The notes under the pieces are model-generated. The model had not been told where the DNA came from, did not search any database, and saw nothing but the letters and a program-made list of their open reading frames with translations. The position numbers and the translations under genes are program-made. A DNA stretch of 64,000 bases, taken from a virus. Its lineage: Duplodnaviria; Caudoviricetes. Below, piece after piece: positions 1-64,000 of this stretch. Location of the stretch: IMG/VR virus record IMGVR_UViG_3300038673_000315, positions 5,412 to 69,411 of that record, one strand, 5' to 3'. Position 1 is the first letter of the stretch. Each line of letters opens with the position of its first letter.

Positions 1-397
1 TCAACGGGTTTATGTACGCCGTTTCGGTGAGCGCATTGCCTCTGGCTTGATACGGAAACCGGTTTACAACAAAGGGTGCGTGTCTGTTCCCGTCCGAAAA
101 TCCAACCATGACCATCTGGCCGGGTATCAATCCTTCATGCAGTCCGTTAAGATTCCGCGTAATCGGATCAATGAAAGCATTCGGATAAGCTACTGCGGAA
201 ATCTGCCCGCCTCTGACCGGCTTGACTGTGACCATGCCCTGCTTGAAAATAGGTTCGGGCTGCGGCAAGAAAATTTCTGCCGGTATCATTTGGAATGTCC
301 CGGCAGCTTGTGTCTGAAACATATTATCGTACATGTTCCGGACATAAGTGTCATTGCCAATTCGCTTGTTTTCTACACGCTTTTGCCGTTTACCCAT
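1..397 (-). CDS. Baseplate spike / Gp5-VgrG OB-fold-like protein (truncated by window edge)
   Basis: Hand-translated; not in the ORF track. ATG at 397 overlaps the TAA of the upstream gene (TAATG). MGKRQKRVENKRIG...IPGQMVMVGFSDGNRHAPFVVNR, open to position 1. The P-G-x-x-V-x-V-G-F-x-D-G-x-x-x-x-P motif and position after the baseplate hub gene fit a spike OB-fold. Confidence 0.55.
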   Translation of the reverse strand, partial: MGKRQKRVENKRIGNDTYVRNMYDNMFQTQAAGTFQMIPAEIFLPQPEPIFKQGMVTVKPVRGGQISAVAYPNAFIDPITRNLNGLHEGLIPGQMVMVGFSDGNRHAPFVVNRFPYQARGNALTETAYINPL

Positions 398-2172
398 TAC
401 TTTCCACCACTGACTGCTTTTCGTGCTGCTATTAAAGGCTTTAATTTACCATCTGTCAACCCTGATTCGGGCGGTAAAATTTCCCAATCGAACAAAAGCA
501 ATGCTGTGCTGGCAATGGTTGTTGGCAAGGGACACCCGCGAATAACATTGAAGGTTGTGGTAAAAGACAATGTTTCATTGTCAATCGCATACGCATGGGA
601 AAGAGAGTCGATATAGTAAATCCCAATATCCCGGACATTTTCAACTTTCCGCCCTGACAATGATGGAAGGTAGAGCAGATACATTCCCGCCCGCGCATAG
701 GGGATGTATCGTGTTGTTATTGATCCTTCCCGAAATCTTGATTGATTGCGAAACCAAGTCGCAAGCAGGTTCGCGAGTGCCGGTTTACCCATCATTTCCA
801 AAGGCAAGCCGAGCTTGTTTTTGGCGATCCGTTCAGTAACACTTACCGCAGTTCCGGCATTGAGTAGGTGTGTGCAATTTATTGATTGCATCATATCAAT
901 CATGCCGAACGTACTCATTCCACCAGAAGCAAATGGATTCAATGCGCCAACTGAATGAATTGGCTTGTCCATACTGTCCGGGGCTGTGGTCGCACCACCA
1001 GCACCATATCGAGCGTGAAAAACTGTTGCCTGACTTGAGCAATCCACGCCAAGACTTTTGCTGATAATATCTTCATCTGTCACAATGACGAAATCGCCGC
1101 CAACAAGCATCTGTACCGCTGTCAGGTCAAAGGCGAGTGTCTGGTTCAACACTGCCGGATTGACTGTGCCGATAAGCGGGTTTGAATACGGCAAAGACCG
1201 GGCAACAATATAATTGAAGCCCGGAGCAAGGACAGCAGGGACACCGATTGCATCAGTAACAATCGTTCTTCCTCCTGATTCGGTGTAAAACTCCATCCAC
1301 GGGGACGGAATGAAACTTTGCAAAAAAGACCAAAATGATTGACTTCCACCCTGTGACGCAACTTCAAACATGCTGGCATCGACAATCATGTTTTGCGCAT
1401 AAGAAAGGTTTGCAATCCCGCCAATCGGGTTTGCAAGCGGCAACATTCGCAGAGCAAGCGGTAAACCATCGGAAAAACTCACCCCGGTATTGAGTGTTGT
1501 CGCAATCCATGCGGAAAAAAGAGCTTTTATCCCCTCTGCTAAAGGAAGAAGTTTTAACGCGGAAACCAAATCAAGCGGGAAATGGAGCGAGTCTGCGATA
1601 TTCTGCTGCATTGAGTCGGTGGCAAGTGTGTCAAAAGAAAGAATATTTTTATTATACAGATTGCCGAGTTCGTCAATCGCCACGGAATAGGTAACTTCCC
1701 GTGAATTATCGCCGGACGATGAAGACCGAATACAGGAACGTACTGTGCCAATCATTACATGATAACCGTCAATCCAGAGCTGGCATAATGTCATGGGCTT
1801 AAATAAATCCTCAAGGTCAGTGCCAAGTTCACCCCAAATTGCAGAATATATTCCGCCGGATAGTTTATTTATAGAGTCAACCATTTCCTGAATGATTTTT
1901 TTGTCGGGAGTCATTGAAACTGAAAGAAGACCGCCGGGAGAGTTCCTGTCTTTCGTCCATGTAAAGCCGGAAATAATACCGCCCGCGTTTGTGCCAAGAA
2001 CCTCAATCGGCACAAAGGGCAAACCATACGGAGAAAATAAAAGCTGAACCTTTGGCGCATAATGTTTTTGTGGTTCTGCATACTGTAAAGCAGATTCAAC
2101 CCCGGCATTGAAAAGAAGTCTCTTGCCTGTGAAAATTGCATTTTTGTCAAGGTAGGTGTTTGTGTATTGCAT
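397..2172 (-). CDS. Baseplate hub / tail-associated protein
   Basis: 591 aa directly after the tape measure gene. C-terminal GSITTRYIPYARAGMYL...YYIDSLSHAY...TTTFNVIRG resembles hub proteins of contractile tails. Confidence 0.55.
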   Translation of the reverse strand: MQYTNTYLDKNAIFTGKRLLFNAGVESALQYAEPQKHYAPKVQLLFSPYGLPFVPIEVLGTNAGGIISGFTWTKDRNSPGGLLSVSMTPDKKIIQEMVDSINKLSGGIYSAIWGELGTDLEDLFKPMTLCQLWIDGYHVMIGTVRSCIRSSSSGDNSREVTYSVAIDELGNLYNKNILSFDTLATDSMQQNIADSLHFPLDLVSALKLLPLAEGIKALFSAWIATTLNTGVSFSDGLPLALRMLPLANPIGGIANLSYAQNMIVDASMFEVASQGGSQSFWSFLQSFIPSPWMEFYTESGGRTIVTDAIGVPAVLAPGFNYIVARSLPYSNPLIGTVNPAVLNQTLAFDLTAVQMLVGGDFVIVTDEDIISKSLGVDCSSQATVFHARYGAGGATTAPDSMDKPIHSVGALNPFASGGMSTFGMIDMMQSINCTHLLNAGTAVSVTERIAKNKLGLPLEMMGKPALANLLATWFRNQSRFREGSITTRYIPYARAGMYLLYLPSLSGRKVENVRDIGIYYIDSLSHAYAIDNETLSFTTTFNVIRGCPLPTTIASTALLLFDWEILPPESGLTDGKLKPLIAARKAVSGGK

Positions 2173-3858
2173 TTAATACTCGCCAAAATACCAATTATGA
2201 AGTGCTTCGCCGGGATTAATTAAATCTTCGGAAGCACCACGGAGTCCATCGGGCATCATTGACGAAAGATCAAACAAATTGCCTAATTTTTCAGTTATTT
2301 TGCCCAGAACATCGCAAAGAACCTCAAAAGCTGCTGTCGCATTTTCAATTCCACTTGACATGAAGTCAAGGCCAAGTCCGATTGCGGGCATTGATTTACT
2401 GGTAAGATTCATCATTGCTTTTTCAAATTTAAGAGCTTCCCGTGTAAACCTTTCGCCATAGCGGAATGTCATAGCCTCTCTTTCATTTTGCCTTCCCATT
2501 GCTGTCGCAGATATACTTGTGAGTGCGACATTTTCTTGCGCACCAAGAACACCCTGACCAGCTTGAATACTCGCAGCCGGTACGCCTGCCGCAGCATTCT
2601 GGTATGCTGCAAAAAATTGCTCTTGTGTTGCTGATCCTCCCTGATTTGCGTACACATTCCATGCCGCTCTTGCGCCTTTTGCATCAGTACCAAAATATTT
2701 TTGCTGCTGCAAAATCGAACGCCGCAACATTTCACCTTCGCCGGTCTGCGAAATCATCCTTTCGGTCAAAACCTTCACTCCCCCGACACCGACAATATCT
2801 TGAATACTTTTTAATGACACATCTTGCATTGAACCGAGCCGTCCGGATTCTTCAGCAGAAATAACACCAGCTTTTTGCATCTGTTCGAGATAAGACGCCC
2901 GCTTTGTTGGGTCTGACATTGTTTCAACGAGCATATCGCGCCCGGCTTTCCATGCCATGACATTTTGATAACCTCCAACCTGACCACGAGAAACCGCTTC
3001 TTTTGTTGAAGAAAAACTCTGTATAATTTTCATTGCAGCATCGACACTTTTTGTCTGTGTGCGCATCGTCAATGCTGTCAACTCTCCACCGATTGATTCA
3101 GCCATTGAAGACGCATCGACACCGTTTTTTACCGCCTCTTCGAGTTCTGACGAAAGAGCTGACATAAGTATTGGCAATTCTGTTTCAATTCCAGCACCCG
3201 CTGCGCCGTACATGGCAGAACCATAAGCGGCCTCTTTTCCGACACGGGCAAAAGTTCCAGCCTGTCCTAAAACTTCTTCTGGTGATAGTCCAAATATATT
3301 TGCCATTCGCAATGAATTTTGATTTATTGCGCCACGCCCCGATGCAAATCGTCCAGTCTGCATTGCATACGCTTTTCGTCCACCACCTATTTCTGCTGCT
3401 GAAAACAGTGCCGAGCTAACGTTATTTGTTCCAGTGATCCCTGCATTGCCCTTTTGCTGCATACCAAGAGACAAATACGCATCTGCAACCTGATTTATTT
3501 TGTTTAGTGCAAACCCGACAATAGCAACAACCGCCCCGATATACGGAAGAGAAGATCCTACATTCCCAATACCAGTATCTCCAAATCTTCCCCCACCTGT
3601 TGCGCCACCACCTGCCGCCGCGCCACGTCCTGATCTCGACACTGCCCGCTCAAGACTTTTGTTTGAGTCTATGAGTTTTTTTATAGAGTCGTTCAGCTTC
3701 CCGGTCTGTTGCACTCCGGCATCTTTTGCGCCCCCGGCTTGAGCCGCTGCGCCTGAACCGGATTGTTTTTTTACCAGACTTTCAAGCTGCTTTCTTTGGC
3801 GGTCTATCCCGCGCCCGGCGTCTTTGTATTCAAATTTTATTTTATAATCCATCGACAA
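2173..3858 (-). CDS. Tape measure protein
   Basis: 561 aa, Ala/Gly/Gln-rich and helical, downstream of tube and chaperone genes. Confidence 0.7.
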   Translation of the reverse strand: MSMDYKIKFEYKDAGRGIDRQRKQLESLVKKQSGSGAAAQAGGAKDAGVQQTGKLNDSIKKLIDSNKSLERAVSRSGRGAAAGGGATGGGRFGDTGIGNVGSSLPYIGAVVAIVGFALNKINQVADAYLSLGMQQKGNAGITGTNNVSSALFSAAEIGGGRKAYAMQTGRFASGRGAINQNSLRMANIFGLSPEEVLGQAGTFARVGKEAAYGSAMYGAAGAGIETELPILMSALSSELEEAVKNGVDASSMAESIGGELTALTMRTQTKSVDAAMKIIQSFSSTKEAVSRGQVGGYQNVMAWKAGRDMLVETMSDPTKRASYLEQMQKAGVISAEESGRLGSMQDVSLKSIQDIVGVGGVKVLTERMISQTGEGEMLRRSILQQQKYFGTDAKGARAAWNVYANQGGSATQEQFFAAYQNAAAGVPAASIQAGQGVLGAQENVALTSISATAMGRQNEREAMTFRYGERFTREALKFEKAMMNLTSKSMPAIGLGLDFMSSGIENATAAFEVLCDVLGKITEKLGNLFDLSSMMPDGLRGASEDLINPGEALHNWYFGEY

Positions 3859-4327
3859 TTCCTTTTCCGCTCAGTTTGTCGAACATATCTTTCTGTTTAT
3901 CTATGCGCTTTTGCAGTTCAGTGTAAACACCATCATTCGCCATCCCGCTCTGCGGTTTTTTCTTTTTCCAGTCTTCGCTTTCAAAGCCGTACTCTTTTCG
4001 GAGTTCTTCGAGTTTCGCTTTTTTCATTTCTTCAAGTCTTTTCTTTTTCGCCTCTTGAATATCAAGACCTTGTAGTCTTAACAGGTCGCGATCTGCTGCG
4101 GAGAGTTTCACGTCTTTTAGTGTCATTTCTTCGATTGCTGCTGATTCCCTCTGGAATGATACATCGAGAGTCCAGTTTTCTTGTGACGGTATGACGGCAA
4201 AAAGATAAATTAAAAATGCCTGTTGCCGTTCATGCAGGTTGTTCATATCGAGTGTGGCCGGGTAAACTTTGAAATGTTTCATCATAAACCCGGTCATAAA
4301 ATATTCACTCTTTTGCGCTTCCTTCAA
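3842..4327 (-). CDS. Tail assembly chaperone, second (frameshift-extension) segment
   Basis: Overlaps the upstream chaperone; its frame is open from the A9 run at 4336-4344; immediately precedes tape measure. Confidence 0.6.
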   Translation of the reverse strand: MKEAQKSEYFMTGFMMKHFKVYPATLDMNNLHERQQAFLIYLFAVIPSQENWTLDVSFQRESAAIEEMTLKDVKLSAADRDLLRLQGLDIQEAKKKRLEEMKKAKLEELRKEYGFESEDWKKKKPQSGMANDGVYTELQKRIDKQKDMFDKLSGKGIVDGL

Positions 4328-4664
4328 AGGTTTTATTTTTTTTTAACTTCCCGTCAAGGGCTTCTGTGAGATTCTTTATTTCTTCAAATAAAGATTCAAT
4401 AATCCCGGAGTCGGGAATATCAAGAGCTTTGCTCCAGTCTGTGTTTTCGGGAAATTCCACCGTGCAGGCGTCTATTGTCGCCAGCTTTTCGGCAAAAATT
4501 GCATCCTGAAAAGATATTGATTCGAGCGCAACACCGCCAAGAAGATAAGCCTTCTTGACGGCAATTTCCATGCGCTCTTTGGGCAAAACTGCTTTGATTG
4601 AAAAATCAAGCCCTTTGATCTTTACGGTTTTTGTGCTTTCTTTCTTAATGTCAAGAATGTTCAT
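4305..4664 (-). CDS. Tail assembly chaperone
   Basis: 119 aa between tube and tape measure; ends near a TTA AAA AAA AAT run. Confidence 0.65.
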   Translation of the reverse strand: MNILDIKKESTKTVKIKGLDFSIKAVLPKERMEIAVKKAYLLGGVALESISFQDAIFAEKLATIDACTVEFPENTDWSKALDIPDSGIIESLFEEIKNLTEALDGKLKKNKTFEGSAKE

Positions 4665-4688
4665 TTTCCATTTTCTCCGTTTTGTTTT

Positions 4689-5153
4689 TTATGATGTTTG
4701 CAGTCCGGGCAATACCGCCTTTGACTGCCAACGAGTGCCAAGAGTATTGAGTGCGCCCACTGCGATATTTACATTTCTACCGCCCGGCTTGCACCCCAGA
4801 GCGGTCAGCAGGACAGTGAGTGTGTGAATATCAATCGCGGTAAAGGCATAATAGCCACTTGAATTGATATTTGACGTTCCGTCCGGTCTCCATCCGGGAA
4901 TTGACAATGCGCCCTGCACATCCTCACCCAAGAGCAAATATGTATTGATATTGATATTTGCATTGTATGACAATGATTTGAAATCACGCGCACCGTAAAA
5001 GCCGAGAGTCTGAATTGATTCAAGGCGAAAATCTTCATCAATCGAAAACTCACTGGTGAAAGCAAGGATTCGATTATCTTGCATTATGATACTGTCTATC
5101 CCCGCACCAACAGGGGCATTCCCTTCGGGAGTTGAACCATTGTAAAACGGCAT
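4689..5153 (-). CDS. Tail tube protein
   Basis: 154 aa, beta-rich, immediately downstream of the sheath gene. Confidence 0.75.
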   Translation of the reverse strand: MPFYNGSTPEGNAPVGAGIDSIIMQDNRILAFTSEFSIDEDFRLESIQTLGFYGARDFKSLSYNANININTYLLLGEDVQGALSIPGWRPDGTSNINSSGYYAFTAIDIHTLTVLLTALGCKPGGRNVNIAVGALNTLGTRWQSKAVLPGLQTS

Positions 5154-5170
5154 AATATTCTACCTTCCCT

Positions 5171-6934
5171 TTATATTGTTTGTCCGGGGACAATAAATTC
5201 ATTGGTAATAAACGCAAATCGCGGAGTAACCGACATTGTTAGAACCGCCTTTGCCGTAAACACTTCGCCGGAAATAGAAAATTCAACACGGTCGAAAGCC
5301 TTTTGGCCGTTCGGCGCATCGGTGATCCACTTTTTAACGTTCTTGTAATACGGGTACAGTTCGGTAATGAGCCAGTTTTGAATTTTCGCGATAATCACAG
5401 AGTTTGCCACTTCGTCAAGTTTGCGAATTTCTTCTGTGATTTTCAATTCCTGATCCTTCGTCAAAACATTCACCATATATACGACCGCCGGATTTGTCCT
5501 TGTAACCTGCGAACCTTGAAAGGTTGTGTTGTTTCCGACAATCGTAAACAGGTTTCCGCTGGTTGCATCGTCTGACTTCTGAATGAGTGTTGCGCCCGCA
5601 TCAAGATAATCGCTTATGTCCGAGCGTTCAACTTCGGGAGTGCTTAAAACATTCAGATACTTAAAAACAATATCCATGCCAACATTGTTCGCGTACCTGA
5701 GTCCGGCGACAAGCGCATACAGATAATACGGTTCAAAGGTTCTGCGTTCCCCGGAAATATAATCAAACCGGTCAAATTCGGAAACGCAATATTCAACGTA
5801 TGCGGAATTGAGAGACTTCATTTCTTTAATCCGCAGAGCCTTTGTATTGACCGATGAACCAGCACCAAAACCGCATTGCCGGTATCTGCGAATTTCAATA
5901 TCATTCATTGCTTCAACGTGCGCTTTGGCAAGCTGGTGAATTGTTTCGCTTCCAGACATTACGACAATATTATTGAGCTGATATTTTTTCAGCTTTTCAA
6001 ATGCGTCAGTCCAGTTCTGTGTTGTTGCAGCTGAAACTGATCCGCCTGAAAAATACTCAAAACTTGTCAGGTTCGCGGGAATTACCCGTGTTGCGCCAGA
6101 CGCAAAAGTAACGTCCAAATCTTCAAGGCTTGAAAGTTGCCTGATAATTGCCTCGACCGTGCCAACAACACTATACTCTGCGGTCTTAATATCCTGAGCT
6201 GTGACAATATCGAACACGTCAGCCTTTTCGTCTGACTTCCCAGAGAGGGTGCAGGTGTACGCCGGGTTGTTATTGATAAAATTTATCAAACTTCCCAAAT
6301 CCGTATAATCTGCAAGAGTAATGTCCAAATCTTCGCCGGTCGTACCGGTAACTGTGGTTGTAATTTTTGTTGCGGTAATTGACATTGTAGCTACCGATCC
6401 GGTTCCGATGTAGCGAATGTCAAAAAGCGGTAACTGGACATCATCTTTTTTCAAAACTGATTCGCCCTTATACAACACTTCAACCATCTTTCCAGTGTTC
6501 GATCCGGCTGAAAGTTTGATTGCGTAAAGGTTTCCGTCTGTGCCGAATTTCTTTGACTTCAACACAAGAATATTGTTTGCGCCGCTGTCTTTCAAATTGA
6601 TCTCTGCTTGCGTCATCTGGTTTACAACAAGACAAATTGCGCTTTGCGGTTTGTTGAAGCGTTCGTCTGTTGTCGGTGTCAGATAAAATTCTGCACCATA
6701 ATACAGGTCTCCGCCGCCGAAAACATTTTTTGCCTGTGTCGGGTCACTGACAATATTCAGCACATCTTCAACGCTTTCAAAAGCGTCAAAGGGAATCCCG
6801 CCGTTTTTCGCTTCGCCCATGATAACAACACGCCCGGTAATCGCTCCCGCGCTTGAATTATCAGGGAAAACCCGCTTTACATACGTTCCGGGAATATTGA
6901 TCCGCCGTCCCGCAAAATCGTAATAATTACCCAT
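5171..6934 (-). CDS. Contractile tail sheath protein
   Basis: 587 aa; N-terminal IPGTYVK and GRVVIMGEAKNG, FSGGS...WTDAFEKL motif; size and position typical of myovirus sheaths. Confidence 0.88.
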   Translation of the reverse strand: MGNYYDFAGRRINIPGTYVKRVFPDNSSAGAITGRVVIMGEAKNGGIPFDAFESVEDVLNIVSDPTQAKNVFGGGDLYYGAEFYLTPTTDERFNKPQSAICLVVNQMTQAEINLKDSGANNILVLKSKKFGTDGNLYAIKLSAGSNTGKMVEVLYKGESVLKKDDVQLPLFDIRYIGTGSVATMSITATKITTTVTGTTGEDLDITLADYTDLGSLINFINNNPAYTCTLSGKSDEKADVFDIVTAQDIKTAEYSVVGTVEAIIRQLSSLEDLDVTFASGATRVIPANLTSFEYFSGGSVSAATTQNWTDAFEKLKKYQLNNIVVMSGSETIHQLAKAHVEAMNDIEIRRYRQCGFGAGSSVNTKALRIKEMKSLNSAYVEYCVSEFDRFDYISGERRTFEPYYLYALVAGLRYANNVGMDIVFKYLNVLSTPEVERSDISDYLDAGATLIQKSDDATSGNLFTIVGNNTTFQGSQVTRTNPAVVYMVNVLTKDQELKITEEIRKLDEVANSVIIAKIQNWLITELYPYYKNVKKWITDAPNGQKAFDRVEFSISGEVFTAKAVLTMSVTPRFAFITNEFIVPGQTI

Positions 6935-6946
6935 GTTTTGCCCCTT

Positions 6947-7156
6947 TTACTCCTTGTAGAATTTTTCAAGAAGAGAGTCCCACTCTTTTCTTGTCTTCAG
7001 GTCTGTTTTCATAACGCCGTTCCGGTATAACCAGTTGGCGAATACAGTATCAATGCCGTGTTTTTTTGAGAAATTGGCAAGAAAATACATCAAAGAAATT
7101 TTCTCTGATTTTTCCCTTGCCGGATATTCCCGATCCTTTACCGCTTCATCAATCAT
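6947..7156 (-). CDS. Small virion-associated hypothetical protein
   Basis: 69 aa, coupled in the late operon just before the sheath gene. Confidence 0.5.
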   Translation of the reverse strand: MIDEAVKDREYPAREKSEKISLMYFLANFSKKHGIDTVFANWLYRNGVMKTDLKTRKEWDSLLEKFYKE

Positions 7157-7913
7157 TTATTATTTCCCCCGATGTGGTGGTTTCAAGGTCAACTACAACC
7201 GAAGAGAACCGCTCTTCGGAGTAAACCATGTAGTTGTTTCTCGTATTGAGAAATTGAATGCTGTATTCTGTTCCATAAAGAACGCGCCCGAAATTGAAAT
7301 TTGTCAAGCCTTTAACAATGGACATTTTCATATTTTTGACTTTGCTGTCGTCACCCATAAAGCCGACAAGCGCATCGGAAAGAATTGATTCAACCATCAT
7401 TGAGAGAACCATGTCCATATCACTTGTTTCAGTCCAGAGTGAAATATTCACCTCTTCGTTTTGCCGGTATTTATTCACCCGACAAAACACACTATGTCCC
7501 TCTGCCTTTATTCTTTTAATCAATGCAATTTGAGCGTCTGTGATAATACCCGCCTGAACACGGTCTTTCATCTGCGTGTTTTTTATCACATCATATTCGG
7601 CAATCCAATCATCATCTATTGCGATGGTTGCCTGACCATGCCCCATGACAATGCCGTCACTTGCCGGGTTTCCCGGAGTAATGCCGATTGCAGGGACGAT
7701 ATTTGAGTTGTTGCTTGGCATTGTTTCGGCATTATTGGCAAGCTGTCTCTGCATAAGAAGTACAAGCGGATGTTCTTTTGATACATTGATATTTTTAACC
7801 ATGCCGTTTGTCACCCCAGACAGGTCACGCAATGCCAGTTCGTTTTTTATCAATGTAATAAAAAATTCAATCGGATGTATTTCATAGTCGTTGAATTTTG
7901 TGATAATGTTCAA
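7149..7913 (-). CDS. Tail terminator / neck protein (putative)
   Basis: The track starts at 7943. TTG at 7913 has a GGGAGG Shine-Dalgarno and overlaps the upstream TGA, so it is the likelier start. Function inferred from position. Confidence 0.5.
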   Translation of the reverse strand: MNIITKFNDYEIHPIEFFITLIKNELALRDLSGVTNGMVKNINVSKEHPLVLLMQRQLANNAETMPSNNSNIVPAIGITPGNPASDGIVMGHGQATIAIDDDWIAEYDVIKNTQMKDRVQAGIITDAQIALIKRIKAEGHSVFCRVNKYRQNEEVNISLWTETSDMDMVLSMMVESILSDALVGFMGDDSKVKNMKMSIVKGLTNFNFGRVLYGTEYSIQFLNTRNNYMVYSEERFSSVVVDLETTTSGEIIND

Positions 7914-8692
7914 GATAACGCCTCCCGCACTACCGCCTTGCAAAATTCAGCCATGACCTCCGCCATGCGTTTATCGACATACTGCTTAACTGATTGAAAA
8001 ACAGGTTGTGGCGATTTGTTGGGGTATTGCCACCCTTTTGATTTTTCGTAAACTCTGCGGAAAAGCCCGTACTGTGAATGATATTTTTGCGTGTTGTATT
8101 GTGTTAAACCGAGAGCCGATATTTTTCTTTGGCCTGATTGCAGAGAACCGCTTGACACCTTCCCGCCACTTTTCAAAATATCGTGCATTTCCTTTGACAT
8201 CTCGCGCCCTCCGAAAGAAGAAAGACTTTTACCTGTTCCCTTCTTCTTTGGAGTCGCAACAGGGAAAGGCACGATAATATATTTAATCCCGTCTTTGCCG
8301 ATTTTCGCCTTGTCTGACTTCAAAAGCGCATCCTTGATTGACCACGATTTCACACCTTCTTCAACCATCATGGCGAACATGAATAAAGGTCGATTGCTGG
8401 TTTTGTCAAGAGCGGATTCATCGAGAAAAACTTCTCCAGTCTCCCCGGAAAAATCAGACTTGATTGCCTTTGCGTATTTCTCACCCCATCCGCCGATTGA
8501 CGCCGCTTTGCTTATCCAGTAATCTTCTGTTTCATTAACCATGAGTTCAATCAGTGCAGGGATTGCGGAGTGTATTTTTTCGCCCAAATCTGCAAACTTT
8601 TCTTGTGACGCATCTTCGGCCATGCTGATTGCGCTTGATATACTTTCAAGTGCTGCGCTCATAAGTTCTTCTTCATCAAAAGTGAAAGTCAA
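7910..8692 (-). CDS. Neck / tail-completion protein (putative)
   Basis: 260 aa with SWSIKDALLKS..K.GKDGIKYIIVPF motif, in the head-tail joining block. Confidence 0.5.
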   Translation of the reverse strand: MTFTFDEEELMSAALESISSAISMAEDASQEKFADLGEKIHSAIPALIELMVNETEDYWISKAASIGGWGEKYAKAIKSDFSGETGEVFLDESALDKTSNRPLFMFAMMVEEGVKSWSIKDALLKSDKAKIGKDGIKYIIVPFPVATPKKKGTGKSLSSFGGREMSKEMHDILKSGGKVSSGSLQSGQRKISALGLTQYNTQKYHSQYGLFRRVYEKSKGWQYPNKSPQPVFQSVKQYVDKRMAEVMAEFCKAVVREALS

Positions 8693-9867
8693 TTCCTTTC
8701 CCCCAACAAAGTCAATACATCCGAGTCTGTGATTTTTGACCAGCTTTTCGCGTAAACCAGTTTCGGATATTGCTTGTTTTCAAGATTGTTCGGCTGTGGG
8801 TTGTTTTCAAAAACAATGTATGCCGGTTTATATCCATATCGAACGGAAATACTTTTTCCATCCTCCGGCCTGTTGTCTGTCAACCATTCGATATACCGCC
8901 CGCGTAAAACATAGTCAATGCCAATATTGTACGCTTTCCCGGTCGAGTCAAGAATTGTCTCATTCAGGTCGTATGGTTCAAGCTCCCAGAGTTCATCATG
9001 TGTTCCGATGTGTGTCAATATCTGGTTTTTGTAAAGGACAGTTGCGGCAAGAATGATAATATCGCCTTTGGCGAAATTCCACCACGGGAAAAAAGCCATT
9101 CGGCACTCACCGCTTTTCAGTTCATTCGTCCACTTTTCAAGATTGTCCGTGTTGGCAATGTCATTTGTAATAACAAGCCCCATATCGGCAACATGGTAAT
9201 CTGCATAATATTTCCCGTCTTTGATTGTTTCATCGTCACCTATTGCAATGTAATTGCTGGAAAAGGTAAAATTTTTTATCTCTGTACCGTCTTCATGGTA
9301 CACCTTCGAGACACTGGCAATGTCCCGGAAAGCGTCAAGCGGATTGCTTGACTGGTATTCCGCATTGTATCGCGTACCGGGACAATACATGATTTTCAAA
9401 TCACGCATAACATTCAATTCATCTTTTATTATTTCCGTCCATCCGTCAAAGAAATAGGAAATTCTCTTCTTTTCGTAATCCGGCACATCTTCTTTGACGA
9501 CAATTTCCGATCCAGTAAAAGACTTTACCGTCAACTCTGATATTCCGCCCTGTACCGGGGACGTAACATGTTGGACACGCACAACCTCAAGAACAGGTTG
9601 CCAGAATGGAAAAATAGATTTTCCGCACGATGGTGGTTGCTCATCGGACACGAAAAACCGTCGCTGATATGTGTAAACATACCCTTTCCCCCGGCAGACG
9701 GCACAGTACATGTCTGGTGATCCGTTATTATCGCCTGCACACGGACACGGGACAGCTTGCCTGATTTTGCAAAGCTGCCCGTGATTCATTATGAGTTTTT
9801 TGAAACTCTCCGGGTTTCCGTAAACAACAAGAGCCGATTGCTGGCCTATGTTTGTGTTTATGCCCAT
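8689..9867 (-). CDS. Virion structural (neck/head-closure) protein
   Basis: 392 aa; CPC...C..C.GKG.VY zinc-binding N-terminus; late operon. Confidence 0.5.
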   Translation of the reverse strand: MGINTNIGQQSALVVYGNPESFKKLIMNHGQLCKIRQAVPCPCAGDNNGSPDMYCAVCRGKGYVYTYQRRFFVSDEQPPSCGKSIFPFWQPVLEVVRVQHVTSPVQGGISELTVKSFTGSEIVVKEDVPDYEKKRISYFFDGWTEIIKDELNVMRDLKIMYCPGTRYNAEYQSSNPLDAFRDIASVSKVYHEDGTEIKNFTFSSNYIAIGDDETIKDGKYYADYHVADMGLVITNDIANTDNLEKWTNELKSGECRMAFFPWWNFAKGDIIILAATVLYKNQILTHIGTHDELWELEPYDLNETILDSTGKAYNIGIDYVLRGRYIEWLTDNRPEDGKSISVRYGYKPAYIVFENNPQPNNLENKQYPKLVYAKSWSKITDSDVLTLLGERN

Positions 9868-9870
9868 TCT

Positions 9871-12006
9871 TCACCGTGCCGTAAAAATTTTATCGCGTAG
9901 TTCGGAAATTGCTTTTTGAAGAGTTTCCGGTTCTTTGGATTTACTGCGTTTTGCAGTTTCAAGAGAAGATTTTATTTCTTCTGCGCTCTCAAATCCAACC
10001 TCACTACCCTCGACCTCTTTGTATTCAGATGTAATGTCTTCCTTTTTTCTATTTGTGGCGAAAGGCATAATAACTCCAAGAAGTTCTCCATTGCTGGAAA
10101 CAACGCGAACAGGCTTGTTTTTCATATCTCTTGAAAAAAGAAGTCTCACATCCTTATTTTTTCCTGTGAATATCGAAAGATAACTAATATCAAAAGCAAT
10201 AACATCACCGTCACTGCGAAGAAAATATGACAGAGTTTTCTTTTTGCCATCAACAACTCTCTGTGCCGTCATTACTGGTGCTGTAATCTCCTCGTAATTA
10301 TCATTTGATTCTTTCCTTATTTCTTCTACTGCCCTATATATATTGTTGTCACCATCATACGGTTCTGTTCGCTTCAATTTTTTAAGTGCTTTGTCAAATA
10401 ATTTTTCAGACATGTTTTTTTCAAAAACCAAAACCTTTCCGTCCGTATAAACACCAGCATCCTTCATTTGCGATGATAGAAGTGATGGTCTTAAACTGAG
10501 ATTGTTTGGAATTTTATATTTGCTGATTGAATTTACAAGTGAAAAGTATTGCTCTTTCTCGTCTTTTGCGTTATTTGCGTACCGCGTGTTGAATATTTTT
10601 TCACCCGATTCGTTTACATATTGCTTAACGAAGAAATTGCCTTTTTCCCCCTCTTTGCTTTTTGCAGATGATTTTTCATTCAACATGGTTTGACTTACAC
10701 TTCCCGCATCGGTGGCTTTTTTCTCTTTTTTCTTAATGTGATTTTCAATGTCAACTTGCAATGCCAGCGGAATGCTGTTTTTATCTTTATTCCCGGCTGC
10801 TGAGTATTTTTCAGACAAAACATCAAATAATTCATCGGCACTCATATTGTTGTTTTGTGCGTATTTACCGATTGCAAGCGCACCGATTCCGCCGGGAGTA
10901 TTCTTTATATCTTCAGCGATTTCAAGTAAAGACTTTAATTCAACATCTTTGCTTTCTCCACCCTGTGTGCCTGTTTTTTCTTTCGGCTTCTTTTGAGAAA
11001 ACACGTTCGCCGCAGCTTCCGTTATGCGATCAATGAGTTTTTCAAAGTGTTTGTTTTCAAAGGCATCCTGACTTTTCCAGTGAAATTTCCCGTCTTTCAC
11101 ATCGAAATGAAGTTTTGCTTCGCTGAACGCACCGATGATTTTATACGCCTTTGTATTCGATATGCCATCAAAAAAATCGCTGTCAATACTTGCGCTTGAA
11201 ATTGCACCCGTTTTATATCTGGTTACGGAAAAACCGGCAAAGTCTTCAAGAGCTTTCTCGTTAAAATAAACGCGATCTTTTCCGTATTGCTGCCACCTTT
11301 TTCCGCCAACGCCTGTCAGTGATTCAACTTTTTCCAAAATCGGCAAATCTTCAAAGCTGACAGATTTTACTTTTTCTCCGTTTTTCTTGTCGCTTTCACT
11401 TTCCGAAATTGTCTCGAAATTATCTTTACCACTTTCGGCATCATTTTTTTGCTCAACTTGTTCTGCTGCATCTTTCGCACCACCGTACAAAGCCGCGATT
11501 TTCTGCATGATTGACAGTTTGAATTTTGGATTAACCTTCGGTTTTTTCTCTTTAGTCGATTCCTTTTTTTCTTTCGGTTTCGCCTCGCCCTTTTCTTTCT
11601 TTTCGGCAAGTTTCGCACGCAACAAGGCATCCCACTTCGCTTTATTATTCAGGTATTCTGCAAGGTGATTTGCAAAATCAGAAAGCGACACATCGGCAAG
11701 AACGGTTTTGTTTTTCTCGTATTCCGCTTTGACCTTCTGCTCTGCCTCACTTTCGTTTTTCAAGCCGAAAAATGAAAGGATTCCGTCAATGATGGAGTTT
11801 TTCTTTTTTTCTTCTCCGGGGATTATCCCTTTTTCGTTATAATCCTTAACCTGTTGCTGGTTGTAAAAATACAACCACTTCCGCCCCGGCTTCGGGTTCG
11901 GATGTGGTATGCGCTTTATGTATTTATGATTTTTCCCGCCGCCTCCGGCTTTTCTCAGTAATTGCATTTTCAATTCTTCAGCGGCATTCTTAATTGATTC
12001 CGACAT
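9871..12006 (-). CDS. Large capsid-internal (ejected-type) protein
   Basis: 711 aa, Lys/Glu-rich. Shares its N-terminal domain and NFET motif with 11990-17383 and 23781-24628. LRKA at the N-terminus and LQKA at the C-terminus. Confidence 0.55.
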   Translation of the reverse strand: MSESIKNAAEELKMQLLRKAGGGGKNHKYIKRIPHPNPKPGRKWLYFYNQQQVKDYNEKGIIPGEEKKKNSIIDGILSFFGLKNESEAEQKVKAEYEKNKTVLADVSLSDFANHLAEYLNNKAKWDALLRAKLAEKKEKGEAKPKEKKESTKEKKPKVNPKFKLSIMQKIAALYGGAKDAAEQVEQKNDAESGKDNFETISESESDKKNGEKVKSVSFEDLPILEKVESLTGVGGKRWQQYGKDRVYFNEKALEDFAGFSVTRYKTGAISSASIDSDFFDGISNTKAYKIIGAFSEAKLHFDVKDGKFHWKSQDAFENKHFEKLIDRITEAAANVFSQKKPKEKTGTQGGESKDVELKSLLEIAEDIKNTPGGIGALAIGKYAQNNNMSADELFDVLSEKYSAAGNKDKNSIPLALQVDIENHIKKKEKKATDAGSVSQTMLNEKSSAKSKEGEKGNFFVKQYVNESGEKIFNTRYANNAKDEKEQYFSLVNSISKYKIPNNLSLRPSLLSSQMKDAGVYTDGKVLVFEKNMSEKLFDKALKKLKRTEPYDGDNNIYRAVEEIRKESNDNYEEITAPVMTAQRVVDGKKKTLSYFLRSDGDVIAFDISYLSIFTGKNKDVRLLFSRDMKNKPVRVVSSNGELLGVIMPFATNRKKEDITSEYKEVEGSEVGFESAEEIKSSLETAKRSKSKEPETLQKAISELRDKIFTAR

Positions 12007-15000
12007 ATTTCAATCCCACCTTTCCATTGATATAAATACGCTCAAAAACCATCTTCACGGCTTTCTGCATTTCCTTCAATACTTCTTCCATGGGTTTCAA
12101 GTTTCCGGCTATAATGTCAACCTGTTTCTTTGCGATAACGGACGGTGCTTCAGCTTTACCCTTTGAGCGTGACGCCTCGATCTGGATTCTTGCCTCTTCG
12201 ACATAACTGTCCTTGTTTTTGCGTATTTCTTCAATTTCAGCCCCTATTGCCTGCGCTTGCAGTCGGAGTTTTTTTGATTCTTCATCTACTGATTCAATGG
12301 TTATTCCACGCGCATTCAGTCGAGATGAAATATAATCGCGCATTTCTGCGTATGCTTTTACTTTCTTTTCGCCCTCGCGAATATCTTTTTTCTTTTCCGC
12401 AATTCGCCTTTGATAACTTTCAATCGCTCTTTTGGCCTGATTTTCATAATAACTGTAATCGTTATCTTTTTTTCGCTCTTTGAGTTCAGCTTCTTTTGTT
12501 TTGCGATACTCTTCGTATTCTTTTTGCATGTCTTCAAGTGATTCCCGGTAGTCCGGGAGATTGTTTTCAATGCGCTTTTGTTCTCTTTCGTATTGCTGAT
12601 AGTCTGATTCATACTTTGTCAAGGTGTCGGCCTCAACAATCAAATCATTCATTTTCCCGGATATTTCTTCAATCTTTAAGTCCATGACAAACTTTGCCCG
12701 TGTTTCGGGGTCTTTTATCAGGTCAAATTTCAGGTCTTCCGGGTTAATTTCACCGACATCAACAGTGTTTCCCTTGTACGACCAAAGGGCATTGATACGG
12801 TTTCCTTTCTCATCGTGCTTCTGATACATTGCCGCATCCACGGAGTCAATAAGCTGCGGGTACACAATGTGAACCTGCCCCTGCTTATTGCCTTGCCGCC
12901 AAGCCCGGCCTTCCACCTGCACGGTTTCAGTCGGATTCCAGCCAAGCAGAAGATTGTAAATTGCAGCAGTGTTACCGTTAAGATTGACGCCCTCTTTGAT
13001 TGTTTCGCTGCCGATAATAACTTTTATCTTGCCGTTTTCATTGTTAAAATCTTCCATGATCTTGTCTTTTTTGTTTTCGTCAGTGTCACTATCTATTACC
13101 GCGATTGCATTTTTGGGGATTCCCTTTTTGACAAGATTATCTATAACCTTATCAAATTGCTTAACGCCTCGCGGCATATAGATTATCTGGCCAACATCCG
13201 GACGTTTTTCATAAAGACCTGCAACAGAGTTTGTTGTAAATTTCAACTTCGGAGAGTCTTCAACAAAATCACTGCCTTTCAATAGAGACTTTGCCATGAT
13301 ACCCTCTGGCGTATCATTATAAAAACCGTCATCCATTTTAACCAGATAGGGGGATATTGTCGCCATACGCATGTTGTTTATTGCGACAAGAGCCGCCCCC
13401 GGTGTTGTCTCGCTGGTTTTCTCAAATCTTTTTCGTTCGACCTCATAAATTGCCTTTTGCACATCTGACATTTCCACCTGTGCAATGTGTGTATTCTTTT
13501 TCGGCCTGACAATGCCAGCTTCTTCTCCGTCAACGCGATCCATATATTCGCGGATAAGATTCTGTAAGGCCGTGAGATTGCAAAATTCTTTCATTACATT
13601 TTTTTGAACGATATTATTTTTGCTGTCAACGCCCCATTCTGTGCGAACCTTTGCGAATTGTGCCATAAATTCATGCAGGTTATATATCCCCAATTCCTTC
13701 AGTCGATTCCGTGCAAACAGGGAAAGTATATTGTAAATTTCAATCGGGCTGTTCGTGAACGGTGTTGCGGATAGTCCAAACATATTTCGGCCATTGTTTT
13801 CCCTTTGAACCATCTGGGCAATCGCAAACATTTTCAACCCACGGGCTGATTGTCCGCAGGTCATCCCTGAAAACTCATTCGCGGTCCTTTTCTCAACCTC
13901 CATTCTTTTTTTGCTGTCCCATCCTCTTCTTTTTCGCGGTTGCGCGTTAGTGAAAATATTTTTGAAATTATGAAGTTCGTCAATGGTCACATGGTCAAAC
14001 TTCAAATCTTCCCAATAATGAGACTGTCCTTCTTTTACCCTTGCACCGAGTCCAACAAGTTCAGCTATCTTATCTCTCTTCGCCTCTCTTTCTTTGTCGG
14101 TATCGCTATCATCCTCGTTTTCCTGTGATTCATACATATCGTCAAGTAGGCCACCCCTCATGGTTTCAGGCTTGAATGTTATGGAAGATAAAGCCTGATA
14201 GGTGATAATGGTAAGTGATCCCTCTTCGGCAACAAATCCAGTATTCACCTTCGACATATTGCCAAGATAATTTATTTTTACGTTCGGGAATAAGTCAGAA
14301 ACTTCCTTTAGCCAGTTTTTGCTAACCGCTTTCGGTACACAAATTACAGGTCTTTTCGCACGGCCTGATTGTATCTGGTTGACTGTTGCCAAAATTGCAG
14401 ACATTGTTTTGCCAAGACCAACATCGTGAACCAGAACGCCGTTTCCCTTGTTCGCTAAAAATGAAATGCCACTCACCTGTTTTTCTTTTATTGTCAGTTT
14501 TTCGCCCTTAAAAGTTTTAGATATACCATCAAGCAAGAGCGGGATTTTGGCATAATCAGGCTTCGCGTACCCGTTAAATCGCCTGTTATATTCACCTTCA
14601 AGCGTTTCGGTCTCTTCTTTGCTTAAACCAGTTTCGAGAAAACGCTTAAATATTTTCTCCGCCCCCGTGCGCCGACCTTCTGCAAGTTTCAACGCCCGCA
14701 TCTTTCTTTCGTCTTTTGTTTCTGCTGATCCTTTTTCCGTTACAACCGGTACTTGTTCAATGTAGTCAACAATATCCTCCCAAGTGCAGCCAGTTGGAAT
14801 GTCCGCCTTAGATACTCCCTCATTCCAGTTTACTTGCCGTTTTCTATTGCGCCCGTAATATTCACCAACTGCCCAGATGAAAAACTTGTCAATGAGCGTC
14901 TGGTTTTCGCCTTCTCCGTCTTCGCCCACACGCGAAACAAGATAATTTTGCGCAAATTCTGAAATTGGAGATATTGAAAAATCCTTTACCGTCAACTTTT

Positions 15001-17383
15001 GCGGCATTGCTTTTTCAAGAATTTCTTTTTGTTGGCTGTATCTTTCCGCTGATATTTTGCCACTGCGCAAATCATCTTCAAGAATTTCCATTTTTTTGTT
15101 AATATCACCTGACGCATAATTGACGATATGCATGTATCGACCATCTATACGGCACACACTTTCGCTTGTTTCCAGAAATCGACGGTCTGCATCGGTAAGT
15201 TTTTCTGTCTCAACATACCCAAGATAATCCGTTTTTTTCCAGATAGAAATTTCTTCTTTTGAATAACTTTTATTGTATTTTTCGTTGAAAGATTCGACGG
15301 TTTCAGTTTCGCGCTTTTCCCCTGTAATCGGTTCAGGGAAAGAGTCATTTTTTTTCGATACAATAACACCGGCTTTTGTTTTTTTGATAACCGGCTGTAC
15401 TTCTTTTTTTATCTGTGTAGCTTTTTTAATTCCGTTCGCTTTCGCCTCTTCAACTTCTCTTTTGGTAAAAAGACTTGTGAGTATTCTCCCTCCAATACCC
15501 TCTTCTTTAACCTCAAAAGATTTTCCAATCTTCTTTGATATTGTAATTTGCTTTTCTTTTCCGCCAACGACAATATTGTAAGTTTCCCCAACCTGCATCT
15601 CTTCGCTTTCGGGCATGGTTTCAAAATTATTCTCTGATTCACTTTCCGGCATGGTGTCGAAATTATTTTCACTTTTCCCGGTAATGACAATATCGACCTT
15701 TTCTTCAATCTGCTTTTTGAATGCAGTTGTATCCGCTTCAACGGTGTCAATCCTGTCGATCACAGAGTCAAAGGTCTGCCCCTCATCAAGAGCAACATAT
15801 TTTTCCTCTCCAAAACGCCCAATCCTGGTTGTCTCTGTGCCAAGTATCTTTTCTGGGTTTTTCGTGAAAAATCCATCAGACAAATAATCTTGAATGTCGC
15901 CCTTGCCTTTTTGGATAACGATAATGTCAGTCCCAACGCCAGTTGTTGAAAATGTTCCATTCGGCAACCTGTACGCATCAAGAAGTTTCCCTTTTGCTGC
16001 GATTTTTTCTTTTATCTTCTCATTGCTCTTGTTTCTCAAAAATCCTGACGGCACAATGAAGGCAAGGATTCCGCCATCTTTCAAGGTATCAAGGCTGCGA
16101 TCAATAAAATATTCATCGATACGCTTGTGCCCCTTTCCCTCCCCTAAGCCCGCCTCTATGCCGGAATATTGACCATACGGTGGATTGCCGATAACCACAT
16201 CATACTTTTCTCCGGTGTAATTTTTTACCGAGCTATTCCCGGACATAAAAAGACGCTGGAAAGGTTTTGTTTCCAGTTTTGCATCAGGATAGAGTATTTG
16301 ATTTATCCGGGATGAAGTCGGCTCAATTTCAAACATGGTGAAATTGTGATTCTTGTTTTCGGCAAAGCGTCCTGTCCCGGCTGCTGGTTCGAGAACCTTC
16401 AAGCCTTCTTTTTGGCCGGTGTACTTATCGACCAGTTCCCACATTTTTGAAATAACGGCTTTTGGGGTGTAAAACTCAAAAAGGACACCGCTGGTACTGC
16501 GATCTTTTTCACCTGTACCGCCAGCACCTTCGTATTGGCGCAAAAGTTCCTTATCCGCTTCGGTCATTTCTTCATTGCTTTTTGCTGCAAGCAATTCCAT
16601 GACCTGATTGCGTATTTCTTTAACTTTCGAGACGGTTAACCGAACATCTCTTCCAAGTCGCTCTCCAGAACCGCCGCCTGTGACATCATTGATTCCTTTG
16701 TTAATGGCAGGTTCGCCTTCACGCACATCCGAGCCAAGACCTGCTTCAGTTCTTCCACTGTGTACCTGCTGATTATCTGCGGAAAGATTGACCGATCCAG
16801 AACCAACTGCATCCGTTCTATTTCCTTCGATTGTTCCATCTGGCTTTACCCTATCCTTATTATAGTAGTTAAATATAAAATACATTAATTTTGCATTAAG
16901 TCCAGTTTTATCTGACTTTTTTTCTATTTTTTGGGAAATTTTTTGCTCTTTTATGCTTTCGGTTTTCGCTCCGGTATTCTTGACCTTCTGCTGCTGCTGT
17001 AATTTTTTAAGAAAAAATTCGTCCCACTTCTCTTTTTGCATGAAGTATGCGGCAACGTGTCGCGCCCATTCCTGAGCCGTTACGCTGAATTTTTCAGAAA
17101 TTCCCTGCGTATTGTAGTCGTCTGCGATTTTCGCCTGAACCGCTTCCTGACTTTTAAGACCAAAAAAAGACATTATCCGGTCGAGCATGTCTTTCAATGT
17201 ACTATCTTCTTTTTTCTTGTTTTCATTCGGCAATACGCCAAACTTCTTGTACGCCTCAATTTGTTTTTGCGTGTAGAAATAAATATACCCCTTCCCTTTG
17301 GGGTTCGGGATTCTCCACAGGTATTTATGTGCTACTGCTTTTTTGAGTTCTTCAATGGCCATAATCTTGTCATTGTTATTCAT
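11990..17383 (-). CDS. DarB-like N6-adenine methyltransferase / SNF2-family helicase, probably capsid-internal
   Basis: About 1800 aa (track start 17404; the ATG at 17383 has a GGAG SD). MTase motif I LEPAAGTG and motif IV GNPPYG. Helicase motifs HDVGLGKT, DELH, SAT, EGVNL, QVEGRAWRQGN. Confidence 0.88.
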   Translation of the reverse strand: MNNNDKIMAIEELKKAVAHKYLWRIPNPKGKGYIYFYTQKQIEAYKKFGVLPNENKKKEDSTLKDMLDRIMSFFGLKSQEAVQAKIADDYNTQGISEKFSVTAQEWARHVAAYFMQKEKWDEFFLKKLQQQQKVKNTGAKTESIKEQKISQKIEKKSDKTGLNAKLMYFIFNYYNKDRVKPDGTIEGNRTDAVGSGSVNLSADNQQVHSGRTEAGLGSDVREGEPAINKGINDVTGGGSGERLGRDVRLTVSKVKEIRNQVMELLAAKSNEEMTEADKELLRQYEGAGGTGEKDRSTSGVLFEFYTPKAVISKMWELVDKYTGQKEGLKVLEPAAGTGRFAENKNHNFTMFEIEPTSSRINQILYPDAKLETKPFQRLFMSGNSSVKNYTGEKYDVVIGNPPYGQYSGIEAGLGEGKGHKRIDEYFIDRSLDTLKDGGILAFIVPSGFLRNKSNEKIKEKIAAKGKLLDAYRLPNGTFSTTGVGTDIIVIQKGKGDIQDYLSDGFFTKNPEKILGTETTRIGRFGEEKYVALDEGQTFDSVIDRIDTVEADTTAFKKQIEEKVDIVITGKSENNFDTMPESESENNFETMPESEEMQVGETYNIVVGGKEKQITISKKIGKSFEVKEEGIGGRILTSLFTKREVEEAKANGIKKATQIKKEVQPVIKKTKAGVIVSKKNDSFPEPITGEKRETETVESFNEKYNKSYSKEEISIWKKTDYLGYVETEKLTDADRRFLETSESVCRIDGRYMHIVNYASGDINKKMEILEDDLRSGKISAERYSQQKEILEKAMPQKLTVKDFSISPISEFAQNYLVSRVGEDGEGENQTLIDKFFIWAVGEYYGRNRKRQVNWNEGVSKADIPTGCTWEDIVDYIEQVPVVTEKGSAETKDERKMRALKLAEGRRTGAEKIFKRFLETGLSKEETETLEGEYNRRFNGYAKPDYAKIPLLLDGISKTFKGEKLTIKEKQVSGISFLANKGNGVLVHDVGLGKTMSAILATVNQIQSGRAKRPVICVPKAVSKNWLKEVSDLFPNVKINYLGNMSKVNTGFVAEEGSLTIITYQALSSITFKPETMRGGLLDDMYESQENEDDSDTDKEREAKRDKIAELVGLGARVKEGQSHYWEDLKFDHVTIDELHNFKNIFTNAQPRKRRGWDSKKRMEVEKRTANEFSGMTCGQSARGLKMFAIAQMVQRENNGRNMFGLSATPFTNSPIEIYNILSLFARNRLKELGIYNLHEFMAQFAKVRTEWGVDSKNNIVQKNVMKEFCNLTALQNLIREYMDRVDGEEAGIVRPKKNTHIAQVEMSDVQKAIYEVERKRFEKTSETTPGAALVAINNMRMATISPYLVKMDDGFYNDTPEGIMAKSLLKGSDFVEDSPKLKFTTNSVAGLYEKRPDVGQIIYMPRGVKQFDKVIDNLVKKGIPKNAIAVIDSDTDENKKDKIMEDFNNENGKIKVIIGSETIKEGVNLNGNTAAIYNLLLGWNPTETVQVEGRAWRQGNKQGQVHIVYPQLIDSVDAAMYQKHDEKGNRINALWSYKGNTVDVGEINPEDLKFDLIKDPETRAKFVMDLKIEEISGKMNDLIVEADTLTKYESDYQQYEREQKRIENNLPDYRESLEDMQKEYEEYRKTKEAELKERKKDNDYSYYENQAKRAIESYQRRIAEKKKDIREGEKKVKAYAEMRDYISSRLNARGITIESVDEESKKLRLQAQAIGAEIEEIRKNKDSYVEEARIQIEASRSKGKAEAPSVIAKKQVDIIAGNLKPMEEVLKEMQKAVKMVFERIYINGKVGLKYVGIN

Positions 17384-17756
17384 TGACGCGCACTCCAAAT
17401 TCATTGATTTTCTTCAGGCTTTCATCGAGTTCCGCTAAAACATCGGCAGAAACGCCCGCCCGCAGGTATTGGTCTTTGACCGCTTCAAGGTGTTGCCTGA
17501 TCTGGCTCTTTTGACTATCTATCATCTGGGCAGACAGATTTTCAACGTCTTTTTTGCTTAACGCATAACTTTCCTTGTTTTCTCGCGACAATCTGACAAT
17601 GGTGTGAACCATTTCGCCGTAACTTATTTCCTTGCCGTCAAGAATATACTTTGTCGGGATTCCATCATGGAATTTCCCGCTCTGCATTTCTGCAAGGTTT
17701 TCGGCAGTCTCAATAACAAGACTGCGCTCACCTATTTTGATTTTTTGTGTTATCAC
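17376..17756 (-). CDS. Hypothetical protein
   Basis: Probable GTG start overlapping the upstream TGA at 17753 (track start 17810). Confidence 0.5.
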   Translation of the reverse strand: MITQKIKIGERSLVIETAENLAEMQSGKFHDGIPTKYILDGKEISYGEMVHTIVRLSRENKESYALSKKDVENLSAQMIDSQKSQIRQHLEAVKDQYLRAGVSADVLAELDESLKKINEFGVRVNE

Positions 17757-18688
17757 GAAAGCGATCCTATGTTTGTACGGCTGTATGAAGAACGATTTAC
17801 GGCAAACCATTCTCTGATTTCTTTTTGATACTGAATGATACGCGCTCCAAAAGTCGCGCTTGTCGCTGACAGGGTTGTATTTATTGATTCGGAAACTGAG
17901 TTTAGGTTGACCGAACGTGACGCTACGGCTGCCAGCTTTCCGTCACCGTAAATATTCATCAGTGTACACGCTGCAATTTTTTTTACGATATTGCGAATAT
18001 CGTCCGGCACATCTGCGCAATTTTCATACCCTGTCTCATAGTCGATTTTGAACACATCGGGAATGTTTTTGAAATATTGATTGAAAATACGGGGCTGCCA
18101 CAAATATGAATAGCGAAACGATCCACCGCCTATCATTTTCGGTCTAAAGTGCAATGTTGAAGAAAGTCCCTTCTTCTCAACCCTATATGGATAAAGGTTA
18201 ATGATTTCACGACCATAATAATCATCGACAAGAACGGCAGACAGTACACGCCTGAGCGGTCGTCTGCGCAATCGGATAAAGAGTGAATGTTTTGCTGGAA
18301 TAAGTTTATACGCATAGCCATTCTCCCTTTTGTAGAGTAGTGCCTTTTGCTTCGGATTCATTGACGCCAAATATTCAACGTCTTCCGGAATATTACGCTC
18401 AATTTCATTGCCTGCGCCGTCCAGAAGATTATAATACCTCACACGCCGGGGCAAAATGTCAATGTGCAATTCCTGTTCCATGTAGCCGATTGCAAGTCTG
18501 ATATAATCAAGTAATTGCTCATCTGTTATGCTTTGGCTGTCAGCCTCCGCAATGAGCTGGTTTCCGAAAAGTTCATCATACCGCAATTCATCGGCAGTAA
18601 CCAAAAGCCCCCAAGAGGGGGCAAAGTAGTCTGCATCCAAATCGGGGTTGTTAAAAGAAAATCCAGTTCTGCTTTCGCAATTCGCCAT
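17753..18688 (-). CDS. Head-tail adaptor / neck protein
   Basis: 311 aa; IDYETGY...DVPDDIRNIVKKIAA and SVNLNSVSESINTT motifs typical of adaptor proteins; follows the capsid cluster. Confidence 0.62.
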   Translation of the reverse strand: MANCESRTGFSFNNPDLDADYFAPSWGLLVTADELRYDELFGNQLIAEADSQSITDEQLLDYIRLAIGYMEQELHIDILPRRVRYYNLLDGAGNEIERNIPEDVEYLASMNPKQKALLYKRENGYAYKLIPAKHSLFIRLRRRPLRRVLSAVLVDDYYGREIINLYPYRVEKKGLSSTLHFRPKMIGGGSFRYSYLWQPRIFNQYFKNIPDVFKIDYETGYENCADVPDDIRNIVKKIAACTLMNIYGDGKLAAVASRSVNLNSVSESINTTLSATSATFGARIIQYQKEIREWFAVNRSSYSRTNIGSLS

Positions 18689-18714
18689 GTCCTTTTTCCC
18701 CTTTTATCTGGAAT

Positions 18715-19146
18715 TTACACGATGTAGAGAATATGGACAATTCCCCTGTCTGCCGCCTGTCCGGCGAAAACAGAAACACCATCTTCGCCGACAACGAGTT
18801 TTGTGTCGTCAACACCTGCTGCCATCCGGGCAACTGCGCCGTCAGCAGCCATTGCCATAGCGGTTGCAATGGTATCACTGCCGTTTTTCAGCGTAACCGT
18901 TCCACCTGAGCTGGTGGCTGTTGCCACAACAAAGGCATCAATGATTGTTGCGCCAACGGGAATATCGGTTTCAACACCGGCAGTTCCGTCTGCGGTAATT
19001 GGGGTGATCGACACATTGACAGGTTTGGGTGTCGCGGCAACAGTCGCCTTTACATCGGAAATTACTTCCGGTGTCAAGTTTTCCTGAAGATACTGCATTG
19101 CCTGAAGATTCGGTGAACCTTTTGAAGCATCAAATGCGCTTTCCAT
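18715..19146 (-). CDS. Head decoration protein (putative)
   Basis: 143 aa, Ala/Thr/Val-rich beta protein downstream of the major capsid gene. Confidence 0.5.
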   Translation of the reverse strand: MESAFDASKGSPNLQAMQYLQENLTPEVISDVKATVAATPKPVNVSITPITADGTAGVETDIPVGATIIDAFVVATATSSGGTVTLKNGSDTIATAMAMAADGAVARMAAGVDDTKLVVGEDGVSVFAGQAADRGIVHILYIV

Positions 19147-19424
19147 TATTCTGTTTCCTCCGTTAGAAATTTTTCAATCAAGGGTAAAGAGCGAATATCA
19201 ATCGCACCCTGTTTATTCCGAATGTCAATGACCGAAAGAATAAGAGATAATTCTTTTTCAGAAAAAGAAAGCCATCCGTCTAAAGCGGGCGCGATTCTTT
19301 CTTCTGCTACTTTATCGAGAATTTCTTTTGTCGTTCTCATGTCCTCAAGCGTACCATTGCCAAACAAAAGCAAACCGAACAAGTCAAACTCTTCCCGTTC
19401 AATCTTTATTTTTCGATCATCCAT
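19146..19424 (-). CDS. Hypothetical protein
   Basis: 92 aa ORF coupled within the late operon. Confidence 0.5.
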   Translation of the reverse strand: MDDRKIKIEREEFDLFGLLLFGNGTLEDMRTTKEILDKVAEERIAPALDGWLSFSEKELSLILSVIDIRNKQGAIDIRSLPLIEKFLTEETE

Positions 19425-19714
19425 TACAGCACACCTTCGATTTTATAGCCCTTCGCCATCTTAATAGCACCTGAAAACTTGATTCCGTTATTGCAGCGTA
19501 ACGGTGAATGATCCTGCGAGAAGGATTGCATTACTGCAATGGTTTCCCCCTTTCCATCAGAAACGGTCACTTCTGCTGCGGCATCAAGATATTCAAGCAT
19601 AAAAACACCATCATCAAGAACCAATTCTTCCGTCCCGGTTAAAATTATTTGGTTATTGATAACCTCTTGCCCGGATGGACGGGCAAGAGTTCTGAAATTT
19701 GTGCTGTTATACAT
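19424..19714 (-). CDS. Small virion protein (putative)
   Basis: 96 aa, immediately downstream of the capsid gene. Confidence 0.5.
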   Translation of the reverse strand: MYNSTNFRTLARPSGQEVINNQIILTGTEELVLDDGVFMLEYLDAAAEVTVSDGKGETIAVMQSFSQDHSPLRCNNGIKFSGAIKMAKGYKIEGVL

Positions 19715-19720
19715 TATGGT

Positions 19721-21217
19721 TTACACCATATTGTATTTATTGATAACAGACTGGTCAACACTAATGTTGCGAATTTCCACAAGCACGTTGGGCTTGTAGT
19801 ATTTCGGCACACCATACATGTTAATCAGACCGTGCATGAAACGACCTGTCCGGGCAAGATCGGTATTGTGTATCGGGAGCAACTGAGAAAATCCCATTAC
19901 ACGCGATTCGCCTGCGCTGGTCTGGTCAATGACAAACATACGCGCACATCCGGGAATGTATTCGTTTTTGTCTGCATATATAACAACTGCACCGCCAGCA
20001 GCAGCTTTTACTGTTGTCATATAGCGAAATTCTCCGCTTCCGGCAACCTTTTCTGAATAAATTTCAAAGCAGGTAGCTACTTTTGAACCAGCATCAGAGC
20101 CGTTAGGGGTAATGGCAATATCGATAGAACCACCAGCGGCGACATTTCCACCGAGAGTCACAATGTTGCACGCCTTTGAGCGACCATACGCATTTTTTGC
20201 ACATACGCGATAACGGTATGCTGCGCCGGACGGGCGAACACCGGTAGCGGTAAACTTAGAACCTGTTGTCCCGGTCTGAGCGGTCAATGTAATTGACGGA
20301 GTTCCGGGAGCTTTTTCGCTGGTCGCACCTTCAACCCATGATGCGGTTGACTGATCGAAATACTGCGGGACAACCCTGTTTTCATAGCACATTCCGAGAA
20401 GTTTGTCGCTGCGAACCTGCATTGTTCCGAACGGGGTTTCAATGCTGCGGGTTCTCGCGCCAAGAGTCAGGTTTTTATCGCCTGAGTTCATCAGCATGGT
20501 GTTAATGGTCGCGTCACGCGATCCGGAGATAATGTCGTGAATTGATTTTACCCCGGCAGGGGATGAATAAATCTTCGCATTATCCGGATTACCATTGCTT
20601 TCTTCAATGAGCTGTGACACAAGATTGAACACACTCTGTGAAATTGCAGCACCGCGCAAGTCGCGAACCTGATCCGCGCTCTGTTCTGAAATAGTTTTCT
20701 CCAGACCGTTAAAAGAAAGGGGAACCATTTCGTCATTGCCGGTATAGAGAGCCATGTTCAGATTGCGCAAAAGACGCATCATGGCCGAACGCTGTACGCG
20801 GGTTTTCGAGTCGATGATTTTCCGGGTAGCCTGTTCAACATCACCAACCTGCCAGCCTTCAGACATATAACGAATAATCGCAATGTCCTTTTTGAAAGCG
20901 GGGTCGCGAAATTCAGGGTTTTCCATCTGTCCGACAAAACCGCCATCGGACAGGCCGTGTCCGAGCTGCTGGTCATACTCTTCAACGGTCGAGAATGCCT
21001 TCAGCTTGTTAATGTCTTTCCACAGGGTAAAGTCCTGTTCGTTCAGCGTCAGGTCTGCAAGCATACCCTCAAGTGATTGCATGGTGAGAACGCCGCCAGA
21101 TGTTTCATACATACTGTCCACGCTTTCAGGCGCAAGTAGTGCCTTTGCCAGCCCGTCAACTTCAACAGAAGAAGCTGCACCGAGCTGAGTAGAGTCGAGA
21201 GAAAAAAGATCGTCCAT
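19721..21217 (-). CDS. Major capsid protein (SPO1/Twort-like type)
   Basis: 498 aa; GLAK|ALLAPESV...SGGVLTMQSLEGMLADLTL...STVEEYDQ parallels the Twort/K capsid pattern (VVK|S...GALRREILDDQITMLT); follows protease and scaffold. Confidence 0.88.
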   Translation of the reverse strand: MDDLFSLDSTQLGAASSVEVDGLAKALLAPESVDSMYETSGGVLTMQSLEGMLADLTLNEQDFTLWKDINKLKAFSTVEEYDQQLGHGLSDGGFVGQMENPEFRDPAFKKDIAIIRYMSEGWQVGDVEQATRKIIDSKTRVQRSAMMRLLRNLNMALYTGNDEMVPLSFNGLEKTISEQSADQVRDLRGAAISQSVFNLVSQLIEESNGNPDNAKIYSSPAGVKSIHDIISGSRDATINTMLMNSGDKNLTLGARTRSIETPFGTMQVRSDKLLGMCYENRVVPQYFDQSTASWVEGATSEKAPGTPSITLTAQTGTTGSKFTATGVRPSGAAYRYRVCAKNAYGRSKACNIVTLGGNVAAGGSIDIAITPNGSDAGSKVATCFEIYSEKVAGSGEFRYMTTVKAAAGGAVVIYADKNEYIPGCARMFVIDQTSAGESRVMGFSQLLPIHNTDLARTGRFMHGLINMYGVPKYYKPNVLVEIRNISVDQSVINKYNMV

Positions 21218-21218
21218 A

Positions 21219-22013
21219 TTATTTAGCCTCCATGAGATTTTTCACATATTCGCGCTCTTCAGCAGACAGAGCGGCAATTTTCTTCCCGGATGATTCAAAA
21301 ACGCTCATAATCATTCCGGCTTTGCGGTCTCCGTTTCCGATTGCCTTCGCCAGTGTCGAGTAAACCATTTTCACGCCGCTGTCAGAAGCAGGTGTAACCG
21401 CCTTCTGCATGGTTTCCGCAGGGATGGTTGAAAGTCCCTTTCTTCCGGTTGACTGAGAATAGGTTTTTTCCTGTTCTTCGGCCATCATCAGAGTGACATT
21501 GCTTGCTTTTTCCAAGAGTTCATGCGTTTCATGCTGGTTCGCCTGAAATTCATCAACCTTGTCGTTGAGCCGGAAAACGGCTTTCGTCAAAGCCTCAACG
21601 GAATTGGCAATCGCGCTGAGAGCCGGGGTCAGGTCTTCCATTGCTACAATCGCGCCATCTGCGGATGTGTCAATGTCGCCAACGGCCTTGTTGAGTTTTT
21701 CAACTTTGCCGCCCATGTCTTCCATCATTTTTTTACATGCTTTCTGATTTTCAGACATATAACGCCGCATGTTTTTCTTCATGTACTCCGCGTCATAGTC
21801 GTCATCGTCATCGTCTCCACCGTCAGCATCTTCAAGATTGTCGTCCTCGTCGTCATCCTCTGCTTTGAAAAGTGATTCCTGTTTCTCACCATTCAAAGCC
21901 TTTCTGAGTTTGGTCATTGCATCACTGCTTGAACCAGATTCCAGAAGAGCGATGATGTTCCCGGCTGTTTTCTCGTCGATACCTTTCGCAAGAAGTTCGT
22001 CTTTGAAATTCAC
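21219..22013 (-). CDS. Capsid scaffolding protein
   Basis: 264 aa, acidic and coiled-coil, between protease and capsid; contains seven hydrophobic-x-K-A sites (LRKA, LFKA, LNKA, LTKA, LEKA, MQKA, LAKA). Confidence 0.72.
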   Translation of the reverse strand: MNFKDELLAKGIDEKTAGNIIALLESGSSSDAMTKLRKALNGEKQESLFKAEDDDEDDNLEDADGGDDDDDDYDAEYMKKNMRRYMSENQKACKKMMEDMGGKVEKLNKAVGDIDTSADGAIVAMEDLTPALSAIANSVEALTKAVFRLNDKVDEFQANQHETHELLEKASNVTLMMAEEQEKTYSQSTGRKGLSTIPAETMQKAVTPASDSGVKMVYSTLAKAIGNGDRKAGMIMSVFESSGKKIAALSAEEREYVKNLMEAK

Positions 22014-22016
22014 TTT

Positions 22017-22907
22017 TCACACCTCTGCTTCAAAGTATTTATTGATAAGGGAAACAACCTTGCTCCCCGTATCTGCTTTATTGATTAAATCAAAATATGA
22101 CTTCACCGCCTTTTCATTGGCCGGTAAAGAACCGTTTGCAATTTTTATTACCACGTCAATCAAAGACAATCCATCATCATCAGACAGTGTCAGGTTTGAT
22201 ACAGTCTTTTCAAGAGACTGTTTTGTCAAAACGCCGCCACTTGTATTTGAAAGATCGGCCACGCTTTCCGGGGCTTCAATCGCCTTACGCAACAATATTT
22301 CATCGTCAATATGAAAGCCGTGACTGCAAAAATCCATCATATCGCCAAATTCAACCATCAAGTCGCCTTTTTGATTTCCGGCCTTTTGCAGCAATTCCAC
22401 ATTCATTCCCGGTTCACGGTTCACCACAGAATTGCATGGAGCGATTGCAAGATGGTCAAAATTTATCTTCGGTATAATCCGCTTTTTCTGCCCGTTTTTA
22501 TCCGTAACCTTGAAAACAACTTTTGCGCCGCCAATTGATCCGGCGAAAACAGGCTGCTTCGCTTCGAGATGGGGCATCATTTCAGCGACAACCGGATGCG
22601 ATTTGGTTAGGTCTGCAATTACAACAGGCTTTCCGTTTTCCCAGAGAAAGTCAACGGGACGGCCAAGAACCGCCCGCGCCCTTTCATTGTCGGACAGGTC
22701 GGGGTCTTTACTCTTATGCCACCAGTCAATGATCCCGATATTGAGAAAATTTTTAACGGTCTGTTCATCAAATGCTTGCTTGAGAACGGTCTCACCGTCA
22801 ATGTCTTCGGTTAAATGATTGGCTATTATTTTTACGCGAACAACGCCAGCGGGTACTTCCGCCTTCTCCATTCGCTCGATGCTCATGCCGTGTATTCTTA
22901 CAAGCAT
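22017..22907 (-). CDS. Prohead maturation protease
   Basis: 296 aa; DIDGETV, IDWWH, GSIGG and LAIAPC..VVN motifs resembling phage prohead proteases; upstream of scaffold and capsid. Confidence 0.75.
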   Translation of the reverse strand: MLVRIHGMSIERMEKAEVPAGVVRVKIIANHLTEDIDGETVLKQAFDEQTVKNFLNIGIIDWWHKSKDPDLSDNERARAVLGRPVDFLWENGKPVVIADLTKSHPVVAEMMPHLEAKQPVFAGSIGGAKVVFKVTDKNGQKKRIIPKINFDHLAIAPCNSVVNREPGMNVELLQKAGNQKGDLMVEFGDMMDFCSHGFHIDDEILLRKAIEAPESVADLSNTSGGVLTKQSLEKTVSNLTLSDDDGLSLIDVVIKIANGSLPANEKAVKSYFDLINKADTGSKVVSLINKYFEAEV

Positions 22908-22973
22908 TGTTTTTCCTTGCTTGCCCTTATCTGCGGGTTTTTGCTCATTTCCATAATAAACATAGGTTTAGCC

Positions 22974-23156
22974 TTAAATGTCAATAAGATTTTTGCAATG
23001 GCGGCATTTTGCTTTTATTTTTTTTGCATACTTGTCAAAAAGAATAAAAGTAGATTGCCGAACAATCATGCTCTCATTGTTTTCTATTGCAATCGGGTTA
23101 TGGCATATCGGGCATTTGACATGATGCGCATTTTCAAGAAATATCTTTTCATTCAT
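22974..23156 (-). CDS. Small zinc-ribbon protein (Com-like)
   Basis: 60 aa; CPIC...KAKCRHCK. Confidence 0.55.
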   Translation of the reverse strand: MNEKIFLENAHHVKCPICHNPIAIENNESMIVRQSTFILFDKYAKKIKAKCRHCKNLIDI

Positions 23157-23794
23157 TTTTTCTCACCCGCTTTCTTTGCAGCTTCAGCGTTCGCGGCCTG
23201 CTGCCTTGCAGCATTACGCTTTTTAACGTCTTCTCTCCGGGCTTCGTTTACCTTAGCACGGGTTTTATTCTCTGCGCCCTCGCCCGTTTCTTCAACTGTT
23301 TGCGCTGCGGCCTGGCCGCCACCCTTCGCTGAAAGAACATCGGCAAAAACGGTCATAATCTTTTTCAATGCCGTCTTCAAAACTGACTTCTGCTGCTCTT
23401 TTGCTTCCTCTTCTTCAATCTTTGGTTTTTCCTCTCCGGGCTTTTTGCTCTTTGTTTTTTTCTTTTTTTCTTCCACTGGCTTTTTTGCTCCGTCTTCCAC
23501 GGGAACCCACTTCCCATCAGCAACTTTTTTCTTTTTCACGCCCTTATATTCCCGCACCTCTCCGATTGCAGCCTTTCGCCCTTTTTCAAGCTGGTTTTTT
23601 CTCATGTAAACACGGCCATCAGAACCAACACCGACAAGGGAATATTGGCTGCTTTTTCTCTTGTAATGCTTCGGGTCATTGTCAAGATTGCGACACACGA
23701 TTTCAGACGCTTTCTGCACATCCGGCTCACTCTGCATTTCAATTCCAAGCGCATCAACAAAATCCTGCGGATCGTATTTATCATAAAGAAGCAT
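23153..23794 (-). CDS. Capsid-internal protein with DUF5661-like N-terminus
   Basis: LGIEMQSE...EIVCRNLDNDPKHY resembles DUF5661; followed by QLEKG and IGEVREYKG.KKKK..DGKW.PV. Confidence 0.5.
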   Translation of the reverse strand: MLLYDKYDPQDFVDALGIEMQSEPDVQKASEIVCRNLDNDPKHYKRKSSQYSLVGVGSDGRVYMRKNQLEKGRKAAIGEVREYKGVKKKKVADGKWVPVEDGAKKPVEEKKKKTKSKKPGEEKPKIEEEEAKEQQKSVLKTALKKIMTVFADVLSAKGGGQAAAQTVEETGEGAENKTRAKVNEARREDVKKRNAARQQAANAEAAKKAGEKK

Positions 23795-24628
23795 TGCTCA
23801 CCTTCTCGTATTGTCCGTTTTTGAAAATAAAAACCTGCTGTCCCTTGCCAAGTTTTTCGTTTATAGCTTTTTGCAGTTGCTCTGTTTTCGATAATTCTTG
23901 AAATAGCTCATCGAACATTTTGAAAAGCTCTTTTCTCGTTTCACCTTGCGGGTAAACCGCATAGGTAAAACTACCTTCTGCTCTTTTATGGCCTCTTTTT
24001 CTTCCGGGGTATATGCGTCAGCGATTGAAACATGACTTTCGCCATCTTCGCTGGCATTTTCAACAACTGGATTTTCTTTTACAGGCAGTGATTCAATCAT
24101 CTTTTCAGATTCTTTCCTTGCCTCACTTTCCGGCATCGTTTCAAAATTATTTTCCTGTTCTGTTTGTGCCTGCGCCTGCTGTTTCTTCTCTCCGTAAAGT
24201 TCATGGATAAACTTCATTACAGACAATCTTAATTCCGGTTTACGTCCTTTGATTTTTTCAGCGTCTTTTTTTGAAACTGCCGTTTTTTCACCGTCTTTCG
24301 TTTTGACGCTTTTCGCTTTGGCGAAAAATGCAGCCCACTTCTCCCGGTTCTCGAAATAATGCTGTATGTGCTTCGCCCATGCGTCAATGGTCAAATTGAA
24401 TTTTTCAGCAACTTCTAATTTTTGGAAATCTTCGCGGATTTTGTCTTCCGCCTGTTTTCGATCCTTAAAGCCGAACCAGTTCATTATCACATCGATAATG
24501 TTATTTTTTCGCGGGTGATCAAACGGCTTGACATATACCGTCTGCTGCTTGCCTTTCTTGTTTGTGATAACCTTTTTAACAAGTTTTGTCGTATCTTTCT
24601 TTGCCTTTTCCATATAATCAAATCTCAT
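23781..24628 (-). CDS. Capsid-internal protein, apparently frameshifted near 23960-24000
   Basis: The track ORF ends at 23861. The -1 frame reads ...EGSFTYAVYPQGETRKELFKMFDELFQELSKTEQLQKAINEKLGKGQQVFIFKNGQYEKVSNASL* to 23781, carrying the family LQKAI C-terminal motif and overlapping the next start. Confidence 0.55.
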
Positions 24629-24629
24629 A

Positions 24630-26672
24630 TTATTTTACCGCCGGTTTTTTAGTGTCTGCGTTTTTCAACCAGTCCTTAAACTCGCCCATTGACATTTTTA
24701 CCACCGAGCCGAGTCCCTTCCATCCCTTTGAATAATTTTCCATGTAGCCTTTAACGGCCTGATCCTCTCCGCGAAAACCAAGCATAATTTTGTGTTCGTC
24801 AAAAACACCCGAACGCGGATTGACTTGATTTATGACATACACTTCGGGGCTTGTCAGCGATCCACCGATGAAAACATCAAGATGGTCTCCGTCGTTACCT
24901 TCTGATCCGAGAATATATCCATAATGGCTTTTCATTGTCGTTTCCCACGGTCTGCCGTCCGCGTCCACGCCGCGCCGTTTTGATCCTTTTGGGTTTTCAA
25001 GTGAAATATTCAATCCCGAAAAAGACAATTTTCCTTTGCGGTAATTTCCTTCTTCAATTTCCGCCATAGTCGGGTTTTTCTCGGTTCGCTCTGCTGCGAA
25101 GAATAATCGCCGCTTAATCGGTGCATCGTCAACGCCGATACCGTGAATTGATTTTATTTTTTTGACAATATCATCTTTCGAGTATTTGAGAAAATCAATC
25201 GGGGTTCCGCCTGCTTCTGAAAACGCTTTCAGGTTGTGTTTCATGTCATCGACAAGAACGGTCAAATCATTCTCTGCATAGTCGCCTTTTGATTCAGAGA
25301 AAATAACATCGATATTTCCAAAGTGTTCTTTTACCCATTCGATTTTATCAGCCTTGCAGTATTTAACTGAAATCATCGGTGTTGTCAGAAATTTTACATT
25401 GAAATGTTTTTTCAACTCAAGAACCATCGAGCGGCCTTTTTCAATCACTTCCAAATCCCTGAAAAAGTGCGGGTCTTTTGCGCATTGAGTGTAAACATCT
25501 TTTCCGCTTATTTTGTCCGGCATAACTCCAAACATATCGCGGAATTTTTTTTCAAAATTCGCAACAACTCCGTCCATGTCAACATACACTGTCGCCTTTC
25601 CATCGTCGGCCTTGCTCATTGCCGAAAAAATACCACGGGTTGAAATCCGGCCATTGCACACCGGGATAGTGCGATCATTAATGGAGAGCATAGACAATCC
25701 GTCACGGAAAACCTTGACATTCTCCGCGATAACATCACGGGGGACAACAACTTCGTTCAGGTCAATCTTTGTTTTCGGTACAATGATTTTTCCCGACCTG
25801 ACATCAATCTTTGGATTGAAGAAAGACAATACGTCATCCTTTGCACCTTCCCAGACATCCAAATCAATACGATCCTGAATAATCCGATTGAATACGCCGT
25901 GAATAAACTGATACCCTGTCGGGTCTTCGTGCCTGAATATGTTATCGAAAGCAGGATTCACAAGCAGGGCTTTCAACGCCCATTTATAGAGAGTGCAAAA
26001 ATATTCTTCAAAATGAGAATGCTCCCACTGAAAGTTAAAGATTCCTGAAAATCTGGTGTCTTTAAATACATTTTGCAGGTTCTTTTTTTCTTCGGCAGTT
26101 AATACTGTCCGGAAAAATAGGTGTCCTATTTCATGGATTGCATTATCAATGTAGTTCTCCTGTTCATACATGTTCGCGTTGACGCCGACAAGTTCAGATA
26201 CAATTTTCTTTTGTCTGTATGCTTCCGGCTGATCCAGAAAATTGAATATTATTGAGTGTGGCGGCAAAAAGTATTCGCCAACCTTCAAACTGCAAAGAAC
26301 ACGCCGAAACTCTGTAATATCCGGCCATGTGTTTTTTCCGATTATGATAAAATCATCCTTGCGATCCGGTTCTTTTGCCAACTCATCATTGACGATAATC
26401 GCCGGAATGTTGTCGGCTTTTTTAAGCACAACCTGACAACCTGAATTTTCAAGAAAATGGTCTGCTTCGTAACCGGCAAGGAAAATACATTTTGCGCCAT
26501 TTTTAACAATGACAGGCGATCCACTGTTTATAGCATTTCGCAGTTCTTCTGCTGAATACGTTCCGTATGACACAAAAAAAGATTCAGACAGCCTGTCTGT
26601 TATTTTCCTGATTGAGTCTTTCTTTTCAGTATTGAATATTTTCAAAGCCTTTCTGATGCTGGATGTGTTCAT
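24630..26672 (-). CDS. Polyvalent protein: zincin metallopeptidase + HAD 5'(3')-nucleotidase + DarA-type inorganic pyrophosphatase-like domain
   Basis: HEIGH zincin motif; VYVDMDGVVANFE...VLVDD HAD motifs; C-terminal ISLENPKGS.RRG.DADGRPWETTMKSHYGYI...DGDHLDVFIG...DEHKIMLGF. Confidence 0.8.
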   Translation of the reverse strand: MNTSSIRKALKIFNTEKKDSIRKITDRLSESFFVSYGTYSAEELRNAINSGSPVIVKNGAKCIFLAGYEADHFLENSGCQVVLKKADNIPAIIVNDELAKEPDRKDDFIIIGKNTWPDITEFRRVLCSLKVGEYFLPPHSIIFNFLDQPEAYRQKKIVSELVGVNANMYEQENYIDNAIHEIGHLFFRTVLTAEEKKNLQNVFKDTRFSGIFNFQWEHSHFEEYFCTLYKWALKALLVNPAFDNIFRHEDPTGYQFIHGVFNRIIQDRIDLDVWEGAKDDVLSFFNPKIDVRSGKIIVPKTKIDLNEVVVPRDVIAENVKVFRDGLSMLSINDRTIPVCNGRISTRGIFSAMSKADDGKATVYVDMDGVVANFEKKFRDMFGVMPDKISGKDVYTQCAKDPHFFRDLEVIEKGRSMVLELKKHFNVKFLTTPMISVKYCKADKIEWVKEHFGNIDVIFSESKGDYAENDLTVLVDDMKHNLKAFSEAGGTPIDFLKYSKDDIVKKIKSIHGIGVDDAPIKRRLFFAAERTEKNPTMAEIEEGNYRKGKLSFSGLNISLENPKGSKRRGVDADGRPWETTMKSHYGYILGSEGNDGDHLDVFIGGSLTSPEVYVINQVNPRSGVFDEHKIMLGFRGEDQAVKGYMENYSKGWKGLGSVVKMSMGEFKDWLKNADTKKPAVK

Positions 26673-28039
26673 TTTCCCTCACGAAAAATGCGGATATAGT
26701 CTGTGCTGTCACGGTCAACGGGTATTGCCCCGGTTCTATTCTTTTTCCATTCCGAAAGTTTTCGGTCATAGTCACTGTGCGAAACTGCGGTATATGTATT
26801 GTCGCCAAGTTTCACCGTGTTGTCGCTTATTCTTTCTCGTTCGTTTTTTATTTCAACTCTTTTTTGCTGCGGGATGTAATCGCTCTTTTTTTGTATGCGT
26901 TTCACCCTGCCGTCTTTTTCATCGTAATATTCATTTGCCAAGTCAATAGGGGATAGTGTCGCCGCATTGTGGGGGTGTGCGGGTGTGCATATCATCCAAT
27001 CTTTTTTTTTCAGCCCTACATTGTTTTTCCCAACCCAAACCGCAATATCTGTATTAGGGTCTTTTATCCCTGCATCGGACAGCCTGTCGCTTGACAGGCT
27101 TTTTGCCAATGATTTTGGAATGAGCCTGACAAGAGTGCCAAGTCGCGGAGTACACCAGTCACACGTCCCGCCAGTAAATACAAAGTATTGAGCCTTCGAT
27201 GAGTCCTTCAGTGATTCTGCGGCCATGCCTTCATATTGAGACAGTGCAGCCGCCTCATAAACGGATTGCATTTCTGTAATTGCGATCCGCTTCCAGTTTT
27301 TCTTTATCCGGTCTGCGGTAAATTTGTTATCCGGGTCTTTTTCAACCTGCCAATACAGGTCAGATGCGATCTGTGTCGCGCTTTTACCGTCATCGAGTCC
27401 GCGCTTTACCTGTACGCGGATTGCCTCTTTTACATCATCTTTTGTATTTTGAACATGGATTGCAATATTCTCCCGGCAGTCTGAAAGATACCGTTCTTGA
27501 TTGTCTGCATTTTCAAAGTCAAAAGCCTTGTACGCCGATTCTATCGTTCGCGGCATTTTGCCTTTATACTGATCGAAATTAAGCTGATAAAGAGACATAT
27601 CCTGATAAGGGACATTTTCACGCCTGAATTTTGCGGTATTTATCCCGGCTAAAAACGCCTTTGCGGTCACATCATCATTGACTTTTGACAGTGTGTTATT
27701 CCAGTATTTATCAATGTAATTATTGATTGCATTCCATTCAGCAGGCGAAAGCGGTTTTCCACCACCGAAAAGCCGTTTTCCCCGTATTCTGAATTTTGGT
27801 ATTGTGTAAGAAAAAATATTTTTAAACCGTTCAAAGGTCTTGTCGAAAATTGATTTTTTCAATTCCGCCGGATTGCTCACAGATAATGAGTACGCTTCTT
27901 TTTCATCCATACCCAAATTGACAGATACGCCGACAAATATTTCAGCAATGACAGCAGAAACAAACTCAGTCCAATATTCTTGCAATTCCCTGATATATTT
28001 GACTTCGTTTCTTTCTGTGTGCTGTTCATTGCTTTTCAT
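26669..28039 (-). CDS. Head morphogenesis protein (SPP1 gp7 / Mu gpF-like)
   Basis: 456 aa; WKRIAITE, TCDWC, PAHPHNAATL motifs. Confidence 0.75.
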   Translation of the reverse strand: MKSNEQHTERNEVKYIRELQEYWTEFVSAVIAEIFVGVSVNLGMDEKEAYSLSVSNPAELKKSIFDKTFERFKNIFSYTIPKFRIRGKRLFGGGKPLSPAEWNAINNYIDKYWNNTLSKVNDDVTAKAFLAGINTAKFRRENVPYQDMSLYQLNFDQYKGKMPRTIESAYKAFDFENADNQERYLSDCRENIAIHVQNTKDDVKEAIRVQVKRGLDDGKSATQIASDLYWQVEKDPDNKFTADRIKKNWKRIAITEMQSVYEAAALSQYEGMAAESLKDSSKAQYFVFTGGTCDWCTPRLGTLVRLIPKSLAKSLSSDRLSDAGIKDPNTDIAVWVGKNNVGLKKKDWMICTPAHPHNAATLSPIDLANEYYDEKDGRVKRIQKKSDYIPQQKRVEIKNERERISDNTVKLGDNTYTAVSHSDYDRKLSEWKKNRTGAIPVDRDSTDYIRIFREGK

Positions 28040-28049
28040 TTTTCACCTT

Positions 28050-28292
28050 TTACGGAATTGTCGGCAAATAGACATAAGAGTCAACTTTTGGTAGTGCATT
28101 GATTTGAGATACATCGGTATTTGAAATCAATGCAGCGGGCAGGTCAAGAACAGTCTCCGGGCTGATTGCTTCCTTCGCCCATTCCTGTAAAATGTCGTCC
28201 ACGTCATCCAGTGTCTCAACACCAATAAAAACATTGTAGCTTTTCCCTTCGTGCTTAACAACACAAAGCCTTAAATTATTTTTGGTCGCCAT
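28050..28292 (-). CDS. Hypothetical protein
   Basis: Likely start ATG 28292 (MATKNNLRL), overlapping the holin end. Confidence 0.5.
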   Translation of the reverse strand: MATKNNLRLCVVKHEGKSYNVFIGVETLDDVDDILQEWAKEAISPETVLDLPAALISNTDVSQINALPKVDSYVYLPTIP

Positions 28293-28590
28293 TATTTCCC
28301 CCAAAAGGATTTTTGCCATGTTCAGCCATTGACTGCACGGATTTTCCGACATTCGCCGCCCCAAGAATTGCCCCAATCAAAGCAGCAACACCAAGAAAAA
28401 ACGCTGAAATGTACGGGGCTACTGTCTCCAGAGACACGCCCTTATAAAGAGACCATCCGGCAATAATGATATTTCCGACAACTGCAATAATGGCCAAAAA
28501 CCAGCAGACGCGGTGAGAATGGTAGAACCCCCACCGCATAGACGATATTTTACCATGAGAAGAGAGAATTTCTTTTTTTGTGTCATCCAT
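28276..28590 (-). CDS. Holin-like membrane protein (2 TM)
   Basis: Start MDDTKK at 28590, coupled to the amidase stop; SSMRW motif then two hydrophobic helices. Confidence 0.65.
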   Translation of the reverse strand: MDDTKKEILSSHGKISSMRWGFYHSHRVCWFLAIIAVVGNIIIAGWSLYKGVSLETVAPYISAFFLGVAALIGAILGAANVGKSVQSMAEHGKNPFGGNNGDQK

Positions 28591-29131
28591 TCTGCACCGC
28601 CAGAAGGTATAAAATTTCTGCGCCGACATTTGGCGGATTTGCGCCAACCATAAGCGCGAGTTTTGCCCAATCAAAAGAGTCTCCCGGGCAGAATTTTCTG
28701 GTCAATCCAGAAATAAACCGCCGACAATAATCATGCGACACGATAAACTGCAAAGGGCTTTCTTCGTTGAGTTTTTTGATAAGCCACGAAAGTGATTCAT
28801 ACTGTTGCGGAGTAAAGTCTCCGGTTCGGTGTATCAATTCAATGCCGATTGAAAAACTGTCGGCTGTTCCTGATTCTGAATGATAGCACCATGTATCAAT
28901 ATCCATAATCTGATAAATTGATCCGTCCTTGTCAATGGCGAAATGAAAAAGGCCAATCCCCTTTGAGTACAAATCTGCAAGCGCATCTTTCCCGGTCATC
29001 CACGCCTCAAGATTCGCAAAAGTTCCCTCCCCGTCAGTATGATGCACAACAATGGTCGATATTTTTTCCTTCGGTCTGGGAAATCCGGGAAAATATTTTT
29101 TTGAGATGTATTTCTTGTCCGTGATTTTCAT
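28583..29131 (-). CDS. N-acetylmuramoyl-L-alanine amidase endolysin (Amidase_2)
   Basis: IVVHHT, HFAIDKDGSIYQ, SIGIELIH and SHD zinc-amidase motifs. Confidence 0.88.
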   Translation of the reverse strand: MKITDKKYISKKYFPGFPRPKEKISTIVVHHTDGEGTFANLEAWMTGKDALADLYSKGIGLFHFAIDKDGSIYQIMDIDTWCYHSESGTADSFSIGIELIHRTGDFTPQQYESLSWLIKKLNEESPLQFIVSHDYCRRFISGLTRKFCPGDSFDWAKLALMVGANPPNVGAEILYLLAVQNG

Positions 29132-29204
29132 TTTTTCCTCTTTTATTTCCGATTGCTCAACGTCTGTCTTTCAGCGGAACCGTTTACAAAATGCGGTCAT
29201 TGTG

Positions 29205-29975
29205 TTAATCCTTTTTCCAGAATGCGTTCCATAATCCGAAAATAATCAATAGTACACCAATGAGATTGAGCCAAAAACCTTCAAGCATCATTGTATTGAA
29301 ATAATCATTCATGTCATGGTCAACCCCGATAAAGACATTGCTATATACATCTTCGTTGACAGGCGCAACTATCGACAGGTGAGAGCCAAACTCATCATTG
29401 TTGCGGATGTATTGGACGGTTTTTGAATGTATTACATCGACAAATCCATCCATGTTATCCGTTACGAATTCATAGCCACTGAAAATTTCGTCACCGTACA
29501 TCATGTCCGCATCAAGCACAAATATAAGTTTAGGAGAATTATCGGATTCCGGGAATACAGGCAGGTAAATATAAATATATTGTGTGCGCCCGATCTGATT
29601 GACGCCTTTGAGTATCAGAATAAGTTTTTCAGCATCAGGGTTTTCCTTTATTAGCTTTTTAACATTTTGTGCAAGCTGCCGCCTTTGCGCATTATCATCA
29701 AGAGCGGCAAAAACTAATTCCTGATTAAGCATTAAATAATCATAAATAACATCAAGACCGGTATGATTTTTTTCTATCATCTCTCGTGAGTAAAGCATTG
29801 ATAGCATGAGTTTTGATTTTACATCTTCAATGCGCCCCTCACTGATTCGGTGCATCTGGATTCGGTGGATTGTAACCATTGCCATAGTCACAATCAAAAG
29901 CATAAAAACAAGATTGCCAAAAGTTTTGAAAAAGCGTGTGATTTGAAACTTGTGTTTCCAGAACCATTTTTGCAT
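29205..29975 (-). CDS. Membrane protein with extracytoplasmic Cache/PDC-like sensor domain and no output domain
   Basis: TM near each end; YIYIY..IFVLD..DEFGSHLSIVAPV..FIGVD pattern of Cache-type sensors. Confidence 0.5.
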   Translation of the reverse strand: MQKWFWKHKFQITRFFKTFGNLVFMLLIVTMAMVTIHRIQMHRISEGRIEDVKSKLMLSMLYSREMIEKNHTGLDVIYDYLMLNQELVFAALDDNAQRRQLAQNVKKLIKENPDAEKLILILKGVNQIGRTQYIYIYLPVFPESDNSPKLIFVLDADMMYGDEIFSGYEFVTDNMDGFVDVIHSKTVQYIRNNDEFGSHLSIVAPVNEDVYSNVFIGVDHDMNDYFNTMMLEGFWLNLIGVLLIIFGLWNAFWKKD

Positions 29976-29979
29976 ATCG

Positions 29980-30483
29980 TTACCCCTTTTTAATCAGAAT
30001 AGAACCGCATGAATTTTTAGCCCTGTTTTCACAATATTCAAATTCATCATCGAGAACACCAGAAAGCGGGAAAATCATAGTAAACCTGATATTATTCTTT
30101 TTGACCGCATCTGCGCACACATACCTGATTGCATCCCTTGTCGTATCGTTAAACGTCACGGCACGGGTAAAGTCAAACACCAGTGTTTTTCTTTGTAATC
30201 TTGCCTGCTGCAACTGTTCAAGGAATACTGCTTGCAGCTCGAACAGATTGTCAACAATAATCGTTTCTTTGTATATAATCTTGTATTCCTGCTCAAGACT
30301 GATGGAGTCAATATTTAATTTTGCCTTTATCTTGTCCGTGCGAAAGATTGCACTCCAAAGACTTATTATTTTATCCACTGCGTTTATCTTTTTGAATACC
30401 ACTCCCAGAAAAGTGATAAACCCAAAAAGAATAGTATAGAAAACGCTCTGTGAGTCAACTGTAAGCAATGACGAAATATCCAT
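29980..30483 (-). CDS. Membrane-anchored STAS-like protein
   Basis: N-terminal TM; LVFDFTRAVTFNDTTRDAI resembles the STAS core. Confidence 0.45.
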   Translation of the reverse strand: MDISSLLTVDSQSVFYTILFGFITFLGVVFKKINAVDKIISLWSAIFRTDKIKAKLNIDSISLEQEYKIIYKETIIVDNLFELQAVFLEQLQQARLQRKTLVFDFTRAVTFNDTTRDAIRYVCADAVKKNNIRFTMIFPLSGVLDDEFEYCENRAKNSCGSILIKKG

Positions 30484-30917
30484 TAACCGCCTCTCTTTTT
30501 GACGCCACCCAATCGGTCAGCCCAATTCTCTGGAAATCTATTGTAATAACCTGACCGCAACTTCGGGAAAATACGGCAGGCAATGACATTCAATGACGAT
30601 GGAATACCAACAATAAAAAGATAAAGCCAGCCAAGATAAAAACTCTGTATCGTATGGCCGTATTCGTGTTTTATTAAGGTGCGGTCCTGCGAACATCCAG
30701 ACTTGACAATGATTATTCTACCGCACGACACCCCACGCGCCCAAAAATAATCAGTTTCGTATATTACCGCCTGTTTGTATTCACACATAAAATCACAAAT
30801 CAGCAATTCACAAAGAATAGAGCCAATCAATTCTTGTGGAAAACACCACAAAGAAAAAAACAGTTTTTTCATTAGTTTCAACATTTTCACTTTACCACTT
30901 TTGTCAAGATTTTTCAA
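30483..30917 (-). CDS. Membrane zinc-metalloprotease-like protein
   Basis: LIKHEYGHTIQS HExxH motif, hydrophobic segments, downstream E.WAD.LGG. Confidence 0.65.
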   Translation of the reverse strand: MKNLDKSGKVKMLKLMKKLFFSLWCFPQELIGSILCELLICDFMCEYKQAVIYETDYFWARGVSCGRIIIVKSGCSQDRTLIKHEYGHTIQSFYLGWLYLFIVGIPSSLNVIACRIFPKLRSGYYNRFPENWADRLGGVKKRGG

Positions 30918-31153
30918 ATGCCCATTATTTTTTTTATAGACGCTTTGGTTATCTCCATTACTTTTGACGGTGCAATACCTATTATTTTATGAGTCCAGCC
31001 GGAAATATCGGGAAATGTTACTACTATCGCACCGGGGGCACACCCCCGATAGCAGGCGAAACATATCAGTTGATACCAGAACCACCAACACCAAGAGCTG
31101 CATCATCCCCCGTACTTGTCAAATCACCACCATATCTTCTTTATCGTGTTCAT
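30914..31153 (-). pseudogene. 80-codon ORF interrupted by two in-frame TGA codons
   Basis: ATGA overlap with the OMPLA stop and TTGA overlap with the next start, both in the same frame. MNTIKKIWW*FDKYGG*CSSWCWWFWYQLICFACYRGCAPGAIVVTFPDISGWTHKIIGIAPSKVMEITKASIKKIMGI*. Confidence 0.45.
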
Positions 31154-32058
31154 AGCGATAATCCGCCCCTGATTGCAGTTTCCCGTTTGTCGTAATCAAG
31201 CATCGTTGAGCTGTAACCGTGTGTCAACTGCATAAATATTTTTGGCTGAAAACCGAGACAGTCAAGCACCGCAACAGACAAACCGGCTTCCACCCACGGC
31301 ACGCTGAAATTTACATGACTGTAAATAGTGCGCTCTTTACGTGATCCGGAAAACCCAGCCTTGCAATATGCCTCGAACGTTTTCCAGTAATTGGATCGCA
31401 GGAAAAGTTTGCATTCAGTCCTGCCTATGTAATCAAAATAATCTGCATTTTTTCCGCTGACGGAAAACGGAAAATAATATTTGCCATACAGACCTGCTTC
31501 GATTTTACCGTGTGTTGCTAATTGTCCGTCCATGTAATAGTAATTGATTGACCGGCTTTCCTCTCCGTCACGTCCGTTGGATTTATGCCGTACACCAGCG
31601 CCGCCGAAAATATTATGCCATTGCGGACGTAAAAAAAGCTCAGGGCTGTGGTTGTAATCATAAAATGGTGCGCTGTCTTTATCAATGTCCCAGATACAGG
31701 TTTCAGTGTAGCCTGAGAAAAGCGGGATGCTGTACGGATAGAACAACTTGTATTTTACCGACAACTGAAATCTGACCATGTGGTCAAGCTCTGACGCGCC
31801 GGCTGTAAAATAATTGTCCTCGTGCGCCGAAAGTCCGGCAAATTCGGCAGCGCGTGCCGGTGTGGCAATTGCAAGTATGAGGCATAATGTGGCGATTGTT
31901 TTGGCGACGTCAGCTTTCGATCTTTGACGCCATTCCTCTTGTTTGCCCTTGTTTGCCTGCCCCATCGGACGAAAATAACCGACGACCCGCGTCCATACCT
32001 CGCACGGGATTTTTTTTGTCCGCTGCTGGTCGTGTACTGTATCAATTAGGCTGCTCAT
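31150..32058 (-). CDS. pldA: Outer-membrane phospholipase A (OMPLA/PldA family) with N-terminal NrdD-like peptide
   Basis: Catalytic HKSNG..SRSIN (cf. HDSNG..SRSWN), VRFQLSVK, APFYDYNHSPELF and C-terminal HGYSSTMLDYD...GGLSL. Signal-like KTIATLCLILAIATPARA. N-terminal CEVWTRVVGYFRP..ANKGKQEEW. Confidence 0.85.
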   Translation of the reverse strand: MSSLIDTVHDQQRTKKIPCEVWTRVVGYFRPMGQANKGKQEEWRQRSKADVAKTIATLCLILAIATPARAAEFAGLSAHEDNYFTAGASELDHMVRFQLSVKYKLFYPYSIPLFSGYTETCIWDIDKDSAPFYDYNHSPELFLRPQWHNIFGGAGVRHKSNGRDGEESRSINYYYMDGQLATHGKIEAGLYGKYYFPFSVSGKNADYFDYIGRTECKLFLRSNYWKTFEAYCKAGFSGSRKERTIYSHVNFSVPWVEAGLSVAVLDCLGFQPKIFMQLTHGYSSTMLDYDKRETAIRGGLSL

Positions 32059-32272
32059 TGCTGCTGCTCCTGTTGTTTATGCGTTTCTCCCAATTACCAA
32101 GACCGATTAAACCGGCAATAAAACCCATTGCGCCAAGTGCAAACGTGTCCGATATGTACGCGACACCGATAATTTTTTGCACGACCACAACGGCTATAAG
32201 CACCAAAAAAAGCCGGATAAAAAATGACTTTGACAGCCAGCCGAAGCGGAGAAAGCGTTTTATTGTATTCAT
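32042..32272 (-). CDS. Holin-like protein (2 TM)
   Basis: Start MNTIKRF at 32272 (ATGA overlap with the M23 stop); two TM helices, polar tail. Confidence 0.65.
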   Translation of the reverse strand: MNTIKRFLRFGWLSKSFFIRLFLVLIAVVVVQKIIGVAYISDTFALGAMGFIAGLIGLGNWEKRINNRSSSNEQPN

Positions 32273-32703
32273 GCGCTTGCCTTTGTGAGTAGTATCATCG
32301 GGTCGATGGTTTGCCATGCGGAATTATAGACAGACAGGTGCAGATGTGCGCCGAATGAATACCCAACGTCGGCATAATTGCCGATCATGTCTCCGCATTT
32401 GACGTGATTGCCAACACTGACGACGTTTTTGGCAAGGTGGACGTACTTGCTAAAATAAATTTGTCCGTCGATAAGGTGTTGCAATATAATATAATTGCCC
32501 GCAGCAGACTCGCTTGTCAGATCCCAACGGGCCGCCTCGACGTAATGGTCAAAATCATAAATGCACAGCCCGTCAGCGATTGCACACACTGCGTCAATAT
32601 TGCCAATGCAGTCGACGCCGTCGTGGAATTGCCAGACACCGTTAAGGTTGCGTTGCCCGTATGGGCTGGTAATGGTAAAGCCTTTGACCGGTAGATGTAT
32701 CAT
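32269..32703 (-). CDS. M23 family peptidase (endolysin)
   Basis: HDGVD (HxxxD) and HLH (HxH) motifs; TSPYGQR N-terminus. Confidence 0.88.
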   Translation of the reverse strand: MIHLPVKGFTITSPYGQRNLNGVWQFHDGVDCIGNIDAVCAIADGLCIYDFDHYVEAARWDLTSESAAGNYIILQHLIDGQIYFSKYVHLAKNVVSVGNHVKCGDMIGNYADVGYSFGAHLHLSVYNSAWQTIDPMILLTKASA

Positions 32704-33153
32704 TTACTTACCGCCTTGCAATAATATTTCGCGGATTACTGACCATGCTATCATGCCAAGCACTCCAATAGCTGCGCCCATCGCCCAAAGTCTGTCTGTT
32801 TTTGACATGCTGTCAATTTTTAATTCGACATCACGTATGATTTCGTCGCGACGTTTATCGCAAAACGTCTCGCGTGCGGCTTTGTCGCTCCGGTAATGGT
32901 CGTTAGCCTTTGTTATTTCTACATCAAGCTCGTCTGATGCGAGCTTAAACCTTTCGTCAGTTTTTGCCATGTATTGCATCACGTGATCGCGGAATAATGC
33001 AAATTCTGTTTGCATTTTTACCATGTTCTCACTGCTGACGCGGTTCTCGTGGACAAGCTCGTCCACTTCTCGCTTGATTTCTGATATTTTCTTGTCGAGG
33101 AATGCTTCTAATTTGCAAAACATATCCTCGACTGACATCTCATGCGGTGGCAA
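32704..33153 (-). CDS. Coiled-coil protein with C-terminal TM (lysis-associated, putative)
   Basis: Helical, with WAMGAAIGVLGMIAWSVI TM; directly before M23. Confidence 0.5.
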   Translation of the reverse strand: MPPHEMSVEDMFCKLEAFLDKKISEIKREVDELVHENRVSSENMVKMQTEFALFRDHVMQYMAKTDERFKLASDELDVEITKANDHYRSDKAARETFCDKRRDEIIRDVELKIDSMSKTDRLWAMGAAIGVLGMIAWSVIREILLQGGK

Positions 33154-33158
33154 TGGGG

Positions 33159-33974
33159 TTACTCCTCGTAAAATATTGTTATTGCAAATGGCTTAGACAA
33201 TATGTTTTCGCTGTTTGTTGCGTGGTTTATAACAGAAAATCCAGTATTTGAGACGTAACAATGAACTTCAAAACCCTGATTGCCTGCGGTACCTGGCTTA
33301 TATCCAAACGGCATGACAGTTGTTGCGTCTACATATATCGCTCCGGTAAAACTTATAATTTTCGATGCCGTTAGTCCATGGGTCACAGATGTTGTGCCAC
33401 CCTCTGTGCTTGCTGTCGTCCCAGTTAGCTTTTTCATCTTGATTGCCGGCGCAGACTCTCCAAGCCGTGTGAATCCTGACATGTTGGCGTCTGTAAAGTT
33501 TGTTTGTCCAAGAGTTTCAGAAAGCAGGGCTTCGACTTCATAAACCTTTATCACGGCTCTATAATATGCTGTTGTTCCAATACCCTTGCTTCTGAATTCT
33601 AATGTTGTATCAACTGATGGTGCTATTATTGCCTCTGATATAGTAGTGTTTCCAGCTGATAGAGTGCTATTTGCTGGAAGTATTACACTCTCACCTCCTA
33701 TATATGCAGATGTAGTAACATTATATATCTGACAGACAATATAATCCGCTGATGCTGCATCAATATGTATCTCCGCCCTAATACTGTACTTTTTACCGGC
33801 TTTGCATACTATTTGTGTTGCTGATGCTATTGATATTGAATCACTATCATTAAAAACAGTTGCTGTGGCAATCTGAAAGGCTCCCCCAGACGAGACAGTT
33901 CCAGCTGCATACCCGCGCTGGAAGATTGCAGTTCCTTTTTTTTGATATTGAGGGCTCTTAACTAATCCCGCCAT
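33159..33974 (-). CDS. Fibre-associated / receptor-binding protein (putative)
   Basis: 271 aa beta-rich; C-terminal AIKMKKLTGTT..EGGT.SVTHGL..KIIS module; N-terminus MAGL(V/I)K shared with the collar gene. Confidence 0.45.
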   Translation of the reverse strand: MAGLVKSPQYQKKGTAIFQRGYAAGTVSSGGAFQIATATVFNDSDSISIASATQIVCKAGKKYSIRAEIHIDAASADYIVCQIYNVTTSAYIGGESVILPANSTLSAGNTTISEAIIAPSVDTTLEFRSKGIGTTAYYRAVIKVYEVEALLSETLGQTNFTDANMSGFTRLGESAPAIKMKKLTGTTASTEGGTTSVTHGLTASKIISFTGAIYVDATTVMPFGYKPGTAGNQGFEVHCYVSNTGFSVINHATNSENILSKPFAITIFYEE

Positions 33975-34194
33975 TATATTATACCTCGCAAGTATTCACG
34001 TGACCCTTCATAGGCTAATTCTTCAGTTTTGAATAAACCAACATCTCTACCATCACCACCAAGAGCCTTTACAGCTCTGGCCCTCCATCTGTTCTATTGT
34101 TTCCACCTCTTCCATCTCTGCGGAATAAAACTCCATCTACAAGTTTAAACGTATCTTTTATGATATTTTCTTTGTTTTTTATTAGTTCAGCCAT
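33974..34194 (-). pseudogene. Remnant of HNH/AP2-type homing endonuclease
   Basis: N-terminal MAELIKNKENIIKDTFKLVDGVLFRRDG, then a stop. Another frame gives AVKALGGDGRDVGLFKTEELAYEG (AP2-like GLFxTEE) ending TAATG into the next gene. No HNH core remains. Confidence 0.45.
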
Positions 34195-34195
34195 A

Positions 34196-34463
34196 TTATG
34201 AAACCTTTATGATAAAATTTACGCCAACTGACGTTCCTGCCCCTGCTGGTGCTGCACCACGGAAGTCCGGAAGATTGAATGTTGTTGAACCGTCGCCTTC
34301 TCCGTATGTCGTGCCGATGATCGCGAACAAATTTCGCAAATGTACTACGGTTTACTGCCGTACCGTCACACATCGCCCAGCCTGAAGGGGCTGATGTTCC
34401 TGCAAACTGTTTTATTGTACCAACTGTTTCTGTCGGTGTTGATTTTTTTATCAATCCTGCCAT
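34196..34463 (-). pseudogene. Tail-collar domain protein, frameshifted and short
   Basis: VGTIKQFAGTSAPSGWAMCDG.AVNRSTFA; removing one base at 34332-34334 restores LFAIIGTTYGEGDGSTTFNLPDFRGAAPAGAGTSVGVNFIIKVS*. Confidence 0.75.
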
Positions 34464-34464
34464 T

Positions 34465-34773
34465 TTACAGCTCCAAATAATTTATTGTTGCTGTTACTTT
34501 ACCTGCGACATCACACAAGGCACTAATCACGCCAGAAGTTTCAAGCATCAATTTTTCGTTACCTGTCCAGATAAATGAATCAGTTGTCGGAATATCAAAT
34601 TTTGCTATTGTTGAACCATTGCCGGCACTTCCACCAGTCGGATAGGCGTAAAGTGTTACCGTTCTTGTCGCTGTATCTGCATTATAGAATATGATACTAA
34701 CAACAGCACTGTCTGTCGTTGCTGTTAAAATTGATGTTTCGGTTGCCGCTATAATTTGATTTTTTATTGCCAT
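34465..34773 (-). CDS. Small beta-sandwich virion protein (putative)
   Basis: 102 aa Thr/Ala/Val-rich; similar in type to 36818-37144. Confidence 0.45.
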   Translation of the reverse strand: MAIKNQIIAATETSILTATTDSAVVSIIFYNADTATRTVTLYAYPTGGSAGNGSTIAKFDIPTTDSFIWTGNEKLMLETSGVISALCDVAGKVTATINYLEL

Positions 34774-34777
34774 TTTT

Positions 34778-36814
34778 TTACCCCAACGCTATTGCGTATT
34801 TTATTGCTGAATTATCAACATATTTCTTATTTGGTATGTCGTTGTCAGCTGTTACGTTGTTTTCATAATTTGTAATTTCGGTTTGCAAAACGTCGTTTGT
34901 GGTATCTGCATTTAGCATTACAGTTGTTCCATCAGCCTTCGTGACCTGAAAAGCCGTCACGCTGTCTGCAAGCGGTACTATCTTTGTGTGATTACCGGCT
35001 GCGTCACGGTTTGCAAGGTCGTTATGATCCACTGCCCCAGAAGCAGATACAGCCTGACCCCATATTCGCGGCAAGGCAAAACCATTTACTGCATTTTTTT
35101 GAATGACAATCTTGCCGACATAAATACTTGACGCCTCGACGACTTCGGGCGCAATCGGCTTTAACTCATTCTCTGCTTCGAGCCTTGTATTGTATTGATT
35201 GCCGTGAATATATGATACAAGGTTGTCTTCTCCGGCAAATCTGAAGAAGTACTTCGCCACCCATTTGTTATTATTAAGTGTCTGTCTGGTTGTACCATCA
35301 CAGTAGTAGGTGCTATCATAGGCCGTGACATCGTCTTTCTGCCATACTCCGGCAGTTTTGTAAAATTCGCAGAGTTCGCCAGTTGCACCGGCTTTGTTTT
35401 CAGCGTGCATTGTCCTTGTTACACCGAAATATGTCATGCCCTGTGAAACAGTACTTATCCGTGTTGCAGCGGTCGAAAGAACCAAGCCTGAAAAACGCTC
35501 CGCGCCACGCAAAACAATGTCCTTGAAATAATGCTTGTCGGCAAGAGCAACACCGTATTCGTCATAGTTCATGACTGAAAGTTTTGTTCCGACACGAGAA
35601 ACACGAAAAATAGGTACAAGCCTACCATCGGCCTCAAATGTTGCTGGTGATTGAGTAATTTCAATTATTGGCGATCCGCCGCTATAATTTGCATAAACAT
35701 AGCTCACTAAAAAATCAGGGAAAGATAATGCTGTCGCCGCAGGGGTAATCTTTCGCACACAAACACTATTTCCGTCAGCAGTAGTGTAGAAATTTGCAAC
35801 ACCTGCGCCAATATCAAGAGTCCCATCGACATTACGATTATATGTTGGCAATACAACAACACCATGATAATTTATTGGTATAGTTCGTATATAATCAATG
35901 ACCGCCTGAACGCTTGCCCGTCCAGTTAAGGAAACAGAATCATTAAAAGTTGTTTTCTGCGCCGAAATAATTTCAGTCTCATTAACAACCCGTGACTGGT
36001 CAATTTCTGCCGTTTTGTATTTTTCGGCAATCCTTAACTGCCAAATAATCGAGACAGGAAACTCCGCCGGGGTTCTGTCGAGGACAAAATCTCCGTCTGC
36101 GCTGGTGAATGCTCCGGTAACGATGTTTCCATCGGAGTCTCTGGCTGGTTCGTCAACTGGTCTTCCGTTTGAATCAACTTTGACAACGAGACAATCTCCA
36201 GCATCTTCATACTGTCCGAAGACGATTGTTCCGTGTTCTGGTTTTCCAACATTGCCTGTGACGCCGCTTGTAATGAGCGTGAAAACTTCGTATTCATGTT
36301 CTGTGTCTCCCAGAAGTTCAAGTAATTCGTAAAGGTCTTTTGTTATCAATCCGCGATCAGTCCCGGCTGTAATATCAGGCAAAATAAGCCAGTGCTGCGC
36401 CTGAGTTTCTGAAGTGTTGCGGATTGATAAAATGGTATTCTCTGTAACGCCAGAGCGCAACAACTCCCAATCCGCAAAAATGTCATTATACCGATAAAGA
36501 GAAAGCGTGTCTTTTTGAAAAACCATTGCAGGGTATGGCGAAATGAGCGCGATCCGCTCCGCTTCGTCAGCGACATAATAAGGCTGCTCAAACAAAATAG
36601 AGTGAACGGCATCGTCAAGACCGTTTATCTGAAACGCTCCGACACTGGAATTTGTCGGCAACCACGCAATCGCCGCAGTGTCCCAATAGTAAAGCGAGCC
36701 TGTTTCAATGACAAAAACCACACCCAGAAAAGGGACAGGTAATGTGTCACGCTCTGCGATTGTTTCAACACTGAAAACAACAGAGTCCGCCCCACGGCTT
36801 CCAAAAATATACAT
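34778..36814 (-). CDS. Fibre / structural protein (putative)
   Basis: 678 aa mosaic beta-rich protein ending NDIPNKKYVD, a fibre-type motif. Confidence 0.5.
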   Translation of the reverse strand: MYIFGSRGADSVVFSVETIAERDTLPVPFLGVVFVIETGSLYYWDTAAIAWLPTNSSVGAFQINGLDDAVHSILFEQPYYVADEAERIALISPYPAMVFQKDTLSLYRYNDIFADWELLRSGVTENTILSIRNTSETQAQHWLILPDITAGTDRGLITKDLYELLELLGDTEHEYEVFTLITSGVTGNVGKPEHGTIVFGQYEDAGDCLVVKVDSNGRPVDEPARDSDGNIVTGAFTSADGDFVLDRTPAEFPVSIIWQLRIAEKYKTAEIDQSRVVNETEIISAQKTTFNDSVSLTGRASVQAVIDYIRTIPINYHGVVVLPTYNRNVDGTLDIGAGVANFYTTADGNSVCVRKITPAATALSFPDFLVSYVYANYSGGSPIIEITQSPATFEADGRLVPIFRVSRVGTKLSVMNYDEYGVALADKHYFKDIVLRGAERFSGLVLSTAATRISTVSQGMTYFGVTRTMHAENKAGATGELCEFYKTAGVWQKDDVTAYDSTYYCDGTTRQTLNNNKWVAKYFFRFAGEDNLVSYIHGNQYNTRLEAENELKPIAPEVVEASSIYVGKIVIQKNAVNGFALPRIWGQAVSASGAVDHNDLANRDAAGNHTKIVPLADSVTAFQVTKADGTTVMLNADTTNDVLQTEITNYENNVTADNDIPNKKYVDNSAIKYAIALG

Positions 36815-36817
36815 CGA

Positions 36818-37144
36818 TTAACGCTCCGCGCATTCAGTGTTTACATGGTTTACGGTCAAAGTCATTGCATCAGCAACCGAACATTTACCGAAAATCCTGT
36901 CACCGTTTTCAAGTTTAAGTTCTTCGCCCCCCTCACCGAACACAAGGGTTTTTCTTCCCGGCAAAGCCTGATTGCACAATATGCAGTTTCCTTCTCCGGG
37001 CTGCTTTCCGGCGGGTACAAGATAACACCACATTGAAATTTCACCGCCGGTCAAGTTTGAAAAAAACATTGTTTCAACTGTCCGGCTTCCATCGGCTTCA
37101 ACGATTAGAGTCGGTTCAGTGCCACATTTTCCAGAGTGTATCAT
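36818..37144 (-). CDS. Small beta-sandwich virion protein (putative)
   Basis: 108 aa; LKLENGDRIFG motif. Confidence 0.45.
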   Translation of the reverse strand: MIHSGKCGTEPTLIVEADGSRTVETMFFSNLTGGEISMWCYLVPAGKQPGEGNCILCNQALPGRKTLVFGEGGEELKLENGDRIFGKCSVADAMTLTVNHVNTECAER

Positions 37145-37147
37145 TTT

Positions 37148-37915
37148 TCAATTCTCCATAATGTCAAAAATATTTTCTGAGTCGGTGGCTGGTACGGATA
37201 TTGTCGCAAACTTCCGCAGCATACTATTACAAGTTGCATACACGTCATAAAAAACAGGATCACCGTCAAGACTTTTCATGTTTGCATTTTCGATTAGAGT
37301 TAATTCAGCCCTTCCATTTTCATCGACAACAAATGGTGCATCCGCTCCGCGCTTAATCATTACCGTGTTTTTATACTGCGCTATACCCTCATTTAATCGG
37401 CAGACAAACCGTGTCGCCCTGAGTGACGGATCAATTTCCCGAAAATCAAACCACACGCGGCAAGTCTGTATTTCTTCCGGGATAATTGAGACAGGGGAAT
37501 AATTTATTTCAAGACTTTCGAGTTCCGGAGTTCCCAAGCCGTCCGCAGAGTGCAGAAAACATGAAACGGTCAATTCTGTTTTTTCAGCAAAAACAAGTGC
37601 TGCAATGTTCGCAGTAATTTCATCGGCTGTATTTGATTGAGCGTATGAACCATCTGACACAACCCAAGACAAGCCATCGAACCACAAGCCGCAAAGGATG
37701 AATCTCAAAAAATAATCATCCGTCACAATTTGAGACACACTGAAACTGTTTATACCTTCAACAAAAACAGAAAAGGCAAGCGATACCACGGGATTATCCA
37801 TTGCGTACTCACCAGCCCCCAAGTCCTTCAGTGCAAGAGCCGTTCCGGTGTATTCAATTTTTTCAGCATCATAAACGGTGTCATCTTCAAAATCATCTAT
37901 AATCAGCTTAGGCAT
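37148..37915 (-). CDS. Virion structural protein (putative)
   Basis: 255 aa immediately downstream of portal. Confidence 0.45.
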   Translation of the reverse strand: MPKLIIDDFEDDTVYDAEKIEYTGTALALKDLGAGEYAMDNPVVSLAFSVFVEGINSFSVSQIVTDDYFLRFILCGLWFDGLSWVVSDGSYAQSNTADEITANIAALVFAEKTELTVSCFLHSADGLGTPELESLEINYSPVSIIPEEIQTCRVWFDFREIDPSLRATRFVCRLNEGIAQYKNTVMIKRGADAPFVVDENGRAELTLIENANMKSLDGDPVFYDVYATCNSMLRKFATISVPATDSENIFDIMEN

Positions 37916-37924
37916 TCCAAATCC

Positions 37925-39592
37925 TCACAGAAGGAAAACTTTATTTCCGCGCCGATTGTCGCGGATTGCTTTTTGCATCTCTTCGCCGCCTTCGTCTTCA
38001 TCCTCTCCGTCAACGGCTTCGTCCACCATATCGTTTATGTCATCATCAAAATCGTTCGGGTCAATGTCTGCGTCACCCGTGTCTGCTCCGCCACCATCGC
38101 CTTCTGCCCCCTGCTGGTCTTGCATTTCTTTCGCCTGAAGATATTGCAGGTATGTCGGATTAAGAATAAGGTTGCCACCAACTTCAAGGGGTTTCAGGTC
38201 GTTTTCTGCCCTGATTTCGTCAATGGTTTTATATGTCCGGGCTTTCTTTTCTGCCAAATCAGCTTCAAACCCGCGATCCGTTGGATTTATGCCATTGAAC
38301 CGAAAAACAAAATCACGCGCAAAGTCATAACCGCATATACGCAAAACCTTGTTTATGTCATCGGAAAACTGGCCAAGCAGATCGAGCAAAGCCCGGCTTT
38401 TTGAAAATTTCTGCTTTGCGTCCTGATTTTCGGAAAGCACGGATTGAGCCTGATTAAAGCGCAATCCAGTTTCGGCCAAATCAGCACCCATAACGGCAGC
38501 GGTCAAAGCCCCTGTAAATTCAAGATATTTCTGATATTCCATATCGCGGTTTGACGGCAGCAGGTTCAAAATTTTGGCATCACCGTTCAGAATCGGAATG
38601 TTCCACTGACCGTCTTCGCCCTCAAAATTCGCCATCCATTCGTCTTGCATATCTTCAAGCTGTTCTGTCGTGTAGCCGGAATCCTTGCCCATTGAAACCG
38701 CAACTTTCGGAATTGCCGACCGGGAAAGGCCATTACTATTGAATTTCAGCGAATTGATAAAAGCGATGATTGCCTGATTTGCTTTTTCTACAACAGAAAA
38801 TCCCTGCTTATAGTATCGTATGTCATTGCGTTCGTTTTTGATTGAGAAAAGAAGATCATGAGCAGTGAACGCTGCGACAATGCCTCCGCCCGTGCCGTAA
38901 AGAAGTTCCTGAATATAGCAGATTTTTTCTTTCGGTGGAATTGCTTCAATTCGCGCCTCTACCAACTTATCCATGAGCGGAGTCACGCCGACACGCATAG
39001 CCCCGGCAATTTGGGAGGTCGTGCCGACAAAACCGCCCGGGAGAATAGGCAAAATGGTTGCACCGTCCAAAGCCCAGAGCGAAACAAGGCGGCCTTTGCG
39101 ATCCCTTTCGAGTTCCCAAGCAACTTTATCAATCAAAATCCTGTCACGGACATACTTCGCAAAAACTTCTTTGAACGTATGATGATCGTTCGTTATTGGT
39201 TCATAGTCTTCAACGCGCATTTCTTGAATCATGTTTTCAAGGAATTGTTTTTGTTTTTTGCGTTTAGGCGTGAGCGTTTCGTCCGGATCCTTTAAGGCAA
39301 CTTCCCATCCGGGCATATCCTTGTCGTGAACAAGGTTTGAAAATTCCTGTATCTGCTGCATTCTGAGCGTGATAACTGCGCCAACAACCGGATTGCGAAA
39401 CTCTACCAAGCGCAAAAGATAGTCGGGTATTTTATCTTTAGGGTAAACTACATTATTGTATTCGACATTATTTAGATAATCAAAAGTCATGCCGCGTTTA
39501 ACAGACCGCTTTAATTGCCGGTCAAGAGCCTTCGCGCTTTCCATCGCGCTATCATACGCGGCCTTCATCATTACTGCTGACTGTTCGTCCAT
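37925..39592 (-). CDS. Portal protein
   Basis: 555 aa; DKVAWELERDRKGRLVSLWALDGATI, GFSVVE, REYQKYLEF-type motifs; acidic tail ending MQKAI. Confidence 0.88.
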   Translation of the reverse strand: MDEQSAVMMKAAYDSAMESAKALDRQLKRSVKRGMTFDYLNNVEYNNVVYPKDKIPDYLLRLVEFRNPVVGAVITLRMQQIQEFSNLVHDKDMPGWEVALKDPDETLTPKRKKQKQFLENMIQEMRVEDYEPITNDHHTFKEVFAKYVRDRILIDKVAWELERDRKGRLVSLWALDGATILPILPGGFVGTTSQIAGAMRVGVTPLMDKLVEARIEAIPPKEKICYIQELLYGTGGGIVAAFTAHDLLFSIKNERNDIRYYKQGFSVVEKANQAIIAFINSLKFNSNGLSRSAIPKVAVSMGKDSGYTTEQLEDMQDEWMANFEGEDGQWNIPILNGDAKILNLLPSNRDMEYQKYLEFTGALTAAVMGADLAETGLRFNQAQSVLSENQDAKQKFSKSRALLDLLGQFSDDINKVLRICGYDFARDFVFRFNGINPTDRGFEADLAEKKARTYKTIDEIRAENDLKPLEVGGNLILNPTYLQYLQAKEMQDQQGAEGDGGGADTGDADIDPNDFDDDINDMVDEAVDGEDEDEGGEEMQKAIRDNRRGNKVFLL

Positions 39593-39624
39593 GTGTGCGA
39601 CCTTTGGAAGTGTTTGAGAAAGGA

Positions 39625-39654
39625 AAGAATCAAAATAACGATTGTGTCAATAGT
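39625..39654 (-). promoter_or_regulatory. Candidate late-operon promoter (TTGACA without a canonical -10)
   Basis: Minus strand TTGACAcaatcgttattttgatt between an upstream terminator and the portal start. Confidence 0.35.
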
Positions 39655-39666
39655 TTTTTGCGAGTG

Positions 39667-39702
39667 CAAAAAAAATCCGGCACACGGAAACCGCATGCCG
39701 GT
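39667..39702 (-). terminator. Rho-independent terminator
   Basis: ccggca-N13-tgccgg stem followed by a T run on the minus strand, downstream of 39767. Confidence 0.6.
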
Positions 39703-39766
39703 AAATTGAATTGGAGTAAAGTCGATGAGAATAGAACAATAAAGCCCTGACGCTATGCGTCAAGGA

Positions 39767-40165
39767 TTATTTTTCGTCACCGTCCTCGTCGTCATCATCT
39801 TCGTCAGAATCGGAATCATCATCTTTTTTGTCGTCTTCTTCGCCGGAATCCAAATCCTCTTCTTTGTCGTCATCTTCTTCTTCATCTTCTTCTTCGGTAG
39901 AGTCTTTGTCTGCCGCTCCGGAATCCTTTACCGGTTCAGCGATAAATTCAGCCAGAAAATCGGACGGGTCAACAGAGCGAATGTCCATAATCCGCCCTTC
40001 GGGAGTAGTTTCGAGCTTTACGCAGTCCTCAAGACCACCATTCATCAGAGCAAGCGCAACAAAATTCCATGCAGTCGCCGCCGCACGGATAGTCTGCTGA
40101 CTGTAAATCGTCCCGTTTCTTGTACCTTCGTCGAGAATCGCTTTGAAAGCCTCTTCAAATTTCAT
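39767..40165 (-). CDS. Hypothetical protein with highly acidic C-terminus
   Basis: 132 aa; last about 40 aa almost entirely D/E. Confidence 0.6.
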   Translation of the reverse strand: MKFEEAFKAILDEGTRNGTIYSQQTIRAAATAWNFVALALMNGGLEDCVKLETTPEGRIMDIRSVDPSDFLAEFIAEPVKDSGAADKDSTEEEDEEEDDDKEEDLDSGEEDDKKDDDSDSDEDDDDEDGDEK

Positions 40166-40530
40166 TACCTTACCTCTCGTTTTGTTTGTTCGCTTCGCGC
40201 TTTTATCAATTCATAATCCAACCGGCTTGTCAAGAACACGCGCCTCGTGTGTTCAAAATAAGCATCAAAGATTGGCACGAAATGCAATTCCTTGATAAAC
40301 CCCAAAAGCTGAATCCCTTTAAGGGGTACAACATTCGGGTCTTTCTCTGGATTTTCCCAGAGTTTTTGCCTGTGCTTTTCAACCGCCTGAAGATGGAAAG
40401 GCAGCGTCAAGATGCGATTGTATTCTTTCTGATCCTTCTCCGGCAGTTCCCGCTTCCCCCCTGTATAGCAAAGGGCATACACCTTGTCAAATTCAATAAC
40501 GCGCCCGGCAATCGTCTCACTCCCCGCCAT
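40165..40530 (-). CDS. Hypothetical protein
   Basis: Coupled ORF, 121 aa. Confidence 0.55.
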   Translation of the reverse strand: MAGSETIAGRVIEFDKVYALCYTGGKRELPEKDQKEYNRILTLPFHLQAVEKHRQKLWENPEKDPNVVPLKGIQLLGFIKELHFVPIFDAYFEHTRRVFLTSRLDYELIKARSEQTKREVR

Positions 40531-40801
40531 TTTCAGCCTCCGGTCCCCTTTGCATCTTTCGCTTTTCTTTGGCTTTCATCTCTTCCCGCGCAATCACCGC
40601 AACACTATACAAAACCGCAGACCTTTCCTGTGCAGTGAGTTCTGATTTTTTTTCAAGAATCAATTTTGCTTCGTCAAATATTGAGCGATTGTTTTTCTCA
40701 AGGTATGAAAAAACCCTCCGGGCGAGAGTTGAAAACCGTCCATTAACGCTACAACCAACTGCGCTTTCCGCATCGGCAAGAATCTTTCTTTGATTATTCA
40801 T
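40517..40801 (-). CDS. Hypothetical protein
   Basis: Coupled ORF, 94 aa. Confidence 0.5.
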   Translation of the reverse strand: MNNQRKILADAESAVGCSVNGRFSTLARRVFSYLEKNNRSIFDEAKLILEKKSELTAQERSAVLYSVAVIAREEMKAKEKRKMQRGPEAENGGE

Positions 40802-41049
40802 TCAGACACCTCTAAAGCCTCATTGTCGGCAAGTTCGGCAATCTGGGCGTCATACTCCCCGGCTGCGAATTTTTTCAGCTCATCAATATTTTCGAGAACC
40901 GCATTGACCTTGTTTTTCGACAAGTTGAAACCACCGCCAAAAAAGTTACCGAAAATATGAACCATCGGCTGACCTTTGAATCTGCTATACCTCTTGACCT
41001 TTGCAACAGGCTTTTCTGCTGTTGCTGCTTCCATTGTGACTTTTTTCAT
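40798..41049 (-). CDS. Small PC4-like nucleic-acid-binding protein (putative)
   Basis: RFKGQPMVHI...FNLSKNKVNAVLENIDELKKF pattern. Confidence 0.4.
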   Translation of the reverse strand: MKKVTMEAATAEKPVAKVKRYSRFKGQPMVHIFGNFFGGGFNLSKNKVNAVLENIDELKKFAAGEYDAQIAELADNEALEVSE

Positions 41050-41332
41050 GTATTACCACCTTTTTGTTTTGGTTCGTGTTGTAATATCCGCTTTCCATGC
41101 GCTCAAGCGTTCGCCTGATTTTATACAATACTTTTTCCCTGCCATATTCATGTATTAAAACATGCTGCAATCCTATGACAATAACATCGGCAAGCTCCTC
41201 AATCCATTCATCTGATCCAACCAGCGTTTCGAGAAATTCATCTATTTCTTCGTATAATTTTTTCATCTGCGTGTTTTGACCAAAATGGCAATATATTGTT
41301 TTTAGTTTTTCGCTGATCCGATCATCAAGCAT
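40985..41332 (-). CDS. MazG-like NTP pyrophosphohydrolase
   Basis: KLYEEIDEF...EELADVIV...K..RTLER; likely start MLDDR at 41332. Confidence 0.7.
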   Translation of the reverse strand: MLDDRISEKLKTIYCHFGQNTQMKKLYEEIDEFLETLVGSDEWIEELADVIVIGLQHVLIHEYGREKVLYKIRRTLERMESGYYNTNQNKKVVIHEKSHNGSSNSRKACCKGQEV

Positions 41333-41669
41333 TTTTTGACACCTGCGGTTTTTTGTTAAGAAACTGACACCGATTCTCATATACCCCCAGAGCTTTCAAA
41401 AACTCACTCTTTACGGCTTCAAACTCTTTGGCGGAATAAGAGACAATGTCGTCAATCCCAAGTATGCGGCCATAAAAAAATCCATGTTCTTCAATCCATT
41501 CGACCGATCCCGTGTACTGACCATGCACCAGCTTTATAGTGCAGACCGTTTGTCCTTTTTCTTTTCGGCCTTTGACTTTGACTTCTTTTTCTCTTCCTGC
41601 TGCTGATTGACAACAGTTTCCACCACAACCGCAAACTCTTTCACTTCCCTCATTTTCTGTCTGTTGCAT
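41325..41669 (-). CDS. HicB-like antitoxin domain protein (start uncertain)
   Basis: YTGSVEWIEEHGFFYGRILGIDDIVSY...FLKALGVY matches the HicB N-terminal domain. Confidence 0.6.
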   Translation of the reverse strand: MQQTENEGSERVCGCGGNCCQSAAGREKEVKVKGRKEKGQTVCTIKLVHGQYTGSVEWIEEHGFFYGRILGIDDIVSYSAKEFEAVKSEFLKALGVYENRCQFLNKKPQVSKNA

Positions 41670-41791
41670 TTTAGATTATACTCCCTGCATTTTATGTGTG
41701 AAGGAAAAGAGCAAAGGCTTTCGGAAAAGCATGTTTCACAGTTTTTTTCAGAAACCTGCTTCGCGTGAATCATACAATATTCTTTTTCCAT
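41534..41791 (-). CDS. Small Cys-rich hypothetical protein
   Basis: C..H....C..C....C...C pattern. Confidence 0.4.
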   Translation of the reverse strand: MEKEYCMIHAKQVSEKNCETCFSESLCSFPSHIKCREYNLKCNRQKMREVKEFAVVVETVVNQQQEEKKKSKSKAEKKKDKRSAL

Positions 41792-42120
41792 TGTTCCTCA
41801 ATCCTTTCCATTTCTTCTGATAGTTCAGAAATTTCCTTTTCAAGTTTTGCTATCATCTCTTCTTTTGCGTCAATACGTTTTTGCAGTACGTCATAATGTT
41901 TTTTTGACAGGCTATATTTTTTCCTGTCGTTCATTCTGTCTTTTTCCGTGCGCTTAACAACTCCGCGTTTTTTCCTTTCGCAATCTTTGCATAAAGGCGG
42001 AACGATTAGAGCGTTTCCGCGATCCTTCCGGTGATAACACCGGAAGTCTGAAAGCGGTTTTTCCTCTTTGCAACCTTTGCATATCGAGTGTGTTTTTATC
42101 ATCACACCACAGCCTGACAA
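41770..42120 (-). CDS. Zinc-finger protein (HNH-associated type finger, no nuclease domain)
   Basis: CKGCKEEKPLSDF...LCKDC plus coiled coil. Confidence 0.55.
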   Translation of the reverse strand: MSGCGVMIKTHSICKGCKEEKPLSDFRCYHRKDRGNALIVPPLCKDCERKKRGVVKRTEKDRMNDRKKYSLSKKHYDVLQKRIDAKEEMIAKLEKEISELSEEMERIEEQWKKNIV

Positions 42121-42362
42121 GATTTAATGAAAGCGTGAACATGCTTGTATTTACTTTCGATGTACTGGTCAAACTCTTTGCGTGCTTCGTCCATTTTTGC
42201 CTGCGTTTCGGCGTCGAACAAAAACACGCGGCCTGACGCCGTTTCTATTATCTGCGGTCTTGCACACGCATCAAGCAGAGAAAACATTTTTTGATTAAAT
42301 GCTTTCAGCATGTCGTCATTGACATACTCTTCGTACTCTTTTTGGATTTCTGTTGTTTCCAT
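42102..42362 (-). CDS. Hypothetical protein
   Basis: 86 aa with GGAG SD. Confidence 0.5.
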   Translation of the reverse strand: METTEIQKEYEEYVNDDMLKAFNQKMFSLLDACARPQIIETASGRVFLFDAETQAKMDEARKEFDQYIESKYKHVHAFIKSCQAVV

Positions 42363-42419
42363 CGTTTCACTCCGTTTTTATTATGACACAATCAAAAGCG
42401 AAAAAAAGAAAAAATCAAC

Positions 42420-43802
42420 TCATTTTTTATCTGCCGACACACTTTCTCTTTTCTTTCGAGCCTGAGCCTTCAAGACTTCGCGCTTCTGCTTTCTCATTTC
42501 TTTTTTTGCGTCTATGAGTTTTTTCTTTTGATCTGATTTTTTACCTGACAGCACTCCGGGGGCTGCGTTTAGCATTGCCAAATGTTCAATGGAATATCTC
42601 ACGGCTGATATTGCATCGTCCATGATCTTTACCGGTTCATCCATCGGATTGCCGTCTTTATCTTTCCGCCATTGATACTGTTCAAGTTCTTGCATGAGTC
42701 GCGGGCATTTCTCCGCATCAATAACCCATTTCGGGAACGATTTTAGGTAATCAATCGTCCTTTGCACCGATCCTTTGCCTTTTTTGGCCGGGGTGACGCT
42801 ATATCCGGCTTTCAGCATTGCATTTCCACGCGCCGGGTCTTCTGAGTCATACACAACGCGCTGCTGCTTCGGTATAAACCGAAACTCTTCGATCAGGTCA
42901 ATATAATCATCATTAGTTGTTTCATACGCAACCAATTCGTCAAAGGTATAAAGTACTCCGTCAATTATAGTACTGAGTACAAGACAAGTCGGGTGATTGT
43001 AGCCAAAATCAAGGCCAGCAAGAATATCTGTTGTGTCGAGTGAATCGCGAGAAACCGGAAGTTTCCCGTTTTCATAGTTTGAAAATATCCGTCCTTCGGC
43101 AACACCCCACTGCCCCAAAGCATAAATATTGTAAAAATTCTGGTCATAATCTTTGAAACCTTCGAGCGTTTCGGCATAATCTTTAGTCAAAAACGGGTTG
43201 TCCTTGTATGTCGAGTGGTGAAGCATTGAAAAGCTTGAATATTCCGTTGAATCAAAAAAATATTTTTTGATCCAGTTCTTTGAGCTAACCGGATTAAGCA
43301 TTAGTGTGAATTGGAAATAATTTTTTGACTGTCCGCGCAATCGAATAAGCAACTGCCGGAATGAGTCAATATTTCCTTCGCTTGCCTCTTCAAATATAAC
43401 GCGCTCAAGAATCCCGCTCCCTCCGGGAAAAGAAATTGACTTCAACCTTTCCACATCGTCAAGGCCGCGATAATAAATAATAGCTCCGTTTGCGATACAC
43501 TCAAATGTCATGTCAGTCTTGTTTTCCTTGAACAAGTCCTGAAGCCCGAAACGGTTTATGATTTGTTTGGTCAGCGCAAAAGTCGAAGTCCTGTTGGAAG
43601 TCGCGGTCTGCCTAACAACAAGATAATTACAGGCATTTGTTATGACATTATATATCATTTCCGAAAAGACAAAATAACTTTTTCCGCTTCCCGCTCCGCC
43701 CTTTAGAACGCGAATTTTTTTTTTACTTTCAAACACATCCCAGAACGTCCGTGGGATGCAGTCGTAAAATCGGGAAAAGTCAACAACAACCTTTTTACCC
43801 AT
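42420..43802 (-). CDS. terL: Terminase large subunit (PBSX-like)
   Basis: Walker A GGAGSGKS, Walker B VIFEEASE, NP motif, nuclease GLDFGYNHP and DDAISAVRY. Confidence 0.93.
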   Translation of the reverse strand: MGKKVVVDFSRFYDCIPRTFWDVFESKKKIRVLKGGAGSGKSYFVFSEMIYNVITNACNYLVVRQTATSNRTSTFALTKQIINRFGLQDLFKENKTDMTFECIANGAIIYYRGLDDVERLKSISFPGGSGILERVIFEEASEGNIDSFRQLLIRLRGQSKNYFQFTLMLNPVSSKNWIKKYFFDSTEYSSFSMLHHSTYKDNPFLTKDYAETLEGFKDYDQNFYNIYALGQWGVAEGRIFSNYENGKLPVSRDSLDTTDILAGLDFGYNHPTCLVLSTIIDGVLYTFDELVAYETTNDDYIDLIEEFRFIPKQQRVVYDSEDPARGNAMLKAGYSVTPAKKGKGSVQRTIDYLKSFPKWVIDAEKCPRLMQELEQYQWRKDKDGNPMDEPVKIMDDAISAVRYSIEHLAMLNAAPGVLSGKKSDQKKKLIDAKKEMRKQKREVLKAQARKKRESVSADKK

Positions 43803-44506
43803 TACTCTTCAGTCTCTCTTGCAGCGGGTTTTATCACAATTTCAATTGTCTTTGTTTCGTCTTCTGTTTTCATCATGTTTTGAATTTGCGCCCGAACCTT
43901 CAATGCTTCAAGTTTTGAATACATTTTGACTTTGATATTTTCGTCAACACCATCCTTTGTGTTTTTGCGAATGTATTCGATTGACTGTATTGCTTTTCTG
44001 GCGTGTTCGGGAATGTCGTCAAGCGTCTTGACTGAAAGCGTTCCGCCCTTAAGATCGATAACTTCAGATATATCGGCAAGAGCAAGAGCATGAATTTGAT
44101 TATATGTTTTGCCCTTTTCAATGTCCGTTTCGCGGTCTTTCCAAATTTTAGAATATATTTGCTTGATACCCGCAATTATCTTATCGGTTCTTAGAAGATC
44201 ATAAGCCCGAACGCTGGCAGCATTGTATGAGCATTTGGGATAAACCAGCATATAAGCCCGCGTACCATTGCCGCCATTTTCGACATACGCATAACAGAAC
44301 GCACGGTGTAAAGGTGAAAGTTTATCAAGCGGATCGCTTTCCAGTTCCATTTTCATTTTTTCATGTATTCCCCTTTTTACGGGGGGTGTTTTTCTTTTGG
44401 CCTTTGGTTTTTCCGGCAATGTTTCCGCTTTTGTCTCTGGCAATGTTGCCGTCTCCGTTTCCGCTGTATCCGGTCTTTTTGGTTTTTTGATTTCTATTTC
44501 TGACAT
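43802..44506 (-). CDS. terS: Terminase small subunit
   Basis: HRAFCYAYVENGGNGTRAY...SYNAASVRAYDLL HTH; KIKMYSKLEAL-type C-terminus; directly before terL. Confidence 0.85.
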   Translation of the reverse strand: MSEIEIKKPKRPDTAETETATLPETKAETLPEKPKAKRKTPPVKRGIHEKMKMELESDPLDKLSPLHRAFCYAYVENGGNGTRAYMLVYPKCSYNAASVRAYDLLRTDKIIAGIKQIYSKIWKDRETDIEKGKTYNQIHALALADISEVIDLKGGTLSVKTLDDIPEHARKAIQSIEYIRKNTKDGVDENIKVKMYSKLEALKVRAQIQNMMKTEDETKTIEIVIKPAARETEE

Positions 44507-44933
44507 ATCCGCCCTCTTCGATTATTATTTCAATTTCAACTTTATCCTCAAGTCCGTAGAGTTTTGTCGTTTCCCCTGCATAGACCTGACCATCATCGTA
44601 AAATACTATTTTATTCATACAGTCAAGATAAAACTTTTCAAGATTATCTTTGTCTTTTTTTTTCAGGTGCGGTATTATTTCCCCGGCTTCGAGCGCATCC
44701 CGCATTCTGTTTGTCATTTCTGATTTTGCCGGGGTAAAAAAAAAGGTCATGTTTACCCGCACGGGCACACCTGCGGGTATCATTTCTTTTTGCCATAGAG
44801 TTTTGATATTTCTCATTGTTTTGTTTTTTTCTTTTTCCTGGGAACAATATACGATGCCGTTGGCAAATCGCGGTCTTTTTTTTGCGATTGGCACACCTTT
44901 GATTGTCATTGAATATATGGCTTTAATTTTCAT
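44361..44933 (-). CDS. rusA: RusA-family Holliday junction resolvase
   Basis: GVPIAKKRPR...HLKKKDKDNLEKFYLDCMN.IVFYDDGQV; the C-terminal 45 aa overlap terS and may not be genuine. Confidence 0.85.
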   Translation of the reverse strand: MKIKAIYSMTIKGVPIAKKRPRFANGIVYCSQEKEKNKTMRNIKTLWQKEMIPAGVPVRVNMTFFFTPAKSEMTNRMRDALEAGEIIPHLKKKDKDNLEKFYLDCMNKIVFYDDGQVYAGETTKLYGLEDKVEIEIIIEEGGYVRNRNQKTKKTGYSGNGDGNIARDKSGNIAGKTKGQKKNTPRKKGNT

Positions 44934-45493
44934 CCGACAACCTCAAAGACGGTGATTGGCCGTCCTTTGGATGGTTTTATTGTTGCTTTGATTTTTTCTG
45001 TTGCGAGAAGATAGTCCAGAATATCATCAATAGCCATTGTTCTGAATCTTTGTCTGACATCTGTTTTTGTGCATGATCCGCCTTTTTCGCAAATATAATC
45101 CATGATATTCTGTGCATCAATTTTACCTTTTGATTTTAATGGTTTTGATTTTTTTTGTTCTTCGACAATGATTTGAGCAATTTCGCTGGCAATTTTCATT
45201 GTTGCTTTTTTTGCATAATGAGTGTCTTCCGCCTCATCAATCCACTGAGCTACTATTTTTTTGTCTGCATTGGGGGCATCGAAAAACATTGCATGTTTTA
45301 CCATTGCGAAAGCCAATTTTACAGATATACACACATCAGCCTGAAGAAGAAAGAAGTCTTCTTTTTCTTCGATGGTTGGAAAGAATGTTTTCACTTCTGC
45401 GACATCGACAACCCTTTGACAGTTCATGCGCCTGCATAGCCATGAAAGATAAACGAACGGTTTACCGTTCAAATCTTCGGTTTGTACTTTCAT
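44930..45493 (-). CDS. Hypothetical protein with C-terminal winged-helix-like domain
   Basis: IMDYICEKGGSCTKTDVRQRF...KGRPITVFEV. Confidence 0.5.
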   Translation of the reverse strand: MKVQTEDLNGKPFVYLSWLCRRMNCQRVVDVAEVKTFFPTIEEKEDFFLLQADVCISVKLAFAMVKHAMFFDAPNADKKIVAQWIDEAEDTHYAKKATMKIASEIAQIIVEEQKKSKPLKSKGKIDAQNIMDYICEKGGSCTKTDVRQRFRTMAIDDILDYLLATEKIKATIKPSKGRPITVFEVVG

Positions 45494-45599
45494 TTTCCGA
45501 TCCTCTTTAGTTTGAGATAATGAAAAACAATGAATATCTGCAACCGGGGAAAAGCAAATCTTTTTTGCAGATATTGGTATTTTCTGAAAATAAGATTTA

Positions 45600-46085
45600 C
45601 ACCATTATAATGAAGAAAACATAGTATTTATTATTATTATTATTTATTATTTCAATAATTCAATATATATCATGTTTTCTTTTTTGTTGTTATTATCTAT
45701 TATTATCTGTTATTAACAATATTTTATTATATTTACAAACCAATAAGTGTTATTAACAAGAGTGTTTTTGTTTTGTAGTTATAGGTATCTTTTTCACTGT
45801 TATTTACGCAATAAAAGAAATACATAGGGCTTGAATTATTGAATTTTAAGGGTCTTTTTGACAAAAAACATCTTCAGCCGTCAAATCCGACCTTATTATA
45901 CACTTAATTGCGTGAAAATAAGGGTAAAAATCCCTGTTTTGGCATGATCTGCCGGGATAGAAATTCAAATGAAATTTCAAGTGAAAACGTGAATTTCTAT
46001 TTTTTAAGAATTTTTAGCAAAAAACAAAGAAATTAAGGCGTTTTTCAGGCTAAAATTCAAATGAAATTTCAAGGAAATTCAAGGT
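45600..46085. repeat. AT-rich non-coding region with direct and inverted repeats (origin-like)
   Basis: tgttattaacaa at 45708 and 45748; aattcaaatgaaatttcaag at about 45962 and 46054; ttcaataattcaa (45651) with inverted copy ttgaattattgaa (45831). Confidence 0.55.
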
Positions 46086-46162
46086 TTTTTTAGTGCTTAA
46101 AAATTCTTGACTATTTTCGTTGAAACCGTAAAACGGAAAAAACAAAGGAAGGTGTATGTGTT

Positions 46163-46468
46163 ATGACTATTGAAGAACAAGTTAAAGAGCAGGCATTGAT
46201 TATTCTGGAAATGCTGCGAATCGTGGAAAAGCTGGCAAGGGGTGATTTTATGGACGGCATAGAGCGAAAATCTTTTAAGTCTTTGCGGGAAAGGATCGTG
46301 AGTGCCTCTGGGAATGAAGCATCAATCAAAGATGATCCGGAACAAAGTCTTCCGGCAAAAAACATCATAAAAAAACCCGCCTTTCGAGCGGGTTTTTTTA
46401 TTACTTGGTCTTTGTCGGCCTGCCGCCCTTTGACGGCATATTTTCAAGTTTTTTCTGGTATGCCATAA
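46163..46468 (+). CDS. Hypothetical protein (3' end uncertain)
   Basis: Good SD (aaggaaggt); the frame runs through the terminator into the convergent gene. Confidence 0.45.
   Translation: MTIEEQVKEQALIILEMLRIVEKLARGDFMDGIERKSFKSLRERIVSASGNEASIKDDPEQSLPAKNIIKKPAFRAGFFITWSLSACRPLTAYFQVFSGMP
46369..46399. terminator. Bidirectional terminator
   Basis: aaaaaacccgc-ctttcga-gcgggttttttt between convergent genes. Confidence 0.75.
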
Positions 46469-46622
46469 TATCCCTGTCGAAAACCAGTATGATCTTACCC
46501 TGTTTAATTGCAGGGAGAAAGCCAGACTTGATATGATTCAGGATTGTTGCCTTGCTCTTTTCTGCCTGCTGCGCAACCTCTTCCGGTGTTGCATACATTC
46601 CGGCTTTTTTAATTTCAATCAT
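46401..46622 (-). CDS. Excisionase-like (MerR/HTH_17) DNA-binding protein
   Basis: YATPEEVAQ..EKSKATILNHIKSGFLPA.K.G; AT-hook-like GGRP tail. Confidence 0.7.
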   Translation of the reverse strand: MIEIKKAGMYATPEEVAQQAEKSKATILNHIKSGFLPAIKQGKIILVFDRDIMAYQKKLENMPSKGGRPTKTK

Positions 46623-46726
46623 TGCTTTACCATCCTTTTGGTTTTTTTTGATTTTCCAAACATGATAGGCTTCTAAATTACAAAACGGTCAAACACAAAA
46701 AAAATTAAAAAAATAATTTTTTATCA

Positions 46727-46756
46727 TTGACAAGGCGTATATACAGTATATACATT
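46727..46756 (+). promoter_or_regulatory. Sigma70-type promoter with GTATATAC box
   Basis: TTGACA-18-TACATT; near-identical layout at 51480. Confidence 0.6.
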
Positions 46757-46759
46757 ACC

Positions 46760-46846
46760 TATTCCCGCCTCATTTCTGCTACTGTATTTCCTGCCTCAAA
46801 CAACCAAATTTAACCCCTTAAACAATAGGTTTAAGGGGTTCTTTTT
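46760..46846 (+). ncRNA. Candidate small RNA (about 87 nt)
   Basis: Lies between the promoter and a 12-bp hairpin (aaccccttaaac/gtttaaggggtt) plus T run; no ORF; two TTCCYGCCTCA motifs. Confidence 0.45.
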
Positions 46847-47121
46847 ATCAATCCGGTGTCAATGTATGGTTTGTTACAAAAAGCCCGTTTAGAACGTTAG
46901 AAATGCGGTTTAGAACGCTTATATTTTAGTCTCACAACCCCATTTTGGCGGTATTTTTGCTTTTTGTGTCAATGATGGAAACGAAAGCCGATTTTCGCGC
47001 TTGCCTGTTTTTTGCTGCATTAAAATTGAAAATATTACAGTAATTTTCTGAATTTTGTTTTTTTAATAATATCGAAAAATAAAACACATAACACGGACAT
47101 TATTCTAAAAATATAAAAAAA

Positions 47122-47142
47122 TAACGTCAATAATTGACGTTA
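47122..47142. promoter_or_regulatory. Perfect palindrome (operator-like)
   Basis: taacgtcaat-a-attgacgtta. Confidence 0.5.
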
Positions 47143-47276
47143 AAATAAAACACGATTCATTTTTTGTTGTTTTTATTTATCTGATAAAAAAACACACTGA
47201 ATAAAAAATAAAAACATTTATCAATACAACAAAAGAATAAATCAAAATGGATATTATTTTTGAGACAATGCTTTTT

Positions 47277-47744
47277 CTAAAACATGTAAAGACACACACC
47301 CTTTGCACCAACAAACCCCTGTCCCAACACAAGAGAGCAGCCGATGCCGATGCCGCCGAAAAGACGGACATAACCAGTATCGAGAAAAGCCCCAGAGATT
47401 CCATAGCCAACACCCCCAATTATCATATTTTCCGGTCTTTCAAGATTGATCCTTGCTTCTCTCGACCATCTTCTTTCAACCAACCCCGCTTCCGCTTTGA
47501 CAGTATCGCCTGCAATGGATATTTCAAGCATTGGTCTGTCGGTATAATACTTTTGAAGTTGCTCTCGCAGTTCTCTTTCTGTCATTGCCGAAACTTCACG
47601 ATATACGATCCGGTCTTTCCATTCTATTTCTTTTTGAGTTATTGTTTTCACTTCCGGTTTCGCGCTGTAATATCCTCCGATCCACCCGCCCGCAAAACAC
47701 GCAAAAGAAAAAACGAGAAAAGCCGTCACAACATACCTGTTCAT
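47277..47744 (-). CDS. Membrane protein: N-terminal TM, coiled linker, C-terminal amphipathic beta-strands (spanin-like candidate)
   Basis: Start MNRYVV at 47744 (AGGTGG SD); Gly/aromatic alternating C-terminus ending YMF. Confidence 0.5.
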   Translation of the reverse strand: MNRYVVTAFLVFSFACFAGGWIGGYYSAKPEVKTITQKEIEWKDRIVYREVSAMTERELREQLQKYYTDRPMLEISIAGDTVKAEAGLVERRWSREARINLERPENMIIGGVGYGISGAFLDTGYVRLFGGIGIGCSLVLGQGFVGAKGVCLYMF

Positions 47745-47902
47745 GCTTGCCACCTATTCTATTTTCGATTGATAATTGATATATGTTAAAAATGATTTTT
47801 GTGAGGATGGAGAGAACGCCGCCAACTGGAAACAACAGAAAACCAGTTGACGGCATACCCAAAGGAGATATTCGATATACCCAAGCAACCGCAGATATTA
47901 CA

Positions 47903-48178
47903 TTACACCGCTTCTAATTTGTCAACGACATTTTTCCTGTCATGGTAACGCTTCAAACTGCGTTCCTTCAGGGCTTCGCGGTTTTTTTGATAATATGACG
48001 CCGCCCTGTCTGGGTTGTAGTTTTCCGGCTTGTAATTCAATTTCGCCCTGCATTTTTTACAGAGTGGTAAAGGCTTTTTTGTTCGGCTGTCCACGGAGAA
48101 ATTGTCAAGCGGCAAATATTCACCGCACCCCATCCCTGCTTTATTTTGGCATATTTTTTTGACTGTTTCTGTTATCAT
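47903..48178 (-). CDS. Zinc-finger protein (HNH-associated type finger)
   Basis: CQNK..MGCGEYLPLDNF...LCKKC; YYQKNRE helix. Confidence 0.55.
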   Translation of the reverse strand: MITETVKKICQNKAGMGCGEYLPLDNFSVDSRTKKPLPLCKKCRAKLNYKPENYNPDRAASYYQKNREALKERSLKRYHDRKNVVDKLEAV

Positions 48179-50520
48179 TGTATTAGTTCCTCTTTTGCGT
48201 TTTCCTGTATTGCGTCCGGTTCCTGAATGCCACCAGTTGTAGTATATGACAAAACCTCTTCGCGCTTCATGTTCATCATTGCCTGTGCCGCTTCCATGCT
48301 GACAAATTTCCGGCTTCTGCGTGTGCCTGACTGGTCTGTTTGTATTTCAATCATTTGTTCAGATTGCAGCAGTGTTTCGATAATGTCTTTGCGGACATAG
48401 GACGGGACATTCTGTGTTTTTCTTGTTATCTGTGAAAGAGTCATTCCGTTTGTGCCTGATTCGCGGATTGCCTTCAGTACACGTTTAACCTCATGCTCAT
48501 GTGAGCTGTCGGCAACATGATTTTCCGCGATAAAGAAGGTATGATCCGAAAGGTGTTTTGCAAGCGCAATTCCGTAAAGCATTTCCCGTTCTGTTATTAT
48601 CGGCTCAAAATCAAGCCTTGAAACACTGGCAATAAGTGATATTTGTTCGGCCATCAATGCAGTCCTTGCGTAAAGAGTGTCTGGCCTTCCTTGTGTTCTC
48701 AGTCTTGCCCTGAATTTGTGAATATCCCGGCAAAAGTCATGTAGTATGCTGGTGGCTTGTTTGGTCATGCGGTAACACTGCGGATTGCATTTTATCTCCT
48801 GAATAGTCCCTGCTGCTGATGGATTTATCGGCAAATCGTGCAGCTTGACAATCCCGTTCATAAGTGCGGGTGACGGGTTGACCGCCAGATCAATGCGGTT
48901 TCCGTGTTCGTCAAATATCCTTGTTTCCGGGTCTGGATCGTCTGATTCAAAAATCATCATCCGCGATAAAAAACCGTCAGACAGATTTTCAACAGTCAAC
49001 CCCTTGTAGAGCGTGTCCGGTACTGTCGTGCCGTACAGGCAAAGGTTTGGGCAGTCCACGGTTATATTGTTTTCACGGCTGGCATAGATTTTACCATGCC
49101 ACACAGATGAAGATGAAGAGTATAGCTTCATAAGAACAGAAACGACATTGTAAAGGTGCGGATTATTGCTGCTGCTGGTGGTTCTTATAAACCGTCCTAT
49201 TTCATCCAAAAGAAAAAGCTGTGACGGTGAAAGGGCGATTGCTGAAGAAATTGCCGCATCTGACGCAATGTCTTCAACTTGTGCAAGGTGAGAAAGTTCG
49301 CACTCTCCCAAAAGTTTCTTTATCGCGCTTCTGGGTGCGTCTTTCCCGCAACCGCTCGCACCGACACCCAAAACATAAATATTTGTTCTGGCATCTGATT
49401 CCGTTCGCACCTTGCGCCCGGCTAAAGTGCCAACAAGTGCAAGACTTGCAGCGAGTGACAATATTGGCTGCGGTTTGATTGATCTTGCCATGATGTACCG
49501 CTGAATTTCACCAATCAGCCCGTCACATTGCAAAAGGTGATTCGGAAAAATTTCTTCTTTTTTATCTTCACACGACTGGTTTATCACTTCAAGGTTGACG
49601 CCGCCGCTTCCGTTGTTAAATTCCAAAGCCGTTAGATTTATACCGTATTCACGCGCCAAATTGTTACAGTCTGCGGTCGTGATCGTTGACACCCATCCGT
49701 TTTTTTTCGCCTCATGAAAGAGACTTGCAAGAGTAATTTCATGCACCCGTAGCCCGTTCCATCGTTTTCTCTGATCTTCAGGGTTGTATTTTTCTGAAAG
49801 TTTTGACCATTCATCCCAAAGGCCAAAAGCGGAAACTGAACCGGTTGACTTCAAGGCCATGCCTATTCTGATCCATGTATCGCGATCATCTGCGTCAATG
49901 TATGCAAGGGCTGACCGGATTTCCCTGACCTCTGTCTGGTCAAGGACATTCGCCCGCATGACCGATTCCTGTATTTCTGTTTTCTTTTTATACTCTTCAA
50001 TCCATGCCGGTAAAATTGCGCATCGGCTGTGCAGTGTGCGGATAATGTCAGTTTCATCTTCTGTCGTATCGTAAAAACAATAATTTGCGCCGTTCGGAGC
50101 GCATACATACGATCCATTTGCGCGAATATCAACAGGAATAGATTTATCGAGAAAACGCGCTTTCCCAGACAAAAGCGTATCTGATTCAATGCGGTAATAC
50201 AGGTGACGACCGCCCGACATTGTTTCGACTTCGAGCGTTTCCGGCAAATCGCCGTATTTCTCTTTCACCAGTTCCTTAAATTCATCGACACTGCGAATAT
50301 CTCCGTCTTTATTTATGTCGATGTCAATAACGACAATTTTATTGGTGTTCCCGCACGGCAGGCCAATATTAAAGTCAGAGCGGTAAAATTGGGTTTGAAG
50401 TATGGCAGTGTCTGTTGTTGCGGCATAAAAACCGTTGGCGATTGCCGGTGTTTTGTTTTTCGTACAAGCGAAAATGCTTAATCCGCTTTCGGCATAGGCT
50501 TCAATGTAGTTCTTTAGCAT
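48175..50520 (-). CDS. Bifunctional DNA primase-polymerase with PriCT-2 and DUF3987-type ATPase domain
   Basis: NIGLPCG...VVIDID...GGRHLYY (Prim-Pol); DDRDTWIRIGMALK..WDEWS (PriCT-2); GASGCGKD and LLDEIG ATPase motifs. Confidence 0.88.
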   Translation of the reverse strand: MLKNYIEAYAESGLSIFACTKNKTPAIANGFYAATTDTAILQTQFYRSDFNIGLPCGNTNKIVVIDIDINKDGDIRSVDEFKELVKEKYGDLPETLEVETMSGGRHLYYRIESDTLLSGKARFLDKSIPVDIRANGSYVCAPNGANYCFYDTTEDETDIIRTLHSRCAILPAWIEEYKKKTEIQESVMRANVLDQTEVREIRSALAYIDADDRDTWIRIGMALKSTGSVSAFGLWDEWSKLSEKYNPEDQRKRWNGLRVHEITLASLFHEAKKNGWVSTITTADCNNLAREYGINLTALEFNNGSGGVNLEVINQSCEDKKEEIFPNHLLQCDGLIGEIQRYIMARSIKPQPILSLAASLALVGTLAGRKVRTESDARTNIYVLGVGASGCGKDAPRSAIKKLLGECELSHLAQVEDIASDAAISSAIALSPSQLFLLDEIGRFIRTTSSSNNPHLYNVVSVLMKLYSSSSSVWHGKIYASRENNITVDCPNLCLYGTTVPDTLYKGLTVENLSDGFLSRMMIFESDDPDPETRIFDEHGNRIDLAVNPSPALMNGIVKLHDLPINPSAAGTIQEIKCNPQCYRMTKQATSILHDFCRDIHKFRARLRTQGRPDTLYARTALMAEQISLIASVSRLDFEPIITEREMLYGIALAKHLSDHTFFIAENHVADSSHEHEVKRVLKAIRESGTNGMTLSQITRKTQNVPSYVRKDIIETLLQSEQMIEIQTDQSGTRRSRKFVSMEAAQAMMNMKREEVLSYTTTGGIQEPDAIQENAKEELIQ

Positions 50521-50542
50521 TGTTTTTTCCTTTGGGCGTAAT

Positions 50543-50577
50543 AAAGCCGTGACAGATTTTCCCTGTCACGGCTTTTC
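50543..50577 (-). terminator. Hairpin between Nmad5-like gene and primase
   Basis: aaagccgtgacag-N7-ctgtcacggcttt. Confidence 0.55.
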
Positions 50578-50579
50578 TT

Positions 50580-51137
50580 TTATTGGAGTATCATTCTGGC
50601 TTTGTCGGGTATAATCATCGGTAATGCCGTGTCCATAAGTATGTCTTGTGGGATATATGCCTGTATCTCCGGCAAAACTTCAATTAATTTTTTTGTTGTT
50701 GTTATGGATTTCAGAACACCGGAAATAATGCGCCTGTTTTCATCTCGTTCTTTTTCTGCGCATTGACGTTTTGCGAATAACTCCGATGCTTTGAACGTGT
50801 CGAAGTAGTGATCTACATGCTTTCTTCCTGACCGCAGACGTGCTTCGCTGTTTCCATTATACCAGCAAAAGGGAATGAAAACCTTTTCCGCTGCATCGTG
50901 ACGGATATACGTATAATCGCTGGTGTAGTAATAAAACTTTTGCGCCATTGCAAGCACATATCCGCCGTGATTTTCGTTTGCGTCAATCATGTCCTGAAAA
51001 TCGCGGCAAAATGCCGCAATCCCGGATTCAAAGAAGTCCGCAATTTCAGCCTGAACCGCATTGATTTCTTCTGATAGTTTTTTTGTCGTGACTTCTTTTA
51101 TAATCCTGTCACGCGCTTCATTTGTGAGTTTTCCCAT
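50580..51137 (-). CDS. Nucleotide-modification-associated domain 5 (Nmad5)-like protein
   Basis: MGKLTNEARDRII...LKSITTTKKLIEVLPE; start MGK at 51137. Confidence 0.65.
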   Translation of the reverse strand: MGKLTNEARDRIIKEVTTKKLSEEINAVQAEIADFFESGIAAFCRDFQDMIDANENHGGYVLAMAQKFYYYTSDYTYIRHDAAEKVFIPFCWYNGNSEARLRSGRKHVDHYFDTFKASELFAKRQCAEKERDENRRIISGVLKSITTTKKLIEVLPEIQAYIPQDILMDTALPMIIPDKARMILQ

Positions 51138-51200
51138 TTTATTTACTTTCCTTTGGATACAATAGCTCTCAATACTGTTGTTAGAAATGGCCAAAAACCA

Positions 51201-51226
51201 TGTGACAAAAGGTGGCTTATGTCACA
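51201..51226. promoter_or_regulatory. Inverted-repeat operator TGTGACAAAAG-N-TTATGTCA, copy 1
   Basis: Shared with 61437-61463; both precede leftward replication operons. Confidence 0.5.
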
Positions 51227-51479
51227 GACCGGCTTATTTGGAGTTTCTTCTTATAAAAGCACTCTTCCTGTTGTCCTGAATTTCTAAATCGGGGTTGAAT
51301 CGGCATACCCTATATGCAAGAACACAATAACCGATTGCGATAACAAGAATGATAATGATTGCACTCATGTTTATTCACTCCATCATTAAGATTGATTATG
51401 TCTGTCTGCAATGTAGTTTTAGTCAATAACAAAAACTCTAAAATATCGGAATTTTTTTTCAGATTGCCGATTTTTTTTC

Positions 51480-51508
51480 TTGACGAATGTATATACATGA
51501 TATACATT
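51480..51508 (+). promoter_or_regulatory. Early promoter
   Basis: TTGACG-17-TACATT with an ATGTATATACAT palindrome in the spacer. Confidence 0.65.
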
Positions 51509-51555
51509 GAATTTATCAAAGCGGCTGATGCCGAGAATAAAAAAGAGGTGGAAAA

Positions 51556-52044
51556 ATGACATACGAAAATTTTAAGAAGATGAATAGAAAAGCAGAAAAA
51601 ACGGTAACTCTCCCGAATGGATGGAAAGTTACCATCAAAAGCGAAAAATTCTTAACCACCCTAAAGGGTGGTTGGGAGACCGCTGATGAAACCATTTGCG
51701 GGAATGATAAAGAAATCATCGTCCGCGATAAGGACGGAAAAATAATAGCCGATGGAGGGGAAATTATAGAAATTTCTCCAAAGTCACCTGTCGAAATACA
51801 GCGCGAATTGGGTGGCAAAGGGTGTGTTGCCTACCTGATAGGCACAAGGTTTGGAATGCGCGAAGAAAGCTATAAGATCGTAAAAACGGCATTCGATGCC
51901 GTGAACGCGGAAACCGATTTTCCGGAATACATAGAGTATCTTGCCATTAAGGCAGAAGAAGAAAGAAGGGCTGAATTAGCCGATGCGGTTAAAACTGTTG
52001 AAGCGTATCAGGAAGCAAAAAAAATAATTGAGGGTGTAAAATGA
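51556..52044 (+). CDS. Early hypothetical protein
   Basis: GAGG SD; first gene after the promoter. Confidence 0.65.
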   Translation: MTYENFKKMNRKAEKTVTLPNGWKVTIKSEKFLTTLKGGWETADETICGNDKEIIVRDKDGKIIADGGEIIEISPKSPVEIQRELGGKGCVAYLIGTRFGMREESYKIVKTAFDAVNAETDFPEYIEYLAIKAEEERRAELADAVKTVEAYQEAKKIIEGVK

Positions 52045-52325
52045 ACGAAACTGAAAAAATTCTCGAAAAATTATCTTGCCCGAAAGGTTTTGTCGTGGCG
52101 AGGGAAGAGCTACCAAAAGCCCCCTGCCGTGTAATGGCGCAAATTGCGCTTAAAAACCCGAACCAATCCGGGAGTTTTTATGACATGATCCTTGTCGATT
52201 GGGGCGGTGAAAGATGGTGCTTAAAAGAAATGTACACTGTCACATATTGGCGGTATTTGACTGAGAGTGAAAAACGTCTTGAAGAAGAAATTGAAAAAAG
52301 ATTAAAAGGAGAAAAATCAGAATGA
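52041..52325 (+). CDS. Hypothetical protein
   Basis: ATGA-coupled. Confidence 0.6.
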   Translation: MNETEKILEKLSCPKGFVVAREELPKAPCRVMAQIALKNPNQSGSFYDMILVDWGGERWCLKEMYTVTYWRYLTESEKRLEEEIEKRLKGEKSE

Positions 52326-52465
52326 AAAAACGAGATGAAATTATCGCTGAAATTAAAAAAAGCGGAGTGAGGTTTGAAAGCATTGACGATGCCATTGCAT
52401 ACATCGTCAAGAAATACGATTGCAGCCGGTTTTCAGCAATGAAGATTGCCAATTATTTTTTCTGA
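52322..52465 (+). CDS. Small hypothetical protein (47 aa)
   Basis: Hand-translated MKKRDEIIAEIKKSGVRF...KIANYFF*; ATGA-coupled. Confidence 0.5.
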   Translation: MKKRDEIIAEIKKSGVRFESIDDAIAYIVKKYDCSRFSAMKIANYFF

Positions 52466-52538
52466 AAAACAAAAATGGTATTGATTGACTGTATATAATG
52501 TATATCGTTGATCAATACTGTTTATTTAAGAGGTTATT

Positions 52539-52727
52539 ATGACTACTGAGAAAAAAACAAAAAAAGAAAAGCCGGTCAGTATCATTTTCCGGCTTCGCGG
52601 AGAGCGGCAAAGAGACGCTCTGCAAACATCCCTATTTTCAATAAAAAAAAATACGGGGGAAAATTACCCCGACATTCTCGAAAGACTTCTCGAAAAAGAA
52701 GTAAAAAATATGGAGGTAAAAAAATGA
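52539..52727 (+). CDS. Ribbon-helix-helix-like regulator (putative)
   Basis: VSIIFRLRG...DILERLLEKE; own promoter-like sequence at 52481-52508. Confidence 0.5.
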   Translation: MTTEKKTKKEKPVSIIFRLRGERQRDALQTSLFSIKKNTGENYPDILERLLEKEVKNMEVKK

Positions 52728-53035
52728 ATGAGATAAGACATTTTCTGTATTTTCTCATGTATTCATCCGGGGCTGATTATCGCCTTTCGGTTGCTGCGGA
52801 GATTATTTTCTTTTCCGCGATGCTTGCTCTTGTTGTAAGGGTTTACAGACTTGTGCGGAGCGGTGAGTTTATCACACATAAAGATAAAGAGCTTTTCCTT
52901 TACAATCGCATGGTCAGCGAACCGCCACTGCTTGATCCTGAAGTAACGCGCATTCTTTCAGAAATCCGCGTTGATCTTGAAAAAAGCGGCATTGATACAT
53001 TCAGAAAATTTAACGATGGTTTGGACGAAAAATGA
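52724..53035 (+). CDS. Membrane protein
   Basis: One TM; ATGA-coupled. Confidence 0.5.
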   Translation: MNEIRHFLYFLMYSSGADYRLSVAAEIIFFSAMLALVVRVYRLVRSGEFITHKDKELFLYNRMVSEPPLLDPEVTRILSEIRVDLEKSGIDTFRKFNDGLDEK

Positions 53036-53244
53036 AAATGTATCTGAATGATGATGCGGAATTTTTAACAAAAACGGCAACCGGTTTTCTCGAAAAGTCC
53101 GGAATGGAGAAGGAAAAGGCGATTAAATTCCTTAAAGATGTGATCCGAAAAAAGGGATTTTCTGAAGGAATAAAAAACACGCTTCTGGACGATGCCTGCA
53201 TCGAACACGCGCAAAACATCTTAAAGGGGATAGAGCTACTATGA
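53032..53244 (+). CDS. Hypothetical protein
   Basis: ATGA-coupled on both sides. Confidence 0.55.
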   Translation: MKMYLNDDAEFLTKTATGFLEKSGMEKEKAIKFLKDVIRKKGFSEGIKNTLLDDACIEHAQNILKGIELL

Positions 53245-53799
53245 TTAACGAAAAACATGTAATGATTGATATTGAAACAATGAGTACCGAAAAAAAATGC
53301 TGCAATAGTACAGATTGCAGCAGTTTACTTTGATTTTTCAGATGAGCCAAGAGAGGAAATATTATTTTTTAGAAATGTCTGTCTTTTATCGAATGATTCG
53401 TTCAAGAGGCATTGCAGCGGTTCGACAGTAGATTTTTGGTTGAATAATGCCGAAAATATAACATGGAGAGAGGATGCTAAAGACCTTGACGGAACATTGC
53501 TCAGCTTGAAAAGGTTTCTTTATCTGAATTATGGCAGAACCGGACACAAGGTTAATGTTTGGGCAAATTCACCATCCTTTGACATTGAAATACTTGAAAA
53601 TGCGGCAAAAACATGTGGCGTTACAATACCGGAGTTTAATTTCCGCAATCGCCGCGATCTGCGCACCATTACCGCGATGTGTCCAGAAGTTGTAAAAAAC
53701 TTTGATTGGGGTTCTGGGACGTATCATAATGCCCTTGACGATTGCCGCAATCAAATTCGCTTACTTAAAAAATGCCTGAAGGAATTGAGATGGATATAG
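53241..53799 (+). pseudogene. DEDDh 3'-5' exonuclease split by a +1 frameshift at an A8 run
   Basis: MIDIETMSTEK then A8 at 53290-53297. With A7 it reads NAAIVQIAAVYFD...WANSPSFDIEIL...HNALDDC, giving a complete DEDDh motif set. Confidence 0.8.
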
Positions 53800-54101
53800 G
53801 GAAAAGCAATAATCTTCGCCATTTGATAGAATACTATGCGCAATCCGGTTCGCCAGCGGAGCAAAGAGTTGTATTAAAGAGAATTTTTTCAATACTGAAC
53901 CATAAAACTGTTTTCTCATTCAGTGTTGGTGAGCCTGTTTTCCTTGACGGAGAAATTGCGCATATTCGTTCGCGTTTTATTTGTGTCGAAAGCGGCGAAA
54001 GGTATTACTCACTTGACAATGACCTTTTTGCCAATGAAAAATTTATCAATAATATCATAGAGGGTATGGTCGAATATGAAGGTAACAAAAACAATGTGTG
54101 A
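53772..54101 (+). CDS. Hypothetical protein
   Basis: Coupled ORF; probable start MDIGK. Confidence 0.5.
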   Translation: MPEGIEMDIGKSNNLRHLIEYYAQSGSPAEQRVVLKRIFSILNHKTVFSFSVGEPVFLDGEIAHIRSRFICVESGERYYSLDNDLFANEKFINNIIEGMVEYEGNKNNV

Positions 54102-54279
54102 CGTGTGCAGAAAAGACACTGATTTGTCAGGCGGTATTGGGACACTGTATTTTGCTTTTACCACTGGTGCAGATGGTGTTGTTGAAAAACATCCGCATTT
54201 ATGCCGCCATTGCAGCGAAATTTTGCGCGATTATATTCAATCAGGAATACAGAAGGCGGAAAAAACAAATTCACTCTAA
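54076..54279 (+). CDS. Small zinc-binding protein
   Basis: CDVC...HLCRHC. Confidence 0.5.
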   Translation: MKVTKTMCDVCRKDTDLSGGIGTLYFAFTTGADGVVEKHPHLCRHCSEILRDYIQSGIQKAEKTNSL

Positions 54280-54329
54280 AAATTTAATTGGAGCTTTTCA
54301 CAGGACGCAAAAAGCGATAAGGGGGAGTT

Positions 54330-54494
54330 ATGGGAGTATATTGCAAGCTGGTAACAGATAAGGAACAAATTTCTTTAGATAGAATATTCTGTGGTTCTAC
54401 TACTAAAACTCCCCCGTGCGCTACGGGGGATGTTCGGAGCGACACGGTTGTCACGGGTTCGGTGGGTTCGACTCCCACCCGCTCCAAAGCATAA
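54330..54494 (+). CDS. Small ORF (54 aa) overlapping structured RNA
   Basis: GGGGGAG SD before ATG 54330; ends TAA 54494; coding status uncertain. Confidence 0.3.
   Translation: MGVYCKLVTDKEQISLDRIFCGSTTKTPPCATGDVRSDTVVTGSVGSTPTRSKA
54436..54486 (+). ncRNA. tRNA-like element (acceptor stem + T arm, no anticodon arm)
   Basis: GGAGCG...GGTGGG-TTCGACT-CCCACC-CGCTCC-A; only 19 nt between the 5' strand and the T stem. Confidence 0.55.
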
Positions 54495-54508
54495 TAAAAT
54501 GAGAGGTA

Positions 54509-55330
54509 ATGACGATGGAACAAACAAAATTAGATGAAATTTTAAGGCTGCATAAACTGTGGCTTAAAAATGATGATGGTGGAGTTCGCGCCAACCTGAC
54601 ACACTCCGACCTGACACGCGCCGACCTGACAGGCGCAGACCTGACAGGCGCAGACCTGACACACTCCGACCTGACACGCGCCGACCTGACAGGCGCAGAC
54701 CTGACAGGCGCAGACCTGAGAGGCGCCGACCTGACACGCGCCGACCTGACACGCGCCGTCCTGACAGGCGCAGACCTGAGAGGCGCCGTCCTGACAGGCG
54801 CAGACCTGACACGCGCCGTCCTGACAGGCGCCGTCCTGACAGACGCCGACATGTCACACTCCGACCTGACAGGCGCAGACCTGAGAGGCGCCGACATGTC
54901 ACACTCCGACCTGACACGCGCCGACCTGACACGCGCCGTCCTGACAGGCGCAGACCTGAGAGGCGCCGACATGTCACACTCCGTCCTAAAATGCGCCGTC
55001 CTGAGAGGCGCCGTCCTGTCAGGCGCCGACATGACACACGCCGTCCTGACAGACGCCGTCCTGACACACGCCGTCCTGACACACGCCGTCCTGAGAGGCG
55101 CCGTCCTGACAGACGCTATCCTTGACTTCGCATCGCTCCCGCTTTGGTGCGGGTCTCTGAAAATGATAACCGACCGTCGGCAGCGGGTGCAAATTGCATA
55201 CCATCTGGCATCGCTCATCAAGCATGGCGCAGACGTTGGCGACGACGAAAAAGCGCTGTACAATGCAATGCTTGATTATGTCAACGAGTTCCACCGCACC
55301 GAATGTGACAGACTGGAGGTAATTATATGA
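54509..55330 (+). CDS. Pentapeptide repeat protein
   Basis: 35 tandem (L/M)-x-x-(A/S)-(D/V) units; C-terminal LPLWCGSL...QIAYH domain. Confidence 0.92.
   Translation: MTMEQTKLDEILRLHKLWLKNDDGGVRANLTHSDLTRADLTGADLTGADLTHSDLTRADLTGADLTGADLRGADLTRADLTRAVLTGADLRGAVLTGADLTRAVLTGAVLTDADMSHSDLTGADLRGADMSHSDLTRADLTRAVLTGADLRGADMSHSVLKCAVLRGAVLSGADMTHAVLTDAVLTHAVLTHAVLRGAVLTDAILDFASLPLWCGSLKMITDRRQRVQIAYHLASLIKHGADVGDDEKALYNAMLDYVNEFHRTECDRLEVII
54596..55120 (+). repeat. 35 x 15-bp tandem repeat (ctgacaggcgcagac-type)
   Basis: Counted directly; units 1-4 equal units 5-8 exactly (60-bp duplication). Confidence 0.95.
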
Positions 55331-55576
55331 CAATAACCCTATTAAGCGTCACGCCAGACGCGGAAAAACTTATCGAGATTGCTGGACGGACGTGCTACAA
55401 AAGCGAGCAGGGTTTTCTCCGGTCGGGTTTTCGGAGATAGAAAAATTCCCGTCTGCCGTTTTGGCGCATCATTATCCGTGATTATTCTTGGCAATCTTCA
55501 TGCGATTGCGCCGTCTGTTTTTTCCGACCTGATGGACAAATACAACTGCTTGGAGTGTGGCGACAATGGAAAATAA
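55327..55576 (+). pseudogene. thyX: thyX remnant (N- and C-termini only)
   Basis: MTITLLSVTPDAEKLIEIAGRTCYKSE, then stop at 55440. Another frame gives IILGNLHAIAPSVFSDL. The catalytic RHR core is absent. Confidence 0.65.
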
Positions 55577-55868
55577 TACACAAATGGATATTGAAATTCT
55601 TTTTTCAAATGCTCAAATTTTCTTTGGAAATTTCAAGAATTTTCTCAAAGAGAAAAATCGGAGATATGGCGACAGTGCATTGAAGCCGGTAAAAATTTTC
55701 AACAAGACCGATAGCAAAAATTCAATCCTGATCCGTCTTGACGACAAGATTAACCGCATTATCAATTCCGATGAAATAAGAAAAAACGACATGGCCGATA
55801 TTCTTGGCTATGTCGCTTTATACATGATTGCAAATGGCTGGACAGATTTTGACGATCTGTTAGATTGA
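55557..55868 (+). CDS. Nucleotide-modification-associated domain 1 (DUF1599-like) protein
   Basis: KNRRYGDS...IRLDDKINRI...DILGY. Confidence 0.7.
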   Translation: MATMENNTQMDIEILFSNAQIFFGNFKNFLKEKNRRYGDSALKPVKIFNKTDSKNSILIRLDDKINRIINSDEIRKNDMADILGYVALYMIANGWTDFDDLLD

Positions 55869-56753
55869 TATTGCCGCAGTATGCTCATTCAGCACAGTGT
55901 CGTCATACATGTCAAGCGTGACTTGTGCTGAATGATGCCCTAAATATCGAGATACCGCTTTTATGTCTTTTTTCTCATTCGCAATTTTGTGTGTTGCGAA
56001 AAAATGCCGTAACATGTGGGGGTGGACGTCCTCTTTCCCAATCCTGTTTTGAAAATGATCTTTTATGAATTTCCAGAGATTGCGCCGGTCATACGGATGG
56101 CCATTCACAGAATAAAAAAGCAGCGGGTTTTTCTTGTCGGGAAAAACGGCCTCTATTTCCGAAAGTAACGATTTTGAAATGAAAATATATCGCTCTTTCT
56201 GCCCCTTGCCGATAATCCTTATCCGATAATATGCGCTATTGTCGAGGGCTTCCAGATTTTTTCTCTGCATATTTATCAATTCGCTGATACGCATTCCAGT
56301 TTCGGCAAGTGTTTTGATAATAACCATTGTTCTAATCGTTATCGGCTTGTCGCTTTTTTTGGGCTTTGTTGCAGCTTTGATTTCCTTGATTGAGAGCTGA
56401 TTATGTACACCCTTTGCAACCTTGAAGGATATTTTTTGCACGGATCGCAATAATTCAACCGGATTTTGCTGAATTACCCCGGCTTTCTGATATACTGAAA
56501 ACAGTTTCGACAGACTGGCAATTTTTCTATTTATTGTCGCGTTCGTCTGCTTCAAGTTTCGCAAGTGTAGTATGTAATTTGACACATCGGAAACGGTCAC
56601 GCTCTGAAAATCCTTGCCTACAAAAGCAAGAAAAAGTTTCAGGTCTGATTTATATGCAGCCTGTGTTTCTTTGCTTAATGCCGTCCATGATGCTTCAATC
56701 AAATCTGTTGAAATATCTTTTTTCTTTACTGTTTGTATTTCGTTTTTTTTCAT
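55860..56753 (-). CDS. Tyrosine recombinase (XerD/integrase family)
   Basis: TGMRISE, GKGQKER, HMLRH, LGH, YD catalytic residues plus SAM-like N-terminus; likely start MKKNE at 56753. Confidence 0.9.
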   Translation of the reverse strand: MKKNEIQTVKKKDISTDLIEASWTALSKETQAAYKSDLKLFLAFVGKDFQSVTVSDVSNYILHLRNLKQTNATINRKIASLSKLFSVYQKAGVIQQNPVELLRSVQKISFKVAKGVHNQLSIKEIKAATKPKKSDKPITIRTMVIIKTLAETGMRISELINMQRKNLEALDNSAYYRIRIIGKGQKERYIFISKSLLSEIEAVFPDKKNPLLFYSVNGHPYDRRNLWKFIKDHFQNRIGKEDVHPHMLRHFFATHKIANEKKDIKAVSRYLGHHSAQVTLDMYDDTVLNEHTAAISI

Positions 56754-56769
56754 CTTTGCTTGTCCTTTG

Positions 56770-58572
56770 TTAAAACATAAGTTCGCATAAACGGTCTTCG
56801 TCACTTTTTATCTTTAACGGTGGCGGAGTTTCACCGAAAGAGCCAATACTCTTATTTTTTGTTATTTCTTCGTACATTGCTACTTCGGACAATGTACTTT
56901 TGGCAAGAGGATTGCGCTCAAAAGGTGGATCGAAATTATATCCTAATATTTTAGGAAATTTCCCGTTTTGGTCAACTAATATTTGAGATGGATGTAAAAA
57001 CCTATCTTGAAGTTTTACCGCCTCTTCGATTGTTTTTATTGGCTGATCGGGAAACCTTCGCTTTATCCAACTTTCCGCCTTTGCACCTGCAATTCCCGCA
57101 TGTTCAACGCAAATCCATTCAGACACGCGCTCCGTCATGTTGACATAATAGTCAACGCGCATAGTGTCTTGTTTTCCGCCCTTGCCCTTGTGCCTAAAAA
57201 AAACAATATCGACAATATCACACACCTGTGGTTCTTTTTTTGTGGATATTATTTCAAGATTTGACGCCGTGGTGTCGTGATTTATTTCCACTTCTCTTGG
57301 AAATTCAAAGCCGCATTCCGGGCAATCCCTGCATAAAACATGACAAGGCGATTGACATTTTGGGCATATTTTTTGCGGTACTGTTTTTAATTTTTGCTCT
57401 CCATTCCCTGCTGCATAATCGTGAATAATTTCTATTTTGTCAATAGCCCCGTGACGTTCAATATTATGCCCAAAGTCAAGAACAAGAAAATCTTCTTTAT
57501 CTGGATGAAGTCTGAAACCGCGCCCGATTTCCTGAACATAGAGACAGGTTGACATGGTGGAATGAAGCAACACTATGCCGTCAACCGCCTTTTCGTTGAA
57601 ACCCACGGTTAATATTCCAATATTTACAATATATTTTATATTTCCACTTGAAAAATCACGCACAATTTGGTCATTGATTTCGCTTTTTTGTCCAGAGTGT
57701 ATAACGCCGCACGATTGACCATATTTTTTGAGTTCAGCCTCGATGTGATGGCAGTGATCTATTCCCGCACCGAAGATTATCACCTTTTTGCGATTATCCA
57801 TGTATGCAATAATTTCTTTTACTGCGGCCTGTACTTTTTTGTCAACGTCAAAGGCTTTTTGCAGTTCCTCTTGAACAAACTCTTTTTCATCCCCTTTCCC
57901 AACAGTCCTTATATTTGACACGTCAACAGATGCGACACCGCATTTTGATACTGGTGGACAGAGATACCTTTTCCCGTCCCTGTTTTTGGGATGCTGCGGG
58001 TCAATGAGTTCGTCAACTCCCGTTTCGTGACATATTTCGTCAAAAAGCCTTTCCCTACCCTTTGTCAGCAATCCGCCTTTCAGCCTATATCCTGTTGCGG
58101 TAAAGCCGACAATGACAATGTTTGGGTTTATTTGTTTGGCCACTGTCAAAAACTTGTGATATATGCCCATCGTTTTATGTGGCACTCTGTGCGCTTCGTC
58201 AATCAGTATCGCATCGAACGCCCCTATATCATACGGCTTTGAGTATATTGACTGGATTCCGGCAAAAATTACACGCGCATATCTGTCACGCTGGTTCAAT
58301 CCGGCTGAATATATTCCCGCGACAGAGCTGTGCATTGTCGTGTTGTCGAGAAATTCCGCATGGTTTTGTCCGATAAGATATTTTTGGTGTGTGAGGACAA
58401 GAACGCGAGTTTCGGGAGTTTTCAATATTTCTTCAACAATATTTGCAATGACAAGACTTTTTCCACTTCCCGTTGGAAGTATTGCCAACGGGTTTTTGCC
58501 GGGCTTTGTTGCGGTAAAATGAAGTATCGCATCAAAGCAGTCTTTTTGATAGTATCGCGGTATAAATTTCAT
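56770..58572 (-). CDS. SF2 DEAH helicase (RadD/YejH-like) with zinc finger
   Basis: PTGSGKS, DEAH, TAT, QEIGRGFR, CPKC..CPEC. Confidence 0.9.
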   Translation of the reverse strand: MKFIPRYYQKDCFDAILHFTATKPGKNPLAILPTGSGKSLVIANIVEEILKTPETRVLVLTHQKYLIGQNHAEFLDNTTMHSSVAGIYSAGLNQRDRYARVIFAGIQSIYSKPYDIGAFDAILIDEAHRVPHKTMGIYHKFLTVAKQINPNIVIVGFTATGYRLKGGLLTKGRERLFDEICHETGVDELIDPQHPKNRDGKRYLCPPVSKCGVASVDVSNIRTVGKGDEKEFVQEELQKAFDVDKKVQAAVKEIIAYMDNRKKVIIFGAGIDHCHHIEAELKKYGQSCGVIHSGQKSEINDQIVRDFSSGNIKYIVNIGILTVGFNEKAVDGIVLLHSTMSTCLYVQEIGRGFRLHPDKEDFLVLDFGHNIERHGAIDKIEIIHDYAAGNGEQKLKTVPQKICPKCQSPCHVLCRDCPECGFEFPREVEINHDTTASNLEIISTKKEPQVCDIVDIVFFRHKGKGGKQDTMRVDYYVNMTERVSEWICVEHAGIAGAKAESWIKRRFPDQPIKTIEEAVKLQDRFLHPSQILVDQNGKFPKILGYNFDPPFERNPLAKSTLSEVAMYEEITKNKSIGSFGETPPPLKIKSDEDRLCELMF

Positions 58573-58575
58573 CGG

Positions 58576-59886
58576 TCACGCCTCTTTGCAATGTTTTTCG
58601 ATTGATTTTGACAATGCGCGAAACTGTTTATCCTTCTGCATTATAACTTCGTGCATGTCGAAAGAACCAACGTGCGCACCTTCAACGCTCAAACCGTCCA
58701 GAGTTCGCGCTCGTGATACCGCAACATACCCCTGATTTTTTTCAAAGATATTTGCAAGATTCATGTGGACATAATCAAAAGAACAACCCTGCGACTTGTG
58801 TATTGTTACCGCCCACGCCCACCGCAATGGAAGCTGAACAATTCTTGCCGATACCTTGTCTTTTCCGTTTTCATCGAGTTCTTTCCTCTCCCACTTGTGC
58901 GACGTAACATGGACGATTTTTCCAGTACCGTAAATTTTTACAACCGGGATTGGTGGTTCATCATCGTTTTCGCCTGTGTGGTGAAATTCAACGACTTCAC
59001 CCATTGTGCCATTGTAATAATCGCCGGTTTGGTGGTTGTTGACCGTAAACATGACCTTTGTGCCGACACGCAATGCAAGGTTTTCAGGGGAAAGGCAGTT
59101 TTTTTTCATGGCGTCAACAAGTGTCTGATGTCCGAAACACTGCATAAAATAGGTGAAAATAGGCGTCTGGAGGGCATAGAAAGCCACTAAATTGTGAGCG
59201 TCAACTTTTTTGTTGGTTGAAAAGAGTTTTGTGCCATACAGGTCAATCTGTGAAGTGTTTCTGGGTGACAAAAGGACACTTATGTCATTTTGGGTCAATT
59301 CTCCCGCCCGCATACGGTTTAGGATGCCAATTAAGACCTGATCCCCGGCTTGACGGTAGTTTTTTTCCAAATAGCAGACCGCAAAGTCTGCCCCCTGCCA
59401 TGATGGAGCGTTAAATGCAAAGTCCGCAGATTCCTGAGAAATGCGATCCGCAACAGGCGGTAGCTGAAAGAAGTCTCCGCAGACAATAACCTGTATTCCG
59501 CCGAACGGCTGGCTTTTCCCGCGAACGAACCGACACACTTCGTCGACATTATCAAGCGTATTGGCGGAAAGCATTGATATTTCGTCAATAATAAGCAGGT
59601 CTGTTTTGACGATCTTTGCGCTTGAAAATCTGTTGTTTTTGACTTTGAAAAGGTCTTCTGTGGTTAATTTTGTCTTTATACCGATACCAGACCATGAGTG
59701 TATTGTTGTGCCGCCAATATGCGTTCCGGCGATTCCTGTTGACGCCGTGCGTGATACCCTGATATTGCGCCTTTCTGCGTCTTCAATGATTTTCCCCAAC
59801 AGATAACTTTTTCCTGTCCCGGCCTGACCTGTGAGAAAAATATTTTTCCCTTGCAGGTAAATTTGAAATGCTTGTTCTTGTGTCAT
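58576..59886 (-). CDS. PIF1-family helicase
   Basis: GQAGTGKS, IDEISM, GDFFQLPPV, RQ, WAVTIHKSQG, YVAVSR. Confidence 0.92.
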   Translation of the reverse strand: MTQEQAFQIYLQGKNIFLTGQAGTGKSYLLGKIIEDAERRNIRVSRTASTGIAGTHIGGTTIHSWSGIGIKTKLTTEDLFKVKNNRFSSAKIVKTDLLIIDEISMLSANTLDNVDEVCRFVRGKSQPFGGIQVIVCGDFFQLPPVADRISQESADFAFNAPSWQGADFAVCYLEKNYRQAGDQVLIGILNRMRAGELTQNDISVLLSPRNTSQIDLYGTKLFSTNKKVDAHNLVAFYALQTPIFTYFMQCFGHQTLVDAMKKNCLSPENLALRVGTKVMFTVNNHQTGDYYNGTMGEVVEFHHTGENDDEPPIPVVKIYGTGKIVHVTSHKWERKELDENGKDKVSARIVQLPLRWAWAVTIHKSQGCSFDYVHMNLANIFEKNQGYVAVSRARTLDGLSVEGAHVGSFDMHEVIMQKDKQFRALSKSIEKHCKEA

Positions 59887-59915
59887 TGTTGTTTTTTCCT
59901 TTCCCTTTTATTTTT

Positions 59916-60092
59916 TCAGCCTTGCCAATGTTCACACTTCTCTTCAACGCATTCATCTCCGTGCTGGCAATGGAAGCATGGGTCATAACACGCCGCGTCT
60001 TCTGGTGGATTGCCGTTAAAACCGCCCTTTCGACAATCCCCAGCATCGTCACCACTTCCCGTTATTTCATACCGACAATTACAATAGCACAT
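59916..60092 (-). CDS. Small Cys-rich protein (58 aa)
   Basis: Hand-translated MCYCNCRYE...CYDPCFHCQHGDECVEEKCEHWQG*; not in the track. Confidence 0.5.
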   Translation of the reverse strand: MCYCNCRYEITGSGDDAGDCRKGGFNGNPPEDAACYDPCFHCQHGDECVEEKCEHWQG

Positions 60093-60110
60093 ATTCGATA
60101 CCCCAAATTG

Positions 60111-61397
60111 TTAATATTCAAGACCTGCGCGTTTCTGGGAAATTTCCCCGGGCAGATTTTGCTGTTCTGTTTGCGATTCGTCTTTCTTGATTGCCTTCTT
60201 TTTTGCCGTCTTTTTTTCAACAACTTCATCGGAAATATCGGTCTTTGTTTCATCCCAAGCCTTGACGCCTTTCAGTTCAATTTCCCCAGAAAACCCCTGC
60301 TGTATTTGCGCCACTGTATCGCTGGCAAGGTTGCGGACGTTCTTTATTTTTTCATAAAGTTCTGAAGATGTGAAAAGCGTTTTTATTTCTTTACCGTTCC
60401 AGCTTGTGCGATCCGGCAATGATGTTTTTGTGGTATTGGCAAACACAACCCCTGATTCGTTTTCATAAAGAACAAAGTCTTCAAAAACTTCAATGGTCTT
60501 GATTGCGCTTAAAAGCTGCGGCAAGAAAAGATGGTTGTCGCATGATGTATCAAGAGCCATTTTGTCGAGCGGCTCATTTCTTTTCTGGCACATAAATTCA
60601 CCATTCATTACCGGCTGCCGATAAAGACATGTTTTGCATGATACCAGCGGAATATCTGCATGATGACAGATGCGGGAATAATCACAGAAGCGACACTTGA
60701 AACTTTCCGGCTTGTCTGCGATCCGGTTCGGGATGGTATTTGAAAAGATGATGTTTCCTGCGATTTCTTCCCACTGGTGGGCTATTGTGTCATTTGCATT
60801 CGTCCGGCACGATGTCCACCGCCTGCCGCCCGGAGTGCTGACCGTGAGATAATGTCTTGGTACTGCCTGCTTCATACAATACATCATTCCCTGAATGTAA
60901 TATTTGAAGTCCCATTCGCGAAAGGCGTTTTTTTCGCCTACGCTGTCTTTGAGCTTTTCGAGTTCGTCAAATTTCTTGTCATTGACGCATTTATGCTCCC
61001 AGACGTGCCATGTCGCCGGGGCTTCAAGGATTCCCTTAATCATCCCATCGAGATACCCTTTAAGGTGTCCTGCGCAACCTTCGCAGGCAATCTGTTGTGT
61101 GGGGTTTTGTGGGTCACGGTCGAAAAGCTGAATGAACGGCATGAGCTTCAAGTACCCTGCCATTTCAGCCTCTTGATGGTGGCCGTCCTGAAAGATGCGG
61201 AGTGTCTGTGCCGAAAAATTCGGCTTCAAGACACCCCGAAAGGCGTAAAATATCGAGCGTTCGCACTCCGAGCCGAGAACGCCCATTCCCAAGCGGTATG
61301 ATGGCCGCTTGTTCGCCCTGTTCCGGGCTTCAATTTCCGCCTCTATGGCGGAAATGGTTTGATTTACTGCCGTATAGGACAGTGTTTCGTTTTCCAT
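60111..61397 (-). CDS. Cas4-like / PD-(D/E)xK exonuclease
   Basis: CERSIFY, GHHQE, YLDG, EHK, Q..Y, CRFCDY..C Fe-S cluster pattern. Confidence 0.85.
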   Translation of the reverse strand: MENETLSYTAVNQTISAIEAEIEARNRANKRPSYRLGMGVLGSECERSIFYAFRGVLKPNFSAQTLRIFQDGHHQEAEMAGYLKLMPFIQLFDRDPQNPTQQIACEGCAGHLKGYLDGMIKGILEAPATWHVWEHKCVNDKKFDELEKLKDSVGEKNAFREWDFKYYIQGMMYCMKQAVPRHYLTVSTPGGRRWTSCRTNANDTIAHQWEEIAGNIIFSNTIPNRIADKPESFKCRFCDYSRICHHADIPLVSCKTCLYRQPVMNGEFMCQKRNEPLDKMALDTSCDNHLFLPQLLSAIKTIEVFEDFVLYENESGVVFANTTKTSLPDRTSWNGKEIKTLFTSSELYEKIKNVRNLASDTVAQIQQGFSGEIELKGVKAWDETKTDISDEVVEKKTAKKKAIKKDESQTEQQNLPGEISQKRAGLEY

Positions 61398-61436
61398 TGT
61401 TTTTCATCCTTTGGGTAAAATTTGAGCGACTGTCAG

Positions 61437-61463
61437 TGTGACAAAAGACTTTCGTTATGTCAA
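61437..61463. promoter_or_regulatory. Inverted-repeat operator TGTGACAAAAG-N-TTATGTCA, copy 2 (includes minus-strand TTGACA)
   Basis: Matches 51201-51226. Confidence 0.5.
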
Positions 61464-61572
61464 CTGCAATTTATTTTCTAAAATTTTCTAAGATTTTAGA
61501 AAAAACGATTGACGTATTGAGGCAATGCACCCCAAAGATGGATAAGGCAAAACACGAAGGAGGTGTTTACAC

Positions 61573-61770
61573 ATGAGCAAAAAGCCCGCGATCACAGACA
61601 ATCGCGGGGTGATTTCCTTTCAGGATGACAACTGCAAGGAAATTGACCGCATCATTGCGGATTTCGGATTTCGGAATAAATCCGAAATATACCGCAAAGC
61701 GTTCCAGAAAGGCTGGCCGATTCTATTAAGGGAATTGGCAGCCGAAAACAAAAAAAGGAGTAAGCGATGA
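61573..61770 (+). CDS. Ribbon-helix-helix regulator
   Basis: VISFQ...IDRIIADFGFRNKSEIYRKA; GGAGG SD. Confidence 0.7.
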   Translation: MSKKPAITDNRGVISFQDDNCKEIDRIIADFGFRNKSEIYRKAFQKGWPILLRELAAENKKRSKR

Positions 61771-62162
61771 CGCCTGAAGAGAAAAAAGAGCTGGTCAAAA
61801 AGTATTTCGCTGCAAAGGCGAAAGAGGATAAGGCCAAAAAAGAGCGTAAGGAGATTGAAGAGATTTTTCAATCTGAATACGCGCCCGAAGTCCCTGAAGG
61901 TCAAAAGTCAAAGACCTTTGAAGAGGACACTTTCAAGATTGTCTGCAAAAAGGCAGACAAAACACTGGTGCTGGATGAAAAGATGTATCTTTTAATCCGG
62001 CAAAATATCCCGGCAGAGCAAAGACCTGAAAAGGTCAAGTTTTCGCTTGACGTTGAAGGGTATGAATGGTTGAAGAAAAACAACTATGAAGCATACCGGA
62101 CGGTCAGCGAATGCGTGTCTGAAAAAGACACTGCCCCAAGCATCACAATCACGAAAAAGTGA
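61767..62162 (+). CDS. Phage replication-module protein (function unknown)
   Basis: Ends APSITIT, typical of the small gene preceding Sak4-like ATPases. Confidence 0.55.
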   Translation: MTPEEKKELVKKYFAAKAKEDKAKKERKEIEEIFQSEYAPEVPEGQKSKTFEEDTFKIVCKKADKTLVLDEKMYLLIRQNIPAEQRPEKVKFSLDVEGYEWLKKNNYEAYRTVSECVSEKDTAPSITITKK

Positions 62163-62170
62163 GGTAAAAA

Positions 62171-63016
62171 ATGGCATTTGATCCGACAACTATCATTGAC
62201 GGAGTGCAGCCGAAGTCCCGGAAAATGGTTCTTTACGGCACTCCCAAACTTGGGAAAAGTACACTGGCCAGTATGGCCAAAAACTCGTTCCTTATTCCCA
62301 CCGAAGACCGGGTTGCGCACATTGACTGCAAAAAAAGCCCGATCTGCCATACTTATGCTGAGGTTTTCGATGTTATGGTTTGGCTTCTTGAAAACAAGGC
62401 CAATCATAATTTCCGCCGCATCATAATTGACAGTCTTGACTGGCTGGAACCAATGCTGCATCAATATGTCCTCGAAAAACTTCAAGCCAATGGCAGCAAG
62501 GCTAAAACTCTGACCGATGACAACTCAAAAGACACCGCATTTTTCAAGGGTCTGCAATTTCACGCCGTTAATGGCTGGAAGTCATTCCTTAAAAATTGCG
62601 ACCTGTTATGTGCCGCTGGTTTCGATGTGATTCTTGTCGCGCATGACCGCATTATCAAGGTCGATCCGCCAACGGGCGAAAAGTCTTATGATATGCACGT
62701 TATGAAGATAGACAAGTATTCTCTGCCGGTCATTGAAGAATGGGCTGACATTATCGCGTTCTACGATCAGCGTGTTTACGTTATCCCGGAAAACGAAAAG
62801 AGTAAGAAGGGTAAGGCGACAGCCGCATCCGATAAGCGTTCGCTTTATCTTTCCGGAGAAAGCCCGGCCATGATGTCAGGGAACAGTTTCGGCCTTCCAG
62901 ATGTCGATGTGTCGCTTGAAGAGTGTCAGGAAGTAATGGAATGGGTATTGACCGCAAACATGAACCCTGAAAAGAAAAAAGAAATTGAAGTAAGCAAAAA
63001 GAAAAAGGGAGAATAA
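62171..63016 (+). CDS. AAA_24 / Sak4-like ATPase
   Basis: LYGTPKLGKST, IIIDSLDWLE, ILVAH, EWADII. Confidence 0.85.
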   Translation: MAFDPTTIIDGVQPKSRKMVLYGTPKLGKSTLASMAKNSFLIPTEDRVAHIDCKKSPICHTYAEVFDVMVWLLENKANHNFRRIIIDSLDWLEPMLHQYVLEKLQANGSKAKTLTDDNSKDTAFFKGLQFHAVNGWKSFLKNCDLLCAAGFDVILVAHDRIIKVDPPTGEKSYDMHVMKIDKYSLPVIEEWADIIAFYDQRVYVIPENEKSKKGKATAASDKRSLYLSGESPAMMSGNSFGLPDVDVSLEECQEVMEWVLTANMNPEKKKEIEVSKKKKGE

Positions 63017-63020
63017 AAGC

Positions 63021-63542
63021 ATGGAAATGAACACAATGCAAAATGAAACACTGAGCTTTGAAGCCAACTTTGAAGATACTGAGTTTGGATTTAAGTGTCC
63101 CCCTGCCGGAGACTATGCGTGTGCAATTACCAACGCAACATACGCGCCGACCAAAGATGGAAATGGAAAACTCCTGACCATTGAATACACCATTATCGAA
63201 GGTTCGCAGCAGGGACAGAAAATCTATGACAGATTGTGTTTAGTGCATGAAAAACCATCGACTCAAAAAATGTCAATCAGCAGGTTCAATGCAGTCCTGA
63301 AGGCAATCGGTGTTCGCGGATTCAAGCATCAAAATGAGCTGCTGAATAAAACGCTGCGCATTAAAACCCGTGTTGCAAAAAGTAAGGATGAGCGTTATGG
63401 CGATCAGGCGGTCATTGACGAATATATCCCGATGAATGCGGGCGGATTTCAGCAGCAGGTCGCACAAAATGTTCAGCAGCCGTCACAACCGACAACTGGA
63501 GTTCAGGGCAACCAGCCGTGGCAACAGAAAATGGGCATGTGA
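63021..63542 (+). CDS. DUF669-family single-stranded DNA-binding protein
   Basis: PAGDYACAI...GKLLTIEYTIIEG.QQGQKIYDRL; Gln-rich tail. Confidence 0.8.
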   Translation: MEMNTMQNETLSFEANFEDTEFGFKCPPAGDYACAITNATYAPTKDGNGKLLTIEYTIIEGSQQGQKIYDRLCLVHEKPSTQKMSISRFNAVLKAIGVRGFKHQNELLNKTLRIKTRVAKSKDERYGDQAVIDEYIPMNAGGFQQQVAQNVQQPSQPTTGVQGNQPWQQKMGM

Positions 63543-63667
63543 TATGAAACTTTTCGGAAAACCGATGACAGCCGGGAAAGACCGGCTTTTATTATCTGGA
63601 GAGTTTATATGTTGAAAAAATACAGAATAACCATTAGCGGAAGTTGAAGAAGTTGTCATAAAGAAGG

Positions 63668-63700
63668 CAAAAACCCCGGATGATTAATCCGGGGTTTTTT
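63668..63700. terminator. Bidirectional terminator
   Basis: aaaaaccccggat-gatta-atccggggtttttt. Confidence 0.8.
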
Positions 63701-63705
63701 GGTTG

Positions 63706-64000
63706 TTAGAATTTTACAGATGGAATTAGCGACATGATAATCCGGTTGCCCGTGCCACCGCTTGCCACTGCAACCCAATTACCAAGACCATCAGAGGCAA
63801 CACTGATCCAAACCCTATCATCAAACCCGGATATTGGTGTCCATGTCGCGCCGTTATTTGTTGACCGGATAATCCGGTTGCCCGTGCCACCGTTTGCCAC
63901 TGCAACCCAATTACCAAGACCATCAGAGGCAACACTGTACCAATTCCTATCATCAAACCCGGATATTGGTGTCCATGTCGCGCCGTTATTTGTTGACCGG
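63706..64000 (-). CDS. 3' end of a repeat (BNR/beta-propeller-like) protein, possibly fibre/receptor-binding
   Basis: RSTNNGATW (SxDxGxTW-like) 44-aa repeats, open past 64000; ends ...NRIIMSLIPSVKF*. Confidence 0.65.
   Translation of the reverse strand, partial: RSTNNGATWTPISGFDDRNWYSVASDGLGNWVAVANGGTGNRIIRSTNNGATWTPISGFDDRVWISVASDGLGNWVAVASGGTGNRIIMSLIPSVKF
63736..63999 (-). repeat. Two tandem 132-bp repeats, 127/132 identical
   Basis: Copies at 63736-63867 and 63868-63999; the array may continue past the window edge. Confidence 0.95.

Follow-up and report, generated by a model that had tools for sequence, protein, structure and literature searches.

Our analysis indicates that a lysis cassette of an uncultured tailed phage encodes a real outer-membrane phospholipase A (OMPLA), whose barrel, catalytic triad and calcium-site residues are all intact, and that this enzyme is an add-on to a mobile lysis module and not a fixed part of it. 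A role for this OMPLA in opening the host outer membrane at lysis is plausible, if somewhat short of an even chance in our estimate. The window, that is, the whole stretch of 64,000 nucleotides that was analysed (positions 5,412 to 69,411 of IMG/VR record IMGVR_UViG_3300038673_000315), reads as part of a myovirus-type phage record of 69 kb, ~81% complete, with the OMPLA in an apparent late-operon position. Between 33153 and 31150, four minus-strand genes overlap or abut, which bears out the gene order and translational coupling proposed by an earlier sequence-only reading of this DNA. These genes, and the parts of the last one, are as follows:

33153-32704, minus strand: coiled-coil-like protein of 149 aa with one C-terminal TM segment (residues 122-140) and tail-anchored topology, the first gene of the module
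32703-32269, minus strand: M23 metallo-endopeptidase of 144 aa without a signal peptide, a candidate endolysin
32272-32042, minus strand: two-TM holin-like protein of 76 aa with a charged C-terminus, adjoining the M23 gene
32058-31150, minus strand: OMPLA-containing ORF of 302 aa, with a 17-nt overlap with the preceding stop and an AGGAG lying 8 nt upstream of the ATG
32058..31891, minus strand: small gene resembling the NrdD C-terminal glycyl-radical tail, codons 1-56 of the 302-aa ORF, with its own SD and ATG
31890..31849, minus strand: hydrophobic core of the OMPLA signal peptide and A-R-A signal-peptidase-type site, residues 57-70, at the in-frame join
31848..31150, minus strand: mature OMPLA barrel, residues 71-302 and stop, placed by profile, alignment and AlphaFold2
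31587-31585, 31581-31579 and 31545-31543, minus strand: catalytic triad H158, S160 and N172

The assignment to the PLA1 family, made earlier from the letters alone, was upheld by profile search: the 302-aa ORF matches PF02253 at 93.6 bits (cut-off 27; E 1.9e-26; profile positions 53-257), and a six-frame search of the whole record gave 93.5 bits. Its HxSNG...N motif is in register with E. coli and Salmonella OMPLA (7ezz/1qd6 alignment; HDSNG...SWN), and H158, S160 and N172 align with the reference triad H142, S144 and N156 of E. coli, so that the triad is intact as had been claimed. Across 70 aligned homologues H158 and S160 are invariant, and in the compact clade described below the third triad position holds N, D or E. 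S129, R163 and S168 occupy the aligned positions of a putative calcium site, the E. coli residues of which are S106, R147 and S152. The window barrel has kept all the positions of the 70-sequence alignment that show either no variation or at least 90% conservation. The AlphaFold2 model (mean pLDDT 84.6) is a confident barrel with 13 strand elements, and its block means are mostly >85 over residues 81-302, with one loop near 241-250 at ~60. In Foldseek the top eight PDB matches were all OMPLA (target-normalised TM 0.68-0.75; best matches 1qd5/1qd6/7ezz, TM 0.70-0.75 and E ~1e-11), the next fold being OmpG at only E 1e-4; identity to the solved structures is at most about 22%. Two parts of the earlier description needed trimming: the C-terminal barrel is supported by AlphaFold2 and Foldseek, but the ORF ends in Leu and not in an aromatic residue, and the ORF is OMPLA from residue 57 on, but not over residues 1-56. 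The window protein thus shares family and fold with cellular PldA/OMPLA (PF02253; 1qd5, 1qd6, 1fw2, 7ezz), with triad and calcium-site serines in register; it differs in that a phage encodes it, behind a fused NrdD-tail peptide, and in that its mature form is compact, 232 residues long and without the N-terminal extension of E. coli-type or ~400-aa OMPLAs. A virion or entry enzyme was considered and rejected, the protein being an integral barrel with a signal peptide.

The genes upstream resemble lysis genes. The M23 protein matches PF01551 (E 1.5e-13, 51.2 bits, cut-off 28.7) and the PHROG endolysin family phrog_3578 (E 4e-19), and carries both zinc motifs, HxxxD as HDGVD at H27 and HxH as HLH at H120. 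The ATG of the two-TM gene overlaps the M23 stop as ATGA, and the same ATG is used in homologue calls. Its product, with one strong and one Gly-rich hydrophobic segment, is by features only (size, TM count, charged tail, position) a putative holin; Pfam and PHROG searches returned no holin family, the single Pfam hit being a sub-threshold match to DUF5493. The coiled-coil TM protein (32704..33153) matched no Pfam or PHROG family, and we rejected it as an i-spanin on account of its C-terminal TM segment, which is the reversed topology. The 302-aa ORF would be translationally coupled to the holin-like and endolysin-like genes. As its main start, the internal M32 was rejected since no SD precedes it, and no further in-frame start lies between M32 and the hydrophobic core. 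Nothing distinctive came up near the OMPLA gene in scans for promoters and terminators.

Comparison with other phages bears on how the OMPLA came to stand in this cassette. In the closest relatives of the module (L187-L190), the coiled-coil TM, M23 and two-TM proteins are present at 93-94% protein identity together with a free-standing NrdD-tail gene, and there is no OMPLA: the coiled-coil protein is 93% identical to a partial ORF upstream of M23 in L188, the M23 protein 94% identical to L187:38-472, and a 93% identical two-TM homologue directly follows M23 in L187-L190. Straight after the NrdD-tail gene, these phages have a small ORF, gpW-like in our own reading without a tool hit, and a lambda-type portal gene. 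The module DNA differs so little from that of the phages without OMPLA (runs of >200 bases are identical) that the window arrangement would be young. DNA homology with the L187 module ends at 31892/31891, from where the ORF continues in frame into the signal-peptide core. We therefore read the coiled-coil TM, M23, two-TM holin-like and NrdD-tail genes as a mobile four-gene module and the OMPLA as an add-on, since the closest module relatives lack it and homology breaks at the junction. The proposal that OMPLA is an obligatory third lysis step of the cassette does not survive this comparison. The mapped junction, set against the OMPLA-less relatives, provides a natural with/without pair.

The join also bears on export. 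Codons 1-56 match PF13597 (positions 532-560) with E 4e-5 and 22.9-23.5 bits, under the cut-off of 26.2, a threshold that the homologue in L002 passes at 30.7 bits. The segment contains the radical-loop motif R-V-x-G-Y then N-x-G-K-x-x-E, which is conserved in the free homologues and in which G27 is the likely radical-glycine equivalent. It aligns at 46-61% to free-standing ORFs of 54-60 aa in L002, L096 and L011, and also to a 60-aa ORF of L187; no full nrdD was found in the record. Residues 57-70 align with the cleavable signal peptides of two 260-aa homologues (P0002 and P0003), and part of them falls in a helix (37-64) of the AlphaFold2 model. The hydrophobic core, positive flank and A-x-A site are kept in the fusion. 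Since the native start and n-region of the OMPLA are gone, with the 56-residue NrdD-tail peptide in their place, we only infer that the signal peptide is cleaved and the protein exported. Among 230 retrieved proteins, no second fusion of this type turned up.

A second OMPLA occupies the same genome slot in a more distant relative. The complete genome L006, whose portal is 59% identical to that of the window phage, has an OMPLA between portal and head-morphogenesis gene, as in the window, in the company of a TM protein, a 185-aa papain-like peptidase (invariant Cys/His/Asp, papain-like fold), a 65-aa TM protein, an NrdD-tail gene and a lipoprotein. No Amidase_2 and no M23 were found in this genome, and of its 126 ORFs 75 matched 44 families, the top 25 of which include no strong Pfam wall-hydrolase hit. 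An OMPLA kept at the same slot counts in favour of the lysis interpretation. In the tree, the compact clade has the window OMPLA and the L006 OMPLA in separate subclades, which fits repeated acquisition of the function at this position.

That compact clade splits from the cellular types with support 100 and includes all phage-context copies found plus one Bacteroidota-like chromosomal copy, which lies within the window OMPLA's own subclade. Next to the chromosomal sister lies a PFOR gene with 72% identity to its counterparts in Bacteroidales MAGs, and from this neighbour the host can be suggested indirectly. In favour of a lysis role, other compact OMPLAs have genes of lysis type as direct neighbours: Amidase_2 (P0063), a protein of the Peptidase_C39_2 family that weakly hits an endolysin PHROG (L013), small TM proteins at terminase genes (L008 and L096), and a 3-TM protein and DUF5675 (L003). 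Several other phage OMPLAs have no recognisable hydrolase next to them and adjoin terminase, tail-fibre or anti-defence genes. Such terminase, tail-fibre and anti-defence neighbourhoods are ordinary accessory-gene hot spots. Wider scans added little: in the metagenome scan most OMPLAs were long (~440 aa), many of them from very long contigs and probably cellular, and only L033 was compact; the phage collection gave one weak OMPLA hit (MT839379.1) and one Salmonella genome; the first species-genome scan gave no match; and IMG/VR single-protein scans with the M23 and the coiled-coil protein, as well as a search for near-identical phage DNA, found nothing. Pattern scans could not be built on broad OMPLA alignments, which diverge too much.

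A further question is whether the phage has a spanin. Apart from the cassette, the record holds the following genes of interest:

29131-28583, minus strand: Amidase_2 (PF01510, E 1.4e-19; PHROG amidase/endolysin families)
28674-28276, minus strand: two-TM ORF with TM segments, overlapping the Amidase_2 gene
47277..47753, minus strand: lipoprotein-like protein of 158 aa with a lenient lipobox (F-A-C) and a Gly-rich hydrophobic C-terminus

With the first two, the region 28.0-33.2 kb reads as an envelope/lysis block with two wall-hydrolase/holin-like pairs. Lipobox scans found no canonical spanin in the record and no embedded or overlapping lipoprotein ORF in the lysis block; in the block no frame holds a lipobox ORF, and the cassette indeed lacks a Rz/Rz1-type pair. 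The protein at 47277-47753 is the only lenient-lipobox hit on the coding strand of the 69-kb record. It fails the strict lipobox, matches no Pfam or PHROG family, has no clear predicted C-terminal TM helix, and is encoded just downstream of the primase gene, outside the lysis block; we consider it a candidate unimolecular-spanin-like or SlyB-like lipoprotein. In L006, a Cys-containing TM/coiled-coil protein and a Cys-rich lipoprotein (LSGC lipobox) flank the OMPLA and could form a separated spanin pair. Because of the 47277 candidate and these flanking proteins in L006, the "spanin-independent" route proposed from the sequence is unproven.

In the window phage, a compact-clade OMPLA gene has been joined in frame to the 3' end of the NrdD-tail gene, just before the OMPLA signal-peptide core, and a reasonable model starts from there. 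Translation of the fusion would begin at the SD and ATG of the small gene, as part of the late operon and with coupling to the holin-like gene. Its hydrophobic core would insert N-in, signal peptidase would cut after A-R-A to release a 232-residue OMPLA, and the host BAM machinery would place it into the outer membrane. The monomer would stay inactive while the outer leaflet is free of phospholipid, as cellular OMPLA does. The active site of OMPLA faces the outer leaflet, and for this reason the enzyme would need prior loss of lipid asymmetry. Once holin and endolysins collapse the envelope and asymmetry is lost, OMPLA would dimerise with calcium and make lysophospholipids and fatty acids, weakening the outer membrane and helping or replacing spanin-type fusion. 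Extended to the whole clade, compact phage OMPLAs could be enzyme-based outer-membrane disruptors, pre-loaded and damage-activated, that replace spanins in phages of Bacteroidota-type anaerobes, with the fused NrdD-tail serving on the cytoplasmic side as an n-region by which export or timing is adjusted; we regard this generalisation as doubtful.

Other readings of the gene compete with disruption at lysis. Cellular OMPLA is an outer-membrane homeostasis enzyme according to passages in two sources (PMC9743053, PMC13170283), and the phage copy might act on the membrane for a purpose other than lysis: upkeep of asymmetry and barrier during host shut-off, which would avoid premature lysis, a vesicle or surface change that excludes superinfection, or keeping progeny from sticking to debris. 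The existence of the same lysis module without OMPLA would suit such a purpose, as would the varied OMPLA neighbourhoods with Tad3, Apyc1 and Acb2-like anti-defence genes and a tail-fibre domain protein. However, no sequence feature points specifically to exclusion or vesicles, the predicted translational coupling ties the window OMPLA to holin-like and endolysin-like genes, and at least three more contigs place an OMPLA next to wall hydrolases, so a non-lysis purpose strikes us as unlikely. It is also rather unlikely that the OMPLA merely assists a true spanin, whether that spanin is the 47277 protein, is encoded in the part of the genome that the record lacks, or is a TM and lipoprotein pair such as L006 may have. 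The lipoprotein-like N-terminus and hydrophobic C-terminus of the 47277 protein, the proteins flanking the L006 OMPLA and the incompleteness of the record, whose missing ~19% could hold a spanin, lend this some weight; against it stand the failed strict lipobox and primase-side location of the 47277 gene, with no family and no clear C-terminal TM, and a lysis block free of embedded or overlapping lipoprotein ORFs.

The unique fusion, the young arrangement amid near-identical DNA of OMPLA-less phages, and a join inside the signal peptide that removed the native start and n-region would all be expected of a passenger, that is, a recent product of illegitimate recombination, poorly exported or inactive and not yet decayed. 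We consider this improbable, since the 232-codon barrel is uninterrupted, with its conserved positions all present and a high-confidence AlphaFold2 fold, and since an in-frame join behind a good SD kept core, positive flank and A-x-A site. Outer-membrane disruption at lysis is our preferred reading. Points against it are the OMPLA-less relatives of the module, the uncertain export behind a 56-residue extension, the uniqueness of the fusion, the accessory-gene hot spots around several phage copies, the chromosomal member of the window OMPLA's subclade, the need for prior loss of asymmetry and the chance of a spanin elsewhere in the genome. The reading also has parallels. Cellular OMPLA is a damage-triggered outer-membrane permeabiliser that is activated by colicin-release (lysis) lipoproteins. 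A role in autolysis is attributed to a neisserial OMPLA by a title cited in PMC11798529. In mycobacteriophages the lipid esterase LysB performs a third lysis step by cutting the outer lipid layer (PMC5707550). LysB, a mycolyl-arabinogalactan esterase, resembles the window OMPLA as a lipid-cutting enzyme in a phage lysis cassette, but it is soluble, cutinase-like and released with the endolysin, cuts the mycolate-arabinogalactan link, and is not a barrel, having no sequence or fold relation to OMPLA. Phage WO has a patatin-like phospholipase in a "lytic cassette", beside a holin-like gene and a C-terminally TM-anchored protein, for which an alternative lysis hypothesis was raised (PMC9203015); that enzyme is of the patatin type (phospholipase A2-like), soluble and from an unrelated family, and its host has no detectable peptidoglycan.

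To our knowledge only one alternative to spanins has been shown so far for passing the outer membrane, a cationic peptide. According to an excerpt of 10.1101/515445, ~15% of phages of Gram-negative hosts have no recognisable spanins, and both spanins (lambda Rz/Rz1, T1 gp11) and the phiKT gp28 cationic peptide serve the step proposed here, outer-membrane removal after holin and endolysin. Unlike OMPLA, neither of these is an enzyme: spanins fuse membranes, whereas gp28 inserts as a peptide. The window cassette has neither a TM and lipoprotein pair nor an overlapping spanin-type ORF. Our literature search found no description of a phage OMPLA or pldA in lysis. A damage-triggered phage OMPLA, if true, would offer an enzymatic route that carries its own sensor of damage, paralleling colicin release and LysB.

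The recurrence of a ribonucleotide-reductase radical loop with lysis genes poses a puzzle of its own. The opening 56 codons of the fused ORF look like the free-standing radical-loop type of autonomous glycyl-radical "spare part" proteins (GrcA/YfiD; T4 Y06I) and detached NrdD radical subunits, a principle established for pyruvate formate-lyase (PMC8683613). In contrast to those spare parts, the window loop is NrdD-type, occurs in lysis modules and is here fused to a predicted exported protein.

Four consecutive genes without gaps are read from 33153 on the minus strand:

first gene, minus: coiled-coil-like protein, 149 aa, single TM segment at the C-terminus
second gene, minus: M23 peptidase, 144 aa, both zinc motifs (Pfam E 1.5e-13; PHROG endolysin family E 4e-19)
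third gene, minus: two-TM protein, 76 aa, its ATG sharing ATGA with the M23 stop
fourth gene, minus: OMPLA ORF, 302 aa, starting 17 nt ahead of the two-TM stop, AGGAG 8 nt upstream

These ORFs and overlaps bear out the gene order described in the sequence-only reading, and the phage OMPLA is co-translated with holin-like and endolysin-like genes. A second Amidase_2/two-TM pair sits in the same block. Between the two hydrolase/holin-like pairs lie three membrane-protein genes (29205-30917) encoding 144 aa, 167 aa (N-terminal TM) and 256 aa (TM at both ends); these proteins have no family matches, and the GC of their genes (37.5-39%) is below that of the M23-OMPLA block (44-52%).

The 302-aa ORF scores 93.6 bits against Pfam PLA1 (cut-off 27), and its catalytic motif aligns in register with E. 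coli and Salmonella OMPLA. Across 70 homologues neither H158 nor S160 varies, and N172, S129, R163 and S168 occupy triad or calcium-site positions. An AlphaFold2 model gives a confident barrel whose best eight PDB matches are all OMPLA (TM 0.68-0.75, E about 1e-11), with other barrels far behind. The PLA1 identity, the HxSNG...N triad and the beta-barrel proposed earlier are all confirmed, and the phage OMPLA is intact.

Residues 6-46 of this ORF resemble the glycyl-radical loop that forms the very C-terminal end of NrdD, the anaerobic ribonucleotide reductase (E 4e-5, below the Pfam cut-off), and the same motif occurs in free-standing 54-60-aa ORFs of other phage contigs. With the two-TM protein as query, homologues of 93% identity came up on five contigs; four were fetched (L187-L190). 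No OMPLA is present at these loci, which carry a twin of the module (coiled-coil TM protein 93%, M23 94%, two-TM 93% identical) with a free-standing NrdD-tail gene of 60 aa, followed by a small ORF, gpW-like by our own reading without a tool match, and then lambda-type portal, protease and capsid genes. Window and twin DNA are near-identical, with identical runs of >200 bases, down to 31892 (codon Ala56), and share no similarity beyond; from codon 57 onward an in-frame hydrophobic core and A-R-A site align with signal peptides of 260-aa homologues. The in-frame signal core past the junction, together with the twin module lacking OMPLA, indicates that an OMPLA gene devoid of its native start and n-region became attached to the NrdD-tail gene at the 3' end of the latter, and on this alignment the window ORF is a fusion to that small gene, one of four in a mobile module. 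Because the ORF has no in-frame start with an SD nearer the signal core, translation must give an OMPLA extended by 56 cytoplasmic residues. Among 230 retrieved proteins, no second fusion of this type was found.

NrdD-tail genes were located at:

window 31891-32058
L187:683-865 (twin module)
L006:16538-16705 (related phage)
L096:8741-8917 (OMPLA contig)
L011:5685-5864 (OMPLA contig)
L002:8022-8186 (record with no OMPLA)

The gene recurs by lysis-type genes: it follows M23 and holin, it follows Amidase_2, and it follows OMPLA, whose stop it then overlaps by 4 nt. No full nrdD is present in the records of these phages; the spare-part idea accounts for the NrdD-tail protein but not for its gene neighbourhood. 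Three things are new: the mapped position of the fusion junction, the twin module that lacks OMPLA, and the way NrdD-tail genes repeatedly adjoin OMPLA or lysis genes.

The IMG/VR virus record is linear, 69,411 bases long and ~81% complete by CheckV, the window being bases 5412-69411; no tRNA genes were found. PHROG-identified genes of the window, almost all on the minus strand, include:

5171-6934: tail sheath
19721-21217: major head protein
37925-39592: portal
42420-44506: large and small terminase
48175-50520: primase
55860-56804: tyrosine integrase
two helicases

The phage is tailed, of myovirus type, and probably temperate.

Its relative L006 has a complete genome (85.7 kb, terminal repeats) and a portal 59% identical to that of the window; it carries a 254-aa OMPLA (PF02253 E 5e-21; 32% identical to the window OMPLA) in the same slot, between portal and head-morphogenesis gene. 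The order there is TM/coiled-coil protein, 185-aa protein, 65-aa TM protein, OMPLA, NrdD-tail gene (sharing 4 nt with the end of the OMPLA gene) and a lipoprotein whose lipobox reads LSGC. The 184-185-aa family (L006:15010-15567; L033:5760-6314) adjoins OMPLA on both contigs and has invariant Cys53, His143 and Asp160; it has no Pfam or PHROG family, and its confident model (pLDDT 95) finds only weak structural matches, nearly all papain-fold peptidases and amidases. Since the complete genome lacks Amidase_2 and M23, and no strong Pfam wall hydrolase occurs among the best 25 of 44 matched families (75/126 ORFs), we infer that this papain-like protein is the best endolysin candidate of L006; the family is possibly a new endolysin type. 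L006 also encodes UDP-galactopyranose mutase, two glycosyltransferases, a radical SAM protein and an integrase, a set that hints at host surface modification and possibly includes an activase for the radical-loop protein.

Searched by profile, 1.84 billion representatives gave 69 OMPLA clusters at E < 1e-30, mostly compact (roughly 240-290 aa). The contexts that could be read (L, loci on other contigs; P, retrieved proteins) are:

P0063: 52-aa ORF, OMPLA, Amidase_2
L013: Peptidase_C39_2, OMPLA
L003: 3-TM protein, DUF5675, MazG, OMPLA, large terminase
L008: OMPLA, 81-aa TM protein, large terminase
L096: small terminase, 54-aa TM protein, OMPLA, overlapping NrdD-tail gene
L011: tail-fibre-domain gene, OMPLA; Amidase_2 and NrdD-tail gene 2.8 kb off
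P0066: contig with Tad3 and Apyc1 anti-defence genes
L009: plainly chromosomal; adjacent PFOR gene 72% identical to Bacteroidales MAG PFORs
two further contigs: uninformative neighbourhoods

Given these varied neighbourhoods, the linkage to lysis-type genes expected in relatives stands as recurrent (Amidase_2, Peptidase_C39_2, the L006 slot) but not as universal. FastTree split compact OMPLAs from long and Bacteroidales-type cellular OMPLAs (support 100), placing the window OMPLA with L003, P0066 and chromosomal L009, and that of L006 in a separate subclade; the two related phages thus hold OMPLAs of different subclades in one slot. Among 50,697 deposited phage records, the sole PLA1-like frame lies at 411-1091 of MT839379.1 ('Bacteriophage sp.', 4.3 kb, unannotated, human faeces), 27% identical to the window OMPLA over 75% of its length.

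Cellular OMPLA has established roles in colicin release and neisserial autolysis, from which our proposed mechanism is borrowed. The phage enzyme would be exported, cleaved and inserted by host machinery, lie dormant as long as the envelope is undisturbed by holin and endolysins, and afterwards dimerise with calcium and make lysolipids that weaken the outer membrane. We hold this tentatively, at slightly under an even chance. LysB (PMC5707550) and the phage WO patatin cassette, itself a proposal (PMC9203015), offer parallels; no description of a phage OMPLA turned up in searches of PMC and bioRxiv. A role in the outer membrane other than lysis would suit the neighbourhoods with anti-defence or tail-fibre genes, and the co-translation with holin-like and endolysin-like genes speaks for lysis; we regard such a role as rather unlikely. 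That OMPLA is an inert recent passenger would fit the junction inside the signal peptide, and is quite improbable given the conserved residues of the barrel.

It is also unlikely that OMPLA is auxiliary beside a real spanin, rather than the spanin-independent step first suggested. A strict lipobox scan of the coding strand gave no match; across the entire record, a lenient one matched only 47277-47753, which adjoins the primase gene and whose product, a candidate spanin, has a lipoprotein-like N-terminus, a Gly-rich hydrophobic tail and no family match. In L006, the TM/coiled-coil protein and lipoprotein around OMPLA might be the two halves of a separated spanin pair, in which case OMPLA there assists spanins and does not replace them. 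The coiled-coil protein of the window module was ruled out as an i-spanin, being tail-anchored and so of reverse topology.

A tail-collar-type motif (GW..CDG ... GDGSTTFNLPDFRG) is divided between overlapping frames, 34182-34463 and 34196-34339, which suggests that a fibre gene carries a frameshift or a sequencing error. Three ORFs near 34182-34463 have a MAGL(I/V)K or MAELIK-like N-terminus in common.
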